This document shows positions 1-64,000 of a stretch of 64,000 nt of DNA, piece by piece. The position numbers and the translations under genes were made by a program. Under the pieces are notes generated by a model, which ran no database searches, was not told the DNA's origin, and saw only the letters and a program-made list of their open reading frames with translations. Source of the DNA: Minisyncoccota bacterium (lineage in GTDB: Bacteria; Patescibacteriota; Minisyncoccia; UBA6257; 2-01-FULL-56-20); contig DATJLR010000001.1 in NCBI GenBank assembly GCA_035509435.1, positions 58,732 through 122,731 on the forward strand, in the 5' to 3' direction. The number at the start of each line of letters is the position of its first letter. The first letter of the stretch is position 1.

Positions 1-3000
1 CGATACGATCGCCGCGCCTTCCTCCGCAGCGCGATCCGTGCGCAAGGGCTTGGGCCACTCGTCCAAGTGCACCGATTCCTTCGTGCCGCCAAGCGGCCCG
101 TAGAACAGCTCCGAAAAGAACGGCGTGAAGGGCGCCATCAACGTAATGAGCGAGAGCAGCACATGGCCGAGCGTGGCCGAAGCCGCGCGATAATCGGCGT
201 CGCTCACCGGCCGCTGCAGGCGCCGCCGCGAGCGGCGGATATACCACCGGGAAAGGTCGTCCACCAGCGTTTCGATCTCGATCGCCGCCTCGCGGATCTC
301 GTAAGCGTCGAGCTTTTTTGAAACTTCGGCGTTCACCTGATCGAGCCGCGCGTTTATCCATTCATCCAACACGTTCGTGGGACCGTCGGAAAGTTTTGCT
401 TTCTGGTCTGCGTATGTTTTCCAAAATATAAAAGAATTGTAAACAATGAGGTGCACCCTCCGGAACGCTTTCGCGACCTCGGCCTCGTCAAAATTCTTCG
501 GCTCGCCGAGCGGCGATCCGGTAAAGAAATACCACCGCAGGGCATCCACTCCGTACTTATCGATGACCGCGAACGGCTCCACAATATTCCCTTTTGATTT
601 GGACATTTTTTGCCCGAATTTGTCGTTGATCAGGCCAAGCGCGATCACATTCTTATAAGGCGCTCCGTAGCCAAGCGCCGCCGCGATGGCAAAGAGCGTG
701 TAGAACCAGCCGCGCGTCTGGTCCATGCCTTCGGAAATATAATCGGCGGGATAGTCGAGGCCGGACAGCGTCGCGACATCCGTTTTGGGCACGGAGAACG
801 GGTAGTGCGCCTGCGCGTACGGCATTGCGCCGGAGTCGTACCACACGTCCGCGACTTCCGGCACACGCGCCATCGTTGCCGCGCACTTTGGGCACGGCGG
901 GGAAATATCATCGGCGAACGGCCGATGGACATCGACCACGCCGGTGTCGTTGCGCGGGATCTTCTTTACGCCGAACGGCATCACTTCCGCAGGCTTTATG
1001 AACATGCCGCCGCCCTCCTCTTTTTTCTCCGCCGCCTGCTTCTCGCTCCATCCGAGCGCCGCCTGCGCGAGCATCCAAATGGTATCCTCGTGGCTTACGA
1101 TCAAAATATTCTTTCCGTGATGCTTCGCCTCCGTTTCCTCCAAGAAATTCCATGCGCGGGTGCGGACGTCGCGATACGACTCGCTCTTCTCGTCCACGCG
1201 CCCGGCAAACCGGCTCTCAAGTGTCGGAAATATCTTCCCGATCTCTATCGATGGCTTTCCGGAAAGGCCGCCGAAGTTGACCTCGCGGAGGCGCTTGTCA
1301 AAATGGACGGGAATGCCCAGTTCGCTCGCGATGATCTCCGCCGATTCCTTCGTGCGAAGAAGGTCGGAGGCGAAAACAAGATCTATCTTATCTTTTTTAA
1401 GTCCCTTGGCGGCTTCTACGACCTGCTCTTTCCCGTTCGGGGTAAGATGCGAATTCTGATCGCCGGAATCGACGATCTTGAATATGATATTTTCCGACTC
1501 CCCGTGCCGCATCGCCCAATAATTATTTCTTGAACCTCCGGCCAAACGGTCCAATTCGTCCAAACCGTCCACCACTTCGGTGTGGCCGCACTCCTTGCAT
1601 TCCCAGATCGGCAGCGGCGCGCCCCAATACCGTTCGCGGGACAGGTTCCAGTCCTTCACCTCGCGCAGCCATTCGCCGAAACGCCCCGTCTTCACGTGCT
1701 TCGGCGTCCAGTTGACGGTTTCATTGTTCTCCAATAATTTCTCGCGCAGCTTCGACATTTCGATGAACCACGATGACCGCGCATAGTAGAGAATGGCCGT
1801 GCCGCACCGCCAGCAGAACGGGTATTCGTGCACGTACGGCTCCGTCCGCAACAGATTCCCGTTCTCGCGAAGATGATCGAAGATGTGTTCCTCCGTCTCT
1901 TTGGATTTCACGTATTGCCCCGCCAACCCCGCGACCTCCTTCGTGAACTTTCCGGCCTCGTCAACCGTGTGATATTCCGGCAGCCCTACCTGTTTGCCGA
2001 GCGCATAGTCGTCCTCGCCATACATCACGGCGGTATGCACGACGCCCGTGCCGTCGGTCGTCGTCACAAAACCGGCGGGATAGACCTTGTATGATCTTTC
2101 CGACCTGAGCGGCGCAATATCAAAAAGCGGTTCGTACTCCAAACCGACCAGCTGCGAACCGGACAGGTCGTATGATTTTTCTGCGCCGGAAAAGCCGAGG
2201 TCGTTCAACCGGTCCACCGCCGCGATAAGATATTCCCCTTCGTGCTCGAACGCGCGATATGCAATATCGGCCCCAACAGCAAGCGCGACATTTCCCGGTA
2301 ATGTCCACGGCGTCGTCGTCCACGACAGGATATACACCTTATCATCCGGCGCGATGACATGGTCCCCGATCTTCTGTCCCGCTTTTAATTTGAATTTCAC
2401 ATATACCGACGTATCGCTCACCTCTTTGTATCCCTGCGCGAGTTCATGCGAAGAAAGCGACGTGCCGTCGCGCGTGCACCACGGCACCACTTTGAATCCT
2501 TTATAAAGCAATCCGCGCTTATGGATCTGCGACAGCGTCCACCAAATGGACTCGATGTACTCGGGCTCGTACGTCACATATGCGTTCTTGAAATCAAGCC
2601 AGTAGCCGATGCGGCGCGTCATCCGTTCCCACTCGTCCTTATAGATCCACACCTGCTCCATCGCCTTCTCGTTGAAGAGCTTGACTCCGAGCTCCTCGAT
2701 GTCTTTCTTTGACTTGAGGCCGAGCGCTTTTTCCGTCGCGATCTCCACCGGAAGGCCGTGCGTGTCCCATCCGGCGCGGCGCGGCACTTCGAATCCCTGC
2801 ATCGTCTTGTATCGCAAAATAACATCCTTTACGATGCGACTGATGACGTGATGGATCGCGGGCTTGCCATTGGCGTACGGCGGCCCTTCATAAAAGATGA
2901 ATTTTGGGGCACCGCTCTCTTTTTCGATCGATTTTTCAAAAATATGCCGTTCATCCCAAAACGTCAGGACCTTCTCTTCTAATTCAGGAAGGTCAAATTC

Positions 3001-3063
3001 TCCTTCATGAAGGAATACCTTCGGATTCGCATTTTTTTCAGAAATCTCCTTTGCCATTACATT
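1..3063 (-). CDS. ileS: Isoleucyl-tRNA synthetase, type 2-like. N-terminal ~1020 aa are in the window; the 3' end runs off the window start. Carries an inserted histidine-phosphatase (PGAM-like) domain.
   Basis: Reverse-strand translation from ATG at 3063 gives MAKEISEKNANPKVFLHEGEFDL...PPYANGKPAIHHV (HIGH-like). It continues through WGAPLPIWECKECGHTEVV, DVHRPFADD...CPKCAAT...ADVWYDSGAMPYAQ, KMSKSKGNIV and an anticodon-binding region. No in-frame stop before position 1, and no listed minus-strand ORF, which is consistent with the ORF running off the edge. Confidence 0.85.
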
Positions 3064-3127
3064 AAAATAGCAGGTTTTGCGGGATTAATAAAGGAAAACC
3101 GCGGAGCGGAGCGCGGTCCGCGGGAGA

Positions 3128-4861
3128 CTAGATCTTTTCAAGCGTGCGAACGCCGAGCAGGCCGAGCCCTTTTTGCAGCACGCGCGCGGCGACGGCGACG
3201 AGCGCAAGGCGGCCGCGGCGGCGCGCGGCGGCGTCGTCCTTGAGGATCGGCGTCGCTTCGTAGAATTTGTTCGCGGCGACGGCGAGCTTGTAAAGATAGA
3301 CGGCGAGCGTGCTTGTGGAATATTGCTCGCCTGCGCGCGCCACCACATCCGGAAACTCGAACAACCTTCTCATGAGCGCGAGCTCGGTCGTGTGCGCAAG
3401 CGTTGCCGCCTCGTCGGCGCTCAACTTTACCGGCGGATTTTTTCCGCCGTCATCGGCAACGCCCGCCTTCCGCAAAATGCTCTTGAGCCGCGCATAGGTA
3501 TATTGTAGATAGGGCGCGCTGTCGCCCCCGAAATCCAGCATTTTCTCCCAGTTGAACACGATGTCTGTCATGCGATTCTCTTTGAGGTCGTTGTACTTGA
3601 GCGCCCCGAGCGCCACCGCATCCGCAACTTCCGTCTTCTCTCCGGACGAGAGTGCGGGATTTTTGGCATCGATCACTTCGCGCGCCTTGATCACCGCTTC
3701 GCCGATCACTTCTTCCAATAATTGCGCGGTGCCCTCGCGCGTGGAGAATTTTTTGCCGCCGCTTCCCAGTACAAGGCCGTACTTCACGTGCTTCAGCTCT
3801 GTTCCATCGCCGAGGCCCAAGAGCTTCGCGACCGCAAACAACTGCTCGAACGCAAGCGCCTGCTCGTTGGCCACCACGTATAATATCTTTGCCGGTTCGT
3901 ACTTTTTGAGGCGATACCGGAGGTTCGCGATGTCGCGGGTAAGATACAAGCTTGCGCCGTCGGACTTCTGGATGAGCGCCGGGGGCAATCCCGCAGCGTC
4001 AAGCGAAACGATGACCGCCCCCTCGCTCCGTTCGGCGATGCCCTTCTTGAGCAGTTCCGCGACGGTCGCATCCATCTCACGCTCAAAGTGGCTCTCGCCG
4101 ATCCACACGTCAAAATCCACGCCGAGCACCGCGTACAGGCGTTCGAACTCCTCGAGCGATTCTTTCTTGAACCACTCCCACAGCTTGCGGTTCTCGCGAT
4201 CGCCGTCCTCCAGTTTTTTAAACTCTTCCTGCCCCCGCTTTTCGAGCGTCGGGTCGTTCTTCATCTCCTCATGGAAGCGCACATAGAGCTTTTGCAATTC
4301 GTTGATGGGGGCCGATTCCACTTTTTTCTTGTCGCCCCACAGTTTGTACGCGGCGATGAGCTTGCCGAACTGCGTCCCCCAGTCGCCCAGATAGTTCCAC
4401 CGCACCACGCGATATCCGGAAAGCTCCAAAATATTCGCGAGCGCGGCGCCGATGATCGTCGTGCGCATGTGGCCGAGATGCATCGGCTTCGCGATGTTCG
4501 CCGACGAGTATTCCACGATCGCGGTGCAGCCCGCGCCAACGTCGCCCGCGCCATAGTTTTTGTCCGCCGCGATGCGCCGCAGCTCCGCCTGCATCGTAGC
4601 GTCGCTCAGCCAGAAATTGATAAAGCCGGGCGCGGCGGCCTCCACTTTGTGAAAAAATCCCGCAGGCGCGCCGGCGGCGATCTGCGCGGCATACTCTTTG
4701 GCGAGGTCGAGCGGCGGCATTTTCTTGATCTTCGCCTGACGCATCGCGAAGTTCGTTGAATAATGACCGAAAAGTTCCCCGTCGGGGACGGAGATATCGA
4801 TCGACGCATCCGCGGCGAACATCTTTTTCAATAATTGGGCCAATTGCGCGTTCATTGACAA
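3128..4861 (-). CDS. argS: Arginyl-tRNA synthetase
   Basis: 577 aa. HIGH-region ANIAKPMHLGHMR, DWGTQFG motif, and overall ArgRS architecture including a C-terminal DALR-type anticodon-binding domain. Confidence 0.85.
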   Translation of the reverse strand: MSMNAQLAQLLKKMFAADASIDISVPDGELFGHYSTNFAMRQAKIKKMPPLDLAKEYAAQIAAGAPAGFFHKVEAAAPGFINFWLSDATMQAELRRIAADKNYGAGDVGAGCTAIVEYSSANIAKPMHLGHMRTTIIGAALANILELSGYRVVRWNYLGDWGTQFGKLIAAYKLWGDKKKVESAPINELQKLYVRFHEEMKNDPTLEKRGQEEFKKLEDGDRENRKLWEWFKKESLEEFERLYAVLGVDFDVWIGESHFEREMDATVAELLKKGIAERSEGAVIVSLDAAGLPPALIQKSDGASLYLTRDIANLRYRLKKYEPAKILYVVANEQALAFEQLFAVAKLLGLGDGTELKHVKYGLVLGSGGKKFSTREGTAQLLEEVIGEAVIKAREVIDAKNPALSSGEKTEVADAVALGALKYNDLKENRMTDIVFNWEKMLDFGGDSAPYLQYTYARLKSILRKAGVADDGGKNPPVKLSADEAATLAHTTELALMRRLFEFPDVVARAGEQYSTSTLAVYLYKLAVAANKFYEATPILKDDAAARRRGRLALVAVAARVLQKGLGLLGVRTLEKI

Positions 4862-5149
4862 TACTAATATGTGTGTTACTATCCAAATGCAGCGGGGAAT
4901 CCTTTACCACCCTGAGCTGCTCCCCACTGAGGTAGAGCGCCGGGCACGGAGAGTAGCTGATTCGCGGTGGGCGGTCCCAGGGGAGGGCTGCACCCATCAT
5001 GTATGTGCGATCGCCGACCCGCTGCGCTTCGCTCTTTCATATCTATGGTACCACAAGGTGCCGCCGCAGTGCCGCAAGCCCCGCGCGATCTCGCCGGGGC
5101 TATTTATTTCTTCAGCCAATTTTCAACGAAACTAATGTAAAATGAAAGC

Positions 5150-5599
5150 ATGGATACGCGAACGGAAACCATCGCCGAGAACCGCCGCGCGCGCTTTGAT
5201 TACGAGATAGGGCAAACGTACGAGGCAGGCATCGAACTGCAGGGGCACGAAGTGAAAAGCGCGAAAGGCGGCCGGCTTCAGATCGCGGGAGCGCATGCGA
5301 TCATCCGCGGCGGCGAGGCCTGGCTCGTGAACTCGCATATCCCCCAGTACCAGCCGGGCAATACGCCGCCGGACTACGAAGAAGATCGCGCACGGCGATT
5401 GCTCCTCTCGCGCGATGAAATAAAAGAGTTGCAAGGCGCGCTCGTGGACAAATCCCGCCACGCGATCCCCCTTCGCGCGTATCTCAAACACGGACTGATA
5501 AAACTGGAGCTCGGCCTGGGCCGGTCGCGGCGGAAATCCGACAAACGCGATGCGATCAAAAAGCGGGCGCACCAGCGCGAGATCCGGCGCGGAGAATAA
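5150..5599 (+). CDS. smpB: SsrA-binding protein SmpB
   Basis: 149 aa with IAENRRARFDYEI...GIELQGHEVKS...RRLLLSRDEIKEL...KRDAIKKR, the typical SmpB signature. Confidence 0.85.
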   Translation: MDTRTETIAENRRARFDYEIGQTYEAGIELQGHEVKSAKGGRLQIAGAHAIIRGGEAWLVNSHIPQYQPGNTPPDYEEDRARRLLLSRDEIKELQGALVDKSRHAIPLRAYLKHGLIKLELGLGRSRRKSDKRDAIKKRAHQREIRRGE

Positions 5600-5627
5600 A
5601 AACGGAGAAAAAAATATCCGTCCCGTT

Positions 5628-6359
5628 TTACTGGGTGCCCGTCGATGACGACGCGATCGCCGCGTTCAATACATCCTCAAAGGCCTGAGTGGTCGTCGGA
5701 TTCGGGATCTGCGCGAGATTCATGAAGAACGTCGGCGTGTGGTCGATCTGCGCGGAATTGCCGCCGTTCACGTCATTCTGGATCTTCGCCGTCACCGACG
5801 AAGCGTTCACGTCGACATTGAACGTGTTGACGTCAAGGCCTATCGATTGCGCGTAGCCGTCGAAATATTGCGAGACCACCTGCTGGGGCGAGAGCGCCGT
5901 GTTCGTGGACCACTCGGCCTGCTTGGTATACAAAAGGTCATGCATCGCCCAATATTTCGAGGAGCCGCCCTCAAGGCCCGCCGCCTCGGCGGCCTGCGCG
6001 CCGATCCCCGCGAACGGGTGGATGGTATAGAGCGGATAGTTGCGGAACACAAAGAGCACCGTGCTGCTGTAGTTGGAGAACAGCTGCTGCATGATCGGGA
6101 AATAATCGCCGCACGCGGGGCACTCAAAATCACCGTACTCGATGAGCGACACCTTGGCGTTCGGATTGCCCTCCGTCCAATCGGCGGACGTGATGGCGGG
6201 CACGGTCGTCGCGACGAAGTTGCCGTTCGTGGTGTCTGTCGAGTTACCGCTCGAATATGCGCCCGCGATGATCACCGCAACCGTGACCACCACGAGAAAT
6301 ATCACGATGAACCACACCGTTGCCTTGTTCGCCTGTCCTGCCCTTTTATTGTTTGCCAT
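5628..6359 (-). CDS. Membrane-anchored DsbA-family thiol:disulfide oxidoreductase
   Basis: N-terminal TM helix, a thioredoxin-fold CxxC motif (FECPACGDY), and DsbA/BdbD-like length. Confidence 0.6.
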   Translation of the reverse strand: MANNKRAGQANKATVWFIVIFLVVVTVAVIIAGAYSSGNSTDTTNGNFVATTVPAITSADWTEGNPNAKVSLIEYGDFECPACGDYFPIMQQLFSNYSSTVLFVFRNYPLYTIHPFAGIGAQAAEAAGLEGGSSKYWAMHDLLYTKQAEWSTNTALSPQQVVSQYFDGYAQSIGLDVNTFNVDVNASSVTAKIQNDVNGGNSAQIDHTPTFFMNLAQIPNPTTTQAFEDVLNAAIASSSTGTQ

Positions 6360-6429
6360 AATTCACTTATTTTACCTTTTTTTAATGAAAAAGCTAACGA
6401 AGGGGGCATGTCTCCCTATCGCCTATCTA

Positions 6430-7335
6430 TTATCGCTTGAACTGAAGCTTCGTATTGTTGTCTACAACAGTGTCCGGTTCGCTCGTAGGGCCGATCTTCC
6501 GCACGATCACGAACGGCGTCATCTTGTTGCCCTGCCCCAGCGGATTATCAAGAAGCACGAGCCGTATGGTGCGCTTGTCCAATCCCACGCCCGAACTGAT
6601 GCCTAAAACTTCCACATTGATGAAGTTCGCATCCGCCGTCATGCACGGGATGCCGGTATTCTTCTCGAACCGCTCGCAATCGGCTTGCGGGTCCTTCGGC
6701 GGGAGCACGGCCCATTCGGTGTACGGATACATGTCTTCGGGGATGAATCCGTCGATCTCGGAAACGCGATGCCCCGCGACGATCCAGAACCAGCCCCGCT
6801 TGCCGAACACGCGACCCACCGCGCCGATCGCCATCGCGGGGATGATGCGCCACCATCCGGCGATCTCGATCGCGAGCTGGATCTTTTCCGGATTGTTCCA
6901 CGCGGTCATGCCCTTGTGCTTCGTCACTCCTTTTTGCACGAGCCGCGCGAGCCACGTCACCTTCACGCTCGAAATATGACGCACGAGGTTTTGTGAAATA
7001 GAGACCATCTTTTCCGAGATCGCGATCCAGTCGCCCGGCTGCACGTGGGGCTTCACATATTCGCTGATGAGCGATTCCATGCTCTCGCCAAACTCGATCA
7101 GGCGCGGCACGCGGACGGGAAAACGCTCGTACCCAATGCCGTCGACGATGATCTTCCTGCCCGGCTGAATGCCCGGCGTGAGACCGGCGTCCCAAACCTT
7201 CTTTATGGTCGCCGCCATCTTCTCAGGATCCAAATGTATGACTGAGCCCATGTTTCGTGCAAGGTTGATTATTTTTCTATGATAAGTGATTTTGAAGCTT
7301 TGTACCATATAAGGGAAAATAAAACCGCCCGGCAT
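6430..7335 (-). CDS. CofE-like (F420-0:gamma-glutamyl ligase family) protein. The start codon is uncertain.
   Basis: Weak motif-level resemblance to PF01996 (ISEKMVSISQ..., ADANFINVEVLG...); first of a three-gene minus-strand cluster. Could begin at the internal M (MGSVIHLD). Confidence 0.3.
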   Translation of the reverse strand: MPGGFIFPYMVQSFKITYHRKIINLARNMGSVIHLDPEKMAATIKKVWDAGLTPGIQPGRKIIVDGIGYERFPVRVPRLIEFGESMESLISEYVKPHVQPGDWIAISEKMVSISQNLVRHISSVKVTWLARLVQKGVTKHKGMTAWNNPEKIQLAIEIAGWWRIIPAMAIGAVGRVFGKRGWFWIVAGHRVSEIDGFIPEDMYPYTEWAVLPPKDPQADCERFEKNTGIPCMTADANFINVEVLGISSGVGLDKRTIRLVLLDNPLGQGNKMTPFVIVRKIGPTSEPDTVVDNNTKLQFKR

Positions 7336-7364
7336 TTAAAATGCAGGGCGGCATTGGAGAAAAG

Positions 7365-8366
7365 CTACTTCTGTCCCAACTTCAACACCTTCATGTATTC
7401 ATCGCCGTAAGTGAGAGACATGTCGATCGAGGGAGCGATCAGAATGTACTTGCCATGCGGATTGGTATATTCCTCCAGTTCCCCGCTCTCAGAGAGAGAA
7501 CGAAACCGCTGGAGACCCGCCTGCACGGCAGTGCCGCAGCTCGGGCCGAATAGGCGTCTGACCGCGAGGATCATCTTCCGGCTCATTGCAAACGAGTCGT
7601 ATGAACTGCACAGAACCGGTCCATGAGCTCCGATGACGCTTTTCCAGTCGAAGGAAATGTCCCGCTCAACATCCGTGACGGTGCGAACTCCAGGAACTGG
7701 ATTGTCTTTGTCTTTGCACGCACCTCCGATGATGTGAAGTTTTGGAAAGGCATTTTTCAACGTCTCGTATGCAGCACAAATCATAGAAGTCGTTCCCATG
7801 GCAGCGGAAAAGAACGAAGGAACTTCGTCCATGCTTTCCATCTCGTTGATAAGATGGTACATGGTGCGATTTTGCCCCTTGATACTTCCCCGCTCTTTGT
7901 ACTGGTTAATGAACACGCCAACGCCTTCTCTTTCCAGCTCGGCGGCGCGTTCAAGGGTGGTTTGACCAGGTCGCGGGTACTCAATCTCAGCGCCAGGCAC
8001 AAGAAGTTGTGCTTTTTTGCCGTCCGGAACGGACGAGTTCATCACCGCGATCACCTTTTTGATACCGAACGCATCCTTGCTGTACGCGAAATTGACCGCC
8101 GTGTTCCCGGAGCCGGGCACAATCGCCACAACCCCTGGATAGATCCTTCCTTCTTTCTCTGCGTCCAAACAAAGCTGGACGGCAGGAAAGCGCTTTCCAT
8201 TGCCGCCCTCCCCCTCGTGGAGCGGCAATACGTAGATTTCGAGCCGCTCTGATCCGCGAAGGTCTGCCACCGAATCCTTAATCGACTCGGGCAGTTTGAC
8301 CAACGGAGCAAAGTGGTTGATCGAGGTCAAAACCTTCCTGCGTAATTCAAAGTCGATAAGACCCAT
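7365..8366 (-). CDS. PLP-dependent enzyme of the tryptophan-synthase-beta / cysteine-synthase fold
   Basis: Motifs VPGSGNTAVNFA (cf. SGNTG) and GPSCGTAVQAG, typical of fold-type II PLP enzymes. Confidence 0.45.
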   Translation of the reverse strand: MGLIDFELRRKVLTSINHFAPLVKLPESIKDSVADLRGSERLEIYVLPLHEGEGGNGKRFPAVQLCLDAEKEGRIYPGVVAIVPGSGNTAVNFAYSKDAFGIKKVIAVMNSSVPDGKKAQLLVPGAEIEYPRPGQTTLERAAELEREGVGVFINQYKERGSIKGQNRTMYHLINEMESMDEVPSFFSAAMGTTSMICAAYETLKNAFPKLHIIGGACKDKDNPVPGVRTVTDVERDISFDWKSVIGAHGPVLCSSYDSFAMSRKMILAVRRLFGPSCGTAVQAGLQRFRSLSESGELEEYTNPHGKYILIAPSIDMSLTYGDEYMKVLKLGQK

Positions 8367-8449
8367 GGAACACCATCCTGATCGTTAAATTAAATTCCGA
8401 AAGCTACTCGTATTCTTAATCAAGGAAAGCGCCGTGTCAAGAAATTTTC

Positions 8450-9223
8450 TCACTTCCTCACCGTCACGAACTTCAGCGTGCCGAGTCCCGGCATCGCCGG
8501 CTTTTCCACGCCCAGCTCGTCGCGCCAGAATGCGTCGCTCTTCAACAGCTCGATGATCCACGGAAAGTGAGCGTCCTGCGAGATGATGATGCCCCCCGGC
8601 GAGAGCAGCGGATACAGATAATGGAAGCAGTCGCGTGTGGACTGTACGAGGTCAACGTTCACGCACGCCGCCGCGACGGACTCGCGGAACGACGGCATCG
8701 TGTCGGTGAAAAATCCTTTATGGAAATGCGCGCGCGATGCGTCCCCATAGCGCGCAACGTTGCCCTTCACTTCCTCGAACGGCACCGCGTGGCTCCCCTT
8801 CGGAAAGTGATGCTCGCGGCCGTAGATGCTCTTGCCGTGCGCTTCGCTGTTCTCCGGCATTCCGGCGAACGAGTCGAACACGTCGAGCTGCCGGTCGCAC
8901 AGTTTTGCGACGAGGCCCAGCTTGGCGGTGCTCCCGCCATGGAACGAGCCGGCTTCCACGATCGTTCCTTTTACGTCGTCGCCGAGGGCAAGGATCTGCC
9001 GTGCGATGGAGATCATCTCGTGTTCCGTGTGCGGACAGTCGACGTAATACGAAATTTTATAGAATTGTAACACTAACGAGAGGCGCGCGCTGAACGCCGT
9101 TGGCGACTTCGTGCTATGAAATATAAATCCGAACGCCGCGGGAACATCCTTTGGCGCGTAATAGATCTTTCTATATATATAGAGAAGCGGCCATTGGCGC
9201 TTGAGATAACTGCGCACGCTCAT
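8450..9223 (-). CDS. Class I SAM-dependent O-methyltransferase, TylF/MycF (macrocin-O-methyltransferase) family
   Basis: EAGSFHGGST, DSFAGMP and ISQDAHF match the PF05711 pattern. Confidence 0.5.
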   Translation of the reverse strand: MSVRSYLKRQWPLLYIYRKIYYAPKDVPAAFGFIFHSTKSPTAFSARLSLVLQFYKISYYVDCPHTEHEMISIARQILALGDDVKGTIVEAGSFHGGSTAKLGLVAKLCDRQLDVFDSFAGMPENSEAHGKSIYGREHHFPKGSHAVPFEEVKGNVARYGDASRAHFHKGFFTDTMPSFRESVAAACVNVDLVQSTRDCFHYLYPLLSPGGIIISQDAHFPWIIELLKSDAFWRDELGVEKPAMPGLGTLKFVTVRK

Positions 9224-9346
9224 ATTACTTTTTGTATCCCACGGAGCTGTCCGCGGTGTTCCTGAACTTCGCCATGCCCCTCATTATATCACCGGAAAAG
9301 GCCCGCGCAACGCGCCGCGCGGGCGAAAAACTGGTACAATGAGCGC

Positions 9347-9892
9347 ATGCCGATGTGGATCCTTGTCGCCGCCGTACTGATCCCCCAGGAGTTCGCCACG
9401 ACCGCGATCGTTTTCGTGGTCGCCCTGCAGAACAATTTCCCGATCTGGGCGATCAATCTTATCTGGCTCTGCGTGACCCTGCTCGATATGTATGCCGGCT
9501 ATATGCTCGGAAAGTTCACGCAGGAAAAATTGCGGGGAACGCGATTCTTCAACTGGGTGGAGCGCTGGATACAAAAGGGCCGCCACGCGCTCGGGACGCA
9601 CGGCGAAAAATTCTCGCTCGCGCTGCTCGGCACCGTGGACTTCCCCTACGTCAACACGTTCATCGGCGCGTGGATCGGCCTGCCGCTCAACCAGGCGTTG
9701 CCGCTCACCCTTGCGGGCAACTTCATCTGGTACCTGTTCCTCTGGGGAACCGTGCTCGGGCTTTCGTCGTTCGTCTCCAACCCCGACATCATCATCCTGA
9801 TCATCATCGTGGTCGGGATCCTTTCCCACTTCCTGATCAGGTTCTCGCGGGGGAAGAACGGGAGAACAAAGGATAGCTCTCAAGGAGAGTGA
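9347..9892 (+). CDS. Small polytopic membrane protein (hypothetical)
   Basis: 181 aa with about 4-5 hydrophobic helices. Its 3' end overlaps the convergent gene downstream. Confidence 0.4.
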   Translation: MPMWILVAAVLIPQEFATTAIVFVVALQNNFPIWAINLIWLCVTLLDMYAGYMLGKFTQEKLRGTRFFNWVERWIQKGRHALGTHGEKFSLALLGTVDFPYVNTFIGAWIGLPLNQALPLTLAGNFIWYLFLWGTVLGLSSFVSNPDIIILIIIVVGILSHFLIRFSRGKNGRTKDSSQGE

Positions 9893-10859
9893 GCAGAAGG
9901 CAGAGCGCGAGCGGCCCGAGCAATATGCCGATCGGCCCGAAGAACGACAGGCCGCCGAGCACCGCAAACAGCATCAGCATCGGATGGACCTTCTCCTTTC
10001 CGCCCAGCAGGCGCGGGCGCATGTACGCCTCCATGATGGTGGATATGGCGAGCGACCAGACGGCAAGGCCGATGGCGGCGGGAACATTCCCCGTAAAATA
10101 TAACCACGCGACCGCGGGGATGACGACGAGATACACGCCGACGGCGGGGATGAACGACGCGACGATCGTGACGGCGCCCCACAACACCGCGCTCGAAACG
10201 CCGAACAGGGAAAATCCGATGCCGGTCGTAAGGCCGTAGAGCACGCCTATCAGAAGCGACCCGCGGATCACCGATCCCGCGCGCGCATGCAGGTGGTCAA
10301 GGATCTCGGTCATATGTTCCGGCGGCAATGGTCCCCGCTCGATAAGGGCGGTGCGCAGGCGATGCCCGTCGCGCAGGAAATAGTAGAGCGCGAAGAACGA
10401 AAGAAAGAGCGTGGCGACCACGCTCAAAAATCCGGAAAAGATCGGCCCGATGCTGCTGATCAAGAATCCGAGCACCTGCTGAAGGTACGGCTCGAGATTG
10501 AGGGTGAGCGACGGGAACCACTGCGCGAACGCGACGCGGAACCAGTCCACGCCCGACGCCCCTCCTCCGGAGACGATCTCCGCGTACAGCCCCTGCGCTT
10601 CCGCGAACATCTGGAGGCCGAGGAGCACGAGCGGCACGAGGATGATGAGGACGGCGAGGAGCACGACGATCGCGGCGGCCGTGCCGCCCCGGTCATGGAG
10701 CGCCCGCTTGAGCCCCGCATACCACGGCTGGAAGAGCACGGCGATGCTGATGCCGAGCACGATCGCGTTCAGCTCCGGCCAGAAGACGAGCGCCACGAGA
10801 AGCGCCGTCAGGATCAATATGCCGATCGAAAAATATGACTCCGAACGCTCCGTGACCAT
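9837..10859 (-). CDS. AI-2E family transporter (PerM/UPF0118)
   Basis: 340 aa, about 8 TM helices, and the characteristic C-terminal GxxGxxxGP region. Confidence 0.65.
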   Translation of the reverse strand: MVTERSESYFSIGILILTALLVALVFWPELNAIVLGISIAVLFQPWYAGLKRALHDRGGTAAAIVVLLAVLIILVPLVLLGLQMFAEAQGLYAEIVSGGGASGVDWFRVAFAQWFPSLTLNLEPYLQQVLGFLISSIGPIFSGFLSVVATLFLSFFALYYFLRDGHRLRTALIERGPLPPEHMTEILDHLHARAGSVIRGSLLIGVLYGLTTGIGFSLFGVSSAVLWGAVTIVASFIPAVGVYLVVIPAVAWLYFTGNVPAAIGLAVWSLAISTIMEAYMRPRLLGGKEKVHPMLMLFAVLGGLSFFGPIGILLGPLALCLLLTLLESYPLFSRSSPART

Positions 10860-10941
10860 GAATATATTGTATCACGCCGGTTGCTTTTCCCGTGGCAGTG
10901 CCGTATGGTAGAGGCAGTATGGATCTTAAAGGAGGTCCCTC

Positions 10942-11313
10942 GTGAAAGTTATCGAAATAAAAGGGAACGGCTATCGAAAGCTCCTCTTTACCGACCTGGG
11001 ACTTCCGGGAAACGAGGAGTTCAGCCTCTTTTTCTGGAACAACGGCGAAAGCCCGGCACATGATCACAGCGTGGACGAGATCACCTATGTGGTTTCGGGG
11101 ACGATCCGCGAATATCGGAGGAGGGCCGATGGCATCATCGTGTCACGTGCCTACGAGGCGGGCGAGCAATTCGACGTTCCTGCCGGCACCCAGCACGTCG
11201 TCAAATCGAAAGGCGCGGCAATCACAATCAATTTTTGCAAGGGAAAGCTCCAGATGAACATCCTGAAGAATTTTCCCTTGGAAAGTTTTCTCGCAGGAGT
11301 GCCGCGGCACTAG
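10942..11313 (+). CDS. Cupin-domain protein
   Basis: 123 aa with histidine motifs (HDHSVDE...H) of the cupin beta-barrel. Confidence 0.45.
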   Translation: MKVIEIKGNGYRKLLFTDLGLPGNEEFSLFFWNNGESPAHDHSVDEITYVVSGTIREYRRRADGIIVSRAYEAGEQFDVPAGTQHVVKSKGAAITINFCKGKLQMNILKNFPLESFLAGVPRH

Positions 11314-11393
11314 CCTTGCCTACCCGCAATCCCATCGCCTCGGCGCAATCATGCCCGGGGCGATCTTCTTTTCCTCTTTCATAACATGCACAA

Positions 11394-11430
11394 ACAAAAA
11401 CCCCCCTTCGATGAAGGGGGGTTTTGTTTG
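11394..11430. terminator. Bidirectional rho-independent terminator
   Basis: AAAAACCCCCCTTCGATGAAGGGGGGTTTTGTTTG: a GC hairpin flanked by A and T tracts, between convergent genes. Confidence 0.7.
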
Positions 11431-11435
11431 TGGCG

Positions 11436-11633
11436 CTATGCCCGGCTGACGTTCGTCGCGTACGGGCCTTTCTCGCCGTCGGCAACCTCGAAGGTGACGG
11501 CATCGCCGACCTTCAGGTCATCGAAGGCAACGCCATTCAACTCCTTGGAATGGAAAAAGAGGTCCTTCGCCTCGCCTTCGCGCGCGATAAAACCGAATCC
11601 ACGATCCGTAAGGGTCTTGATGGTTCCTTGCAT
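11436..11633 (-). CDS. cspA: Cold-shock protein (CspA family)
   Basis: 65 aa with GTIKTLTDRGFGFI...DLFFH (RNP1/RNP2 motifs). Confidence 0.9.
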   Translation of the reverse strand: MQGTIKTLTDRGFGFIAREGEAKDLFFHSKELNGVAFDDLKVGDAVTFEVADGEKGPYATNVSRA

Positions 11634-11749
11634 GATTGTAATTAGTATTGTTGCTTCTTCAGAAGTTCGACGACGTTTCTTTATGCCCCATAATAGTACG
11701 CCGGATGGGAAAATTTGTCAAGTGAGCGATGCGGCGCTCGGCGAATGGA

Positions 11750-13027
11750 TCACTTTCCTCCAGCATACATTGCGGCGATCTCCGCAGCGGACATGGCGCG
11801 GCCATACACGCGCACGTCGTCGATCAGCCCCGTAAACGGATTATCGCCGGCATATATCTTCCCGCCGATCGTCGTCGTCGTGAGCGCAACATTCGGAGTT
11901 GAAGGGGTGTACGACGCCTCGTAGACGCCGTTCACGTATCCACGCTCCGTGGAACCGTCGAACGTGACCGCGATATTGTTCCACCCGTTCACGATGTGGG
12001 TGGAATACCACGAAAGGTCGTTCCCCCAGAAATAGTTTACCAACTGGTTGCCGGAACCGCCGGTCCTTAAAACGTTCGTCGCGCTGCCGACGCCCACCGA
12101 TCCCCATCCCACAATGTCCGCCGTGTAGACCGTCGAGGTAATGCCGTTCGGAAGATACACCCACACCCACTTCGTGAACGGGGACGCGCCGACGGGGACG
12201 CTGCGATCGAACACGCTCACGGCGTCCAAACTTCCGTCGAAGGCTCCCGCGTAGAGGCCGATCTTTCCCGCCGAATAATATCCGCCCAGACTTCCGACCT
12301 GTGCGCCGCTCCAACTCCCCGTCGCGTTGTTGCCCGAATAATCATAGGCGATCGTGCCGGTCCCCTCGTCAAAGCTCCAATCTCCCGCAAGCGTAGGATC
12401 GCCGTAGTCCAGCGGCTCCAAGGCAAGATTGGTGCCCTTCGCATACACGGTCGCCAAGGCCGACCCGTCAGGGCCAACGACGTCATTGGATCCTCCCAGC
12501 TTATATTTCGACGACTCCATCACCGCCGTGAACTCATACTGGCCGTTGCTCGCCATATAAGTGTAATAATCCCGGGACGAAGAAGTGTTCACGGGATCGA
12601 TGGGCAGTGCCGAAAGCGGAGCGCCGCTCGATATCGATTGGAAGTTCACCGGGATCCACCCCGTGCCGTTCACGCTGCGATACGTGGAACTTGCCGCGCA
12701 ATGATAAGTGTAATTGGCAGGAAGCGCGAGAAGCCCCATAGTGCCGCAATTTGTCCCCGCCGTCGTCGTGGCGTTCGGGTCCGGAAGGGAAACATACACG
12801 ACGGAAGAAGACCCCAGGGAAAAGGCTGCCGCAGACGCCTGGTCTACGCTATATACATTCAACGCCTCTACCAATGTGCTCATATCGGAGATACGGCCAG
12901 AATCGCGGGATTGGGCAAGAAGCTGCGCGGGATTCAAGGTAAGCACGACCACGACAGCAAGTATGGCGATGATCGCGATGACAACCAAAAGCTCTATGAG
13001 AGTAAATCCCTTGCGAAAGGCGTCCAT
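11750..13027 (-). CDS. Type IV pilin / pseudopilin with a C-terminal LamG-like (concanavalin A-like) domain
   Basis: N-terminal prepilin signal RKG|FTLIELLVVIAIIAILA (class III signal with Glu at +5). C-terminal jelly-roll motif LIDDVRVYGRAMSAAEI. Confidence 0.75.
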   Translation of the reverse strand: MDAFRKGFTLIELLVVIAIIAILAVVVVLTLNPAQLLAQSRDSGRISDMSTLVEALNVYSVDQASAAAFSLGSSSVVYVSLPDPNATTTAGTNCGTMGLLALPANYTYHCAASSTYRSVNGTGWIPVNFQSISSGAPLSALPIDPVNTSSSRDYYTYMASNGQYEFTAVMESSKYKLGGSNDVVGPDGSALATVYAKGTNLALEPLDYGDPTLAGDWSFDEGTGTIAYDYSGNNATGSWSGAQVGSLGGYYSAGKIGLYAGAFDGSLDAVSVFDRSVPVGASPFTKWVWVYLPNGITSTVYTADIVGWGSVGVGSATNVLRTGGSGNQLVNYFWGNDLSWYSTHIVNGWNNIAVTFDGSTERGYVNGVYEASYTPSTPNVALTTTTIGGKIYAGDNPFTGLIDDVRVYGRAMSAAEIAAMYAGGK

Positions 13028-13074
13028 TTCCTAATGATAACAAATCGGTTTCGGGGTAAGATTAAGATAACGAT

Positions 13075-14352
13075 ATGGCGAAATTCGGGCGGAAGACCAA
13101 GAAGATCCTCAAGCTCATGGGGCCGGGGCTCATCACGGGCGCGGCGGATGACGATCCGTCGGGCATTGCCACCTACACCCAGACCGGCGCGCAGTTCGGC
13201 TACGGGCAGCTCTGGGCGGCGCTCTATCTGCTTCCTTTCATGGTGGCGATCCAGGAAGCATGCGCGCGCATCGGCGCCGTGACGGGCAAAGGCATCGCGG
13301 CCGTCGCCAAAGAAAATTACAGCAAAAAGGTCCTGTACTGCCTCCTTGCGCTCGTGCTCGTTGCGAATACGATCAACATCGGCGCGGACCTTGGCGCCAT
13401 GGGCGCGGCGGCACACCTTATCATCCCGCTGAACTTCACCATCCTTACGCTTTTCTTCACCGCGCTCATCCTCTTGCTTGAGATATTTATGTCGTACAAA
13501 ACGTACGCGAAGGTACTGAAGTGGCTCGCGCTCGTCCTGCTCTCCTATCCGCTCACTGCGTTCCTCGTTTCCGAGCCGTGGGGAACGATCCTGCGCGCCA
13601 CCGTGCTCCCGCACATACAGCTTTCGTTCTCGTTCCTCTTTATTATTACCGGCGTCTTGGGCACCACCATTTCGCCATACATGTTCTTTTGGGAAGCATC
13701 GGACGAGGTTGAGGAAGAAAAAGAAAAGCGGATGATCAAGGACGGCGTCGCGAAGCCCACCAAATCCTTCATGCGCCGGCTGCGATGGGACAACTTCCTC
13801 GGCATGCTGTCATCCGAGATCGCCACGTGGTGCATCATCGTCGTCGCGGCAACGGTGTTGAACACCCATGGCGTCACGAACGTGGCAACGGCTGCGGACG
13901 GCGCGAAGGCGCTGGAGCCGCTCGTGCAAAGCTTCCCCGACGCCGGCCTTATCGCAAAATGGCTCTTTGCGATCGGCATCATCGGGCTCGGCCTGCTCGC
14001 CGTACCGGTGCTCTCTGCCAGCGCCTCGTATGCACTTTCCGAAACGCTCAATTGGCGCGAAGGGCTGAATTTAAAATTGAAGCGTGCGCATGGATTCTAC
14101 GGCGTGATAACGATCGCGACGATCGTCGGCCTCATGATCAACTTCGTAGGGATCAATCCGATCAAGGCGCTCGTCTACACCGCGGTCTTCAATGGCATCG
14201 CGGCGGTGCCGCTCATCTTCATCATTGCCCGCATGGCCGCGAGCGAGAAGATCATGGGCGAACACAAGAGCGGCTGGCTCTCCAGTGTGTTCGTCTGGGC
14301 GACATTTGCACTCATGGCCGCTGCCGCGATCGCGATGTTCGCGACGCTTTAG
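13075..14352 (+). CDS. mntH: NRAMP-family divalent metal (Mn2+/Fe2+) transporter
   Basis: 425 aa with GPGLITGAADDDPSGIATYTQTGAQFGY, the NRAMP consensus, and about 11 TM helices. Confidence 0.8.
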   Translation: MAKFGRKTKKILKLMGPGLITGAADDDPSGIATYTQTGAQFGYGQLWAALYLLPFMVAIQEACARIGAVTGKGIAAVAKENYSKKVLYCLLALVLVANTINIGADLGAMGAAAHLIIPLNFTILTLFFTALILLLEIFMSYKTYAKVLKWLALVLLSYPLTAFLVSEPWGTILRATVLPHIQLSFSFLFIITGVLGTTISPYMFFWEASDEVEEEKEKRMIKDGVAKPTKSFMRRLRWDNFLGMLSSEIATWCIIVVAATVLNTHGVTNVATAADGAKALEPLVQSFPDAGLIAKWLFAIGIIGLGLLAVPVLSASASYALSETLNWREGLNLKLKRAHGFYGVITIATIVGLMINFVGINPIKALVYTAVFNGIAAVPLIFIIARMAASEKIMGEHKSGWLSSVFVWATFALMAAAAIAMFATL

Positions 14353-15836
14353 ATTTTATAGATCGGATGCACCTCTATCGGCAGATCCGCGAACCGCGCC
14401 ACCATGCCGGGGATCTCCGGCGCGACAAAACCCCACCGCTTCACGAATGCCGCCGCTTTTTCATAATCTCCCTCCATCTGCAATTTTAAAAATTCTTCGC
14501 TGAGCGCGATCATCGCCGTGAGGGCCTTCTCCGGATCGATATCGAATATGCCGTTCGCTTCATCGTAGCGCACCGCGCCCCGATCTTTCAGCCAGTTGTA
14601 TTCGATGAGCGAGCCGGCGGAATGTGCTTCCGTGTAGCTTGCGCGCCATCCCACCACCAAGCTCGCGATCTCATATATCGCACAACCCTCAAGTTCCTCG
14701 CGGCTCACCAATCCATCCTTGGAGAGGCGGTCAAGCAACGCGACGCCAAGCATGTCGGCCTTCGCTTCCTCAAGCATCAGGTGAAGGTCTTTCAGCAAGG
14801 CCTCGAAGCTTACCTCCCTGCCGTTCACATTCCGCGTGCCGGGCCCGACGCCGTGCGCGAGCTCATGGCCCAGCACAAACAGCATGCGTTGGCGCCATTC
14901 GCATCGCTTGAACGCTTCGGGGCTCAGCAACCGCTCCGCAATGGGATGCGTAAGGGTGTAAAATTTCGCCTCCATCATCGTGCGCGAGAAAACTTTCTTG
15001 GATCCCTTTTCTTCGTGGATCTTGCGGTTGTTGGGAAGATTGTATGCCACGAACTGCCTGCCGAACGCCGCCTCGCCGCCGCGATACACGTCGCGCACGA
15101 TCTCGAGCGGCGTGGCGCCGCCTTTCGGCTTGTATCCCAACCGTGCGGCGAGCGCCGCGTCGAACTCCGGCACCACGGCGGCGAATTTTTGGATGTCGGC
15201 CGTGGCCTCGGCGTCCGGCAGGGCGACAAATCCTTCAAACGTCGCCTTCAGCCCGAACAAGCCGTCGGCATAGACCTCGTACGGCCCGATCGTGACCTCG
15301 AACGGCGTGCCGTCCGTATCGATCCACGCCATATCGCTGTCCCAGTAGTCGTTTGAACGGAACGCGGCCGCGCGGAGCGCAAGAAATTTCTTGAGCGGGC
15401 CATCGGATAATGCGCGCGCCGCCGCCTCGAGCTCCCGCGCGGCTTCTTCCAGGTGATCCTTATATGCCTCGCTGTACGGCACCGCAATGAGCGCGCCAGG
15501 CGTGCCGTCAGCCGCACCCGCGGCGCGCTTTATTATAGTGTAAGGGCTCTCGAGCGCCGCGCGGTCTTCTGCGGAAGCGCCAGCCAGCCGCGTTTCCCAT
15601 TCCTCCACCGTCATGTCCGCCGGATAGAACGCCCCCGCCTTCGGCTTCGCGGCCGCGCCCGGCACGAACGGCTTGTCTTCGTCAAAGCCGTCCCATGGGC
15701 CGCCGTTCACCTCAAAATATTTCGCGAGGTCGCGGCCTTCGTTGTCGGTGCGCGCGGCAAGCGAAGCGCGCATGCCGGGCAACGATGGATCCATCTGTTC
15801 CAAATAAATATCCGTCATGATCTCCGCCGCGCGCAC
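14349..15836 (-). CDS. M49-family (dipeptidyl-peptidase III-like) zinc metallopeptidase
   Basis: HELAHGVG (HExxGH-type) and EEAKAD (cf. EECRAE) zinc-binding motifs. Length 495 aa, typical of bacterial DPP3 homologs. Confidence 0.5.
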   Translation of the reverse strand: MRAAEIMTDIYLEQMDPSLPGMRASLAARTDNEGRDLAKYFEVNGGPWDGFDEDKPFVPGAAAKPKAGAFYPADMTVEEWETRLAGASAEDRAALESPYTIIKRAAGAADGTPGALIAVPYSEAYKDHLEEAARELEAAARALSDGPLKKFLALRAAAFRSNDYWDSDMAWIDTDGTPFEVTIGPYEVYADGLFGLKATFEGFVALPDAEATADIQKFAAVVPEFDAALAARLGYKPKGGATPLEIVRDVYRGGEAAFGRQFVAYNLPNNRKIHEEKGSKKVFSRTMMEAKFYTLTHPIAERLLSPEAFKRCEWRQRMLFVLGHELAHGVGPGTRNVNGREVSFEALLKDLHLMLEEAKADMLGVALLDRLSKDGLVSREELEGCAIYEIASLVVGWRASYTEAHSAGSLIEYNWLKDRGAVRYDEANGIFDIDPEKALTAMIALSEEFLKLQMEGDYEKAAAFVKRWGFVAPEIPGMVARFADLPIEVHPIYKI

Positions 15837-15982
15837 GCAATGGCGCAGCGCCTCGCGTTCCGCGTCGGAAAGCCCGGAGAGATCCTGGCCTACAATGAAT
15901 TTTTAATATCCATGCAAGTAATCCAATTATAACAGGAGAAAATAAAAAGCGAGGCACTATCGGATTCGTGCCGGGCGACCCG

Positions 15983-16489
15983 CTATCCCCGCTTTCCCTG
16001 TCTCGCGACAAAGTGGAAACTTGTGTACGAAAGATATGCGGCGACGATGACGCCCACCCAGCTGACCCACATGGGCGCCACCCAGCCGTCGATCGCCACC
16101 GACCACCCGAACACCAGGCGGAGGAAATGGACGATCGCGACGATGCCCATGATGATGCCGACCACGAAGAACAACGCCTTGCTCGACGCATGCGGTTCCA
16201 GGATGTCCGGCGTCCATGCGTAATGGATGAGGATAAGGAGCACGAGCGCATCAAGTCCGCACCACAGCCACGCCGACTGCGTGGTGATCCAAAGGCCAAA
16301 GACGGTCGCGGGCAACGAGCCCGCCGCCAAAAGCCAGAGTCCCACAAACAGGTCTGCCGCAACGACCCCCGCAAAAAACTTCGCCGCCTCGCGAAGGAAT
16401 TTAGTGTGTTTGGTCATGCTTTTAGTATAACAAAATGGCCCCGCCGAAATCGACGGGGCCACTGCAAAAAAGGAGCATTCAGGGGTCAA
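15983..16489 (-). CDS. Hypothetical polytopic membrane protein. The start is probably the internal M at about 16417.
   Basis: Four hydrophobic helices and no recognizable motif. Confidence 0.35.
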   Translation of the reverse strand: MTPECSFFAVAPSISAGPFCYTKSMTKHTKFLREAAKFFAGVVAADLFVGLWLLAAGSLPATVFGLWITTQSAWLWCGLDALVLLILIHYAWTPDILEPHASSKALFFVVGIIMGIVAIVHFLRLVFGWSVAIDGWVAPMWVSWVGVIVAAYLSYTSFHFVARQGKRG

Positions 16490-17250
16490 TCACTTTTGTG
16501 ATATTTGTTGACGTACCTCACCATCGATTGGCGGGTTTCCCGATCAATGAACTTCACGGCGATCGCGACGCGGTTATCTTCGCTGAGGGATTGCCACAGC
16601 CCACCGAGAACATCCGTCGCGACGCCATCATAGAACGGAATCAGGCGAGGTTCGCCGCGAAACGTGGTCGGTTCCTTCGCATCCCATTCATAAGTGGTGA
16701 TGCAATAACCGTATCCCGGCGGAAGCTCGTCGTAGAACCAGTAGCCGACGTCACACCCGTCGCCCGTTGGGGATTTGCGATGGATCGCGATCTCCGCAAA
16801 GGGCAGGTTGTCGCGAGTGCGGACGCCGCATGTAGCAGTGATGCGCGGGGTATAGATCGGTGAGTCCGGTTCATACGACATATCCCGCAGGGCATTCATG
16901 AGGACACCGTAATACCGTCCTGCGATCATGTCGGTCTGACTGCCGTTGCTCACCACAAACGCGCCTTTGTCCTGTAGCATCGCGTTATAGATGATCAACC
17001 TGGGATCTTCCACCTTTGAAGGATCGGCGGGTTCGGTGAACAAGCGCCCGGTCCGCGCCTCAAGTTCGAACACCCTGTTGCGGCTGTTCGAAGAGCGTCC
17101 CATGATCCAGTACACCTGGATCACATTTCGCCCCGTGGAATCGAGCCCAACCACGAGCCCCCTTCCGGGATATCGGCTCGCGCGCAGGGCCATAAAATTG
17201 GCGGTTGCCTCTGTGAGCAATGTCACTGCATCTCCTTTCCGGCAAAGCAT
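16486..17250 (-). CDS. Archaeal-type IMP cyclohydrolase PurO-like protein
   Basis: Motif-level match to PurO (PF07826, named from memory): VVSNGSQTDMIA, EPDSPIYTPRITA, ITTYEW. Confidence 0.55.
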   Translation of the reverse strand: MLCRKGDAVTLLTEATANFMALRASRYPGRGLVVGLDSTGRNVIQVYWIMGRSSNSRNRVFELEARTGRLFTEPADPSKVEDPRLIIYNAMLQDKGAFVVSNGSQTDMIAGRYYGVLMNALRDMSYEPDSPIYTPRITATCGVRTRDNLPFAEIAIHRKSPTGDGCDVGYWFYDELPPGYGYCITTYEWDAKEPTTFRGEPRLIPFYDGVATDVLGGLWQSLSEDNRVAIAVKFIDRETRQSMVRYVNKYHKSD

Positions 17251-17321
17251 TTACTGCGCTCTTTATATATCATTTGCCCGCTATTGTCCATCTACAAATA
17301 ATTATTGCTATCATTAGTATC

Positions 17322-17927
17322 ATGAAAGTCCACTTTGTCGGCATCGCGGGAGGAAGCGGCTCCGGAAAATCGACGCTCTGCTTCAATCTCCTCGACAAAT
17401 ATCCCAAGAAGATCTCCATTCTCCACTTCGACGACTATCAAAAGAAGCGCGTGGAGGTGCCGCAGGTAAACGGCATGGCCAACTGGGACCACCCCGACGC
17501 CATCCGCTGGGAAAAACTGATAGAAGATCTTGGAGACCTGCGCGATGGCAAGCCGATCACCGTTGCCACCATGAACGAACGCGACAATCCGCAGTATGGC
17601 AGTGCGCGGGAACGCATTGAGATCGAAGTGGCGCCAAAGCCGATCGTCCTCGTTGAAGGATATCTTGCGCTGTATCATCCCGAGGTCCGGGCGTTCTTTG
17701 ATCTCATGATCTATCTCGACGCATCCCACGATGAGCGGATGGCGAGGAGGACAAAATCACTGAATCCCGATTATGTGGCCCAGATTCTCACGCCGATGCA
17801 CAAAGAATACGTGGAGCCGACCAAGCACCATGCGCACGTTATAGATGTTTCGGGCAAAACGGCGGCACAGGTGCTCGAAGAGGCGGAGACGTTGATAATC
17901 AAGCCGCACGGAGACCATGGGGCGTGA
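17322..17927 (+). CDS. Uridine kinase-like P-loop nucleoside/nucleotide kinase
   Basis: MKVHFVGIAGGSGSGKST (Walker A), HFDDYQK and YLDASHDER match the Udk/PRK-family pattern. The start is the internal M of the listed ORF. Confidence 0.55.
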   Translation: MKVHFVGIAGGSGSGKSTLCFNLLDKYPKKISILHFDDYQKKRVEVPQVNGMANWDHPDAIRWEKLIEDLGDLRDGKPITVATMNERDNPQYGSARERIEIEVAPKPIVLVEGYLALYHPEVRAFFDLMIYLDASHDERMARRTKSLNPDYVAQILTPMHKEYVEPTKHHAHVIDVSGKTAAQVLEEAETLIIKPHGDHGA

Positions 17928-17952
17928 TTGCGCTTGAAAGGTACCGGCGCAT

Positions 17953-17979
17953 TGACGTTTTCATAAAATTGGATATAAT
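17953..17979 (+). promoter_or_regulatory. Sigma70-like promoter (TTGACG, 15 nt, TATAAT) upstream of the 18018 gene
   Basis: TTGACG at 17953 and TATAAT at 17974, followed by AGGAGG 8 nt upstream of the ATG at 18018. Confidence 0.4.
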
Positions 17980-18017
17980 CAAGCCAGATTTTTCGCAGTC
18001 TATTTTTCAGAAGGAGG

Positions 18018-18677
18018 ATGGCCATGGTCATCTTCAAAAAGAAGAAGCACTTCAGGCCCTTTCGGGAAAGGGTAAGGCGCGGAGCTGAAACAGCCCTCAA
18101 GTGCCTCGTCCTGTTCTCCGGGCCAACCTTCGTCGGGGGACTCGCCGGCATCGCATGGTATTTTGCCCCTTTCCGGCACGATCTCCATGTTGATGACGGA
18201 ACCCGTGACATCATTGTCCACGCAGTCTTGCCGATCCTCGGCATGGCGTACTCGATAATTGTGGGCGTGAGCGCTCTTGCAACGCCGTGGACGAAATACA
18301 TGGAGATGCGCATCGCCGTCAAACATTACGACGTTGACGTCTACATGGACAACGAAGACGAGGAACTCTCCCCTCTTATTCACGGGATCGTGGGAACGCT
18401 TGCGGTGGCGATGATGCTATCGTTCATGGTGTTGCCTTACGAGTCGGCGACTGGAGGGTTTTCCATCGTCTTCGGCGTTGCATTCGTCCTCGCGCTCATG
18501 TACTTCGTAGTGCGACAGATCGACAATCCAAGTACAGGCCTGTGGTATATCAAAGGGACACCTCCCGAATGGGAGGGTGTCGATCCCACGAAGTACCGCG
18601 AGGAGCGGTGCCGGGCAGCGCGGGAGGCGTTCATCAAAAAGAACGGCGGCACCGCAAAGCCGGAAAAAACGGCCTAG
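18018..18677 (+). CDS. Hypothetical membrane protein
   Basis: 219 aa with 4 TM helices and a strong RBS (GAAGGAGG). Confidence 0.45.
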   Translation: MAMVIFKKKKHFRPFRERVRRGAETALKCLVLFSGPTFVGGLAGIAWYFAPFRHDLHVDDGTRDIIVHAVLPILGMAYSIIVGVSALATPWTKYMEMRIAVKHYDVDVYMDNEDEELSPLIHGIVGTLAVAMMLSFMVLPYESATGGFSIVFGVAFVLALMYFVVRQIDNPSTGLWYIKGTPPEWEGVDPTKYREERCRAAREAFIKKNGGTAKPEKTA

Positions 18678-18712
18678 CGACAAGAATGGAAAAATTAAAA
18701 TCGGTAGTAGAT

Positions 18713-18742
18713 GGGCCGAGCAGTAATGCTCGGCTCTTTTTT
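18713..18742 (+). terminator. Rho-independent terminator
   Basis: GCCGAGCAGTAATGCTCGGC followed by TCTTTTTT. Confidence 0.65.
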
Positions 18743-18838
18743 CTATTGACCGGCGCGCACTTAATTCCCTTTCTTTATAAGCTTTACAATAATCCCTTAG
18801 ATAAGTACGATGATTGCAGTAATCTGGAGGTGCTATTT

Positions 18839-19186
18839 ATGTTCTCTCAAATGAAATCCCGGAAGCGCCAGGGCGGCGACAGCGAGACCTTCGCCAGGGA
18901 ACAACTCTCGAACATGGTCGCGCGCAAAATAGGCGGCGAGCTCAAAGAGGTCACATTCAAAGCCGGAGAGGAGGACCAAGGAGAAAACAGCAGGATCCGC
19001 AATTTCCTCCTCGAAGGAACGTACGGAACGAGGTCGGTGGCCGAGATCGCATTTCGCGGAACATTAGAGATGTTCAGAGGCAAAAACAAGCCCTGGAGCA
19101 CGGGGCTGGTCGGAATTTCCTTTCATGTAAATCCCGACCATCCGATCACATTCCACACGAGAGAGGGGCGTGTCATCCCCGAATGA
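18839..19186 (+). CDS. Hypothetical protein (about 115 aa)
   Basis: ATG preceded by GGAGGTG. Lies in frame within the listed ORF 18542..19186. Confidence 0.4.
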   Translation: MFSQMKSRKRQGGDSETFAREQLSNMVARKIGGELKEVTFKAGEEDQGENSRIRNFLLEGTYGTRSVAEIAFRGTLEMFRGKNKPWSTGLVGISFHVNPDHPITFHTREGRVIPE

Positions 19187-19194
19187 CGCCATTG

Positions 19195-19243
19195 CCCCGC
19201 GATAGAAAGGCCCCGCGCCTGCTATCCGCGGGGTTTTTCTTTT
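19195..19243 (+). terminator. Rho-independent terminator
   Basis: CCCCGCGATAG...CTATCCGCGGGG followed by TTTTTCTTTT. Confidence 0.65.
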
Positions 19244-19256
19244 ATTGAGCGTCCCC

Positions 19257-19285
19257 TTGACTCATTGCTAAAAGTGGTGTATAAT
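19257..19285 (+). promoter_or_regulatory. Consensus sigma70 promoter (TTGACT, 17 nt, TATAAT)
   Basis: Near-perfect -35 (TTGACT) and perfect -10 with a 17-nt spacer, followed by RBS AAGAGGGAGG before the ATG at 19347. Confidence 0.65.
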
Positions 19286-19346
19286 CTACTCGGAACCGTA
19301 GAGGTTTTCTGCGAATTACAACTTCAAAAAAGAGGGAGGTAAAGAA

Positions 19347-19973
19347 ATGACGAGCGATAGGCAGGCCCCCACCAATACCACCGAGGCGACAAAGAGGAAT
19401 CCAGCAGGATTTCTGCTCGACGCCCTCGTGGTCGGATCGAGCAACGCGATTGAACTCCAGGTATCCCAGGGCCAGCGCGAGCTGGTGAACAGCACCACCC
19501 TTCCAACCCAGATGGGCGGTTGCAGGGATTACGACACGAAAAAAATCCTCGAAGCCGCCGGCGTCAAGTTCGGTGAAGTCGTGGAGGACGACGACCTGTT
19601 CCAATACGTGGAACTTCCGGCAGGATGGAAGAAAGTCTCCACTGATCACTCCATGCATTCGAACCTGGTCGACGACAAGGGTCGGGTGCGGGCGCGGATC
19701 TTCTACAAGGCGGCTTTCTACGACCGCAGAGCCGACCTGCAGTCGGAACGTCGGTTCGGAGCCAGCGTTGACTACGGGCGGCGCGAAAAAGAAGGAGTTG
19801 CCGTCGCGAACGTCACGGATTGCGGCAAGGTCATCTACTCCACCGAACCGGTCAAGCTGCCGGACGACGACCGAAAGAGTTACGAGGCGAGCGACAAGGC
19901 CCAGGCGGCTGCGTTCAAGTGGCTCGACAAGCACTATCCCGACTGGCGCAATCCCGGCGCATACTGGGATTAG
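19347..19973 (+). CDS. Hypothetical protein (208 aa)
   Basis: Strong promoter, RBS and downstream terminator. No recognizable motif. Confidence 0.55.
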   Translation: MTSDRQAPTNTTEATKRNPAGFLLDALVVGSSNAIELQVSQGQRELVNSTTLPTQMGGCRDYDTKKILEAAGVKFGEVVEDDDLFQYVELPAGWKKVSTDHSMHSNLVDDKGRVRARIFYKAAFYDRRADLQSERRFGASVDYGRREKEGVAVANVTDCGKVIYSTEPVKLPDDDRKSYEASDKAQAAAFKWLDKHYPDWRNPGAYWD

Positions 19974-20002
19974 CCAGCCCTCTGTACAAGTAAGGCCCCT
20001 AG

Positions 20003-20039
20003 GCGGCGATTTGCTTCACAGCAATCGCCGTCTTTTTTT
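20003..20039 (+). terminator. Rho-independent terminator
   Basis: GGCGATTGC-TTCACA-GCAATCGCC followed by GTCTTTTTTT. Confidence 0.7.
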
Positions 20040-20355
20040 GAGCGGATACACTCCTGGACATCGTGGAAGGCAAACCACACGTTCAACTCGCAGGGGTTGT
20101 TATTCCAACCCAACGCGATCGCATTGCCGCGGCAAACTCGATCCTTAAATGGGATACCGCGATGCTTTTCGTAGAGGCGCAGCTCAACATGATCGAAAGC
20201 CCCCAGACGATCGAGAAAAAACGGACGCGGGCCGTGATGCTCGTGGACGAAATTTCTGAAACGCGACACCTGAACCCTGCCCTAAAACACCCTCGAGCAG
20301 CACGTCGCTCTGCACGCCGACAACAAATGCAAAATCAGCCAGCACAAACTACCCC

Positions 20356-21147
20356 ATGATCACAGAAACGGACTATTCAAATTACATCATCGAGAACTTC
20401 CCCGACGTTACCGACCAATTCTCTGATAGAGATCATATAAGCGGTCTTTGTACGAACTGCGGGCGCGAAGTCGCGTTCGACATTACGAGTTATGGCGTCT
20501 CATATGTGAACCTTCCGCCGGTCTTTCCAGAAGAACCTCCTCAAAAAATGGCTGCGGGCAACCGACCGAGAACGATTATGTTCCGGTGCCCCATAAAGGG
20601 GTGCGGACACCTCAAGCTCTGGGTCGTGGTGGAGTTGGAGCTTTTGAAAGAGGGGTCAAAAAAGAGCGAGCGACACACCTATCTGTTGAACTCTATCCCA
20701 AACGAAAACGAAGAGATTGAAGGAGTACCCAATGACCCTCCTCAGCTTAAAGCCGCCTACAAAGAAGCAATACGTTGTCTCAATGCAAACGCGCCGATGG
20801 CCGCGGCGGCCATGTTTCGTCGGGCGTTGCAGGTAATCACGCGTGACATCCTCGGAGCAAAACCTGGTAAGCTCGCCAATGAACTCAAGGAACTGAAGGG
20901 CTCTACAAATCCGCTAGGCATCGCTCTCACAAACGACTTCTCCCAAAATGCCTATATCCTCAAGGAGGCCGGCAATCAGGGCGCACATCCCGACGATGAT
21001 CTCGACCTTCTCTCGTTCGATCCAGAAGACGCGGAGTATCTTCACCAGCTTTTCGCCGAAGTCGTCGCCGAGATTTTCGTCGCACCGGCAGCCGCAAAAA
21101 AGGCGCGGGAGGGATTTCTTAAAAAGCGGAAGATAACGGCACAGTAA
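20356..21147 (+). CDS. Zinc-ribbon plus DUF4145-domain protein
   Basis: N-terminal CTNCGRE...CPIKGCGH zinc ribbon. C-terminal AAAAMFRRALQ...ILKEAGNQGAHPDDD...DAEYLHQLFAEVV matches the DUF4145 pattern often fused to restriction or Abi proteins. Confidence 0.55.
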   Translation: MITETDYSNYIIENFPDVTDQFSDRDHISGLCTNCGREVAFDITSYGVSYVNLPPVFPEEPPQKMAAGNRPRTIMFRCPIKGCGHLKLWVVVELELLKEGSKKSERHTYLLNSIPNENEEIEGVPNDPPQLKAAYKEAIRCLNANAPMAAAAMFRRALQVITRDILGAKPGKLANELKELKGSTNPLGIALTNDFSQNAYILKEAGNQGAHPDDDLDLLSFDPEDAEYLHQLFAEVVAEIFVAPAAAKKAREGFLKKRKITAQ

Positions 21148-21151
21148 AAGC

Positions 21152-21496
21152 ATGGATCTGCCCAATAAGACGAGGAATGACGAAGTGAAGGCCGCCATCG
21201 ACCTACTTAAAAGCGGCAAATTAGATCTCGGAGCGTCGACCGAAAAACACATCGGGATCGCCAATGCGTTGGCCTCTCTCGACGTTGCAGAGTCCCTTCA
21301 AATCACATCTGTGCAGATCGAAGAGTCATCGTCGCAAGATAGAGTTGCGCTAAACACCGCCGTCCACGCGCTCATTTCATCAAACGAAAAACTGGCGGAG
21401 AGCAATAAAAAATATGCACGCGCCATGATGTGGCTAACGGGAGCCATCGTTCTCGTGGGCGTCGCGCAGATAATCGCCTCGTTCTTCGCCAAATAG
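21152..21496 (+). CDS. Small protein with a C-terminal TM helix (hypothetical)
   Basis: 114 aa. Lies 5 nt after the DUF4145 gene, so it is likely co-transcribed. Confidence 0.45.
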   Translation: MDLPNKTRNDEVKAAIDLLKSGKLDLGASTEKHIGIANALASLDVAESLQITSVQIEESSSQDRVALNTAVHALISSNEKLAESNKKYARAMMWLTGAIVLVGVAQIIASFFAK

Positions 21497-21500
21497 TATT

Positions 21501-22001
21501 ATGGCATCCAAAGAACGCCTCGAAAAAGCAGCCGCCGTCATCACGATCATCGGCTTCCCCGTAATCGCCGTCTCAATGCTTTTCGGCTTCTACCAACTCA
21601 AGGCAGCATCCGATCAACTGACCGCAATCCAGAAAGTAACAGCTTCACAAAATAATATCGCGCTCAACGCGGAGTTCTTCAACGATCCGACGAACATTGG
21701 CATCATCAATGACCTCTACAACAATACCCCGATCCTCGTGGAGCATGGCGGCCAATATAGTGATGCCCAGCTCGACAAATATCTTGGCGACTTCGACACA
21801 ATCAGCGACGCCTATGACGAGGGCTTCCTCTCGGAAGCGGATCTCTGTGACTCCTTCTCCTACTACATCGCGGCAACGATGCAGAATAAGGAGATCCAAA
21901 AATACATGACGGCGGAGGCCAAGCAGGACTCCAGCTTCTATGGCGGGTTGCCGGAACTCAGCTCGGACGTGACGAATAGCACCGATACGGATTGCCACTA
22001 A
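21501..22001 (+). CDS. Small protein with an N-terminal TM helix (hypothetical)
   Basis: 166 aa. Lies 5 nt after the previous gene. Confidence 0.45.
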   Translation: MASKERLEKAAAVITIIGFPVIAVSMLFGFYQLKAASDQLTAIQKVTASQNNIALNAEFFNDPTNIGIINDLYNNTPILVEHGGQYSDAQLDKYLGDFDTISDAYDEGFLSEADLCDSFSYYIAATMQNKEIQKYMTAEAKQDSSFYGGLPELSSDVTNSTDTDCH

Positions 22002-22018
22002 CGCGGGAGGCTACGCGA

Positions 22019-22074
22019 TTGACAATAGGGCATAAATAATGATATTATAATTCCACTTTCCGAGAGTCTCGGAA
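22019..22074 (+). promoter_or_regulatory. Promoter (TTGACA ... TATTAT/TATAAT) overlapping a perfect 17-bp palindromic operator, TTCCGAGAGTCTCGGAA
   Basis: TTGACA at 22019, a -10 at about 22043-22051, the palindrome at 22058..22074, then AGGAGG at 22096 and a GTG start at 22109. Confidence 0.6.
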
Positions 22075-22108
22075 GGCAGCTCTTCACAACAGAATAGGAG
22101 GTAGAGCA

Positions 22109-22426
22109 GTGGTGAGCAGCAGAGACAGAGTAGGCGCTGCAAGCACCGGTCTATCACAGGCAACTTTGGTAAGAGGCGTGGTAACGGCCGTTCATGAAGG
22201 AGGCGAAGGATTTGCTTCGACCTATCTTCATGATGCGATTGACGGCATCCCAGAAGGGACGCACATCACGTTTTCGCTGAAGGACTGGCAGGGCGGCAGT
22301 ACGCTGCCCCGCAAAGGACAGGTGGTCAGCTTAGAACAGATAACCCTCTTCGAGAAAGGTTGGCGGGCGCTGTGCGCCAAGCCGATCGGCATCGACGGAG
22401 GCAGACAGAGAGGAGCACGCAGATGA
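22109..22426 (+). CDS. Small hypothetical protein (GTG start)
   Basis: 105 aa. AGGAGG lies 7 nt upstream. Its stop overlaps the next gene's ATG (ATGA). Confidence 0.45.
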   Translation: MVSSRDRVGAASTGLSQATLVRGVVTAVHEGGEGFASTYLHDAIDGIPEGTHITFSLKDWQGGSTLPRKGQVVSLEQITLFEKGWRALCAKPIGIDGGRQRGARR

Positions 22427-23205
22427 GAGCCGAAGCAAGGGCGCAGGGACTTCCTAAGGGAAGCGCCATGGACTGCCTGAAGCATTACCTCGAGCAGCTT
22501 CCGTGGGGCGACCAGAGCTCCACCGAAGCGCGAAAACCCATGGCCGATTTTCTCGGAATCAACTCCGACTCGATCAGGCGGTGGTTCACCGGCGATACCC
22601 AGCCGAAAGGTTTGGTGCTCGTGAAGCTGCGGTATTTTCTGGAAGATCAAGGATACCGCATTGAAGAGCTCGAAGGACTTCAGCCGCTGGCGCGCCAATT
22701 GGGGAGACTCATTTCCAACGGCGTGATCAGCTACGAGGAAACGGCGAAGGAGCTCGGCTTCACCGAGGTCTCCGACATCCTTCGCGCGCTCCACGCGAAA
22801 GCCCCCTTCTCAAGCAAACAGATGGCGGGAATAGCGCGCATCTGTGCAGAGCATCCGCTGGAGGTCCAAGAAACCACCAGCGCACCCGCCATCGCGCTTT
22901 TGTCCCGTGCGGTCGCCCTCCAAGGGCAGGCGCGGAGCGCAATACGGGACCGGGTCGAGGAGGACATCATCCATCTTCTCGATGGCCTGAACGGGCTTTG
23001 CGCCGTCCTTGAGCCGCGACTCGAACACATGCTGTCGGACGGGTTTACGCCCGAACAACGGCAGGCGTTCCGGGAAAAGGCGGGGCGGCACCGCGTGTTC
23101 GATATGGCCAATCGCTTCTATCGGCTCAACAAGCAGCTGAATGCCCTGTGCAGCGAGAAAGCCCGCGAGATCACTTCAACCACGCCAACCCAGAACCAGA
23201 GATAG
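22423..23205 (+). CDS. Hypothetical protein with an N-terminal HTH-like segment (putative regulator or system component)
   Basis: ATGA translational-coupling overlap with the upstream gene. GINSDSIRRWFTGDTQP resembles an HTH. 260 aa from MRAEARAQ. Confidence 0.5.
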   Translation: MRAEARAQGLPKGSAMDCLKHYLEQLPWGDQSSTEARKPMADFLGINSDSIRRWFTGDTQPKGLVLVKLRYFLEDQGYRIEELEGLQPLARQLGRLISNGVISYEETAKELGFTEVSDILRALHAKAPFSSKQMAGIARICAEHPLEVQETTSAPAIALLSRAVALQGQARSAIRDRVEEDIIHLLDGLNGLCAVLEPRLEHMLSDGFTPEQRQAFREKAGRHRVFDMANRFYRLNKQLNALCSEKAREITSTTPTQNQR

Positions 23206-23217
23206 AGGGAGATCAAG

Positions 23218-24897
23218 ATGCAGACCGCAGAAAGCAGCAAGATCGACTTTCACCACGGACAAGCGCTCTTGCGGGTCGCCGGGCATTACCCGACGCTCGC
23301 GGAAGTTGTCTACGAGGCCGTCCAGAACGCTCTGGACGCCGACGCCACGAACATCAACGTGGCCATCAACCACAAGAAGCGGACGCTCACGGTGTCGGAC
23401 GACGGCGTGGGAACGACGCGGAGCCGCTTCGAGGACGCACTCCTCTCCGTGTGCAAGGGCATCAAGGACGGGGACAAGCTCGGCCAGTTCGGAATGGGCC
23501 TCATCGCCCCTCTCGGCAAGTGCCAGCGGTTCACGTTCATCTCCACGCCGAAGAGCAATCCTCGGGCCTACCTGCAGTGGACGTTCTCTACGGACGACAT
23601 CTGCGGGCAGGAGAAGATCGACGGCATTCCCGTCGAACCTTTGCCCGACCTGCACTTCGAACGCGAGGGGAGCCGCAGCGGCGTCGCGTGGCGCACCCAA
23701 GTGAAGCTTTACAACTTTACGAAGGACCGCCTGCTGAGCCGCATGACGGCGTCTTCCCTTCGGGAGGGCATCCTCGAGCGGTTCTCGACGGCAATGCGAC
23801 GCCGGGGCGTGACGGTCAACGTCGAGATCGTCTCCTCCGACGGAGAAGTTTCGGCGGAGAAGATCGTCGCTGACGTCTACGAAGGCAAGCGACTGCCGAT
23901 GGAGTACATTCGCGAGAAGGATGCGGGACAGACTACGTTCCAACTCTACATCGCGAAGAAAACCCAGAAGGGCCGCCGCGGCAAAGTGGTCATCGGGGAG
24001 TCCGGCAAGGATTTCACGATCAGCTTTGCGCAGTTCGCGAGCCACGCGGGGGAACTGCTTGACAGCGACGTCTGCGACGCTCTGGAGTCCGGCGTGTTCG
24101 AAGGGCAGATCTTCACCGAGAAGGCGAAGCTCGACCCGAACCGGCGGCATTTCATCGCCAACGACGCGCTCATGGGCCTCTGCATCGCCATCGACGAGTG
24201 GTATCGCAAAATCGGTGCGAGCCACATCGCGAAGGTGAAGGAAGAGGCGCAGGACGACCGCTACCAGCAGCTCGGCATGCGTTCCATGCGGGTGGTCGAG
24301 GGGCTTCTCGAACAACCGGCCTTCGCCTATCTGAAGGACGTCGTGAAGTCGTTCCGCATCGGTACGATCGGTACGCGGCACACTCGGCCCGATGCCAAAA
24401 TCATCGGGACACAGAGCGAGCCGTCGATCTCGATCGACGCGGCAAAGAGCAACGGCAACGGCGGGGGTGGCAACGGCGGAGGGGGTAGCGACCCGAAGTC
24501 GGAGCATCCCGGTCACACGCCCTACACCGTGAGCGGCCCGAAAGGACGCCAGCGGATGATGGTGCGTGGCAACAGTCAGGGCCTCCAATTCCTCTATGAG
24601 GAGATGGAAGGTTCTGACCGGCTCTGGGATCTCGACAGCAATGCGGGGGTCCTTCGCTATAACACACGCCACCCGCTGTGGGCCGAGTGCGAGTCAGATG
24701 AGCGTGCGCTCATGCGGTTTCAGGAGCACATCGCCATCACGGCACTCACCCTCGAAACGGTTCCGAAGGAATGGAAGGAGCAGCATCGCCGGATGACCGA
24801 CGACGCAATGCCTTCCATCGCTTTCTGGCTCCTCAAGGGTGACGAACTTGCAGGGCGCCGCGCGGGACGGCCGAAAGGTTCCGCTTCCGCGAAGTAA
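23218..24897 (+). CDS. GHKL-superfamily (MutL/MORC/Hsp90-like, HATPase_c_3-type) ATPase with an uncharacterized C-terminal domain
   Basis: Bergerat-fold motifs: N-box YEAVQNALDADATNI, G1 box VSDDGVGT, G2 box GQFGMGL. A Gly/Asn-rich linker NGNGGGGNGGGGSD precedes a roughly 120-aa C-terminal domain. Confidence 0.7.
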   Translation: MQTAESSKIDFHHGQALLRVAGHYPTLAEVVYEAVQNALDADATNINVAINHKKRTLTVSDDGVGTTRSRFEDALLSVCKGIKDGDKLGQFGMGLIAPLGKCQRFTFISTPKSNPRAYLQWTFSTDDICGQEKIDGIPVEPLPDLHFEREGSRSGVAWRTQVKLYNFTKDRLLSRMTASSLREGILERFSTAMRRRGVTVNVEIVSSDGEVSAEKIVADVYEGKRLPMEYIREKDAGQTTFQLYIAKKTQKGRRGKVVIGESGKDFTISFAQFASHAGELLDSDVCDALESGVFEGQIFTEKAKLDPNRRHFIANDALMGLCIAIDEWYRKIGASHIAKVKEEAQDDRYQQLGMRSMRVVEGLLEQPAFAYLKDVVKSFRIGTIGTRHTRPDAKIIGTQSEPSISIDAAKSNGNGGGGNGGGGSDPKSEHPGHTPYTVSGPKGRQRMMVRGNSQGLQFLYEEMEGSDRLWDLDSNAGVLRYNTRHPLWAECESDERALMRFQEHIAITALTLETVPKEWKEQHRRMTDDAMPSIAFWLLKGDELAGRRAGRPKGSASAK

Positions 24898-24963
24898 CCG
24901 CGCTTCACCTCCACCAGTAACAGCCGCCACCATCATTTATCATTCGGCGGCTCTCATTCATAC

Positions 24964-25000
24964 CCGGCCCGACAGGCATCATGCTTGTCGGGCTTTTTCA
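24964..25000 (+). terminator. Rho-independent terminator
   Basis: GCCCGACAGG-CATCATG-CTTGTCGGGC followed by TTTTTC. Confidence 0.65.
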
Positions 25001-25099
25001 TCTCGACTTCAACCACCCCTCGCGCTATGATGTAATCACAACTGAAAAGGATGCCTAAACCATCGCGGTAACGCGGTGGCATGGCGGAAGTGCACAAGT

Positions 25100-25143
25100 C
25101 CTACGAGGACAAAGAACCCATCACATGGGGCTGTCCTCGTAGG
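25100..25143. repeat. Perfect 12-bp inverted repeat (CCTACGAGGACA / TGTCCTCGTAGG) with a 20-nt spacer
   Basis: Read directly from the sequence. Intergenic, between the GHKL gene's terminator and the PH-SHOCT gene. Confidence 0.6.
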
Positions 25144-25246
25144 CCATGCCGGAAACGGCGTGGAGGGCGCAAGCTCTCACCCATGCGGTGGGTTCTTTGG
25201 TCGATAAGAAGCTCCTCCGCACGGGGAGCATTTCTATATCACCACC

Positions 25247-25405
25247 ATGAAAACACGAGACCAAATCAACGAACGCGTGAAGCACATTGACGGGACATTT
25301 CCTGGCGTCGCTGGCCCCACGCATATGCTCGCGATCGTCGTAGAGCTCCTCCTCGACATCCGCAGCCAGCTTGAGGAGCTACTCAAAGCCGAAGACGCAA
25401 AATAA
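25247..25405 (+). CDS. Possible small protein (52 aa), below the ORF-track threshold
   Basis: ATG...TAA ORF giving MKTRDQINERVKHIDGTFPGVAGPTHMLAIVVELLLDIRSQLEELLKAEDAK. Ends 11 nt before the next gene. Confidence 0.25.
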   Translation: MKTRDQINERVKHIDGTFPGVAGPTHMLAIVVELLLDIRSQLEELLKAEDAK

Positions 25406-25416
25406 CAGAAACCGAT

Positions 25417-26076
25417 ATGGGTATCTTCACCAGTAAGGCAAGGGAGCGAGAAAAACTCAAAGCCACACTCATTCCATTGATCGCAGAGAAGGATAAGTTC
25501 CTCAAGGACGCGGTAGCGATGAAGCGTATCCCCACGATCACGCCACCGGCCTCTCTCATTCTCGAAAAAGACGAACGCCTCATCCTCGCTGATCCCACGA
25601 CGCTTCGAGAGGCGCGAGCGGTACGCGAAAGCAGCGGCGGCTTCGGGAGCGTGCGCGTGGGTCACGCAAGGATTGGCAGTTATAGCGGAACCTCTTTCAG
25701 CACGCTCAAATGGGCTGACCTCGACAAGGGATCGCTCTACCTCACCAACCATCGCCTCATTTTCCAGGGCAACAAAGAAAATCGGATCATCCCCCTCAAG
25801 AGCATCTCAGCGCTCCAACCCATCCCCTTCGGAACAATCAGTATGAGTGTTGTGAATAAACCCAAAAATATGCAATTCCCCGTGAGAAACCCATACCTCT
25901 GGGAAGCCGTCACGAAAATCGAACGGACATCACTCGGCGACAACATTGTGCTGAAAAAAGCCCAAGCACAAAACGGCAATCTCGATGATCTCGAAAAGCT
26001 CGCCGACCTCAAGGGAAAAGGCATCATCACCGATGACGAGTTCGCAGCGAAGAAGAAGCAGATCCTAGGGCTTTAA
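25417..26076 (+). CDS. Bacterial PH-like domain plus C-terminal SHOCT-domain protein
   Basis: C-terminal LEKLADLKGKGIITDDEFAAKKKQILGL is a typical SHOCT motif. The middle resembles bPH/YokE-like folds. Confidence 0.5.
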   Translation: MGIFTSKAREREKLKATLIPLIAEKDKFLKDAVAMKRIPTITPPASLILEKDERLILADPTTLREARAVRESSGGFGSVRVGHARIGSYSGTSFSTLKWADLDKGSLYLTNHRLIFQGNKENRIIPLKSISALQPIPFGTISMSVVNKPKNMQFPVRNPYLWEAVTKIERTSLGDNIVLKKAQAQNGNLDDLEKLADLKGKGIITDDEFAAKKKQILGL

Positions 26077-26117
26077 GGCATCTCCACTTCGGCAAGGTAA
26101 TGGCATAGAATGGTGTC

Positions 26118-27962
26118 ATGGCAGAACCGACCAATCCAGAAGAACTCCTTGAGGCCCTCAAACTACTCCAAGCCGTGGAGGCAGATGATCCCGAGGTCAT
26201 AAAAAAATATCGCTACGTCATCTACGCACGAAAATCGACGGACGAGAAAGACAAACAACAACGCTCACTCGGCGACCAAGTGCGCGAGTGCGAGGAGTTC
26301 GCTGGATATAACAATCTGACGATCGCGAAAATCATCGAGGAGTCCGAGTCCGCTAAAGAGCCAGATATTCGGCCGAAGTTCCGCACTATGATGAACGATG
26401 TGGCCGCGGGCAAATACCAAGGCATCATCGCGTGGCATCCCGATCGCCTCTCCCGCAACATGAAAGAGGCAGGCGAAATCATCGACCTACTCGACAAGGG
26501 CATCATTAAGGATCTCAAGTTCAAGAGCTTCACCTTCGTGAATGATGCGAGCGGCAAGATGACGCTCGGCATCACCTTTGTGCTCGCAAAACAATACTCC
26601 GAGCAACTCGGGGCAAATATCGCGCGCGGCAACAAGCGCAGCATCGAAGAAGGAAAATATCCGAACAGAACAAAACCTGGTTATTACAAAGACGGAGACG
26701 GGCGCCTCCGTCCCGATGGACAGAACTTCATCCTCATCAAGCGGGCATTCCAAATGCGCCTCGAAGGTGCGACGTGCGAAAAAATTGCGGACTTTCTCAA
26801 TGAGAACGGATACCAGAGATGGAATAAAGACGGCACGCATACGCCATTCAAGATGAGCGTCAGACGGGTCTATGACTTCATGCTCGATCCGGCTTACGCC
26901 GGCGTCATCGTTTACGGCAAGAAGGGCGGCGGGGTCAACCTCATGAAGGAATACGACTTCCAACCAGCGATCTCCGTTCCCGACTTTATGAAGATCAACA
27001 ACCTGACCGATCGAAGCCAGGTTCTCCGACTTGCGCGAAAATATCGCCGTCACGAAGACGTGCGAGCGGATCTCATGCGAGGCATGGTCTTCTGCTCGAA
27101 ATGCGGGGAAAACATGGGTCCAGGCATAACAGCCAAGAAGAACGTGTCGGGCCCCAAGAACTATCTCTACTACCGATGCACCACGCCGGATTGTCCGCGC
27201 AAGGGAAAGTCCACACGGGCGCGAGTGATTACTGACTATATCCTCGACTTCCTGGCTCAAAAACCGTTCTCCTCCCGACGGGCCTATGAGCACTATGCCG
27301 AAGAAATGCCTCGCGTGGCGGCCGAGCGAGAGCGAAACCTCCGCACTCTCCTCGTGGAGAAAAAGACCGAGCGGACGCGACTTGAGAACAAAATGGCGAA
27401 AATACGCGACCGGCTCCTTGAGATCGGCAAAGACGAGAAAATCGCCCAGGATTACCAGGGTGATCTTGCTGCGGGCGAGAAGGATCTCAAGGGGCTGGAG
27501 GGCGAAATAGGCCAGATTGAGCGAAAATTAAAGGCCAGCAAGGCCGCAATCCTCACCTACGAGCAATTCCTCGAACTATGGGAAAAGACCCCGAAGATAC
27601 TGGCTAAAATGAAACCGCTCACCCAAAAGGACGCGATCATCCGAAAAATGTTCTCGAACTTCACGGTAAGCGCAAAAAATGTAGAGAAAATGGAGCTCGC
27701 AGAGCCGTTCAAGGCGCTCTGCGACCCCAAATTGCTGGGGGGTGGAGATCGAAGTGCGTTATATAAATTCCTTCTTCATTCCTTCTTCGCGCCTTTCTTA
27801 TACTGTCGCCAAGCTCCAAAACTGAGCACTACAGTTAATAAAACTGCCGAGGCCCACCGGAAAAAAATATCGCTATTGAGCCGATCACTTGGCGGTACAT
27901 CGGTGGTATTTATTGATGGATCGGCCGGTAGATATACTACTTCTACGCCTTGCCCTACCTGA
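26118..27962 (+). CDS. Large serine recombinase (resolvase/integrase family) 1. The C-terminal ~60 codons are possibly non-native.
   Basis: YVIYARKSTDE (catalytic Ser), HPDRLSRN and a recombinase domain with a zinc-ribbon region (CSKCGENMG...CTTPDCPRKGK) and a coiled coil. The 3' end extends into the AT-rich block and overlaps an antisense gene. Confidence 0.8.
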   Translation: MAEPTNPEELLEALKLLQAVEADDPEVIKKYRYVIYARKSTDEKDKQQRSLGDQVRECEEFAGYNNLTIAKIIEESESAKEPDIRPKFRTMMNDVAAGKYQGIIAWHPDRLSRNMKEAGEIIDLLDKGIIKDLKFKSFTFVNDASGKMTLGITFVLAKQYSEQLGANIARGNKRSIEEGKYPNRTKPGYYKDGDGRLRPDGQNFILIKRAFQMRLEGATCEKIADFLNENGYQRWNKDGTHTPFKMSVRRVYDFMLDPAYAGVIVYGKKGGGVNLMKEYDFQPAISVPDFMKINNLTDRSQVLRLARKYRRHEDVRADLMRGMVFCSKCGENMGPGITAKKNVSGPKNYLYYRCTTPDCPRKGKSTRARVITDYILDFLAQKPFSSRRAYEHYAEEMPRVAAERERNLRTLLVEKKTERTRLENKMAKIRDRLLEIGKDEKIAQDYQGDLAAGEKDLKGLEGEIGQIERKLKASKAAILTYEQFLELWEKTPKILAKMKPLTQKDAIIRKMFSNFTVSAKNVEKMELAEPFKALCDPKLLGGGDRSALYKFLLHSFFAPFLYCRQAPKLSTTVNKTAEAHRKKISLLSRSLGGTSVVFIDGSAGRYTTSTPCPT

Positions 27963-28237
27963 ATAGCTTGGCAATCTAAGCTATTATCTGAGGAATCATA
28001 TTGTTGTCCTCCAACACTAAATTCATATGAGTAAGACGCGTGATTGGCACAATCGATACTGGTAATGGCTCCCTGTGTAGCTTTGCCATTCTTAAGTAAT
28101 TGCTCGTATTTGTTTATATCCGAAGATGTTACTAAGAACAAAATTCCGTAGACGAAAAGGAAAATACATATTGCCAAGATGATCGAGTAAAGAAGCTTTA
28201 CTCTTGAGGAAGGCTTATCTATTTCTGCTGTATTCAT
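27776..28237 (-). CDS. Small membrane protein (N- and C-terminal TM helices, DUF3592-like topology)
   Basis: 153 aa. Last gene of the minus-strand KAP operon. Its 3' region overlaps the recombinase-1 3' end. Confidence 0.45.
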   Translation of the reverse strand: MNTAEIDKPSSRVKLLYSIILAICIFLFVYGILFLVTSSDINKYEQLLKNGKATQGAITSIDCANHASYSYEFSVGGQQYDSSDNSLDCQAIQVGQGVEVVYLPADPSINTTDVPPSDRLNSDIFFRWASAVLLTVVLSFGAWRQYKKGAKKE

Positions 28238-28266
28238 GCCTTAACTATATCTAAGGTTTGGTTTTA

Positions 28267-28848
28267 TTAGTTCGGCTTTGTGTGAGTTACTGCATCATAA
28301 ACATCCATGAAATTGCTAGTTCCCAGCTCTTGAATGCTGATATTTTGAATAGGAACTTTAACCGTTAGGCCGTTCATAGTATTGATCCACAAAAGCAGGG
28401 TGCCTGAATAAATTGAACTGCTTTGTTCAGTCGTTGTAAAAAATATGTTATAGAGATCAAGAGTCGAAGAGTTTTGTGGGAATCCTAATTCTGCTATTAC
28501 CGGATGAAGATCTATATTGATGGAATTATCTGGAAAGATAGTCTGCTGAATTGGAAATAGAACAGTTTTACCACTTATCGAAGCTTCATCAACATAAATG
28601 GAAGATTCTCCGTGGTTGGTCAAGGTTAAAAGTAATTTTTGACTATCAAATGTTTCGCCGATACTCGGACTGAAGTATTTTAAATAACTAAGGTCCCGCA
28701 GTTGAGAATTAATCGCTCCTTGCTGTAAATCAATAGCTATCTGCATGGCTCCTAAAAAAAGTGCCACCACAACAGGAATGAAGAACTTCAAGAAATCAAA
28801 CCAATTATTTCTCCACCACTCCTTCAGCTTAGGCAATGCATTGTTCAT
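28267..28848 (-). CDS. Hypothetical protein with an N-terminal TM anchor
   Basis: 193 aa. Starts 32 nt downstream of the KAP NTPase stop. Confidence 0.45.
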   Translation of the reverse strand: MNNALPKLKEWWRNNWFDFLKFFIPVVVALFLGAMQIAIDLQQGAINSQLRDLSYLKYFSPSIGETFDSQKLLLTLTNHGESSIYVDEASISGKTVLFPIQQTIFPDNSINIDLHPVIAELGFPQNSSTLDLYNIFFTTTEQSSSIYSGTLLLWINTMNGLTVKVPIQNISIQELGTSNFMDVYDAVTHTKPN

Positions 28849-28879
28849 TTTTTTAAACCAATTGGAATAATAGGTGCAA

Positions 28880-31687
28880 CTATTCCTTGATTAATTCCTC
28901 AACTTGAGATTCTGCCAATATCCTTGGATTATGACCGACGAAAGCTTTTATGGCTTTTTTAAAATTCTCATCCCGATTCTCCAATGTTTTTAGATTGGCA
29001 AAAAATGTGTCAGATGCATCCGAGGGCAAACCAATACTCTTTATCGCTTCCAGCCATCGCCGCAAAACAGTATCGTCCGGAATTTCATTGTGTCGGTTGA
29101 TAATATTGCGAACGACATCAACCTTAAACCTAGAATTCCCTTGGAATTCATCTGGAAAATCATAATGGATATACTCCAAGAAATCGAAAAGTAGAGGAAG
29201 GGGCTTCCCATTCAAATTATTAACGATGCCGCCCTTCTCGGCCTCGCTAAATTCTTTTGCCGGAAATTTTACCTCAGTGAGTAAATCGAGAGTTTGATAT
29301 GTGCGCCTGATCAAATCCTCTCGAATTTCCCTGTCAATCTGAAAAAGCTTTGTATTTGCTATCGCCTCTAAGATATTCTCTGGAGTATTTGCGGTTGTCT
29401 CTATGAATTGCCTAAGGCAACCATTAATTTCGTTAAGGAGTGGGTTACCTTCAAAACGAATCCGTAGTAAAATTTTTACAATTAAAACTCGCATCCCCCA
29501 ATCTCCGTAAGTATTATAAAGCGCCAGAACCTGACTCGAGAAAGACCTCAATTGAGTATTAGAGACTTCAGGAGTAAGTTGTGATAGTTTAATTTTTTCG
29601 GCAAATTCCAAAGCTGCCAATAATACTTTTTCAGCATAAACCGTCTGGACGGGTTGATACTGCATGAGAAAAAAGAGTTGCCACAGAATTGGCCCATACA
29701 AAAGTGGTGTAAATGGCTTTTCTTCAGTTAAGAATTTTAATAGTTTCTCCAGTGTGGCAACCTGCTCTTCTCCTAATTGCCCCGGAAAAACAACTTCGCC
29801 CTTTAAATGATTTAAAACATTGGCCTTTGCTTGCGCTAGCTCTTTATTAAAAGGAGCAAATGCAGTCCAAGCGTTAGGTGAACTTACAAGGGAAAAAAGC
29901 TCTATGGGATCATTGACATTTTTATTTATTTCCTCAGGTCGAGACGCAATAGAATTTAAAAAGTGAGCAAAATTTTTCGCTATCGTATTTTGAGTCTTCC
30001 GGTGGAGACTAGAGAAACCTTCGTTAAATATTCTCGAAAAATCTATCTTATCTTCCACTGGTAAAAATCCCTCAGGTCTAATAAGCTCAAAAATCCTTTC
30101 AAGAAATTGCTCGAAGGCAACAAGATTGTCCTTATCAAACAAGCTATGAATTGAAACAAAAACATTGGTAAGCTTATCGATTTTATGTTCGTTATGTCGT
30201 ACATAATTTGATAACAACCCTTGAAATTCAGTCATTCCATCTACCTCGACAATCTTTTCATAAATTTTCTTCAATGCCTCCGTATCAATATTCTCGGCCG
30301 CAGTAATAAAGCTCTCCCATTCTGGAACCTTTTTTTGTTCTGGCGTTTCCTTGAGTGAGAAAAATAAATTGGCGCGTTCATCTGAAACCGTTGTTGTGGT
30401 ATTTATAAAATTTGAGAAGTCTTCGTCCCTAAATCTCTGATCATTAGAAAATGACCACGCTATAATTTGATCCAGCGAATCTGATGTCCTTAATACTTTT
30501 GCCTCAAGAATTTTATATAGTTCTGGCCACTTGGTTCTTATGACTAATATTTTCGCTAAAAATGGAATTTTTTCTTTATCTAAAATGTATTCCATATTCC
30601 TCTGCTTAGCCAAGAGGTATTGAGCCGTAAGGGAATTTAGGAATTGGATAATCTCACGGGGATTATTTCTGAAGGCCCGGCTTATAATAAAAACCAGCGA
30701 ACTATTACCTTGAAAATCAGCTACTTTTGTTTTGATAATATTTTTCGATATATAGTTATCGAGTTCAAGATCCAATAAGCGCGGGATCCTGATAGAGAGG
30801 TTAAAAAACTTTCTTAAAAATTCTTCCGTATCAAAATCCTCGCCGAAAGTTCCTCGAAGTTGATCGTTTATAGCCTGGTCATCACAAGGGATAAGGAAAA
30901 TAGCTCCAACGCCTTCCGCTGTTTTTTCATTAGCCAAAAAAGTTTTGATATCGCTCAGTAATGCGACAGCCTTCTCTTTGTCCAATCGATCAAGATTATC
31001 AATTATGATAAGTATCTTGTCTTTTAGCTTCTTGAGCGCTTCACTATAATAATATTCAAAACCTTCAGCAGAATCGGTTCGAGGAGTCTCGACATTTATT
31101 TGAGATATATCAACGATATTCGCCAAAAACTTATATATAACCGCAAAGATGCCTAGCGTAAGTATGGCGGATATACCCTTCTGTGCCAAAGCGGCAAAAG
31201 CTTGATCAAATCCAAAATTCCAAATCCATTGATTAACAGCAAAAAGGGCGAGGAGAAAAAGTAACGTGACAACGACGGGGACAAAAATCTTTACGATTAT
31301 TTTGTCAAAGCTACTTTTTAAACTCTCTATCAAGGAGAAGGTCCTAGGAACTGTTAGTGATTGATTTAATGTTTCCTTATAGCGAAGCGATCCTTGAAAG
31401 ATGTCTTTATCAAACTCAATAAGAAACTGGCGTCGAAAAGAGTCGCGTTCATATTTCCAAGTATCAAAATAAAAAACCTTGCTCCCTTCAGCAACGAGAT
31501 GATCCCGTAATAGATAACAGATAGAGCTTTTGCCAGAGCCCCACTGTCCATAAAGTCCGATCGTAAGCGGCGCGGGACTTTTAATATATATTTCCTTGAT
31601 CTGCTCAGCAATATCTGAATAGCCGAAATGATCAGCATCATTCCTTCCGAGGGGAGCATCCTTTATAATCTCAAATTCATTGCTCAT
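28880..31687 (-). CDS. KAP-family P-loop NTPase (935 aa)
   Basis: Walker A GQWGSGKSS. Two TM helices inserted into the P-loop domain (IFVPVVVTLLFLLALFAV..., AILTLGIFAVIYKFL), the KAP hallmark. Walker B ILIIIDNLDR. Long alpha-helical C-terminal region. Confidence 0.75.
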   Translation of the reverse strand: MSNEFEIIKDAPLGRNDADHFGYSDIAEQIKEIYIKSPAPLTIGLYGQWGSGKSSICYLLRDHLVAEGSKVFYFDTWKYERDSFRRQFLIEFDKDIFQGSLRYKETLNQSLTVPRTFSLIESLKSSFDKIIVKIFVPVVVTLLFLLALFAVNQWIWNFGFDQAFAALAQKGISAILTLGIFAVIYKFLANIVDISQINVETPRTDSAEGFEYYYSEALKKLKDKILIIIDNLDRLDKEKAVALLSDIKTFLANEKTAEGVGAIFLIPCDDQAINDQLRGTFGEDFDTEEFLRKFFNLSIRIPRLLDLELDNYISKNIIKTKVADFQGNSSLVFIISRAFRNNPREIIQFLNSLTAQYLLAKQRNMEYILDKEKIPFLAKILVIRTKWPELYKILEAKVLRTSDSLDQIIAWSFSNDQRFRDEDFSNFINTTTTVSDERANLFFSLKETPEQKKVPEWESFITAAENIDTEALKKIYEKIVEVDGMTEFQGLLSNYVRHNEHKIDKLTNVFVSIHSLFDKDNLVAFEQFLERIFELIRPEGFLPVEDKIDFSRIFNEGFSSLHRKTQNTIAKNFAHFLNSIASRPEEINKNVNDPIELFSLVSSPNAWTAFAPFNKELAQAKANVLNHLKGEVVFPGQLGEEQVATLEKLLKFLTEEKPFTPLLYGPILWQLFFLMQYQPVQTVYAEKVLLAALEFAEKIKLSQLTPEVSNTQLRSFSSQVLALYNTYGDWGMRVLIVKILLRIRFEGNPLLNEINGCLRQFIETTANTPENILEAIANTKLFQIDREIREDLIRRTYQTLDLLTEVKFPAKEFSEAEKGGIVNNLNGKPLPLLFDFLEYIHYDFPDEFQGNSRFKVDVVRNIINRHNEIPDDTVLRRWLEAIKSIGLPSDASDTFFANLKTLENRDENFKKAIKAFVGHNPRILAESQVEELIKE

Positions 31688-32014
31688 CGAATTAGCTTAA
31701 CTCCAATAATGCCGGATTTTTACTGAAAAATAAAGAGCTCGTCAAACAATCTGCGATTGGGAACTCCTGATCGGATTTACAAGCAAAATCGCTTATCTTA
31801 TAGTTAATCCACAACTAAATAGGGTTGCCTAAACTCAGCAATTTGCAGGGCATGGCACATAGAAAACCGATGAAGGCAGAAAGCTCTCAATCAGAGCCAC
31901 CTTCATCGGTCATATCTGGAAACGGATATGGGTCGCAAGACCAGCTGGTTGGGAGCTTTCTGGCATAAAACTCTCAACCGGCCCTAAAGGTCGGTTTTCG
32001 TTTTAAATAAAACC

Positions 32015-32254
32015 ATGAATTTAAACTCACTTCCAAGACATCAAAAGACAAAGATGTTCGTTATCGCTAACCGCAAACATTTCTTTGCGGATGGCATCAT
32101 AAAGAAAGACCTAGAAGAAGCGGAGTATAAAAGACTGGGGCTTCCGGCTCCTCTCTATGCCATGTACGGAAAATATATTCCCGGCAAAAGCTACACACTT
32201 GATCCTATGGCGGACAGCATCGGAGAAATGCAGAGCAGAATAATTATCTGGTAA
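32015..32254 (+). CDS. Hypothetical small protein
   Basis: 79 aa in the AT-rich block, 5 nt before the next gene. Confidence 0.3.
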   Translation: MNLNSLPRHQKTKMFVIANRKHFFADGIIKKDLEEAEYKRLGLPAPLYAMYGKYIPGKSYTLDPMADSIGEMQSRIIIW

Positions 32255-32258
32255 AACT

Positions 32259-32714
32259 ATGGAACAAAAACCGAAAGGCAAATTGCTTGATTGGCTGAAC
32301 CATCATCCTGTCATAACTATCGTGATGATCATGTTCGTCATCGGCATAGTCGGCGTAACGGCAGAGGCAATTGCGGGGCAAGGATCATCAACAACCTCCA
32401 ATAGCGACCTTCAAGCTACTGTCGAAACAACGAATGATGGCATCTCCATTACCAATCTCGAAAGCGACTCATGGCAATCGTGTGAAGTTGGAGTAAATGG
32501 CGGATGCGGATTCAATTTCGATAATCCTCCCTATCAGAGCCATATTTCATTCGATCTTGCAGGAGGAGCTAGCACCACTATTCCCTACAGCACGCTTACG
32601 AGCGCAGATGGCACTCGGTTCGATATAACTACCCACGCAGTGAACTCGATTGTCATCATGTGTTCGATGGGAGCAAACGATCGGACGGAAAGAAGCTTCT
32701 GTGGGATGCAGTGA
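32259..32714 (+). CDS. Hypothetical membrane-anchored or secreted protein
   Basis: 151 aa with an N-terminal TM or signal anchor and a Ser/Thr/Gly-rich, Cys-containing ectodomain. Confidence 0.35.
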   Translation: MEQKPKGKLLDWLNHHPVITIVMIMFVIGIVGVTAEAIAGQGSSTTSNSDLQATVETTNDGISITNLESDSWQSCEVGVNGGCGFNFDNPPYQSHISFDLAGGASTTIPYSTLTSADGTRFDITTHAVNSIVIMCSMGANDRTERSFCGMQ

Positions 32715-32777
32715 AAATTTTTATACCGCTATCTTCTAGGAATTGCCGGCAGAAAGCTTACCTTGCGGTATTAAAGA

Positions 32778-33230
32778 TTATGCCGAATGATCTGTCGATT
32801 TTTCGCTCTGTTTCTTTTTTACTATCGCCAAAAAATAATCCAGAACTTCTCCCTCGTTTAAATGCTCAGCGATTAAATTTTGGATTTGCTTTACCAGTCC
32901 CCACAAGAGCAAGAAGAAAAGCACGATGGCGATAAAATCGAAAATAGGCCCTTTCGGTTTATATTGAATAATAATATCGGCAAATATATTTCCAAAAATT
33001 CCGAGCAGAAGGCCGAGCACTAAAGTGTAAAGGGTTTGCCTCAAATTTCTATTATCATCGAGAATCTTATTGATCTCAAAGCTCTTAGGAGTTCTAAAGT
33101 CATAAAATTCATCGACGACCGCCTTTTGATCTTCAGGGCTAAGGCTGTTCCACTTCTCTACGTCGGAAGATCTTAGCCTATCTGCAATTTCCTTCTTGTC
33201 TTCTCTTATCCGTTTCTCTTTCGTTTCCAT
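32778..33230 (-). CDS. Hypothetical membrane protein
   Basis: 150 aa with a charged N-terminus and two TM helices. Confidence 0.35.
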   Translation of the reverse strand: METKEKRIREDKKEIADRLRSSDVEKWNSLSPEDQKAVVDEFYDFRTPKSFEINKILDDNRNLRQTLYTLVLGLLLGIFGNIFADIIIQYKPKGPIFDFIAIVLFFLLLWGLVKQIQNLIAEHLNEGEVLDYFLAIVKKKQSEKSTDHSA

Positions 33231-33283
33231 ATTGCCTTATATCTTAGAGCATTATCTGGCTGTATCAAGTAGTCATACAAACA

Positions 33284-33396
33284 GCTCTTTTTGAGCGCAA
33301 AAGGGCTCTTTTTTGGCACTTTTCGGCGCTAAAAAGGAGTTTTCACAGCTTAAGCGCGCTTTTTTAATACGCGTCAGTTTTGGCACTTTTAATTTC
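33284..33396. repeat. Cluster of short direct repeats (TTTTGGCACTTTT x2, GCTCTTTTT x2) and small palindromes
   Basis: TTTTGGCACTTTT at 33311 and 33378. GCTCTTTTT at about 33285 and 33304. GCGCGC...GCGCG also present. Confidence 0.5.
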
Positions 33397-33575
33397 AAGC
33401 AGGCTCAAAGAAGACACATCCGCTTGATGACATCAGGACGGAAGAAATGGACTAAACAACAATCAGCGTATTTGTGCGAAGTATAAAAGAGGACATCAAA
33501 TGTGTCCCAGCAAAAACGCGGATAATGCGCGAATAACATCCGCGAACAAAACTCAATCGCTATTTTTTTGTTATT

Positions 33576-33596
33576 TAATCCACAGAAATATCCACA
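33576..33596. promoter_or_regulatory. Two DnaA-box-like 9-mers (TAATCCACA, ATATCCACA), each 8/9 match to TTATCCACA
   Basis: Seen directly, 12 bp apart, 60-80 bp upstream of the wHTH gene. Confidence 0.35.
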
Positions 33597-33658
33597 TTCA
33601 AGCACCAACCTATCGTCCTCGTGCGAGAATAGGTTCACGCCAAAATTAAATCGCGCAA

Positions 33659-34048
33659 ATGAAACTTAAACCTACCGGAAATTTTATGCTGCTACCGAAA
33701 GAACTCGTTTCCAGCCATCTGAAATTACTCGGCACCAGAGACTTCTCCGTCCTGCTGGCCCTTTGGTACCTTCACCACTCCTATTCGACACCTTGTCCGT
33801 GGATAACGGACGAGCGGCTCTCGAACGACTTCGGCTTCAGCAAGAAGAATCTCCAGCGATCAAGGAAGCGACTCAAGGAAAATGGCTTCATCGACTACAA
33901 AATCGGCTACCGGATCGGAAACCACGCAAGAGCAACGCGTTATCTCCTCGTCCCTGATGCCAAGATCCGCGCCTCATTCCGTATCCCTGACGAGCCAAAG
34001 TGGCTACCTGCTCGGCAAGGACATAGGAAGCCAAATAGACCACCTTAA
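33659..34048 (+). CDS. Winged-helix DNA-binding protein (possible replication initiator or regulator of the element)
   Basis: ITDERLSNDFGFSKKNLQRSRKRLKENGFIDYK is a wHTH-like segment. Confidence 0.4.
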   Translation: MKLKPTGNFMLLPKELVSSHLKLLGTRDFSVLLALWYLHHSYSTPCPWITDERLSNDFGFSKKNLQRSRKRLKENGFIDYKIGYRIGNHARATRYLLVPDAKIRASFRIPDEPKWLPARQGHRKPNRPP

Positions 34049-34111
34049 TTAAGAATTGTACCTAAGAATGCAAATAGCAATTAACTTCGTTAATAAATTT
34101 TTTTCAAACAA

Positions 34112-34606
34112 ATGGCAATTAGACTCTACCACCAAAAGCTTAAGGCCTTCGACGAATATCTCGCTCACAAAGGAATACACCGAGGAAAAGTTCAGACGCT
34201 GGTCGAATTTTACCGATTCTTGAACGGTCAACTCGACACACCCACGTGGACGTTCCCCTTCTCGCGCCACTTGAAAGCCGCGCAGAAAATCCTCATTTGG
34301 TCCCAAGACGACCTCGCTAAAGCGAAAGGGTTCATCTTTGACTGCTGGTATCACTACCATAGACGATACCCAAACTGGAATCTCGACACAGCCTACAGAA
34401 ATATCCCACTTCTCTATGACGCAGAAAAAAATCAGATCGAGCACGCGCACCAGACTCTTAGCGGTTCAGAAAAGCTGGGCTTACTGGAGGCAATTACTCA
34501 GGCAAGGTCGGCCGCTTGGAGCGCGCGCGTTGACGATGACGAAGAACGCGCAATGATCGCCAAGGCAAAAGAGGATTTTCTCCACTCCTTAGAAACCGGA
34601 GACTAG
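34112..34606 (+). CDS. Hypothetical protein upstream of the integrase (possible accessory or directionality factor)
   Basis: 164 aa with no motif. The RDF idea rests on position only. Confidence 0.35.
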   Translation: MAIRLYHQKLKAFDEYLAHKGIHRGKVQTLVEFYRFLNGQLDTPTWTFPFSRHLKAAQKILIWSQDDLAKAKGFIFDCWYHYHRRYPNWNLDTAYRNIPLLYDAEKNQIEHAHQTLSGSEKLGLLEAITQARSAAWSARVDDDEERAMIAKAKEDFLHSLETGD

Positions 34607-34727
34607 TCTCTTATATTTAACATGCAACGGAACATTGAGAACCAGGATCAGGGATCAGCCGCAATCGATCGCCTCGCCGAGATCCTGATTCTCATTGCAA
34701 TTTCCCTGCAAGAAAAAAAGGAATAAT

Positions 34728-36248
34728 ATGTCGTCAGCAATCCTTTACCTCCGCGTCAGCTCTACGGCGCAGGCCGCAAAAGAAAATCCCATTGAGACCC
34801 AACAAGAGGCCTGTCTTGCCTATGCCAAGCAAAAAGGATACGAGATCAACCTTGAGACCGGAATTTATATGGACAAAGGAATCTCCGGCAGGACGGATGA
34901 AAGAGCGGACTTCAAGCGGATGGTGGATCGCCTTAAAACGGACACCTCGATAGAAGCCGTTATTGCCTACGACATTTCAAGGATATTCCGAAACGGCGTC
35001 GAATACTTCCTTTTTAAGGAAGACATCGAGAGGCACGGCAAACGATTCCTTTCTGTTAGTGAAGCACTAAGCGGAGACAAGAACCCTGCCAATTGGATGA
35101 TGGAATGGATTTTGGCTGGTTTTGCCGAATTCAGATCCCGTCAAGATGGAGAAAAGATAAGGCTCGGCATGCAACACAAAGCGATATCTGGCATCCTTCC
35201 CGGTAAAGCACCTTACGGCTACAAGAACGTAAGAGAGCACCGATCCGGAGATAAAGACAAAAGATGGATCGAGGTGGATGAGAACGAAGGACCTTGGGTC
35301 ACGAAAGCTTTTACTGACTTCGCGAGTGGCGCATACTCGCTTCACGATCTTGTAAGAAAACTGCGAGAAGAAGGCTTCCCAACCCGAAACGGAAAACCTC
35401 TCGCCGTAAGTACGATCGAACAAATCCTCAAATATAAACTGTATATCGGCCATCTTTCTTGGGGAGGAGTTGAAAACCCAAGCAGTACCCAACCCAAACT
35501 TACCGACGAGGAAACATTTTATAAGGTGCAAGCTATTCTTTCCACTCGAAACCTCGGAGCTTGCCGGAAACGAAAGCATCGATTCCTTTTGCGAGGTATT
35601 TCCTATTGTGGAGAATGTGGAGCACGAATCAACGCAGGCAATCATCACGGCAGAAAAGGTACTTACCCCTACTATAGTTGTCAAAAACGGATTGGTGGAA
35701 ATAAGGTCTTCTGCTCTCAGCCGATGTTTGCCTTGCCGGAAGCAGAAAAGCAATTTGCTCGTCTTATGAAATCTATTCAGCTCTCTGAATCAGCGACCGA
35801 AAGGCTTGCCGATCGAGTCAAGGAATCCGCTAAGAAGTTCCAAGCCAGCAACCATGAAATAAGAACCTCGCTAGCAAAACAACTGGAAGAAACAGAGAGC
35901 CGGAAAAAATCTCTGACCGAGAAATATATAGACGAAAGCATCGATCGAGAAACCTATCTGGCGCATAAGGCAGAACTCGAAGCGAAGGAGGCTAAATGCC
36001 GCACCGAGCTTGGCAAAATCGACAGCAAATTATCGTCATGGAAAGAAACCACGGAGAAAGCGCTGGCCCTCATTAAGAACTGCTACGAGGCATATCAGAA
36101 AGCAAATTATGATCAAAAAATCGCCTTAGCCCACACAATTTTCGAAAAATTGACCATAAAAGACAGGAAGATAACTCAGGCAAAACTCAAAGAACCCTTC
36201 AATTACCTGCTGAAAAAGAAGGTTTCACGGAATACTGTGTTTATATAA
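34728..36248 (+). CDS. Large serine recombinase 2 (integrase), adjacent to ssrA
   Basis: AILYLRVSSTAQ (catalytic Ser), DKGISGRTDERADFKRM, YDISRIFRN, and a zinc-ribbon region (CGECGARI...YYSCQK) followed by a coiled coil. RBS AAAGGA upstream of the internal ATG at 34728. Confidence 0.8.
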   Translation: MSSAILYLRVSSTAQAAKENPIETQQEACLAYAKQKGYEINLETGIYMDKGISGRTDERADFKRMVDRLKTDTSIEAVIAYDISRIFRNGVEYFLFKEDIERHGKRFLSVSEALSGDKNPANWMMEWILAGFAEFRSRQDGEKIRLGMQHKAISGILPGKAPYGYKNVREHRSGDKDKRWIEVDENEGPWVTKAFTDFASGAYSLHDLVRKLREEGFPTRNGKPLAVSTIEQILKYKLYIGHLSWGGVENPSSTQPKLTDEETFYKVQAILSTRNLGACRKRKHRFLLRGISYCGECGARINAGNHHGRKGTYPYYSCQKRIGGNKVFCSQPMFALPEAEKQFARLMKSIQLSESATERLADRVKESAKKFQASNHEIRTSLAKQLEETESRKKSLTEKYIDESIDRETYLAHKAELEAKEAKCRTELGKIDSKLSSWKETTEKALALIKNCYEAYQKANYDQKIALAHTIFEKLTIKDRKITQAKLKEPFNYLLKKKVSRNTVFI

Positions 36249-36256
36249 GAGTCCGG

Positions 36257-36574
36257 TGGTGGAAGCGGGCGGAATCGAACCGCCGTGTAAAGATAGTGCC
36301 GATGGGCCGTCTACGAGCGTAGTCTAGCGAATGCTAAGCGAGTGATCCTGTTTCTCGCGGCGCGCTTAGGATCGTCTGCGCGACGCCAGTTCCCTTATAT
36401 AAGACCGGTGACAGCCCAAGGAACCCGGACTGGCCGATCCCCGCGGTTACGCGTTAAGCGTAAGCGAGGGCTGGAACTCGGTTAGAGTTGGCAGTTGTAG
36501 TTTTTGCAGCGATAACGGCGCTGCGAACGGCTCGCAAACCCACGGATTGTCTTTATCGAAGCCAGTGCGCTCCC
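36257..36574 (-). ncRNA. ssrA: tmRNA (SsrA)
   Basis: The reverse complement begins GGGAGCGCACTGGCTTCGA. The 3' end has a T-arm GGCGGTTCGATTCCGCC, a 7-bp acceptor stem GGGAGCG/CGCTTCC, discriminator A and an encoded CCA. An internal reading frame ends ...PALAYA then TAA. Confidence 0.8.
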
Positions 36575-36682
36575 CATAATGCTGCCGATATTATACCATG
36601 CCGAATGCTATAATAAAAGGGATAGCGATTCCTCGCGAAAGGTCGAAGCAAAACCGGATTTTAACGAATTTTTAATCTTTTT

Positions 36683-36892
36683 ATGGAAGAAGGAAAAATG
36701 GAGGGGAAGGGAATGGCCTGCAAGTGCCCTCACCACAGGGTGATACCGTGGCTCATCATCCTGATCGGCCTCGATTTCTTTTTGGGCGGGATCAATGTGT
36801 TGACGTGGGGCTTCGTGGACATCACGTGGCCGATCCTCCTCATCATCGCGGGCGGCACCAAGCTGGTAGGGTGCAAGTGCTGCAGCAAGTAG
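36683..36892 (+). CDS. Small Cys-rich membrane protein (hypothetical)
   Basis: 69 aa with a GGAGGGG RBS, two TM helices and CxC motifs at both ends. Confidence 0.4.
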   Translation: MEEGKMEGKGMACKCPHHRVIPWLIILIGLDFFLGGINVLTWGFVDITWPILLIIAGGTKLVGCKCCSK

Positions 36893-36893
36893 T

Positions 36894-37511
36894 TTAGGCG
36901 GAAGGAGGGGAAGAGGGAGGAATGACGGCAGACGCCGGTTCTTCGGTGACCTTCTGCACATTCGCGCGCTCCAGGAGCTGGGCCTGCAGCCACTCGGCGA
37001 GGTCCTTGTCGAGCGCGGGCAGCATTCCCTCGGAATCGTCATCGCCGGGATGCTCCCCTTCCTCGTGGCCGGCCGTCAGGATGACGATCTCGCTGAGGCC
37101 GATCATCTGGAACGCGAGATCGCGCCGGATGTCCACGTCCTGGATCTGTCGGTACGGGATCGAGACCTCTTCTTTGTTCAAAATGCCGCGCTTGATCTTG
37201 AGCGAGTCCTCGCCAAGGCAATATTTATAGTTTTTATAGATGAGCCATGAAATGAGGAATGTGACGCCGCCCACGAGCACGAAGAGCAGAAGCCCAAGCC
37301 ATGCGCCGAGCGACATATACGGCGCCAGGTTGCCGATCGGCGTGGAAACAAGGAACGGTTGCCCGCTCACCGCAAAGAGCACGATCGTGAGGAGCAGCAA
37401 AACGAACGCCGCGTGTACGCGTTGCAGCAGAAATATCCAAAAGGTCTTCTTGCCCATGGTGTGATAGACCTCTTGGGGGATGCCGGGGTGCGTTATCGGG
37501 GTCTCTTGCAT
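36894..37511 (-). CDS. Membrane protein with a bacterial PH domain (bPH_2/YdbS-like)
   Basis: Two TM helices followed by ...SIPYRQIQDVDIRRD...IVILTAG, the bPH pattern. The start is possibly the internal MGKKTFW. Confidence 0.5.
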   Translation of the reverse strand: MQETPITHPGIPQEVYHTMGKKTFWIFLLQRVHAAFVLLLLTIVLFAVSGQPFLVSTPIGNLAPYMSLGAWLGLLLFVLVGGVTFLISWLIYKNYKYCLGEDSLKIKRGILNKEEVSIPYRQIQDVDIRRDLAFQMIGLSEIVILTAGHEEGEHPGDDDSEGMLPALDKDLAEWLQAQLLERANVQKVTEEPASAVIPPSSPPSA

Positions 37512-37548
37512 CTTTTGATTATTCTACCACAGCTGATATAATGGAGGC

Positions 37549-38055
37549 ATAATCAAGCCGCGTATCAATAATCTTATAACCGCGCCCGAGCTTCGCGTCA
37601 TCGGCGAGAAGGGCGAGAATCTGGGGGTCATGCCGCGCGCTGACGCCCTCGCGCTCGCGCGCCCGGACGACGGCATCGACCTGATAGAGATCTCCGCCGC
37701 GGCAAAGCCACCCGTCGTGCGCCTCATGAGCTACGACAAATTCCGCTACGAAGAGGAAAAGCGGATCAAAAAGGAGCGCGCGGCGCAGAAGACCGCGTCC
37801 ATGAAGGCCGTACAAATCACGGCCAAGGCCGCGCACAACGACCTGATGGTAAAAGTGCGCCAGGTGGAAAAGTTCTTCAACGAAGGCCATCCCGTGGAAG
37901 TGGTCATGCGCTTGCGCGGCCGTGAGAAGCGCAACAAGGACTGGGCGATGGAAAAGCTCAAGGAATTTTTGACGCTCATCCCCGTGGAGTACAAGAAGCT
38001 GAACGAGCCCAAGTTTTTGGGCAACGGCCCCGCGGTGCAGATCGCAAAGAAATAA
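37549..38055 (+). CDS. infC: Translation initiation factor IF-3, probably with a non-AUG start (ATA/ATC)
   Basis: In-frame extension upstream of the listed M (37630) reads IIKPRINNLITAPELRVIGEKGENLGVMPRADALALARPDDGIDLIEIS...PPVVRLMSYDKFRYEEEKR, typical of IF-3. The nearest in-frame stop is at 37534. GGAGG at 37543. No ATG between the stop and the conserved N-terminus. Confidence 0.75.
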   Translation: MIKPRINNLITAPELRVIGEKGENLGVMPRADALALARPDDGIDLIEISAAAKPPVVRLMSYDKFRYEEEKRIKKERAAQKTASMKAVQITAKAAHNDLMVKVRQVEKFFNEGHPVEVVMRLRGREKRNKDWAMEKLKEFLTLIPVEYKKLNEPKFLGNGPAVQIAKK

Positions 38056-38128
38056 AATATCCCTCTCCTGCTTCGCTCCGACGTCGGAACGTCCACTCGC
38101 TCAGCAGAAGAGGGATATTTTATTTTGA
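38053..38128 (+). terminator. Rho-independent terminator after infC
   Basis: ATATCCCTCT...AGAGGGATAT long hairpin followed by TTTATTTT. Confidence 0.6.
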
Positions 38129-38195
38129 GGTACAGCAGTCGGCCTCCCCTTGACATAGAATATTTATATGGTATACTTTCTCCTAGCTCACTTAT

Positions 38196-38513
38196 ATGAC
38201 AGAGGTATCTCCAGTAAGCCCTGACCCAACGGCAGGCATGGATAGGGGGATTGCAATGCGAATGCAACCTTATGCAGTTTCGTTCTCGCACGACCAGATC
38301 GTGGGCAGCACAACCGACAGGTTGTTCTGCATCAACGGCGTCCACGTCAAACTTACCGACGAGCCGACAGCGGACCGCCACGGCAAGCTCTTTTTCGAAG
38401 GTCAACGGTGGGTCGTCGGCGAGCGGTGCGATGGGTCTTGCAAGCAGGAACCGGTGGAGATACCGCCGTCAGTGCTTCGAAAGGTTCGTCGCGTTACAAA
38501 GCAGGCAGAATAG
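38196..38513 (+). CDS. Hypothetical protein (105 aa) in the infC-rpmI gap
   Basis: ORF only, with no clear RBS. Confidence 0.25.
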   Translation: MTEVSPVSPDPTAGMDRGIAMRMQPYAVSFSHDQIVGSTTDRLFCINGVHVKLTDEPTADRHGKLFFEGQRWVVGERCDGSCKQEPVEIPPSVLRKVRRVTKQAE

Positions 38514-38637
38514 CCTGTGCCCCGTTAAATCCTGCACTGCAGGTGTCCAAGCGAAAGTTTGGGCTTCCATTATAGGAAATTTGAAAAAATTTCTTGCAAT
38601 GGGAGCGATCCCAATAGTTCTTCACAAGGAGAGAGTT

Positions 38638-38862
38638 ATGAAAAGCTGGATTGGTCGCAACGTGCGGGTTGATGTCCTGGAGCACACCCTCTGCGGAATT
38701 GAGGCCTTTGCCCACTTCGGAACACTGAAGGCGGTGGAGGGGCCTATGATTCTCCTGAATATGGAGACGACCATGCACGATGGCATGTGCCAGCCCAGCC
38801 CGGCTGCAATCTGGTTCAACACGGGCGCAATCTCCTTCAAGTCAATCATGCTCACCGATTGA
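38638..38862 (+). CDS. Hypothetical small protein (74 aa) in the infC-rpmI gap
   Basis: RBS AAGGAGAG 6 nt before the ATG. A small beta-rich protein. Confidence 0.4.
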   Translation: MKSWIGRNVRVDVLEHTLCGIEAFAHFGTLKAVEGPMILLNMETTMHDGMCQPSPAAIWFNTGAISFKSIMLTD

Positions 38863-38942
38863 TTTGGACGTCCGGGAGCCATGCGGACGATAAATGCGTG
38901 GTGATACTGGATGATGCTCACCAGTTACCAATCAACGAATCG

Positions 38943-38975
38943 CTTGGACCGACCAGTAATGGTCGGTCCCTTTTT
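38943..38975 (+). terminator. Rho-independent terminator
   Basis: GGACCGACC-AGTAAT-GGTCGGTCC followed by CTTTTTAT. Confidence 0.65.
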
Positions 38976-39096
38976 ATATAAATTACTATATATTTTTATT
39001 ATGATGCTGATCGCCCCAGCCTGTGGCGGGTATTGCCAAGGCACAAAAGATATAGTAAGCTTACTGTCATTGAGCCAACCGGCCCATCTCACCGAA

Positions 39097-39267
39097 ATGT
39101 CGTCCAAGAGCATCACGAAAAGGATAAAGATCACAAAGAACGGGAAGATCGTCCGCCGCCGCACCGGGGTGGGGCATTTCCGCACCCGCAAGAACAAGAA
39201 GATGAACCGTGACTCCAAGAAGACGCGCGGCCTCGATATGTCGCTCAAAACGTTAAAAGCATATTAA
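39097..39267 (+). CDS. rpmI: 50S ribosomal protein L35
   Basis: 56 aa, highly basic (KRIKITKNGKIVRRRTGVGHFRTRKNKK), immediately upstream of rplT. Confidence 0.7.
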   Translation: MSSKSITKRIKITKNGKIVRRRTGVGHFRTRKNKKMNRDSKKTRGLDMSLKTLKAY

Positions 39268-39284
39268 ATTTTATTTGACTTCCC

Positions 39285-39635
39285 ATGCCACGCGTAAAAC
39301 GAGGAACCATTGCCAATAAGCGCCGCCGCAACGTCCTTAAAAACACCAAGGGCTATAAGTGGGGCCGCAAGTCCAAAGAGCGCGCCGCCAAAGAAGCGCT
39401 CCTCCACGCATGGACGCACGCGTTCCGCGGCCGCAAGGAGAAGAAACGCACCTTCCGCCAGCTCTGGAACGTCAAGATCAATGCTGTCGTCCGCGAGGAA
39501 GGCATGAACTACAGCACGTTCATCGCGGCGCTCAAGAAAGCGAACATTAAGATAGACCGCAAGATCCTTGCCGACCTTGCAGAGCACGAACCGGCAGCGT
39601 TCAAGAAAGTGGTTTCTACGGTAAAGACAAAATAA
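39285..39635 (+). CDS. rplT: 50S ribosomal protein L20
   Basis: [29 protein letters not shown]...FRGRKEKKR, canonical L20. Confidence 0.9.
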
Positions 39636-39636
39636 A

Positions 39637-39668
39637 AAAATGCCCAGTCGGGCGATTTTTTTTAATGA
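39637..39668. terminator. Bidirectional terminator
   Basis: AAAAAAATGCCCAGTCGGGCGATTTTTTTT, between rplT (+) and the nudix gene (-). Confidence 0.65.
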
Positions 39669-40216
39669 CTTTTTAACTCTTTTGCGGGTGCCTCCTTTGG
39701 GCCTGAATGAGATATCGCCCCGGGCTTGTTCGCCGGCCTCTTGTGCTGCGGCCGCAGATAGTCGCTCGCCTGTTTGAGCACTTTTCGCGTATCGCCATAT
39801 TTTTTTCCGATCACATTCAGGGCGTCATGGTACAGGAACCATCCATACCCGCTATGCTCTCGCGGAACGATCTTGACGTCCGCCTTGTGCGTCTCGGCAA
39901 GGAACAGGATGACCGTGTCATAAATCCCCTGATTGCCGATCTTGAAGTAAAACCGTTCATACGCGCGGAAGTTTGGGAGCATGCGCAACTCCGTTTTTTT
40001 GATCCCGGTCTCTTCTTCCAGTTCGCGAAGCGCGGTATCGATGCTCCGCTCGCCCGGCTTGAAATGTCCCTTGGGGAAGTTCCAATAATTACCGCGGCGA
40101 TAGAGCAGAAGGAACTTTATCCCGTCCGGCGTCTTGCGATAGACCACGAATCCCGCCACCACCTGCTTTTTGGTGGGGATCCGCTTGGCTTCATCTATTT
40201 CCCTGGTTGACGGCAT
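39662..40216 (-). CDS. NUDIX hydrolase
   Basis: Nudix box GHFKPGERSIDTALRELEEETGI. Confidence 0.75.
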   Translation of the reverse strand: MPSTREIDEAKRIPTKKQVVAGFVVYRKTPDGIKFLLLYRRGNYWNFPKGHFKPGERSIDTALRELEEETGIKKTELRMLPNFRAYERFYFKIGNQGIYDTVILFLAETHKADVKIVPREHSGYGWFLYHDALNVIGKKYGDTRKVLKQASDYLRPQHKRPANKPGAISHSGPKEAPAKELKSH

Positions 40217-40279
40217 GGGGGTAGTTTACCATAAAAAATTATTATGGTATAATGGCGGACGGAAAGGGGGTTTGAAAAC

Positions 40280-40729
40280 ATGTCCGAGGACGGAAAAGCG
40301 GTGTTTGCGGTATTGCCGGTCGTCGTGATGGTCTTTGTCTTTATCTGGAAGCACAGAATGCCGGCCATCAGCATGGATATCCTTCGCTGTTTTCTCAAAA
40401 AAGAAGATCTGCGTTTGGTGCCTTACGGAGGCGAATGTGTATTCGGCTGCGAAATACACTTTGAACTGATCGGGAAATTGCTTTCCGTGGTGGTGCACTG
40501 CGACCCGGCGAGCGGAGAGGAAAGGATCGAAGCGAAGATCGAGGGATACAAGGGAAAGGTTGTGGCGATATTCGCGAACGAGATCCTGCGAGAGTGGACC
40601 ATCGGAGCGGATTCGGACCCCATCGACATGGTTTCATTGCGAACCGCTCGCGATGACAGTTTTACATTGCGTTCTCTCCACGCAATATCCCACAACACCA
40701 TACGCACAAAGATAGGGGCGACCGGATGA
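40280..40729 (+). CDS. Hypothetical protein with an N-terminal TM helix
   Basis: 149 aa with no motif. Confidence 0.35.
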   Translation: MSEDGKAVFAVLPVVVMVFVFIWKHRMPAISMDILRCFLKKEDLRLVPYGGECVFGCEIHFELIGKLLSVVVHCDPASGEERIEAKIEGYKGKVVAIFANEILREWTIGADSDPIDMVSLRTARDDSFTLRSLHAISHNTIRTKIGATG

Positions 40730-40780
40730 CAAAAACACTGTCCGGCCGCCCACTTTTTTTATTTTGAACGCCTACTTTTT

Positions 40781-42574
40781 TTACTTCTTTTTGAGGCACG
40801 CGAGCATCTTCTCGAGTGGCCGCGTGTTTATGATGTCGTCGCGCTCCGCCCAACCGCGCCGCGCCTGCGCGATGCCGCATTCCAGAAATCCGAAGTGCGA
40901 TGCCGCGTGCGCGTCCGAGTCGATGGACATCTTTACTCCCGCCTCCACGCACTTGCGGATGTTCTCGTCCTTGAGGTCACTGCGCTCCGGAAGCGCATCG
41001 ATCTCCATCACGGTGCCGGTCTTCTTCGCGGTCGCAATGAGCTCGTCCATGTCCACGTCGTACGGCGCGCGCTTATTGATGAGCCGCCCTGTCGGATGGA
41101 ACAGGATGTCCACATTCGGATTCTCCATCGCACGCTTGATGCGCGCGGTCTGATCCGCGCGCGTAAGATTGAAGAACGAATGCACGGAAACGCCGACGAC
41201 ATCCAGGCGCGCGAGCGTCTCGTCGTCAAGATCAAGCGTGCCATCTTTCAAAATATCGCATTCGGTGCCTTTCAATATTTTTATCTTGCCGCGCAGTTTT
41301 TTATTGACGGCGTCGACCTCCTTCCACTGCTCGCGGATGCGCTTTTCGTCGAGACCGTGCGCCATCGCGAGGCGCTTGGTGTGGTCCGTGATCACGATGT
41401 ATTCCAGGCCGCGGGCGGCGGCGGCACGCGCCATCACCTCAATGGAGTCGTCGCCGTCGGTCCAATTGGTCTGCGTCTGGAGATCGCCCAGCAGGTCGCC
41501 GTAGCCGATGAGCTTCGGCAGGCCCGGCTTCTTGCCTTCGAACTCGCGCGCCGCCGCTTCTACCTCGCCCGTATTCTCGCGGATCTCCGGCTCCGGATAC
41601 GCCATGCGGAGCGCTTTATATATCTCCTCTTCCGTGCGGCCGGCCACGCGCTCGCCATTGCCTTCAAGGGCGCTGCCGATCTTCTTGCCGCCTTTCCCGA
41701 TCTTGAAAAGTCCGTACTCGTTGAGCGTGAGCCCCATCTTGTTCGCGCGCGCGCGGATCACCACATTGTGCTCTTTGGAACCGGTGAAATAATTGAGCGC
41801 GGAGCCGTATGATTCGGCGGAAACGACGCGCAGGTCCACGTTGATCCCCGGCCGGATCTTGATGGATGATTTCGTCGCGCCGTGCGCGATGACCGTCATG
41901 ATGCCGGGCGTGTGCTTGACGAACGCCTCCATCACGGCTTCCGGCTTTGACGAGACCGCAAGGATATCGATGTCGCCGATCGTCTCCTTGCGCCGGCGCG
42001 ATGATCCGGCGACGGTCACCTTGCTGACGCCCGGCACATCGCCAAGCCGTTTTTCGATCTCGCGGATCTGCGGCATCACGAGGCCGCCGATGAACCGCAG
42101 GCCGGAGCCCTTCGCGAACTCTATCCCTTTCAAAATCTTCTCTTCGCTCTTTTTCCCAAATCCCTCAAGCGCGCCGATCTTTCCTTTTTTTGCCGCCGCC
42201 TCCAGGTCTTTCAAATTTTTTATGCCAAGCTCTTTATAGAGCTTTTGGATGGACTTCGGGCCCAGGCCTTCCACGCGCGCGAGCTCGTCCAGGCGCACCG
42301 GCGTCGCCTTCTTGAGCTTTTCGTATTCCGTGCTGCGCCCTTTCGTCACGAGCTCCTCTATTATTTCCGCAATGGACTGGCCAACGCCCGGGATTTCCTT
42401 GAGCGCTTTTATGCCTCCTTTCGCGTACATCGCCGACACCTCTTCCTCAAGCGCGCCCACTGTCTCCGCGGCCTTCTCGAACGCGCGCGGCTTGAACTGC
42501 ACATGCTGCATCTCCAAGTATTCGCCGATCTGGCGCAACACCTCCGCAACGGATTGGTTCGACATATCGGGCAT
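40781..42574 (-). CDS. polX: DNA polymerase X family protein with a C-terminal PHP phosphoesterase domain
   Basis: HhH motifs (IPGVGQSIAEII), a pol beta-like nucleotidyltransferase (GSSRRRKETIGDIDIL) and a PHP domain (HTKRL...HSFF...DSDAH). Confidence 0.8.
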   Translation of the reverse strand: MPDMSNQSVAEVLRQIGEYLEMQHVQFKPRAFEKAAETVGALEEEVSAMYAKGGIKALKEIPGVGQSIAEIIEELVTKGRSTEYEKLKKATPVRLDELARVEGLGPKSIQKLYKELGIKNLKDLEAAAKKGKIGALEGFGKKSEEKILKGIEFAKGSGLRFIGGLVMPQIREIEKRLGDVPGVSKVTVAGSSRRRKETIGDIDILAVSSKPEAVMEAFVKHTPGIMTVIAHGATKSSIKIRPGINVDLRVVSAESYGSALNYFTGSKEHNVVIRARANKMGLTLNEYGLFKIGKGGKKIGSALEGNGERVAGRTEEEIYKALRMAYPEPEIRENTGEVEAAAREFEGKKPGLPKLIGYGDLLGDLQTQTNWTDGDDSIEVMARAAAARGLEYIVITDHTKRLAMAHGLDEKRIREQWKEVDAVNKKLRGKIKILKGTECDILKDGTLDLDDETLARLDVVGVSVHSFFNLTRADQTARIKRAMENPNVDILFHPTGRLINKRAPYDVDMDELIATAKKTGTVMEIDALPERSDLKDENIRKCVEAGVKMSIDSDAHAASHFGFLECGIAQARRGWAERDDIINTRPLEKMLACLKKK

Positions 42575-42610
42575 ATGTAAATAATACCACCCGTCGGCGG
42601 TTTTATTCCC

Positions 42611-43291
42611 CTATTTTGCGACGGTCCCTCCGGGCTTTGTTTCGCTGCCGGCGCCGGCAGCGGCAGCCCGCGCCGGAGTTTCGGGGGCGGGCTTCGGCAG
42701 GATAAGGTCCGGCACGGCGAGCAACACAAATGCGGCGATGAACGCCATGATACCCGCACCCACGAAGACAACGTCGTAGCCGAGCGTTCCCGCAATGACG
42801 CCGCCCAGAAATCCGGTGACGCCGGCCCCGATGCCGCTCACCGCGGAATCGAGCGACCAGTCGAGCGAAATACTGTCTTTATCCAAATGGCGCGAATAGA
42901 TGGTTGGCCATGACGCGTAATAGAGCGCGAATGCGACCGCCTGCACGGCATGGATCGCGTAGAGCTCCCAGATCTGCGTCACCCAGCACATCGCGATCGC
43001 GGAGATCCCCACGAGCATGAGGCCGCCGATGAGCGCCATAAAGTCATCGTGCTCGCCGGGAATCCGGTCAAGCATGTTCGCGATCGGGATCTGCGCCACC
43101 GAACGGATGATCCAGTAGATCGCCGCCGCGATGCCGACCGTAAGGAGGGTTCCCCCTATGACCTTCTGGACGATAAATACCGAGAAAACAGGATCGATCA
43201 ATCCCCAGCCGGCGAGCAGGAAGAAGTCGGAGATCACAAAATACTTAACAAGCCGCCCCACCTTTACGTTGATGTTGACCTTGATCCTCAT
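42611..43291 (-). CDS. Six-TM membrane protein resembling the C-terminal half of an MFS transporter
   Basis: 226 aa with 6 hydrophobic helices. Stop/start overlap with the upstream Clp gene. No N-terminal 6-TM half is present. Confidence 0.35.
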   Translation of the reverse strand: MRIKVNINVKVGRLVKYFVISDFFLLAGWGLIDPVFSVFIVQKVIGGTLLTVGIAAAIYWIIRSVAQIPIANMLDRIPGEHDDFMALIGGLMLVGISAIAMCWVTQIWELYAIHAVQAVAFALYYASWPTIYSRHLDKDSISLDWSLDSAVSGIGAGVTGFLGGVIAGTLGYDVVFVGAGIMAFIAAFVLLAVPDLILPKPAPETPARAAAAGAGSETKPGGTVAK

Positions 43292-45846
43292 GGCTGGTTC
43301 ACAAAATCAAATCCGCCGTCCTTCGGGACGCACATCACCTTGCCGCCCTTCACGATCTTCTTCGCGAGAAGCGCTTCGGAGAGCGGCGCGCGGACCTGCT
43401 CGTCGATCACGCGGCGGAGCGGCCGCGCGCCGAACATCGGATCGTAGCCGAGCTTCGCGATCTTCGCCACCGCCTCCGGACTGAACGAGAGCACGATCCC
43501 CTGCGCCTTCACCGCATCCACCAGCTCGTTCAGGTTTATCTCCGCGATGCGCGGGAGCTCCGTCGGGGAGAGATCCTTGAAGACGATGATCTTGGAAAAC
43601 CGGTTGAGAAGTTCCGGTTTCAGCACGTCCGTGAGCCGCGTCTTCAGGTATTCCGCGATGTCCGCCATGGATTCGCCTTTCGAGAGCGCGTCGTTGATGA
43701 TATCCGAGTGGGCGTTGGAGGTCGCGATGATGATCGTGTTCGTAAAGTCCACCGTGCGGCCCATGTTGTCGGTGAGCCGCCCGTCATCCAGCACCTGGAG
43801 GAACAGGTTCAAAATATCCGGGAACGCCTTCTCGAATTCGTCGAGAAGCACGAGGCCGTACGGCTTCTCGAGCACGGCGTCGGTGAGCGCGCCGCGCACG
43901 GTGCCGTCGGGCGAACCGATAAAACGGTAGAAGCTCGTCTTGTCCTGATACTCCGTCATGTCAAAACGCACCATCATCTTCTCCGAGCCGAACTGCACTT
44001 GGGCGAGCATCTTGGCGAGCTCCGTCTTTCCGACGCCGGTGGGTCCCACAAAAAGGAAGCTCGCGATCGGGCCGCCTTTGCGCGTGAGCCCGCTCCGATA
44101 TTCGCGAAGCGCCTGCGCGACGGCCTTGACCGCCTCTTCCTGCCCGATGATGCGGCCGTGGATGAGCGCTTCCATATGCAGCAGCTTTTCCGCCTCGTCT
44201 CCTTCGGCCTCATGCATGGGGACGTTCACCTTCTCTTCGGCGACCGCCGTCACGCGGTCCGGCGTGATCACTTTTTCGCCGCGGCGTTCGGCGTCCACAA
44301 GCGCGCTCTTCAGCAGTTCTTCAGCGCTCGAGGGAAGGAACTTGCCACGCAGATATTTCTTTGCAAGGTTCACCGCGCGCTTGATCGCGCCGAAACTTAT
44401 CGTCACCCCCGCCCGCCGCTCCAGCAGGAAACTTTCATAGGTGAGCACTTTTTCCGCTTCCGCTTCCGTGATCTCGCTCACCGGGATCGTTTCGAACATT
44501 CCCACGAAGTCGCTCCGCGGCTCTATGAGCTGCTTGAATTCTTTGGGATATGACGTGCCGACGATCGGAAACTGGTTTGCCGTGATGACGGGCATGAGCG
44601 CGTCCGCGGCGGAAAGATATGCCGTCCCCGATGTACGCACCAAATTATGGATGTCGGGGATATAAAGAATGATGTTGCCCGCGATGAAGATCTCCTCCAC
44701 GATCGTCTTTAGCCGCGCCTCAAGCTCTTCGGGCGGCGCGCCGGCGACGAGGCTTTGCAGCTGGAGCCCTACGAGCCGACGGTCAAAAAGCCCCTTCGGC
44801 ACGTCATCTTTTGTGAGGCAGAACGCCAGATGCTTGATGATCGTTTCCTTGCCTATCCCCACTTCTCCGATCAGAAGCGCGTTCGGGTTCGTGGGCCGGC
44901 CGAGGGTCTCTACCAGGCGTTCATATTCCGCGTCGTGTCCGATGAGGAATCCCGCCTCGCGGTCGCGCGCGAGGTCCGTAAAGTCGATGCCATATTTGTC
45001 GAGCGTCGGCGTCGGGCGCGACGTCCACGCCCGGTTCATGATGCGGTGCTCTATCTTGCGGTGCGTCTCCGGCATGAAGCCGCCGAGCACCGCCGGCATC
45101 CGCGCGAACATCCCTCCGCCGCCCGCGAGCGAACTGAAGATGAGCGCCCGTTCAAGGTCCCCTTCTTCTACGTTGAACAGCGAGAAAAGCCTGTTCAGCG
45201 ACTCGTCACCGACCGCGGGAAGCGCGGAAAAAAGATCGGTGGGACGAATAAAATTGTGGCCGGCGCTTACCGCGGCGGCAAAGGAGTGTTCGGCAAGGAC
45301 CTCCGTGATGGCAAGATAATTATCGGAGCGTGGCGCGCCATCGGCGGCGGTGGCGGCAGGGTCCGCCATAAGCGCCTCGAGCTTTGCCTTGAACTCCTCG
45401 GGCTTCACGTCCAGCCGGCGCAGGCCGTTCCCGACCTGCGGAAGTTCAAGGAGCCGGCTCGTGAGCTCCAGAAGAAAGCTCTTCTTTATGATCGTGCTGC
45501 GGTCCACTGCACGTTCGATCACGGCATACGCCGCGCGGTTCATCGCGGAGGCAAGGTTCACCCTCCCTTCGGGCGGCAGTTCCGATATCGGCATATCGCC
45601 TTCCCCCCGGTGAACGAGAAGGTCTATCACCACAAGCAGAAGGAAAAGCCCCACATAGAACATGGCGGGGGTGCCCGAGATCAGGAACGCGCCCGTCGCG
45701 ACGGCCAGGACAAGATACGAAACGTAGCTTATGACGCGGACGACGATGCGCCCCGCGACCGTCATGCGCAGACGCGGCTCGTCGAAATAAAATTGATACT
45801 TAGAGGTGTTTGAAAGCATAGAAAATGATGACGGCGGGAATCGCAA
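43288..45846 (-). CDS. ClpA/ClpB/ClpC-family AAA+ ATPase with an N-terminal double-TM anchor and a degenerate first ATPase domain. The start is possibly the internal M at 45765.
   Basis: D2 is canonical: FLFVGPTGVGKTELAK (Walker A), LVLLDEFEKA (Walker B), GARPLRR. D1 is degenerate: GEVGIGKE in place of GxPGVGKT, YIPDIH in place of DEIH. Two hydrophobic helices at the N-terminus: IVVRVISYVSYLVLAVATGAFLI and FYVGLFLLLVVIDLLV. Confidence 0.7.
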   Translation of the reverse strand: MRFPPSSFSMLSNTSKYQFYFDEPRLRMTVAGRIVVRVISYVSYLVLAVATGAFLISGTPAMFYVGLFLLLVVIDLLVHRGEGDMPISELPPEGRVNLASAMNRAAYAVIERAVDRSTIIKKSFLLELTSRLLELPQVGNGLRRLDVKPEEFKAKLEALMADPAATAADGAPRSDNYLAITEVLAEHSFAAAVSAGHNFIRPTDLFSALPAVGDESLNRLFSLFNVEEGDLERALIFSSLAGGGGMFARMPAVLGGFMPETHRKIEHRIMNRAWTSRPTPTLDKYGIDFTDLARDREAGFLIGHDAEYERLVETLGRPTNPNALLIGEVGIGKETIIKHLAFCLTKDDVPKGLFDRRLVGLQLQSLVAGAPPEELEARLKTIVEEIFIAGNIILYIPDIHNLVRTSGTAYLSAADALMPVITANQFPIVGTSYPKEFKQLIEPRSDFVGMFETIPVSEITEAEAEKVLTYESFLLERRAGVTISFGAIKRAVNLAKKYLRGKFLPSSAEELLKSALVDAERRGEKVITPDRVTAVAEEKVNVPMHEAEGDEAEKLLHMEALIHGRIIGQEEAVKAVAQALREYRSGLTRKGGPIASFLFVGPTGVGKTELAKMLAQVQFGSEKMMVRFDMTEYQDKTSFYRFIGSPDGTVRGALTDAVLEKPYGLVLLDEFEKAFPDILNLFLQVLDDGRLTDNMGRTVDFTNTIIIATSNAHSDIINDALSKGESMADIAEYLKTRLTDVLKPELLNRFSKIIVFKDLSPTELPRIAEINLNELVDAVKAQGIVLSFSPEAVAKIAKLGYDPMFGARPLRRVIDEQVRAPLSEALLAKKIVKGGKVMCVPKDGGFDFVNQP

Positions 45847-46147
45847 GCCAGATGATATATGCGACGGCGAATAAAAGCGCGAGAAGGATATAGAATATGC
45901 CGCCGATCAGGATGCGCGCCGAGCGGAACACGATCCCCAGTATGCGCCCGATCACGCTGTAGTCCTTATAGAGCGGCTCAAAGAAATGGCGGAGGGTTAT
46001 GGCGACCGCGAGCGACTGGTCCACCGCCGTCATCGTCGCCATAAATCGCCGCGCGAACACGCGCGAGCCATCCGCATACCAATGATGAAAAAAATCCAAA
46101 AAACGATAGGCGAAGCGCCGCACGAGGTACACAACGGAAAAATCCAT
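45800..46147 (-). CDS. Hypothetical small membrane protein
   Basis: 115 aa with two TM helices. Overlaps the upstream-most start codon of the Clp gene. Confidence 0.3.
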   Translation of the reverse strand: MDFSVVYLVRRFAYRFLDFFHHWYADGSRVFARRFMATMTAVDQSLAVAITLRHFFEPLYKDYSVIGRILGIVFRSARILIGGIFYILLALLFAVAYIIWLAIPAVIIFYAFKHL

Positions 46148-46183
46148 ATCTTAATGATACCACTAAACGGCCACGCGGCGGCG

Positions 46184-46828
46184 CTAGAAAAGGCCCGGCT
46201 GCGCGGCCTTATCCCTTTTCTTTTTCACGGGCGCCGCCTCAAAGGCAGGCGCCATCTCGATCGGCGCCTCTCCCGCAAGCACCGCGGGGATCTTCTTGAA
46301 ATCCTCCCTCAGCACCTGCATCATCTGCGTCGAGCGGAGGCCGGCGGCGGGATGGTATACGGGAAATATCCTCCGGCCGTCAACGAGGAGCGGGCGCCCG
46401 TGGTCGCGCGTGATCTTCGCCTCCGGCGCGAAATAATTCATGGAAAAACGGCCGAGCGTCACGATAAGCTTCGGCTCGATCACGGCGATCTGCCTCGTGA
46501 GGTACGGCTTGTACGCCTCGATCTCCGCAGGGCTCGGATCGCGGTTCTCCGGCGGACGCCGTTTTACGATGTTCGTGATATACACGTCTTCCCGTTTCCA
46601 CCCGAGCCCGCGTATCATGTCGTCCAGCAGCGCGCCGCCGCGGCCGACGAAGGGGCGCCGCAAGCGGTCTTCGTTCACGCCGGGCGCCTCGCCGATGAAC
46701 ATTACGTCGCAATTGATGTTGCCCTCGCCGAACACCAGGTTTGCCGTATCGCAGAGCGGGAGCGCCACGTTTGCCGCCATCTCATCCTCTATTTTTTTGA
46801 GCCGTGCCGCCTTGTCATCGTTCGCCAT
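46184..46828 (-). CDS. Family 4 uracil-DNA glycosylase
   Basis: GEGNINCDVMFIGEAPGVNEDRLRRPFVGRGGALL, the family-4 UDG signature. Confidence 0.85.
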   Translation of the reverse strand: MANDDKAARLKKIEDEMAANVALPLCDTANLVFGEGNINCDVMFIGEAPGVNEDRLRRPFVGRGGALLDDMIRGLGWKREDVYITNIVKRRPPENRDPSPAEIEAYKPYLTRQIAVIEPKLIVTLGRFSMNYFAPEAKITRDHGRPLLVDGRRIFPVYHPAAGLRSTQMMQVLREDFKKIPAVLAGEAPIEMAPAFEAAPVKKKRDKAAQPGLF

Positions 46829-46897
46829 ACCAAGATTATATCCTATTAAAAGAAAAACGGGGCGGTCGACATGGCGACCGCCCCGCTCACAAAATGG

Positions 46898-47326
46898 CTA
46901 TGCCGGCTGAAAGATTTCGACGGTATATCGATCCTCGCGCTCCAGGCGTCCGATCGAAGGCGCGCCGAGTATGCCGGTAAGGTTCAAAAGAAACGTCACC
47001 GGGTCAAAGAAATCCAGGCTGCCGATCCTGGACACATCCATCGGACACCAGATGTGTTCACCCTTCGAATCATCCACGATCCGGTAAGGCTGCCGAAAGC
47101 CCCCTACCCCCAAGATGGCAAGCTTCGTCCTGAGCTCCTGGCAAAACTGCTTGATGTCCGGGAGAAAAACCCCCTCTGCCTCAAATGCAAGGCGGAAAAA
47201 AACAGGGCCGCACTTTTTCCCGGGAGAAAATTCGACGATCGCTTCGCTGATGGAATACCGCTCACTGGGCCAGCGCACATTGATCCAGGTCGCCCGATAC
47301 GTCACCATACAAGGTTGCCCGCTCAT
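46898..47326 (-). CDS. Hypothetical protein
   Basis: 142 aa with no motif. Confidence 0.35.
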   Translation of the reverse strand: MSGQPCMVTYRATWINVRWPSERYSISEAIVEFSPGKKCGPVFFRLAFEAEGVFLPDIKQFCQELRTKLAILGVGGFRQPYRIVDDSKGEHIWCPMDVSRIGSLDFFDPVTFLLNLTGILGAPSIGRLEREDRYTVEIFQPA

Positions 47327-47391
47327 ACATCCTCCTCGTCCCGTACTAATGAATAAAATACTCCCGTTCCAGCGACGGCGTCAATGGTCCG

Positions 47392-48480
47392 CTATAATAT
47401 TCCGCCGAGAGAAGGGATGGTGACCGGAGGAACCGACGGCGCGCTCACATTGGTCCCGGCACCGGCGCTACCGCCCGCGGCGGCCCCGCTGCCATCTCCA
47501 CCGCCGGAGGAGGAAGCCGAAGAAGATGAGGTGCCCCGGATGGTCGTCGATGCGGTGCCGATGATGGGCGGCGTAACCGTGGCATTCGCCGTAGCCGTAG
47601 TGGACGCCGTGATGCCGATCGAGGGGGTGGAAACGCTCGGCACCGCGGTGACCGCGCCGCTTCCGGTTCCCGTTGCGGCGTCGCCGTTCCCCCCATAATG
47701 ATGCCCGTGCCCGCGGGAATCACCGGGGGTGATCGGCTCTACGGAATTCACGGTGGTGCTCGCAGCGCCGCCCTCCGTATTTCCGTCGCGGGGACTATCG
47801 CTGCCGCATTGCGCATTGAACTGCGCGAGAATGCTCGGATGGAGAACGAGGTCGCCCTCAAGATGGCCAAAGAGGACGCTTGATGTGCTCTTCGTAAATG
47901 CCGCGCAGAAGACGCCCACGGAACCCGCCGTGCCATTCCCCGCGCCGCTCTTTGTGTTGCCATCGCCCGGATTCGAAGAGGGCGAGCTGCTTGCTGCGGC
48001 GAGCGAGCTGCTGATCTCCGAGTCGAGGTCTACCGTGAGCCGCGGGATCAGCGTGCTTGAAGGATGCTGCACTTGCAGCGCATCGATCTCGTTGGCACGC
48101 TGTACGGCGAAAGTCGCCTGCAGCTGCGCTTTTGCCTGAGCCGGCGCGACCGCAAGCTGAACGTTCTCGACAAGCCGCTTCAAAGGATAGAGCGGGTTCG
48201 TCGGAGAAACGTTCCCGGCGGTCGCCGCATAAGCGGACATCCCGAACGCGATCGCGATCGCGGCGACCGTGCCCGTGCCAACCCTCAAGAAGAGCGTCCA
48301 TCCGGAAAGACGCGCCGACGGCCGGACGCCGGACGCGGCGCCTGCGCCCGCGGCAAGCGGGCTCGCGTCAAAAGCCGCCAGGAAGCGCTGCTTTCCTTGC
48401 GTTAAAAATTCTTTGCGCGGCTGAAGGCTTTTTTTCGCCTCCGTCGGCAATTTTTTATTTTTGAAAATCGGGTATTTCAT
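47392..48480 (-). CDS. Putative membrane-anchored anti-sigma-factor-like protein with a low-complexity Ser/Thr/Gly-rich extracytoplasmic tail
   Basis: Four-nt overlap with the upstream ECF sigma gene. One TM helix. No recognizable anti-sigma motif, so the call rests on position. Confidence 0.4.
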   Translation of the reverse strand: MKYPIFKNKKLPTEAKKSLQPRKEFLTQGKQRFLAAFDASPLAAGAGAASGVRPSARLSGWTLFLRVGTGTVAAIAIAFGMSAYAATAGNVSPTNPLYPLKRLVENVQLAVAPAQAKAQLQATFAVQRANEIDALQVQHPSSTLIPRLTVDLDSEISSSLAAASSSPSSNPGDGNTKSGAGNGTAGSVGVFCAAFTKSTSSVLFGHLEGDLVLHPSILAQFNAQCGSDSPRDGNTEGGAASTTVNSVEPITPGDSRGHGHHYGGNGDAATGTGSGAVTAVPSVSTPSIGITASTTATANATVTPPIIGTASTTIRGTSSSSASSSGGGDGSGAAAGGSAGAGTNVSAPSVPPVTIPSLGGIL

Positions 48481-49058
48481 GTTTGGTCAAATTCCTTGTG
48501 GATCTTTTCCCTGAGGCGGAGCGCCGCGACGCGGAGCGTGCCTTCCGGCTTCCCCAACACGCGGGCGATGTCCTTATATGACATCTCGGCGGCGAACCGC
48601 AGTTCAAAGAGCTCCTGCTCCTCCTCGCTGAACGTGCCGATGACCGACCGCAGCTTCCGGTAAACGAGAACACTGTCGGTGTCGGGGATCTCCCCCACCA
48701 CCATCGCCGCAACTTCGTCCTCTTCAAAGCGCGAAAAGGGCGTCGCGGTCTTCTTCCGGTAGTGGTCAACGAGCGCGTTGCGCGCCATCCGCCAAAACCA
48801 TACCGTGAACCTCCCCTTTTTGGGGTCGAAACTGTCGACATGATCGAGAAGCTTTATGAATATCTCCTGCGAAAGGTCCTCGGCGACCTCTCGGGACCCG
48901 GTGCGGGAAAAGATGAATCCATACAGCTTGGGGGCGAGGTCGTCGTAAAGCTTTCCCGCGGCCGCGCGGTTGCCTTTTTTCATCTTCGCCACCAGTCCGT
49001 CCAGTTGTTCGTGTTGTAAATCTTTTAACTCCATAGAAGCATACGAATAGCGCCGCAA
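48477..49058 (-). CDS. ECF-type RNA polymerase sigma factor (sigma-70 regions 2 and 4)
   Basis: Region-2-like FIKLLDHVDSFDPKKGRFTVWFWRMARNALVDHYRK and region-4 HTH ELRFAAEMSYKDIARVLGKPEGTLRVAALRLREK. The start is likely the internal MELKD (49034). Confidence 0.8.
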   Translation of the reverse strand: MRRYSYASMELKDLQHEQLDGLVAKMKKGNRAAAGKLYDDLAPKLYGFIFSRTGSREVAEDLSQEIFIKLLDHVDSFDPKKGRFTVWFWRMARNALVDHYRKKTATPFSRFEEDEVAAMVVGEIPDTDSVLVYRKLRSVIGTFSEEEQELFELRFAAEMSYKDIARVLGKPEGTLRVAALRLREKIHKEFDQT

Positions 49059-49122
49059 AGCGTTACTATCATACTACCACGGGAATACGTCAAGTGGATG
49101 GGACGGAACGCCCCGAATACGC

Positions 49123-50676
49123 CTATTGCAACTCAAGGAACGGGTCAAGATAGTCTACCGCGATGCCGCCGAACGCCGTATCCGAAGCGAACGCCTGATT
49201 GATGGCGGCGATCTGCCCGAAGAGCGCAACGCGCGAGGTGCCGTAGAACGTCACATAGCTCGGCGACACCGGCCCCGTTTCCTGCGCGATCAGCACCCTG
49301 ACGTTCGAGGGGTCCGCATCCTCGACCTCCTGCGCGGAGAGTGCGATCGCGCTGTCCGCGCCCGTGGCAAAATTGCGGTACGCCATTTCTATGATGCGCC
49401 CGTCGCCGGGGGGAAGCTCGTTCAAAAGGCGTACGATCTGGCGATACGTGTAGTCGGTGACGCCATCCACCGTCACTTGCGGCGTCCACCCCTCGTTCTC
49501 GTCGTAGAAAAGCGGCACGACGATGGTAAGCGGGGTGCGGTCGCTTTTATCTATCTGCACAAGCTGGTCGACGAGCGACACGTACTGCGTGAGCACGGTC
49601 CCTTCGTCGCTGTCGTATTGCGGCAGGAGATACGGCTCAATATCGAACTGCACGCCGCGGAATTTTATCGAGTGCGATGCATTATACTCTTCCACAAAGG
49701 CCAGGATGTCCGCCGGCTTCCATGTGTTCGCCGGCTCCGCCCAGTCCTTTGAACCGGCTTCCGCATCGACGGCGATGCCCTTTGCCGCGGCGAGCGATAA
49801 AAATTCCGCAACCGAACTGTCGAAGGCGGCGATATTCGCGGTATTCAAATAACCATCGACGGTAATGTAGATCGCATTGAACTTGTTCTCTGCTGCTTCG
49901 TTCACCACCTGTTCCATCTGTGCCTGCGTCATCTGGTCCGGCGATGTCCATACCCATACGCCTGCTTCTTCGTTCTCTGCGAGCGGTATGGCGGTAAGCG
50001 GCGCGACGATCGCAGAAACGGTCGCGCCCTGGCCCGGCGCCGTCGATGCTGGCGCGGACACGGAAGGTGGCGTCACTCCGGCGAGCGAATTACTGCACGC
50101 GTCGACTCCGTTATCCGCGGACAGACACGCCTCATCCGTGACGGCGCTCGCGGCAAGCGGCGCCGTGCGGTCCGTCACGAGAGAAATATCCACCTCCTTT
50201 CCCGGCGCAAGATTCCCGAGCTGCCAGTAATAGCCGTCGGCAGTGGCTGACGGCGCGGAAGAGGCATACGTCTCGTCCTGCGCATAGTACACCGACACGC
50301 TCGCAGACTGGCATGTTGCCTCGCCGATATTCTTTGCCGCAAGCGTATAATCGACATCACCGACGGACTGGAGCGCCCCTTCCGTCAAAATAAAGTCCAG
50401 GCTCAACTGGCATCCGGGATAGCCGGACGGCGGAGCGGAGGATGTTGCAGGAGGGGTCGCGGTGACAGGAGGAACCGCCTCCACCGATGTCACAGCGGTC
50501 GTCGGCTGGAGGGAAAGGCCGGTGTCGATCTCCTGCTGTCCCGGCGGAGAGGGCGCAGCCGAAGGTGCCGGCCGCTTTTCCACGAAGAGCGCAATGACGG
50601 CGACCAAAAAAATGCCTATGAGGAGGCCGCACGCGATGGCGATCTTTTTCTTGTGGGAAAGAAACAGTTTTCGCAT
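49123..50676 (-). CDS. Membrane-anchored extracytoplasmic protein with a putative glycoside-hydrolase-like TIM-barrel domain
   Basis: N-terminal TM helix, a Pro/Ala/Ser/Thr linker, then a C-terminal domain of about 300 aa (VWVWTSPDQ...NAIYITVDGY...VQFDIEPY) with GH-like character. Lies immediately downstream of the GT2 gene. Confidence 0.35.
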   Translation of the reverse strand: MRKLFLSHKKKIAIACGLLIGIFLVAVIALFVEKRPAPSAAPSPPGQQEIDTGLSLQPTTAVTSVEAVPPVTATPPATSSAPPSGYPGCQLSLDFILTEGALQSVGDVDYTLAAKNIGEATCQSASVSVYYAQDETYASSAPSATADGYYWQLGNLAPGKEVDISLVTDRTAPLAASAVTDEACLSADNGVDACSNSLAGVTPPSVSAPASTAPGQGATVSAIVAPLTAIPLAENEEAGVWVWTSPDQMTQAQMEQVVNEAAENKFNAIYITVDGYLNTANIAAFDSSVAEFLSLAAAKGIAVDAEAGSKDWAEPANTWKPADILAFVEEYNASHSIKFRGVQFDIEPYLLPQYDSDEGTVLTQYVSLVDQLVQIDKSDRTPLTIVVPLFYDENEGWTPQVTVDGVTDYTYRQIVRLLNELPPGDGRIIEMAYRNFATGADSAIALSAQEVEDADPSNVRVLIAQETGPVSPSYVTFYGTSRVALFGQIAAINQAFASDTAFGGIAVDYLDPFLELQ

Positions 50677-50706
50677 AAGGACATCATATCATCCCGCCGC
50701 GCGGAG

Positions 50707-52071
50707 CTACCGCACATTCCCCTCCAGCACCCCGTGCCGCTGCCATCGCTGCCATCGCAGCTCTTCTTTCTTTATCGCGCCGGAAACCGATTTCATAAGG
50801 GCGTTGTGTTCCACGTAACTGGTGACGTAGAAAAGCATCCATGCGATCGGCGCCACGAGAAAGAACGGCAGCTTCTTGATATGGCTGCGCGCGTCGAAAA
50901 GCTGGACGATGAACATGGAGTTCACGACCACGATGCCCGAAAAGAACGACGAGAAATCGCTCGTCCACAGCGAATATATATAGAGGAACAGCAGGAAGAA
51001 CAGTTCACCGAAAAGCTGGACGTCGCCGAAGACGGCGAACGGAAGGATGACGAACGTGAGCGCAAAGCTCATCCCCTCTCCGTTGTTGAAAAAGAGGCCG
51101 CGATGTTCCCAGAACGTGCGGAAGCGGCCGCGCTTCCACCGGAGCCGCTGCTTCATAAGGCCCTCGATATCGCTCGCTCCCTCGGTATATACGATGGCAT
51201 TCGCGGCGTAGACGATACGCATACCCGCCGCCTGGATGCGCACGGAGAAGTCAATGTCTTCGGTGATGTGGCCCGTATCGTAGAGCCCCACTTTTTCGAA
51301 CACCTCACGCCGGAACGCGCCTGCCGCGCCGCCGATGATGTAGATCGTGTTCATAAGCGAATCCGCTTTCTTGAAATAGAAGGAAAAAAGGAATTCGAGA
51401 TACTGGATCGTGCCGATGAGCGTCCCCGTGTTGCCGATCTTCACATTGCCCACTGCGGCCATTACCTTCGGGTCGACGAACTGTTTTACAAAGTTCTCCA
51501 CTGCGGTCGGCGTCACATAACAGTCCGCATCGATCGTCATTATGATCTCGCCGCCCGAAAGGCGGATCCCTTCGTTCAGCGCGCTGCCCTTGCCGCCATT
51601 CCCCTTGTAACGATAGACGAGGCGGCGGTTCGGGTGCGCCGCCGCAGATGCTTCGTATTCTTTTTGGAATGCGCGGATGACCGCGTCGGAATTATCGGTC
51701 GATCCGTCGTTCACGACGACCACCTCCAAAGACCCCCGATAGGAATTTTCGAGCGCCGAGCGCATCGTCCTCACGATCCCCACCTCCTCGTTCCACGCCG
51801 GGATGACGATGGAGACATCGGGCCGGTACGCAAGGATCTCATCGCGGAACTTCCGGTTGCGCCGGGCCGCCCATACGTCGTATATCGGGCTCAGCATCAT
51901 ATACACGAAATATTTCGTGAGAAGGACCGACGCGAAGAAAATGATCACCGCCCGGACGAACGGGAACGTATCGTGGGGCGTCGGATGGAGGATGAACGGC
52001 GAAAAGATGATGGCCGCATTCACCACGTACAAAACCGCATATATGGGATATTTCGCGTAAGAATGCCGCAT
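50707..52071 (-). CDS. Family 2 glycosyltransferase, processive synthase type (PgaC / cellulose-synthase-like)
   Basis: VVNDGSTDNS (DxD), TIDADC, TEDIDFSVR, QRLRWKRG (QxxRW). N- and C-terminal TM helices. Confidence 0.8.
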   Translation of the reverse strand: MRHSYAKYPIYAVLYVVNAAIIFSPFILHPTPHDTFPFVRAVIIFFASVLLTKYFVYMMLSPIYDVWAARRNRKFRDEILAYRPDVSIVIPAWNEEVGIVRTMRSALENSYRGSLEVVVVNDGSTDNSDAVIRAFQKEYEASAAAHPNRRLVYRYKGNGGKGSALNEGIRLSGGEIIMTIDADCYVTPTAVENFVKQFVDPKVMAAVGNVKIGNTGTLIGTIQYLEFLFSFYFKKADSLMNTIYIIGGAAGAFRREVFEKVGLYDTGHITEDIDFSVRIQAAGMRIVYAANAIVYTEGASDIEGLMKQRLRWKRGRFRTFWEHRGLFFNNGEGMSFALTFVILPFAVFGDVQLFGELFFLLFLYIYSLWTSDFSSFFSGIVVVNSMFIVQLFDARSHIKKLPFFLVAPIAWMLFYVTSYVEHNALMKSVSGAIKKEELRWQRWQRHGVLEGNVR

Positions 52072-52352
52072 GGAGGGTCATACGAACGCATGAATGATGC
52101 GTTACGTAACGCCACGCAGGGGCTCATCCGTTCTATACCCCGTAATGTCTTCATTTGCTGAAATGAAAATGGTCTTCTTTACGTGCGCGTTCGTCCTCTC
52201 GATCGCCGCATCACTCTTCGCAATAGTATATCTCTCCGGGCTTTTCACGAACGGCGCCTATAAGGCGGTCGTGTGGTTCCTCGCGCTTATCCTTGACGCG
52301 AACATCACGAGCAAATACCTGCGATGGGTGCTCCTTCACTGAACCGCCGCCG

Positions 52353-54089
52353 ATGAACATACGCACATTCCTTGCAAAAGATGAGCCTGCCGCCGCGGGG
52401 CGCGGAACGGTCGCCGACCGTTGTTTTGTTTTTGCATGCACGGTGCTCTTCTATCTTTTCTCCAACCTGCTCATTACCGGCATCGCCTTCCTTTTGTACG
52501 GACGGATGACGGTCGCGATAGAGATCGCCTCCATGGTGCTCACCGCAGGATTCGCCTATTTTTTCTGCAAGCCGTTCTTCCCGCACGCCCGGGCGGCCGC
52601 GGTCGGGATATTGCTCGCCGCGATCGCGCTCTTTGCGGCGGCCATCCTCCTGAACGCGCCGGTCTATGATATTTCCTACGACGGGCAGACATATCAGCAA
52701 GAGGCGGTCATCCAGCTTTCGAACGGCTGGAATCCGGTCTACCAGGACCTGGCGAACGAGGTGATCGGCGGCGACAGCAAGTGGATCAACTATTATCCGA
52801 AGAGCTCGTGGATCAATGAAAGCTATATCTACCTCCTCACCCACGCAGAACGAACGGCGAAGGCGCTGAACGCCGTGCTCATCATTGTCTCGATCGTGCT
52901 GGTTTACGTCGCGCTTACCGACACAGGCCTTTTGGGCAGCTTCAACGCATGGGTGGTAAGCATCATCCTTGGGTGCAATCCCATCAGTTTCAACCAGATA
53001 TTCAGTTTCTACGTGGACGGCCAACTGATGTCGCTTCTCTTGTGCATATGCGCCGCGGGGATGATCATGTACGCCGGCAAGCGCCGATGGGGGTTTGTGC
53101 CGCTCTTTCTCGCCCTTCCCGCATTCATCAACCTTAAATTCACCGGCCTCGTGGACGCGATCATCATCCTTTTCGTCCTCGTGCTCGCGCTCTGGATGAA
53201 GCGGGTGGAGATCGCGACGCTGAAAGCGTTGGCGGTCGGCGCGGCGGCGATCGCGATCGGCGTCCTCGTGATCGGCGCGAGCCCGTACATCACGAACGTC
53301 GTCCGCTACGGGACGCCGTTCTATCCGCTCTACGGCCCGAACGCGATCGACCTCAAGCCGTACAATGTCCCCGGAAACTTCCTCGACAAGAGCTCGCCGG
53401 AGATCCTCTTCCTCTCCATGTTCACGCAATCAGGCGACCTCAAAGAGGCCGGGACGACGGCGCCGTACAAGCTGCCCTTCACTTATTCCCCCGGCGAACT
53501 CGTTGCGTTCCGTTATCCGGACCCCGTGGAGGGCGGCTTCGGGCCGCTTTTCGGCGGAGCGGTGATCCTCACCGTCTTCGCGCTTGCGCTCTATTACCTG
53601 TGGGCGCGCAGGCAGCACGGCGGGAAGAATTACCGGCGCACGTTCTGGGGCGCTGCGTGGCTCATGCTCGCCGCGGTCGTGATGTGCGTGGTAAACCCGA
53701 TCTCGTCGCTCGCGCGGTACGTCCCGCAGGCATACTTCATCGTGATGATCCCGATCATCCTCCTTCTCGCCACGCGGCGCGCGTGGTCCCGTGTCGCCGC
53801 ATATGCCATCATCGCCCTCCTCGCCGCGAACAGCTGGATCATCGGCTCCACGTATGTCTCATATAATCTCCGGACGTCGCGCGCCATCGCGGCGGATCTC
53901 GCGTCGCTCGCGGCGGAATCGAAAACGGAATCTGTCCTTGTGTATTTCAACGAGTTCCGCTCCACGCGCGTGATGCTCGCCGAAGCGGGGGTGCGATACA
54001 CCGCCACCAATAATCCCGACTCGTGCCTGAAGGGTTTCCAATACTTGCTCCCCGAAAACACAACGGAGTTCTGTGTCACGAGCGGATGA
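52353..54089 (+). CDS. Large polytopic membrane protein (about 12 TM; possible GT-C-like glycosyltransferase or polysaccharide-related). The start is likely the internal M.
   Basis: Many TM helices with loop regions. Divergent from the GT2 cluster. Confidence 0.45.
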   Translation: MNIRTFLAKDEPAAAGRGTVADRCFVFACTVLFYLFSNLLITGIAFLLYGRMTVAIEIASMVLTAGFAYFFCKPFFPHARAAAVGILLAAIALFAAAILLNAPVYDISYDGQTYQQEAVIQLSNGWNPVYQDLANEVIGGDSKWINYYPKSSWINESYIYLLTHAERTAKALNAVLIIVSIVLVYVALTDTGLLGSFNAWVVSIILGCNPISFNQIFSFYVDGQLMSLLLCICAAGMIMYAGKRRWGFVPLFLALPAFINLKFTGLVDAIIILFVLVLALWMKRVEIATLKALAVGAAAIAIGVLVIGASPYITNVVRYGTPFYPLYGPNAIDLKPYNVPGNFLDKSSPEILFLSMFTQSGDLKEAGTTAPYKLPFTYSPGELVAFRYPDPVEGGFGPLFGGAVILTVFALALYYLWARRQHGGKNYRRTFWGAAWLMLAAVVMCVVNPISSLARYVPQAYFIVMIPIILLLATRRAWSRVAAYAIIALLAANSWIIGSTYVSYNLRTSRAIAADLASLAAESKTESVLVYFNEFRSTRVMLAEAGVRYTATNNPDSCLKGFQYLLPENTTEFCVTSG

Positions 54090-54170
54090 GAATAAAAAAA
54101 TGGAGCCCTCCTGTAAAGAGCTCCGACCGAAAAGAAAAGAAAAGGAATAATGAACCATCCGTTGGATGCG

Positions 54171-54551
54171 CTATGCGGCTTTTGAAATGTCGGCGTCCCG
54201 GTTGAGTTCGGGATCTGAAGCATTATGGAAGACGATGTCGCCCTCCATGGTCTCAGGGTCGCATTCCGCACTGAAGAGGAATGTGTGATCGGGGCCGTTC
54301 TCCACGGCACCGACGACGAGGATCCTGTTTGACCGGGTGGGCGCAATGACGCACACGCGCCCTTTGAACTTTGCCGACTTTCCCTTCGGAGAGAGCGGTG
54401 CGGGCCGTGCAAGCCGGAACTCCAGCACCGCGTTCCTGTTTTTTGAGTCGTGTAAAAGCTTTGGCGCGGGACACTTTTTAAGTGTCCCCTGAAATTGGCT
54501 TGCCTTCGCAAGAAGCTGCATGCCGCGGCTTCCTTTGAGAGAGGTGGCCAT
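54171..54551 (-). CDS. Hypothetical protein
   Basis: 126 aa. A PilZ assignment was considered but the RxxxR / DxSxxG motifs are not convincing. Confidence 0.3.
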   Translation of the reverse strand: MATSLKGSRGMQLLAKASQFQGTLKKCPAPKLLHDSKNRNAVLEFRLARPAPLSPKGKSAKFKGRVCVIAPTRSNRILVVGAVENGPDHTFLFSAECDPETMEGDIVFHNASDPELNRDADISKAA

Positions 54552-54777
54552 GGGGGAAACCTCCGAGACTGGATTTTTCGTTCTTTTTTTCCTTTGGGAA
54601 CCTTACATTGATACGAGAGGGTCTTTAAAAATGTTGCCGGCGGCGTCCTGTAATATTCCGCGCGACGACCCGTATCATTCTGCGACGGGCAGGCAGCAAC
54701 ATGCCGCCTCCCCCGCCATCCGCTCCCTTCCGCGGTCGGCCCAACCCATAATAAAACAAACCAAATGAGAAAAACAC

Positions 54778-55605
54778 ATGTCCAAAAAGATCATGCTTAT
54801 GGCCGCAGGCATAGCGGCACTCGGGCTTATGGCGGGCATGAACGTTCCCGCGCAGGCGCAGACGTCCTCGTCATCTCCCGCAACCACTATAACGACGACC
54901 GTCTCGACGTCAGCGGGGGGAGAAACATCTACCGTTACGAACTCTACGACGTATTCGACTGGCTCCACGACTTCTCCCACTGAATCGGGATCCGGGTATT
55001 TGCAAATGAACGGCCTTGTGGTGACGGCGGTGTCGTCATCGTCGGCGCCAACGGAGATCTACGCAGCAAGTCCTGCATACCCCATACTGACCGCCTCCGG
55101 ATCCGCAATGGCGACCACGACCGTTCCCGCATCCATGATGTGCGAATCGTTCGCCACGGATAGCGCTCCGGTCGGAACCAATGTCGGCTGCCCCATTCCG
55201 GCGCTCGCGCCGATCCTCGTGACAACGAATGCGACGGCAAGCTCCTCTTCTTCTTCAAGCACGCCGGTGACCTACTACAGCCCATACACCCTGATCATCG
55301 GTCCGACGACACAGTTGCTCCTTGCCGGACGGTCGAACGCAACGCTCGCCAACTTTACGGCAGGCGACATAGTGAACGCCTATGGCTACTATGACAGCGC
55401 GAGCGGCATCATGAACGCCGAGATCGTCCGCGACCTTTCAAAGCCCGTGGGCACGAACGCGACATCCGTTTCTGCGTCCGTAAGCGCGGCCACTTCATCC
55501 GCGATGGCGACCCTTCAGGCAGACCTTGCGCAGCTGGAAGCTCTCGTGAACCAATTACAGGCACAGGTGACAGGCACTGTCTCCTCGTCCGCAACGGCGC
55601 AATAA
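54778..55605 (+). CDS. Secreted Ser/Thr-rich low-complexity protein
   Basis: Signal peptide MSKKIMLMAAGIAALGLMAGMNVPAQA followed by an S/T/A-rich body. Confidence 0.5.
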   Translation: MSKKIMLMAAGIAALGLMAGMNVPAQAQTSSSSPATTITTTVSTSAGGETSTVTNSTTYSTGSTTSPTESGSGYLQMNGLVVTAVSSSSAPTEIYAASPAYPILTASGSAMATTTVPASMMCESFATDSAPVGTNVGCPIPALAPILVTTNATASSSSSSSTPVTYYSPYTLIIGPTTQLLLAGRSNATLANFTAGDIVNAYGYYDSASGIMNAEIVRDLSKPVGTNATSVSASVSAATSSAMATLQADLAQLEALVNQLQAQVTGTVSSSATAQ

Positions 55606-55654
55606 CGGCGACCGCCCCGCTGCTGATATAAAAAGCGCCCCCAAGGGGCGCTTT

Positions 55655-56686
55655 TTATATCAGCTCATCGTAGCCTTTTATCTTAAGATGCCGGTATGCC
55701 GCGGGAAGGACGATGCGACCTGCGGACGATCGCTGGAGAAAGCCGAGCGTCATTAGATACGGTTCGTAGATGTCCTCGATCACGCCGCGATCCGCCGCAA
55801 GCGCGGCGGCGATAGTGTTGATGCCCACCGGGCCGCCATGGAATTTCTCTATAATCGTCATCAAAAGCTCGCGGTCCTGCGGCTCCAGGCCGACCTCGTC
55901 GATCTCGAGCATCGCAAGCGTCTTCCGGGCGGCGTCCTCGTCGATGACGCGTTCGCCGTGCACTTCGGCAAAGTCGCGCGCGCGGCGCAGGAGCCGGTTC
56001 GCCACGCGCGGCGTCCCGCGCGACGCCCGCGCAAGGATGTCGATCGCCTCCGGCTTCGCTTCCACTCCCAAGATCGCCGCCGAGCGCTTCAATATTTTTT
56101 TGATGTCGTCAGGCGTGTAATAGCCGAGGCGGAGCGTCGCTCCAAAGCGCGATCGCAGCGGCTGCGACAAAAGATTCTCGCGCGTCGTCGCGGCGATGAG
56201 CGTGAACGGCGGCAGGTCGAGCGAGAGCGTCCGCGCCGACGGCCCCTTTCCGACAACGAGATGCAGCTTGCGCGCTTCCATCGCGGGATACAGCACCTCT
56301 TCGATCATCGGGTTCACGCGATGCGCTTCGTCGATAAATAATATTTCCCCCGGTGTAAGATTGGTGAGCACCGCGGCAAGATCGCCCGCTTTCTCAAGCG
56401 CGGGGCCGGACGTCGTCTTGATCATTCCGCCGAGCTCCCGCGCGACGAGGTATGCAAGCGTCGTCTTGCCAAGGCCGGCCGGCCCGGAAAACAAAAGATG
56501 GTCCGCCGCCTCTCCGCGCGCTTTCGCCGCGCTCAGGATCGTCTTCAGGTTGTCCTTGATCTTTTCCTGGCCAATGTACTCGTCCCACTCGGTAGGCCGG
56601 AGGGTGAGGTCGATGTTCAGGTCTTCTTTGTTGTTTTGCGGAGAGGCTTTTGGCATGGTTTTGGGGGATTTATAGGGTCTTGACAA
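55655..56686 (-). CDS. ruvB: Holliday junction DNA helicase RuvB
   Basis: GPAGLGKTTLA, ILFIDEAHR and the winged-helix C-terminus. Confidence 0.9.
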   Translation of the reverse strand: MSRPYKSPKTMPKASPQNNKEDLNIDLTLRPTEWDEYIGQEKIKDNLKTILSAAKARGEAADHLLFSGPAGLGKTTLAYLVARELGGMIKTTSGPALEKAGDLAAVLTNLTPGEILFIDEAHRVNPMIEEVLYPAMEARKLHLVVGKGPSARTLSLDLPPFTLIAATTRENLLSQPLRSRFGATLRLGYYTPDDIKKILKRSAAILGVEAKPEAIDILARASRGTPRVANRLLRRARDFAEVHGERVIDEDAARKTLAMLEIDEVGLEPQDRELLMTIIEKFHGGPVGINTIAAALAADRGVIEDIYEPYLMTLGFLQRSSAGRIVLPAAYRHLKIKGYDELI

Positions 56687-56950
56687 ATAATATTCTATAT
56701 GCTAACATATCCCAGTATCCAATATAACAGGACCTTTCACAAGTAGCTGATTCAGATCTGGGGGCGGGAATTATTTCTAAAAATTACAGGACTGACCGGT
56801 TCCGGCTGGTCATATCCTTTGAGTAATTCTAGCCTCTTTTATCATTAGATAGAAGAGATCATTATCCTTTCGCGAGGAATTGCCCCCAGGTCTGAGTCTA
56901 CTACGTTTCGAAAATAAGCGCCCGCGCTTATTTTTTTATTTCTCCCGCTC

Positions 56951-58627
56951 TCACCACACAAGATCCCCCGTTGCGGAGACAACCTCGTCGAACGTCGTCT
57001 TGCCTTCCAGCACCTTCAGGATGCCGTCCTGCTGCATCGTGACCATCTCCTGGCGCGCGGCGACCTCACGGAGGGAAACCTCCGATGCCTCCTTCAGTAT
57101 CGTCTTCTCCAGGTCCGCGCCGCCTTGCAAAAACTCGAACACGCCTACGCGACCTTTATATCCGATGCCGTTGCACTTCTCACACCCTACCGGCGCATAG
57201 ATCTTATAGTTGTCATAAGGTTTCTTGTCCACTTTGGCGGGAAGCTTGCCTAAAAATTCCTTGACCTTCTCCGCGATCACCGCGTCCGCGGGCGCCTCCT
57301 TCTTGCAGTCCTTGCAAAGCACGCGCACGAGGCGCTGGGCGATGGCGAGCGAGAGCGCCGGCCCTATCGAAACCGCCTTCACGCCAAGATTGATGAGGCG
57401 CGGCACCGCGCCCACGGCGTCGTTCGTATGAAGTGTCGACAGGACGAGGTGTCCGGTGAGCGCCGCCTGGAGGGCGATGTCCGCCGTCTCAAGGTCGCGA
57501 ACCTCGCCGACGAGGATCACGTCCGGGTCCTGCCGCACGATCGCGCGAAGGCCGTTCTCGAACGTGTAGCCGGATTCATCGTCCACCTGCGTCTGCTCCA
57601 CACCGTCAATACGATATTCGATGGGGTCTTCGAGCGTGATGATCTTCATCGTCGGATCGTTCATGGTGCGCAGGAACGCATAGAGTGTGGTCGTCTTTCC
57701 GGATCCGGTCGGACCCGTGTTCAGGATAAGACCGTTCGGTTGCGCTATCTTCTTCTTCACCAGTTCCAGATTATCGGCGCGGAGGCCGAGGTCCGGAAGC
57801 CCCACCATCGTCGCCGATGGATCGAGGATGCGCATGACGATCGTCTCGCCGAATTCCGCAGGGATCACCGCCACGCGCATCTCGATGTCGCGGCCGCCGA
57901 GGCCGATCGTGAAACGGCCATCCTGCGCGGCATCGCGCACGTTCAGCTTCATGGCAGAGAGCAGTTTGATGCGCGACACGAACGAGTGGTATGTGTCGGG
58001 CGGAATGTCGTCGAACATGTCGTGCAGCAATCCGTCGATGCGAAAACGTACCTTCGCCTTCTTCTCCCCCGCCTCGGTATGGATATCCGACGCGCGCAAT
58101 CCCATCGCGCCCGCAAGGATGATCTCGAGAAGCGCCACGGGCGACGCGTTAGCGAGCGGGAGCGACGCGATCTCGTTGCGCACCGCGTCGATCGTCGTGA
58201 GCTTTGCCCGAAGGTCCTCGATCCGGTTCTTCGTGATCTCCACTTTTCCCGTTATCGTCTCGGCTTCCGGCTTTACGAACTGATAGAACTTCCACGCCGC
58301 TTCCATGCTGGAAGGTGACACGACGACCACCTTCACTTCGTGGCTTTTCTTTTTCAATTCTTCCACCGCCTTTTTTGTGGCGGGGAGCTCCGGGTTGATC
58401 GCCGCGAGCGCCACTTTGTCGGATCGCAGCTCTATGCACGCGACTTTCGCGTCGCGCGCCTCGTTCTCGGGCAGCAACTTTACCGCCTCGAGCGACACAG
58501 GGGTCTTCGAAAGGTCCACATAGGACAAGCCGAGCTTCTCCGCGAGCCGCTCGGCGGCGCGCTCCTCGCCCTCGCGATGGAGCTTCGCGATCTTGTCTTT
58601 AAGGTCGCCCTGGGGTGCGTCAAGCAT
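56951..58627 (-). CDS. pilB: Type IV pilus / type II secretion assembly ATPase (PilB/GspE family)
   Basis: N1-like domain, Walker A GPTGSGKTTTL, Asp box, His box LSTLHTN, and tetra-Cys CKDC...CEKCNG. Confidence 0.85.
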   Translation of the reverse strand: MLDAPQGDLKDKIAKLHREGEERAAERLAEKLGLSYVDLSKTPVSLEAVKLLPENEARDAKVACIELRSDKVALAAINPELPATKKAVEELKKKSHEVKVVVVSPSSMEAAWKFYQFVKPEAETITGKVEITKNRIEDLRAKLTTIDAVRNEIASLPLANASPVALLEIILAGAMGLRASDIHTEAGEKKAKVRFRIDGLLHDMFDDIPPDTYHSFVSRIKLLSAMKLNVRDAAQDGRFTIGLGGRDIEMRVAVIPAEFGETIVMRILDPSATMVGLPDLGLRADNLELVKKKIAQPNGLILNTGPTGSGKTTTLYAFLRTMNDPTMKIITLEDPIEYRIDGVEQTQVDDESGYTFENGLRAIVRQDPDVILVGEVRDLETADIALQAALTGHLVLSTLHTNDAVGAVPRLINLGVKAVSIGPALSLAIAQRLVRVLCKDCKKEAPADAVIAEKVKEFLGKLPAKVDKKPYDNYKIYAPVGCEKCNGIGYKGRVGVFEFLQGGADLEKTILKEASEVSLREVAARQEMVTMQQDGILKVLEGKTTFDEVVSATGDLVW

Positions 58628-58665
58628 TTGCTATGATGATACCGCGCGAATATAATGCAAGCAAT

Positions 58666-59208
58666 ATGTCAGGACATTCGCACTGGGCGGGAATAAAGCA
58701 CAAAAAAGAGATCACCGACAAGAAGCGGGCGAAGATATTCTCCAAATCGCTCAAGCTTATATCGGCGGCGGCGCGCACGGAGCCGAACCCGGACTTCAAT
58801 CCGCGCTTGCGCACGGCGGTGGCGAAAGCGCGAGAGGCGGGCGTACCCGCTGACACGATCGATCGCGCGATCAAGCGCGCCGCCGATCCGGCGGAAAAAA
58901 TGGAGGAGCTCTTATTCGAAGCCTACGGCCCTGGCGGCGCGGCGATCCTCATTGAAGCGGTAAGTGATAACCGCAATCGCGCCGTGCAGGAGGTAAAAAC
59001 TGTTTTACGGGACCATAATGGCAAGTGGGCGGAGTCCGGAAGCGTACAATGGGCGTTCGAACGCGCGGGCGGACCGGGGAGCGAGTGGGATGCAAAATTT
59101 CCGCAAGATATTTCCGCCGAGGAAAAAGAAAAGCTCGCGGCCCTCCTTGAGGCGCTTGAGGACAATGACGACGTCCAGGGCGTTTACACCAATATTAATT
59201 TTAATTGA
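58666..59208 (+). CDS. yebC: YebC/PmpR-family transcriptional regulatory protein (short form)
   Basis: MSGHSHWAGIKHKKEITDKKRAKIFSK N-terminus. Only 180 aa. Confidence 0.75.
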   Translation: MSGHSHWAGIKHKKEITDKKRAKIFSKSLKLISAAARTEPNPDFNPRLRTAVAKAREAGVPADTIDRAIKRAADPAEKMEELLFEAYGPGGAAILIEAVSDNRNRAVQEVKTVLRDHNGKWAESGSVQWAFERAGGPGSEWDAKFPQDISAEEKEKLAALLEALEDNDDVQGVYTNINFN

Positions 59209-59213
59209 TTTTA

Positions 59214-59696
59214 ATGATCGCGCTTGGCATTGACCCGGGAACACGCAGGATAGGATACGGCGTCGTGGAGTGCAACGGTCCCGATACGATATTTTTGGAC
59301 GCAGGATTGCTCGTGATAAGCGCGGGCGACGACATAGCGGCGCTCGAAGAGGCAAAAAAGGGGCTGGACGCACTGATAAAAAAGCATAAACCGGATGTGG
59401 TGGCGATCGAAAAGCTCTTTTTCGCGAAGAACACCAAAACCGCGCTTGCGGTCGCCCAGGCCCGTGGCGTCATCATCCTCGCGACAAAAGAACGCGGCGT
59501 CCGCATTAAGGAGTACACGCCGAATGAAGTAAAGTCGGGGATCGCGGGGTATGGCCTTGCCGATAAAAAAGCGGTCCTTAAGATGGTGCGTCTCATTTTA
59601 CATAAGCCGGATCTCGCGGTGATCGACGATGCAAGTGATGCGCTGGCGCTTGCCATCTTATCCACAGGCGACCGTTTGCTTGACAGCGTGCGATGA
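59214..59696 (+). CDS. ruvC: Crossover junction endodeoxyribonuclease RuvC
   Basis: MIALGIDPGTRRIGYGVV and the DASDALALAI catalytic motifs. The listed ORF starts at a TTG at 59205, but the ATG at 59214 is preferred. Confidence 0.85.
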   Translation: MIALGIDPGTRRIGYGVVECNGPDTIFLDAGLLVISAGDDIAALEEAKKGLDALIKKHKPDVVAIEKLFFAKNTKTALAVAQARGVIILATKERGVRIKEYTPNEVKSGIAGYGLADKKAVLKMVRLILHKPDLAVIDDASDALALAILSTGDRLLDSVR

Positions 59697-59743
59697 TACA
59701 ATATACTGGTTGAAAAATAAAAGGTCGCTAATTATCGGTAACT

Positions 59744-59917
59744 ATGTTGACTGAATTATTCCCTTTACAGCTCGCCTTTCGCGGTTTGAGCGATGAGGAC
59801 GAAGAAGAGATTTCCATAGACAGCCCGGACCTCGATGAAGATGAGGACGAGGACGATGATGATCTTCTCGGGGGCGACGATGACGGGGCGGACGAAGCCG
59901 AGCCTCTGGAACAGTAA
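59744..59917 (+). CDS. Possible small, highly acidic protein (57 aa), below the ORF-track threshold
   Basis: MLTELFPLQLAFRGLSDEDEEEISIDSPDLDEDEDEDDDDLLGGDDDGADEAEPLEQ, followed by a hairpin and T-tract terminator. Confidence 0.3.
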   Translation: MLTELFPLQLAFRGLSDEDEEEISIDSPDLDEDEDEDDDDLLGGDDDGADEAEPLEQ

Positions 59918-59929
59918 ATAAAACAGGCG

Positions 59930-59995
59930 CTCTCTTTTGGCCGGGTCGCTAGGACGCCGAAGGCCAAACGAGAGTGCTTTTTTATTTATCGAAAG
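59930..59995 (+). terminator. Rho-independent terminator
   Basis: GCGCTCTCTTTTGGCC...GGCCAAACGAGAGTGC followed by TTTTTTATTTAT. Confidence 0.5.
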
Positions 59996-60059
59996 AAAAG
60001 GAAGCAGAGATACAAGAAAAAGTTAAAAAGGGGTAAAATTAAAGGCGTTCTCGCTTCTT

Positions 60060-62186
60060 ATGAAAAAACCGCTTGACCCAAAGCAAAAAAAGGCCCGCCG
60101 AACGAAGATCCTCCGGATAACGGGGATCGTCATCGCGTCCATCGTGATCGCTTTATGCGTATTCGTGCTTTACCTCGCAAAGACCGTCCCCTCCATCCAG
60201 GAGATCGGCAGCCAGCAGATCGGCCAATCCACGAAGATCTACGACCGCACAGGAACCGTCCTTTTGTATGATATAAACAACAATGGCCAGAGACGCACCC
60301 TTGTCTCGTTCGACCAGATACCGCAAAACCTTAAAGACGCAACGATCGCCATCGAAGACCAGAATTTCTACAACGAGCCGGCGTTCGACCTTAAGGGCAT
60401 CATCCGGGCGCTCTTCGTGGACATTGCCACCCACTCGTTCGCCGAGGGCGGTTCGACGCTTACCCAGCAGCTCGCACGCACCGCGTTTCTGACGCTCAAT
60501 CAGACGATCACCCGCAAGATCCGCGAATTCATCCTTGCGGTAAAGCTGAACGCATATTATTCAAAAGACCAGATACTGGCCCTCTATTTGAACGAGGTCC
60601 CGTACGGGCCGAATATTTCGGGCGTCGGCGAGGCATCCGAAGATTATTTCGGCGTGCCGGTACAGGACCTGAATCTGGCACAGGCAGCCGTGCTTGCGGC
60701 GCTCCCGCAGGCGCCCACGTACTATTCCCCGTGGGGCACGCACGTGAGCGAACTGCTGCAGCGGCAGCGGCTCGTGCTTCAGCAAATGTACAACACCGGC
60801 AAGATCACGCAGGCCCAGCTCGCCGACGCGGAGAACTTTCCGATCGTGTTCCAGCCGCAGTCGGAGAGCGGCTCGGGCATCCGCGCGCCGCACTTTGTGA
60901 TGGCAGTGGAAAACTATCTTGTCCAGAAATACGGCGAGAATGAAGTGGACAACGGCGGCCTTAAGGTGATCACGACGCTCAACTGGACGCTGCAGCAGCA
61001 AGCAGAACAAGCGGTGACGCAAGGGGTGGCGCGAAACACGCAGCTCTATGACGCCACGAACGGCGCGCTTGTCGCCCAAGATCCAACCACGGGGCAGATC
61101 CTTGCGCTCGTGGGATCGGCAAACTATTTTGATACCGCGAACGACGGCAATTTCGATGTAGCGCTCCAAGGCCTGCGCCAGCCGGGCTCATCGCTCAAAC
61201 CATTCATCTATCTGACCGCGTTCCAGATGGGCTATACCCCTGATACGATCCTCTTCGACACGCCGACGGAATTCAGCACGAACCCCTCATGCCCGTCCGT
61301 TCCCGACTTCAACTCCGTGAACACGAAGTGCTTCCATCCGCAGGACTTTGAGGGGACGTTCGCCGGGCCGCTCACCATCACCGACGCGCTCGCGCAGTCG
61401 GTCAACGTTCCGGCGGTGAAGATGCTCTATCTCGTCGGAGAACAGAACGCGATCCAGAACGCATACAACTTCGGCCTCACGACGCTCACCGACCCCTCAA
61501 GCTACGGCTTGTCGCTCGTGCTCGGTGGCGGAGCGGTAAAGCTTGTCGACCTCACCGAGGCATATTCCGTCCTTGCCGACCAAGGCGTAAAGCACGCGCA
61601 GACGATGATCCTCTCGGTGCAGGATGCGAACGGGAACACGCTTGAGTCATATCAGGACAAGACAAGCCAGGTCGCGGATGCGCAGTCCGTGAACCTCATA
61701 AATAACATCCTTTCCGACGCAGCCGCGCGCGCGCCCCTCATGGGTGCGAGCCAGAACCTCACCGTCTTCCCCGGCTACGACGTGGCGCTCAAGACCGGCA
61801 CATCCAACGACTATCGCGACGCATGGGCCATGGGCTATACGCCGTCGCTCGTCGTGGGCGTCTGGGCCGGCAACAACGACAACACCCCAATGCACGCGCA
61901 GGGGTCGAGCATTCTCGCGGCGGTGCCGATGTGGAATGCCTTCATGACGCAGGCGCTTCCGGAGGTGCCGAACGAGACATTCACCCCGCCGGCGCCGATA
62001 ACAGCCACAAAGCCGGTGCTTACCGGCCAATATGTCATAAACGGACAAGTGCACAGCATCCTCTATTACGTGGACAAGAGCGATCCGGAGGGCCCCGATC
62101 CTACAAATCCCTCAACGGATCCGCAATATAATAATTGGGAGATCGGCGTAGAGAATTGGGCGCGCTCAAACGGCTACGGAAGTTAG
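60060..62186 (+). CDS. Bifunctional class A penicillin-binding protein (transglycosylase/transpeptidase, PBP1A family)
   Basis: N-terminal TM helix, GT51 motifs (IAIEDQNFY, GGSTLTQQLAR), and a transpeptidase domain (SSLKPF, SVN, KTGT). Confidence 0.85.
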   Translation: MKKPLDPKQKKARRTKILRITGIVIASIVIALCVFVLYLAKTVPSIQEIGSQQIGQSTKIYDRTGTVLLYDINNNGQRRTLVSFDQIPQNLKDATIAIEDQNFYNEPAFDLKGIIRALFVDIATHSFAEGGSTLTQQLARTAFLTLNQTITRKIREFILAVKLNAYYSKDQILALYLNEVPYGPNISGVGEASEDYFGVPVQDLNLAQAAVLAALPQAPTYYSPWGTHVSELLQRQRLVLQQMYNTGKITQAQLADAENFPIVFQPQSESGSGIRAPHFVMAVENYLVQKYGENEVDNGGLKVITTLNWTLQQQAEQAVTQGVARNTQLYDATNGALVAQDPTTGQILALVGSANYFDTANDGNFDVALQGLRQPGSSLKPFIYLTAFQMGYTPDTILFDTPTEFSTNPSCPSVPDFNSVNTKCFHPQDFEGTFAGPLTITDALAQSVNVPAVKMLYLVGEQNAIQNAYNFGLTTLTDPSSYGLSLVLGGGAVKLVDLTEAYSVLADQGVKHAQTMILSVQDANGNTLESYQDKTSQVADAQSVNLINNILSDAAARAPLMGASQNLTVFPGYDVALKTGTSNDYRDAWAMGYTPSLVVGVWAGNNDNTPMHAQGSSILAAVPMWNAFMTQALPEVPNETFTPPAPITATKPVLTGQYVINGQVHSILYYVDKSDPEGPDPTNPSTDPQYNNWEIGVENWARSNGYGS

Positions 62187-63295
62187 GACTTTAGAATCGG
62201 CTTGAGCACATAAAAATACGAAGCGTCCCCCATCGCGCGGATGAGTGCCGGCCCGGCTTCTTCTTGGAGTCCCAGAAACACGTCGTCGGTCTTGATGCTC
62301 TTCATGGGATCGGAAAGATAACGCCAGTTGAAAAATATCTCAGGAATGTCCCCTTTGATCTTTGCTGGCAGGATATTGTTGTTCTCGCCAAGCGCCTGGT
62401 CGGCGGAGCTGATCTCGATCGCCTTCTTATTCTGGTGGATCTTCATCTTGACCTCGCTGTTCTTCTGGCCGAAGACGCCGGCGAGTTTGATCGCATTCGT
62501 AAACTCTTCGCGATCCACCACGATCTCCGCCGTGAACTCGTGCGGCACGATCGCGGAATAATCCGGGAAGCTCCCTTCCACAAGGCGCGATATCATCTCC
62601 GTCTGATCGGTCTTGAAAAGGACCTGATTCTCATCCTGGTAGATCCGCACCATCTCGTCGTCGCGCATGATCCGCGCCGCCTCGAGCGCGGTCCGGAGCG
62701 GGACAAGCATCCTGAACGGCTCTTTCTTTTTTGCAGAAAAAAGATTTCCGGGGATCGATCGTTCCGCGAGACGGAATCCGTCCGTTGATGCCAAAACAAG
62801 GCTTTCCAATGAAAAGTTGAATAAAACACTGTTCAGCTCCGGCCGGAGATCGGAATATTGCGAAGCTACAGTAACCTGCTGGATAGCCTCCCTAAGAAAG
62901 GCGCTTTTTATTTCAATATAGCTTTCCGTGTTTTTCACCCGAGGCGGCGTCGGGAAGTCATCTGCCGGCATGCCGTTCAGCACGGCGCTGTAATTATCGG
63001 TTGCGACCTCAAGAGAATTCTCTTTTTTTTCAAAATTAAGCCGGTCGCTTTGAATATTTCCAATAAGGCTGGAAAAAAGTGACAATGGAACCGTTATTTT
63101 CCCGTTTTCTATGACCTTGCCGGCCACGCGGTGGGTTATCGCAATTTCCAAATTGGTCGTAGTGAAAGTGATGGTATTATCCTCCGCATCAATAAGAATA
63201 TTTTTAAGTATGGGGAGGTTGGTATTTTCCCCCACCGCTTTCTCGACAGCGGCAACCGCACTCTTAATATTTTCCCTGATCGCGATGAATTTCAT
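62183..63295 (-). CDS. dnaN: DNA polymerase III beta sliding clamp
   Basis: 370 aa with three-domain beta-clamp architecture. Adjacent to dnaA. Confidence 0.85.
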   Translation of the reverse strand: MKFIAIRENIKSAVAAVEKAVGENTNLPILKNILIDAEDNTITFTTTNLEIAITHRVAGKVIENGKITVPLSLFSSLIGNIQSDRLNFEKKENSLEVATDNYSAVLNGMPADDFPTPPRVKNTESYIEIKSAFLREAIQQVTVASQYSDLRPELNSVLFNFSLESLVLASTDGFRLAERSIPGNLFSAKKKEPFRMLVPLRTALEAARIMRDDEMVRIYQDENQVLFKTDQTEMISRLVEGSFPDYSAIVPHEFTAEIVVDREEFTNAIKLAGVFGQKNSEVKMKIHQNKKAIEISSADQALGENNNILPAKIKGDIPEIFFNWRYLSDPMKSIKTDDVFLGLQEEAGPALIRAMGDASYFYVLKPILKS

Positions 63296-63429
63296 CTCTT
63301 AATTATAATTTATATTTAAATACTTTTTATAAGAGTTGTTATTAGTGATGGGTGTTTTTGTGGATAACACCGTCTTCATCCAATATTCATCTTATGTATT
63401 TTGTGTTGCTTGTGTGGATAAGGACTGGA
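63296..63429. promoter_or_regulatory. dnaA-dnaN intergenic region with two perfect DnaA boxes (TGTGGATAA at 63359..63367 and 63413..63421); candidate oriC or DnaA autoregulatory region
   Basis: Exact reverse-complement matches to TTATCCACA in an AT-rich spacer. Confidence 0.6.
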
Positions 63430-64000
63430 TCAACTCTTATAGATCATATCCTTTATTGTTAATATCTTTTGATTAAGTGCCGGATTTCTGTTGATCTCCT
63501 GGTTGATCTTTTCATACGAGTGGATGGCGGTGGTATGATCTCTCCCCAGCTTTTCACCAATATACGGATAGGAAAGCTCTGAGATATCCCGAAGAAGATA
63601 GATGGCTATCTGCCGCGGCTCCACCACTTCTTTGCGGCGGTTATGGCTTACGAGGTCCTCTACGGCGATATTGAAGAACTCCGCGACGGATTTGAGTATT
63701 TGAACGTCACTTACCCGCTTTGTGAGGTTCTGGGTGGCCTTTTCAATGATCTCCTCGGCCATCTTTATACTGATCTCGGCCTGCTTCCGCTCCTCGTAAA
63801 AAACGATCTTTTTAAGGACCCCTTCCAATTCCCTGATATTCTTGCGCAGGCGCTTGGCGATGAGGTCCACGACCGGATCGGGCAGGCGGCGGTTCATTTC
63901 CTGGAGCTTGCTGCGGATGATCGCCACCCGCATCTCGTATTCCGGATAGGAAACGTCGGCGATAAGGCCGCCCTCGAAGCGCGAGCGGAGGCGCTCCTCG
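63430..64000 (-). CDS. dnaA: Chromosomal replication initiator DnaA. The C-terminal domains III/IV are in the window; the 5' end runs off the window end.
   Basis: Domain IV HTH: LSYPYIGEKLGRDHTTAIHSYEKI. No in-frame stop up to position 64000. Confidence 0.85.
   Translation of the reverse strand, partial: EERLRSRFEGGLIADVSYPEYEMRVAIIRSKLQEMNRRLPDPVVDLIAKRLRKNIRELEGVLKKIVFYEERKQAEISIKMAEEIIEKATQNLTKRVSDVQILKSVAEFFNIAVEDLVSHNRRKEVVEPRQIAIYLLRDISELSYPYIGEKLGRDHTTAIHSYEKINQEINRNPALNQKILTIKDMIYKS

What the first reader, a model, noticed from the sequence alone, without database searches (positions are those of the whole stretch)
27776..31687. KAP-family P-loop NTPase operon with two small membrane proteins in an AT-rich island
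A 935-aa KAP NTPase is followed on the same strand by two small TM proteins, with gaps of 32 and 30 nt. The NTPase has Walker A GQWGSGKS, two TM helices inserted inside the NTPase fold, and Walker B IIIDNLDR. KAP NTPases are poorly characterized and are enriched in defense islands. The three genes are arranged like a module on horizontally acquired DNA.
Basis: partly seen in the sequence, partly recalled or inferred. Interest (0 to 1): 0.55.

Follow-up and report, generated by a model that had tools for sequence, protein, structure and literature searches.

The report
Membrane KAP ATPase on mobile island
A membrane-anchored KAP-family ATPase gene, of a kind recently shown to protect bacteria from viruses, sits on foreign AT-rich DNA beside the tmRNA gene of a Paceibacterota (CPR) genome. 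The two small membrane-protein genes behind it are not conserved partners, so this is an ordinary single-gene defence candidate, not a new three-gene system.

Summary
The three minus-strand genes are real. They are a 935-aa KAP NTPase (28880-31687), a 193-aa single-TM protein (28267-28848) and a 153-aa DUF3592 protein (27776-28237). The gaps between them are 31 and 29 nt. GC3 is about 0.36, against about 0.8 in host genes.

The KAP protein has Walker A and Walker B motifs, a TM hairpin inserted between them, and a 530-aa all-helical solenoid C-terminus.

- None of 87 KAP-homologue loci encodes a relative of either small protein.
- The closest KAP (66% identity) lacks both small genes.
- The 193-aa family has only four relatives among 1.8 billion representatives, and none was seen beside a KAP or DUF3592 gene.

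Orthologues are solitary, in variable island contexts, and always AT-richer than their flanks.

The best reading is a stand-alone Tmn/EF_KAP-like membrane NTPase defence candidate. It is carried as cargo in a serine-recombinase island at ssrA. The small genes are locus-specific passengers.

One side observation is more novel. LOOT RNAs (RF03000) and LSR1-like recombinases recur around these KAP genes in CPR genomes, and LOOT has a covarying 3' extension beyond its Rfam model.

The parts
28880..31687 (-). KAP-family P-loop NTPase, 935 aa. It has an N-terminal P-loop core (Walker A at residue 47, Walker B at 227), a two-helix TM hairpin inserted at about 125-194, and a C-terminal all-alpha solenoid at about 400-935.
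   Evidence: Pfam PF07693 E=2.7e-27. PADLOC PifA, QatA and PDC-S20 partial hits. AF2 pLDDT 86. Hydropathy and motif conservation in 41 orthologues. Foldseek gives only generic HEAT/ARM solenoids plus Cdc6/Orc1.
28267..28848 (-). 193-aa protein with an N-terminal TM anchor and a beta-rich domain. It belongs to a near-orphan family and is a likely co-transcribed passenger, not a conserved KAP partner.
   Evidence: No Pfam, PADLOC, PHROG or NCBIfam hit. Only 4 relatives among 1.84 billion representatives. None was seen next to KAP. The AF2 model is of low confidence, pLDDT 53.
27776..28237 (-). 153-aa DUF3592 protein with a TM, beta domain, TM layout. Its 3' end is overlapped antisense by the recombinase read-through.
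   Evidence: Pfam PF12158 28 bits against cutoff 25.3. TM segments at 19-37 and 124-142. Codon-position GC favours this frame. No homologue was found, not even a self-hit.
26118..27962 (+). Large serine recombinase LSR1. The native part ends at about 27750. The last 67 or so codons are read-through into the AT-rich block.
   Evidence: Pfam Resolvase, Recombinase and Zn_ribbon_recom. It aligns end-to-end with LSR2 only to residue about 540. GC3 drops from 0.667 to 0.365 in the tail.
31826..31942 (+). LOOT RNA copy 2 (RF03000), divergent from KAP and 139 nt from its start. A promoter-like site lies at 31776-31804, a conserved 3' extension reaches about 31962, and a terminator-like hairpin lies at 31976-32004.
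   Evidence: Rfam 80.7 bits against gathering score 46.4. Promoter and terminator scan. Covarying 3' helix.
25052..25178 (+). LOOT RNA copy 1 (RF03000), lying upstream of the SHOCT/PH-like gene and LSR1 and on the same strand.
   Evidence: Rfam 70.1 bits.
34695..36248 (+). Large serine recombinase LSR2. Its stop codon lies 8 nt from the 3' end of the tmRNA gene.
   Evidence: Pfam Resolvase, Recombinase and Zn_ribbon_recom. Position relative to tmRNA.
36257..36574 (-). tmRNA (ssrA) gene, the probable integration landmark for the island.
   Evidence: ARAGORN. Rfam RF00023 108 bits. No second copy of its 3' end in the window.
33659..34048 (+). HTH_36 protein resembling a replication initiator, within the recombinase-proximal part of the island.
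   Evidence: Pfam HTH_36 E=7.7e-4, below the curated cutoff. PHROG replication-initiation families at about 1e-4.

Best explanation
The 935-aa gene is a stand-alone, membrane-anchored KAP NTPase of the Tmn / EF_KAP / PifA kind, a single-protein antiviral (or anti-mobile-element) sentinel.

Proposed mechanism:
1. The TM hairpin inserted between Walker A and Walker B tethers the protein to the cytoplasmic membrane. The P-loop core and the C-terminal alpha-solenoid face the cytoplasm.
2. The fast-evolving solenoid is the recognition surface for an invader component.
3. Ligand binding is coupled to NTP binding or hydrolysis and to oligomerisation.
4. The output is exerted at the membrane, either by perturbing it or by blocking invader DNA entry or replication. 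No enzymatic effector domain is present.

The gene is AT-rich cargo acquired horizontally from another low-GC Patescibacteria lineage. It lies in a serine-recombinase island beside ssrA. The two downstream small membrane-protein genes were probably acquired and are probably transcribed with it, but they are locus-specific passengers and not required components.

Shown: family membership, motifs, TM insertion, fold class, foreign composition, island context, and non-conservation of the partnership.
Inferred: the defence role, topology, the sensor role of the solenoid, oligomerisation, and the membrane output.
For: - KAP identity and motifs.
- TM hairpin: a hydrophobic insert lies between Walker A and B in all 39 orthologues in which both motifs were found, and 31 of the 41 aligned have two or more such segments. 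AF2 agrees.
- Conservation: the P-loop core is 54-58% identical across 40 orthologues, and the solenoid only 22-26%.
- Fold: the solenoid matches only generic HEAT/ARM repeats, and no nuclease or other effector fold was found.
- Orthologues are solitary in variable contexts: between type I HsdM and HsdS, beside a terminase/methylase module, and next to tRNAs.
- The KAP gene is AT-richer than its flanks in 11 of 11 orthologue loci checked.
- LSR1-like recombinases lie within 6 kb of KAP in 6 CPR loci.
- Partnership absent.
- Literature: single-gene KAP NTPases with unrelated C-terminal regions protect against phage and need Walker B and the C-terminal region (PMC13552941). Tmn is a KAP NTPase with two TM helices in the P-loop domain and alpha-superhelical domains (bioRxiv 10.1101/2022.08.21.504612). 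QatA forms hepta- or octamers (PMC13279940).
Against: - No experiment bears on this protein or on any CPR KAP NTPase.
- It is distant from every validated example. PADLOC hits cover only the N-terminal NTPase part. No Tmn model hit at E<=0.01. QatA NCBIfam scored 87 bits against a cutoff of 600. No plasmid PifA or Tmn match appeared by tblastn.
- EF_KAP was reported not to act by abortive infection, so the membrane-damage output is only one option.
- Tight spacing and identical composition of the three genes leave room for a local functional link.
- CPR bacteria are episymbionts, so a membrane NTPase could serve host-symbiont or element-element conflict rather than phage defence.
Confidence: 0.68

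Rival explanations
1. The three genes are a real but rare three-component membrane system. The KAP NTPase is the sensor or switch, and the 193-aa and DUF3592 membrane proteins are its effectors or adaptors, for example pore-forming or envelope-modifying partners.
For: - Same strand with 31- and 29-nt gaps that leave no room for promoters.
- Near-identical GC3 of 0.355, 0.366 and 0.37.
- All three are membrane proteins.
- KAP lacks an obvious effector domain.
- A few orthologues are followed by unrelated small multi-TM proteins, in L004/L014, L011 and L018.
Against: - 0 of 87 KAP loci have relatives of either protein.
- 0 of 317 neighbouring ORFs have the DUF3592-like layout.
- The 66%-identical KAP is followed directly by a convergent gene.
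- 31 of 78 loci have no co-directional downstream ORF.
- Relatives of the 193-aa protein lie in other contexts.
Confidence: 0.12
2. The KAP NTPase is not an antiviral protein but serves the mobile element or the CPR lifestyle. It might exclude competing elements, act in partitioning or maintenance at the membrane, or act at the symbiont-host interface. The defence-database hits would then reflect only the shared P-loop.
For: - It lies between recombinase/LOOT modules and recurs with LSR1-like recombinases and LOOT in CPR loci.
- PADLOC and NCBIfam hits are partial and far below family cutoffs.
Against: - Orthologues also occur with no recombinase or LOOT within the flanks fetched, for example inside a type I R-M operon, which is typical for defence cargo.
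- All tested KAP proteins with unknown C-terminal regions gave phage protection.
- The fast-evolving C-terminus fits an arms-race sensor.
Confidence: 0.15
3. The two small genes form their own unit, for example a superinfection-exclusion or envelope-modifying pair, and merely share a transcript with KAP.
For: - Both are predicted to expose a beta-rich domain outside the membrane.
- Relatives of the 193-aa protein lie in AT-rich or R-M/IS-rich patches without KAP.
- In the literature checked, DUF3592 is described only as a transmembrane protein of unclear function in another conflict locus, LXG toxin clusters.
Against: - The pair itself is not conserved either. No DUF3592-like gene follows the 193-aa relatives in L009, L089 or L135.
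- No family in PADLOC or PHROGs matches either protein.
Confidence: 0.05

Closest known systems
Tmn (single-gene 'transmembrane NTPase' defence, Gao et al. 2020; studied in bioRxiv 10.1101/2022.08.21.504612)
   Same: Single protein. KAP P-loop with two TM helices inserted in the NTPase domain. Alpha-superhelical non-catalytic region. Carried on mobile DNA (for Tmn; for this protein).
   Different: No PADLOC Tmn model hit at E<=0.01 and no tblastn match to plasmid-borne Tmn. The solenoid here is longer (about 530 aa). The lineage is Patescibacteria. Function is untested.
EF_KAP and the metagenomic KAP NTPases fused to unknown C-terminal regions (PLoS Biol 2026, PMC13552941)
   Same: Stand-alone KAP NTPase with a TM helix in the KAP domain and a large C-terminal region without known domains. 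Linked to serine recombinases.
   Different: Those were found through small serine recombinases in Firmicutes and gut metagenomes, whereas large serine recombinases flank this one. EF_KAP has one N-terminal TM and one internal TM, and a 322-aa C-terminus.
PifA of the F plasmid (T7 exclusion)
   Same: KAP NTPase, membrane-associated, single protein, encoded on a mobile element. It is the best PADLOC hit (E=2e-21).
   Different: The best-scoring stretch of the match covers only residues 7-96 (2 stretches). The C-terminal region is unrelated. No F-plasmid match appeared by tblastn.
QatA of QatABCD
   Same: KAP NTPase core (PADLOC QatA 1e-18; NCBIfam NF041923 E=1e-24).
   Different: 87 bits against an equivalog cutoff of 600. 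No QatB, QatC or QatD is nearby. The hits to QatA cover only parts of the N-terminal NTPase region. Whether QatA has a TM hairpin was not checked here.
PADLOC candidate PDC-S20
   Same: The profile aligns over residues 4-480, nearly the whole 464-position model (E=5.5e-18), so the N-terminal half is of the same general type.
   Different: PDC-S20 is an unvalidated candidate. The 450-aa solenoid of this protein lies outside the model.

Membership tests
KAP family P-loop NTPases (Pfam PF07693; Aravind et al. 2004) | Significant match to the KAP_NTPase profile above the curated cutoff | tested here: met
   96.2 bits against cutoff 20, E=2.7e-27, residues 24-357.
KAP family P-loop NTPases (Pfam PF07693; Aravind et al. 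2004) | Walker A and Walker B motifs intact | tested here: met
   GQWGSGKS at 47 and IIIDNLDR at 227. G47, W49, G50, G52, K53, D230, N231, D233 and R234 are invariant in 41 sequences.
KAP family P-loop NTPases (Pfam PF07693; Aravind et al. 2004) | Two (or four) TM helices inserted within the P-loop domain | tested here: met
   Hydrophobic segments at 130-148 and 166-192 lie between the Walker motifs. AF2 helices at 119-156 and 162-194. 31 of 41 orthologues have two or more such segments. This rests on hydropathy only, with no experimental topology.
QatABCD system | QatA equivalog score | tested here: not met
   NCBIfam NF041923 scored 87.1 bits against cutoff 600.
QatABCD system | Adjacent QatB, QatC (QueC-like) and QatD (TatD) genes | tested here: not met
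   No PADLOC or Pfam hit of that kind in any neighbouring ORF.
Tmn single-gene defence | Match to the PADLOC Tmn model | tested here: not met
   Tmn is not among the hits at E<=0.01. I assumed from memory, without checking, that the PADLOC library contains a Tmn model.
Tmn single-gene defence | Architecture: TM hairpin in the KAP domain plus an alpha-superhelical region, acting alone | tested here: inconclusive
   The architecture is met. Solitary occurrence of orthologues is met. Activity is not testable here.
PifA (Pif exclusion) | Full-length similarity to PifA | tested here: not met
   PADLOC PifA gave 74 bits in 2 stretches, the best covering residues 7-96 of 935. No plasmid PifA hit.
Antiphage KAP NTPases with a variable C-terminal region (PMC13552941) | Phage protection that depends on Walker B and the C-terminal region | not testable with these tools
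   Needs expression and phage challenge.
   0 of 87 loci by tblastn at E<=1. 0 of 317 neighbouring ORFs with the DUF3592-like topology. The reverse look-ups were negative.
LOOT RNA (Rfam RF03000) | Score above the Rfam gathering threshold over the full model | tested here: met
   80.7 and 70.1 bits against 46.4, covering model positions 1-121 of 121.

The most novel reading that the evidence does not exclude
The KAP gene occupies a recurrent cargo position in a previously undescribed family of Patescibacteria integrative elements. The family is defined by an LSR1-like large serine recombinase together with the orphan LOOT RNA. LOOT would not be a free-standing sRNA. It would be a promoter-proximal structured leader with a switchable 3' helix that controls variable cargo genes lying immediately downstream.
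Probability: 0.3. Interest if true: 0.6.

Novelty: new member of a known kind. Interest (0 to 1): 0.3.

Why it matters
If the main reading is right, this adds a well-populated Patescibacteria clade (more than 40 full-length members) to the single-gene KAP NTPase defences that were validated only in 2026. It also shows a long, fast-evolving solenoid that could serve as a model sensor domain. Immune repertoires of CPR bacteria are poorly known, because their tiny genomes carry few recognised systems. A recurrent, horizontally moving KAP gene is therefore a useful marker.

The negative result also matters. The neat three-gene arrangement should not be entered into defence-system catalogues as a module.

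The side observation that LOOT RNA travels with serine recombinases and variable cargo gives an orphan RNA family its first genomic context and a testable regulatory hypothesis.

Tried and rejected
1. Conserved partnership: rejected (and the reverse look-ups).
2. QatABCD or PifA membership: rejected on score and on missing partner genes.
3. Structure of the 193-aa protein: the AF2 model had pLDDT 53, so no fold search was attempted.
4. LOOT on phage genomes: a search of IMG/VR with the pattern TGCCTAAAC-N(8-22)-GGCATGGC gave 44 hits. None of the 13 loci scanned contained a LOOT by Rfam. By my own estimate the number of hits is near chance for 17 specified bases. Rejected.
5. KAP or LSR2 in viral contigs: one distant KAP hit and no LSR2 hit.
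6. att duplication of the tmRNA 3' end: no second copy even with 3 mismatches. The weak resemblance at 27733-27757 is not convincing. The island's left boundary therefore stays undefined.
7. Terminase and methylase genes seen near LOOT in other loci are absent from the window, so the window's elements are not intact prophages.
8. The search for related loci with the 5-sequence alignment of the 193-aa family failed because no stretch was conserved enough. The 3-sequence version found one truncated locus.
10. The source contig could not be retrieved through the 193-aa protein.
Full report
**Observation**

The window carries three consecutive minus-strand ORFs at 28880-31687 (935 aa), 28267-28848 (193 aa) and 27776-28237 (153 aa). 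No promoter-like or terminator-like site falls in the gaps.

The 1-kb windows across 28-32 kb are 36-40% GC, against about 52-62% in most of the window. GC3 is 0.355, 0.366 and 0.37 for the three genes. Host genes such as infC, clpB and polX have GC3 of 0.78-0.83.

An identical copy of the 193-aa protein is annotated by NCBI in a Candidatus Paceibacterota MAG, on a contig of up to 460 kb. The host is therefore an unusually GC-rich CPR bacterium.

**The large protein**

- It matches Pfam KAP_NTPase over residues 24-357 (E=2.7e-27).
- Walker A (GQWGSGKS, residue 47) and Walker B (IIIDNLDR, residue 227) are intact. They are invariant across 41 aligned sequences.
- Two strongly hydrophobic segments (130-148 and about 166-192) lie between the Walker motifs.
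- An AlphaFold2 model built on 41 sequences has mean pLDDT 86. It shows a P-loop alpha/beta core and a long helical hairpin at 119-194, which is the low-confidence part, as expected for a membrane insert. Everything after about residue 400 is alpha-helical.
- Foldseek against the PDB returns only generic HEAT/ARM solenoids for the C-terminal half (karyopherins, E about 4e-4, TM about 0.17). It returns Cdc6/Orc1 for the N-terminal half.
- A profile search of PDB sequences finds no solved relative.
- The viral structure library returns a giant-virus KAP protein as its only hit at E<=0.001.
- No nuclease, protease or other effector fold is present.
- Across 40 orthologues the P-loop core is 54-58% identical. 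The TM insert is 18% identical but remains hydrophobic. The solenoid is 22-26% identical.

**Is the three-gene arrangement a module?**

The test is met.

- The word-indexed search found 306 KAP relatives. About 40 are full-length at 30-39% identity and one is at 66%. Most of those that a source names are from Patescibacteria.
- Eight neighbourhoods retrieved by exact look-up are all different. The 66% homologue is followed by a convergent bPH_2 gene. One orthologue sits between hsdM and hsdS of a type I R-M operon. One abuts a terminase/methyltransferase block. Others are solitary.
- I fetched 79 further loci from species-representative genomes. tblastn with the two small proteins at E<=1 found nothing in any of the 87 KAP loci.
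- In 31 of 78 loci no co-directional ORF starts within 200 nt of the KAP stop. Only about ten loci have a small hydrophobic ORF there, and none of these is related to the window's small proteins.
- A homology-free screen of 317 small ORFs within +-2.5 kb of KAP found none with the TM, 70 aa or more, TM layout of DUF3592. The window's own protein passes that filter.
- In the reverse direction, the 193-aa protein has only four relatives among 1.84 billion representatives.
- Their contigs carry no detectable KAP or DUF3592 gene. They show a convergent HTH-like gene (L009). They show an AT-rich patch in a 64% GC contig (L089). They show a C5-methylase patch with what I read as an endonuclease III-like neighbour (L135). 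They also show an IS3-type transposase neighbour.
- The upstream gene was cut off at the contig end on the contigs carrying P0122 and P0125. L089 begins inside the gene, so its upstream side could not be read either. Adjacency to KAP could not be excluded in those cases.
- The DUF3592 ORF has no detectable homologue and not even a self-hit.

The genes are probably co-transcribed here and were probably acquired together, given their matching composition. The partnership is nonetheless local.

**Known systems**

- PADLOC gives partial hits to PifA (2e-21), QatA (1e-18) and the candidate PDC-S20 (5.5e-18, residues 4-480). It gives nothing for the small proteins.
- The NCBIfam QatA equivalog scores 87 bits against a cutoff of 600, and no QatBCD genes are present.
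- tblastn against 72,556 plasmids finds only distant N-terminal matches, and none to F-plasmid pifA or E. coli tmn.
- In architecture the closest validated proteins are Tmn and the KAP NTPases of PMC13552941.
- Tmn is a KAP NTPase with two TM helices in the P-loop domain and alpha-superhelical domains.
- In PMC13552941, four stand-alone proteins with unrelated C-terminal regions protected Enterococcus faecalis from phage. Protection depended on Walker B and on the C-terminal region. EF_KAP showed no abortive-infection signature.
- QatA assembles into hepta- or octamers and binds DNA.

**Most likely mechanism**

This is inferred, apart from the architecture.

1. The hairpin anchors the protein in the membrane, with both large domains cytoplasmic.
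2. The rapidly diverging solenoid recognises an invader component.
3. Recognition is coupled to the NTPase cycle and to oligomerisation.
4. The output acts at the membrane, because no enzymatic effector exists.

Whether that output is membrane damage or a block to DNA entry or replication cannot be decided here.

**Genomic context**

- The AT-rich block lies in an island beside ssrA. The tmRNA gene is at 36257-36574 (-).
- A large serine recombinase (LSR2, 34695-36248) stops 8 nt from the tmRNA 3' end.
- A second recombinase (LSR1, 26118-27962) is only 23% identical to LSR2 but aligns with it end-to-end up to residue about 540.
- The last 67 or so codons of LSR1 run antisense over the DUF3592 gene's 3' end. 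They have GC3 of 0.365, against 0.667 in the LSR1 core, so they are a read-through.
- Both recombinase genes end in a similar GTG(C/T)GTT(T)ATATAA motif. In LSR1 the TAA is out of frame.
- No duplicate of the tmRNA 3' end exists in the window. This fits serine-recombinase integration and leaves the left boundary undefined.
- KAP orthologues elsewhere are AT-richer than their flanks in 11 of 11 loci checked.
- tRNA genes occur in eight of the 24 scanned loci. In three of them (L004, L011, L015) the tRNA lies within about 1.3 kb of KAP.
- Six CPR loci carry an LSR1-like recombinase within 6 kb of KAP.

All of this fits mobile cargo.

**Unexpected side finding: LOOT RNA**

- Rfam detects two complete LOOT RNAs (RF03000) in the window, at 25052-25178 and 31826-31942. 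Each lies upstream of one recombinase module and on the same strand. The second is 139 nt from the KAP start and divergent from it.
- LOOT also occurs in L005, L008, L013, L032, L038, L063 and L086.
- A covariance model built from nine copies adds L018 and a truncated copy in L001, the closest KAP locus.
- Five of the six CPR loci with an LSR1-like gene have LOOT. In L032 and L038 the two are adjacent and divergent, about 125-140 nt apart. In L063 and L086 the KAP gene lies between them.
- LOOT copies share a -10-like box and a conserved ACAACTGAA element upstream.
- A co-directional but non-homologous ORF starts 46-89 nt downstream in 8 of 11 cases.
- A conserved 3' extension lies beyond the Rfam model. 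It forms an 18-pair helix with the central segment. 87% of cells are paired, against 41-55% when the partner is slid. Twelve pairs show compensatory changes, against 2-7 in the slid controls. None of 500 shuffles reached the observed covariation score.
- That central segment is paired locally in the Rfam structure. In LOOT-2 a terminator-like hairpin follows, which gives a riboswitch- or attenuator-like layout.
- I could not measure the background density of LOOT in CPR genomes, so the enrichment is unquantified.
- A pattern search suggested LOOT on viral contigs, but the hits were not LOOT and I judge them to be chance matches.

**Verdict**

The sequence observation is right. The KAP and island interpretation is right. 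The 'module' interpretation is not supported.

The gene is a new, distant member of a kind that is now known, the single-protein membrane KAP NTPase defence candidates. It is notable mainly for its CPR distribution and its long solenoid. Interest is modest at 0.3.

The LOOT, serine-recombinase and cargo association is the more novel lead and deserves its own census.

Noticed in passing
window 25052-25178 (+) and 31826-31942 (+); also L001, L005, L008, L013, L018, L032, L038, L063, L086: Two complete LOOT RNAs (Rfam RF03000, an orphan RNA family) lie in the island, each upstream of a large serine recombinase module. LOOT recurs within a few kb of KAP orthologues in 9 other loci, and in 5 of the 6 CPR loci that carry an LSR1-like recombinase. 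Background density is unknown, so the enrichment is not quantified.
   Followed up: partly
window ~31877-31890 pairing with ~31949-31962; alignment A8 columns 125-146/207-224: LOOT has a conserved 3' extension beyond the Rfam model boundary. It forms an 18-pair covarying helix with the central segment (87% paired against 41-55% in slid controls; 0 of 500 shuffles). That segment is paired differently in the Rfam structure, so either there are alternative conformers or the Rfam model is truncated.
   Followed up: yes
window 31776-32015; 3' flanks of 11 LOOT copies: LOOT copies have their own -10-like box and a conserved ACAACTGAA element upstream. A co-directional ORF starts 46-89 nt downstream in 8 of 11 copies, but the ORFs are unrelated proteins, often small TM proteins. 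LOOT-2 and L038 have a terminator-like hairpin before the ORF. The layout suggests a cis-acting leader rather than a free sRNA.
   Followed up: partly
window 27741-27962: The 614-aa recombinase ORF (LSR1) is about 547 aa of real recombinase plus a read-through of about 67 codons, antisense to the DUF3592 gene. GC3 falls from 0.667 to 0.365. Both recombinase genes end in a similar GTG(C/T)GTT(T)ATATAA motif, and in LSR1 the TAA is out of frame by one missing T. The motif may be part of the att site.
   Followed up: partly
window 27776-28237 (-): The DUF3592 ORF is absent from the 5.8-billion-cluster protein collection even as a self-hit. The source annotation probably did not call it, likely because of the overlapping recombinase ORF.
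   Followed up: partly
window 20356-24897 (+): Further defence-like genes lie left of LSR1. There is a DUF4145 protein (20356-21147). There is also a 281-aa ORF followed by a 559-aa HATPase_c_3 (MutL/MORC/sacsin-like) protein with weak similarity to BbrUII/HgiDII restriction enzymes and MzaB (22360-24897). The HATPase gene has host-like GC3 (0.82).
   Followed up: no
L002 1142-3907 and L003 2034-4799: A 39%-identical KAP orthologue is inserted between hsdM and hsdS of a type I restriction-modification operon, with overlapping stop and start codons.
   Followed up: no
L008, L013, L032, L038, L086 (near LOOT): A conserved block lies next to LOOT in five CPR loci. It comprises a terminase-large-subunit-like protein, a 124-157-aa protein and a N6_N4 methyltransferase, which suggests a prophage-like element family. 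The block is absent from the window.
   Followed up: partly
11 KAP orthologue loci (L002, L004, L005, L007, L008, L010, L011, L013, L015, L063, L086): The KAP gene is AT-richer than its flanks in all 11 loci checked, by 0.6 to 17 GC points. tRNA genes occur in eight of 24 scanned loci.
   Followed up: partly
window 25417-26076 (+) and 36894-37511 (-); L001 3224-3778: PH-like membrane proteins recur around LOOT and KAP. A GRAM/PH-like + SHOCT protein follows LOOT-1. A bPH_2 protein follows LOOT in L001. Another bPH_2 gene lies just beyond the tmRNA. The first two are not detectably homologous to each other by BLAST.
   Followed up: no
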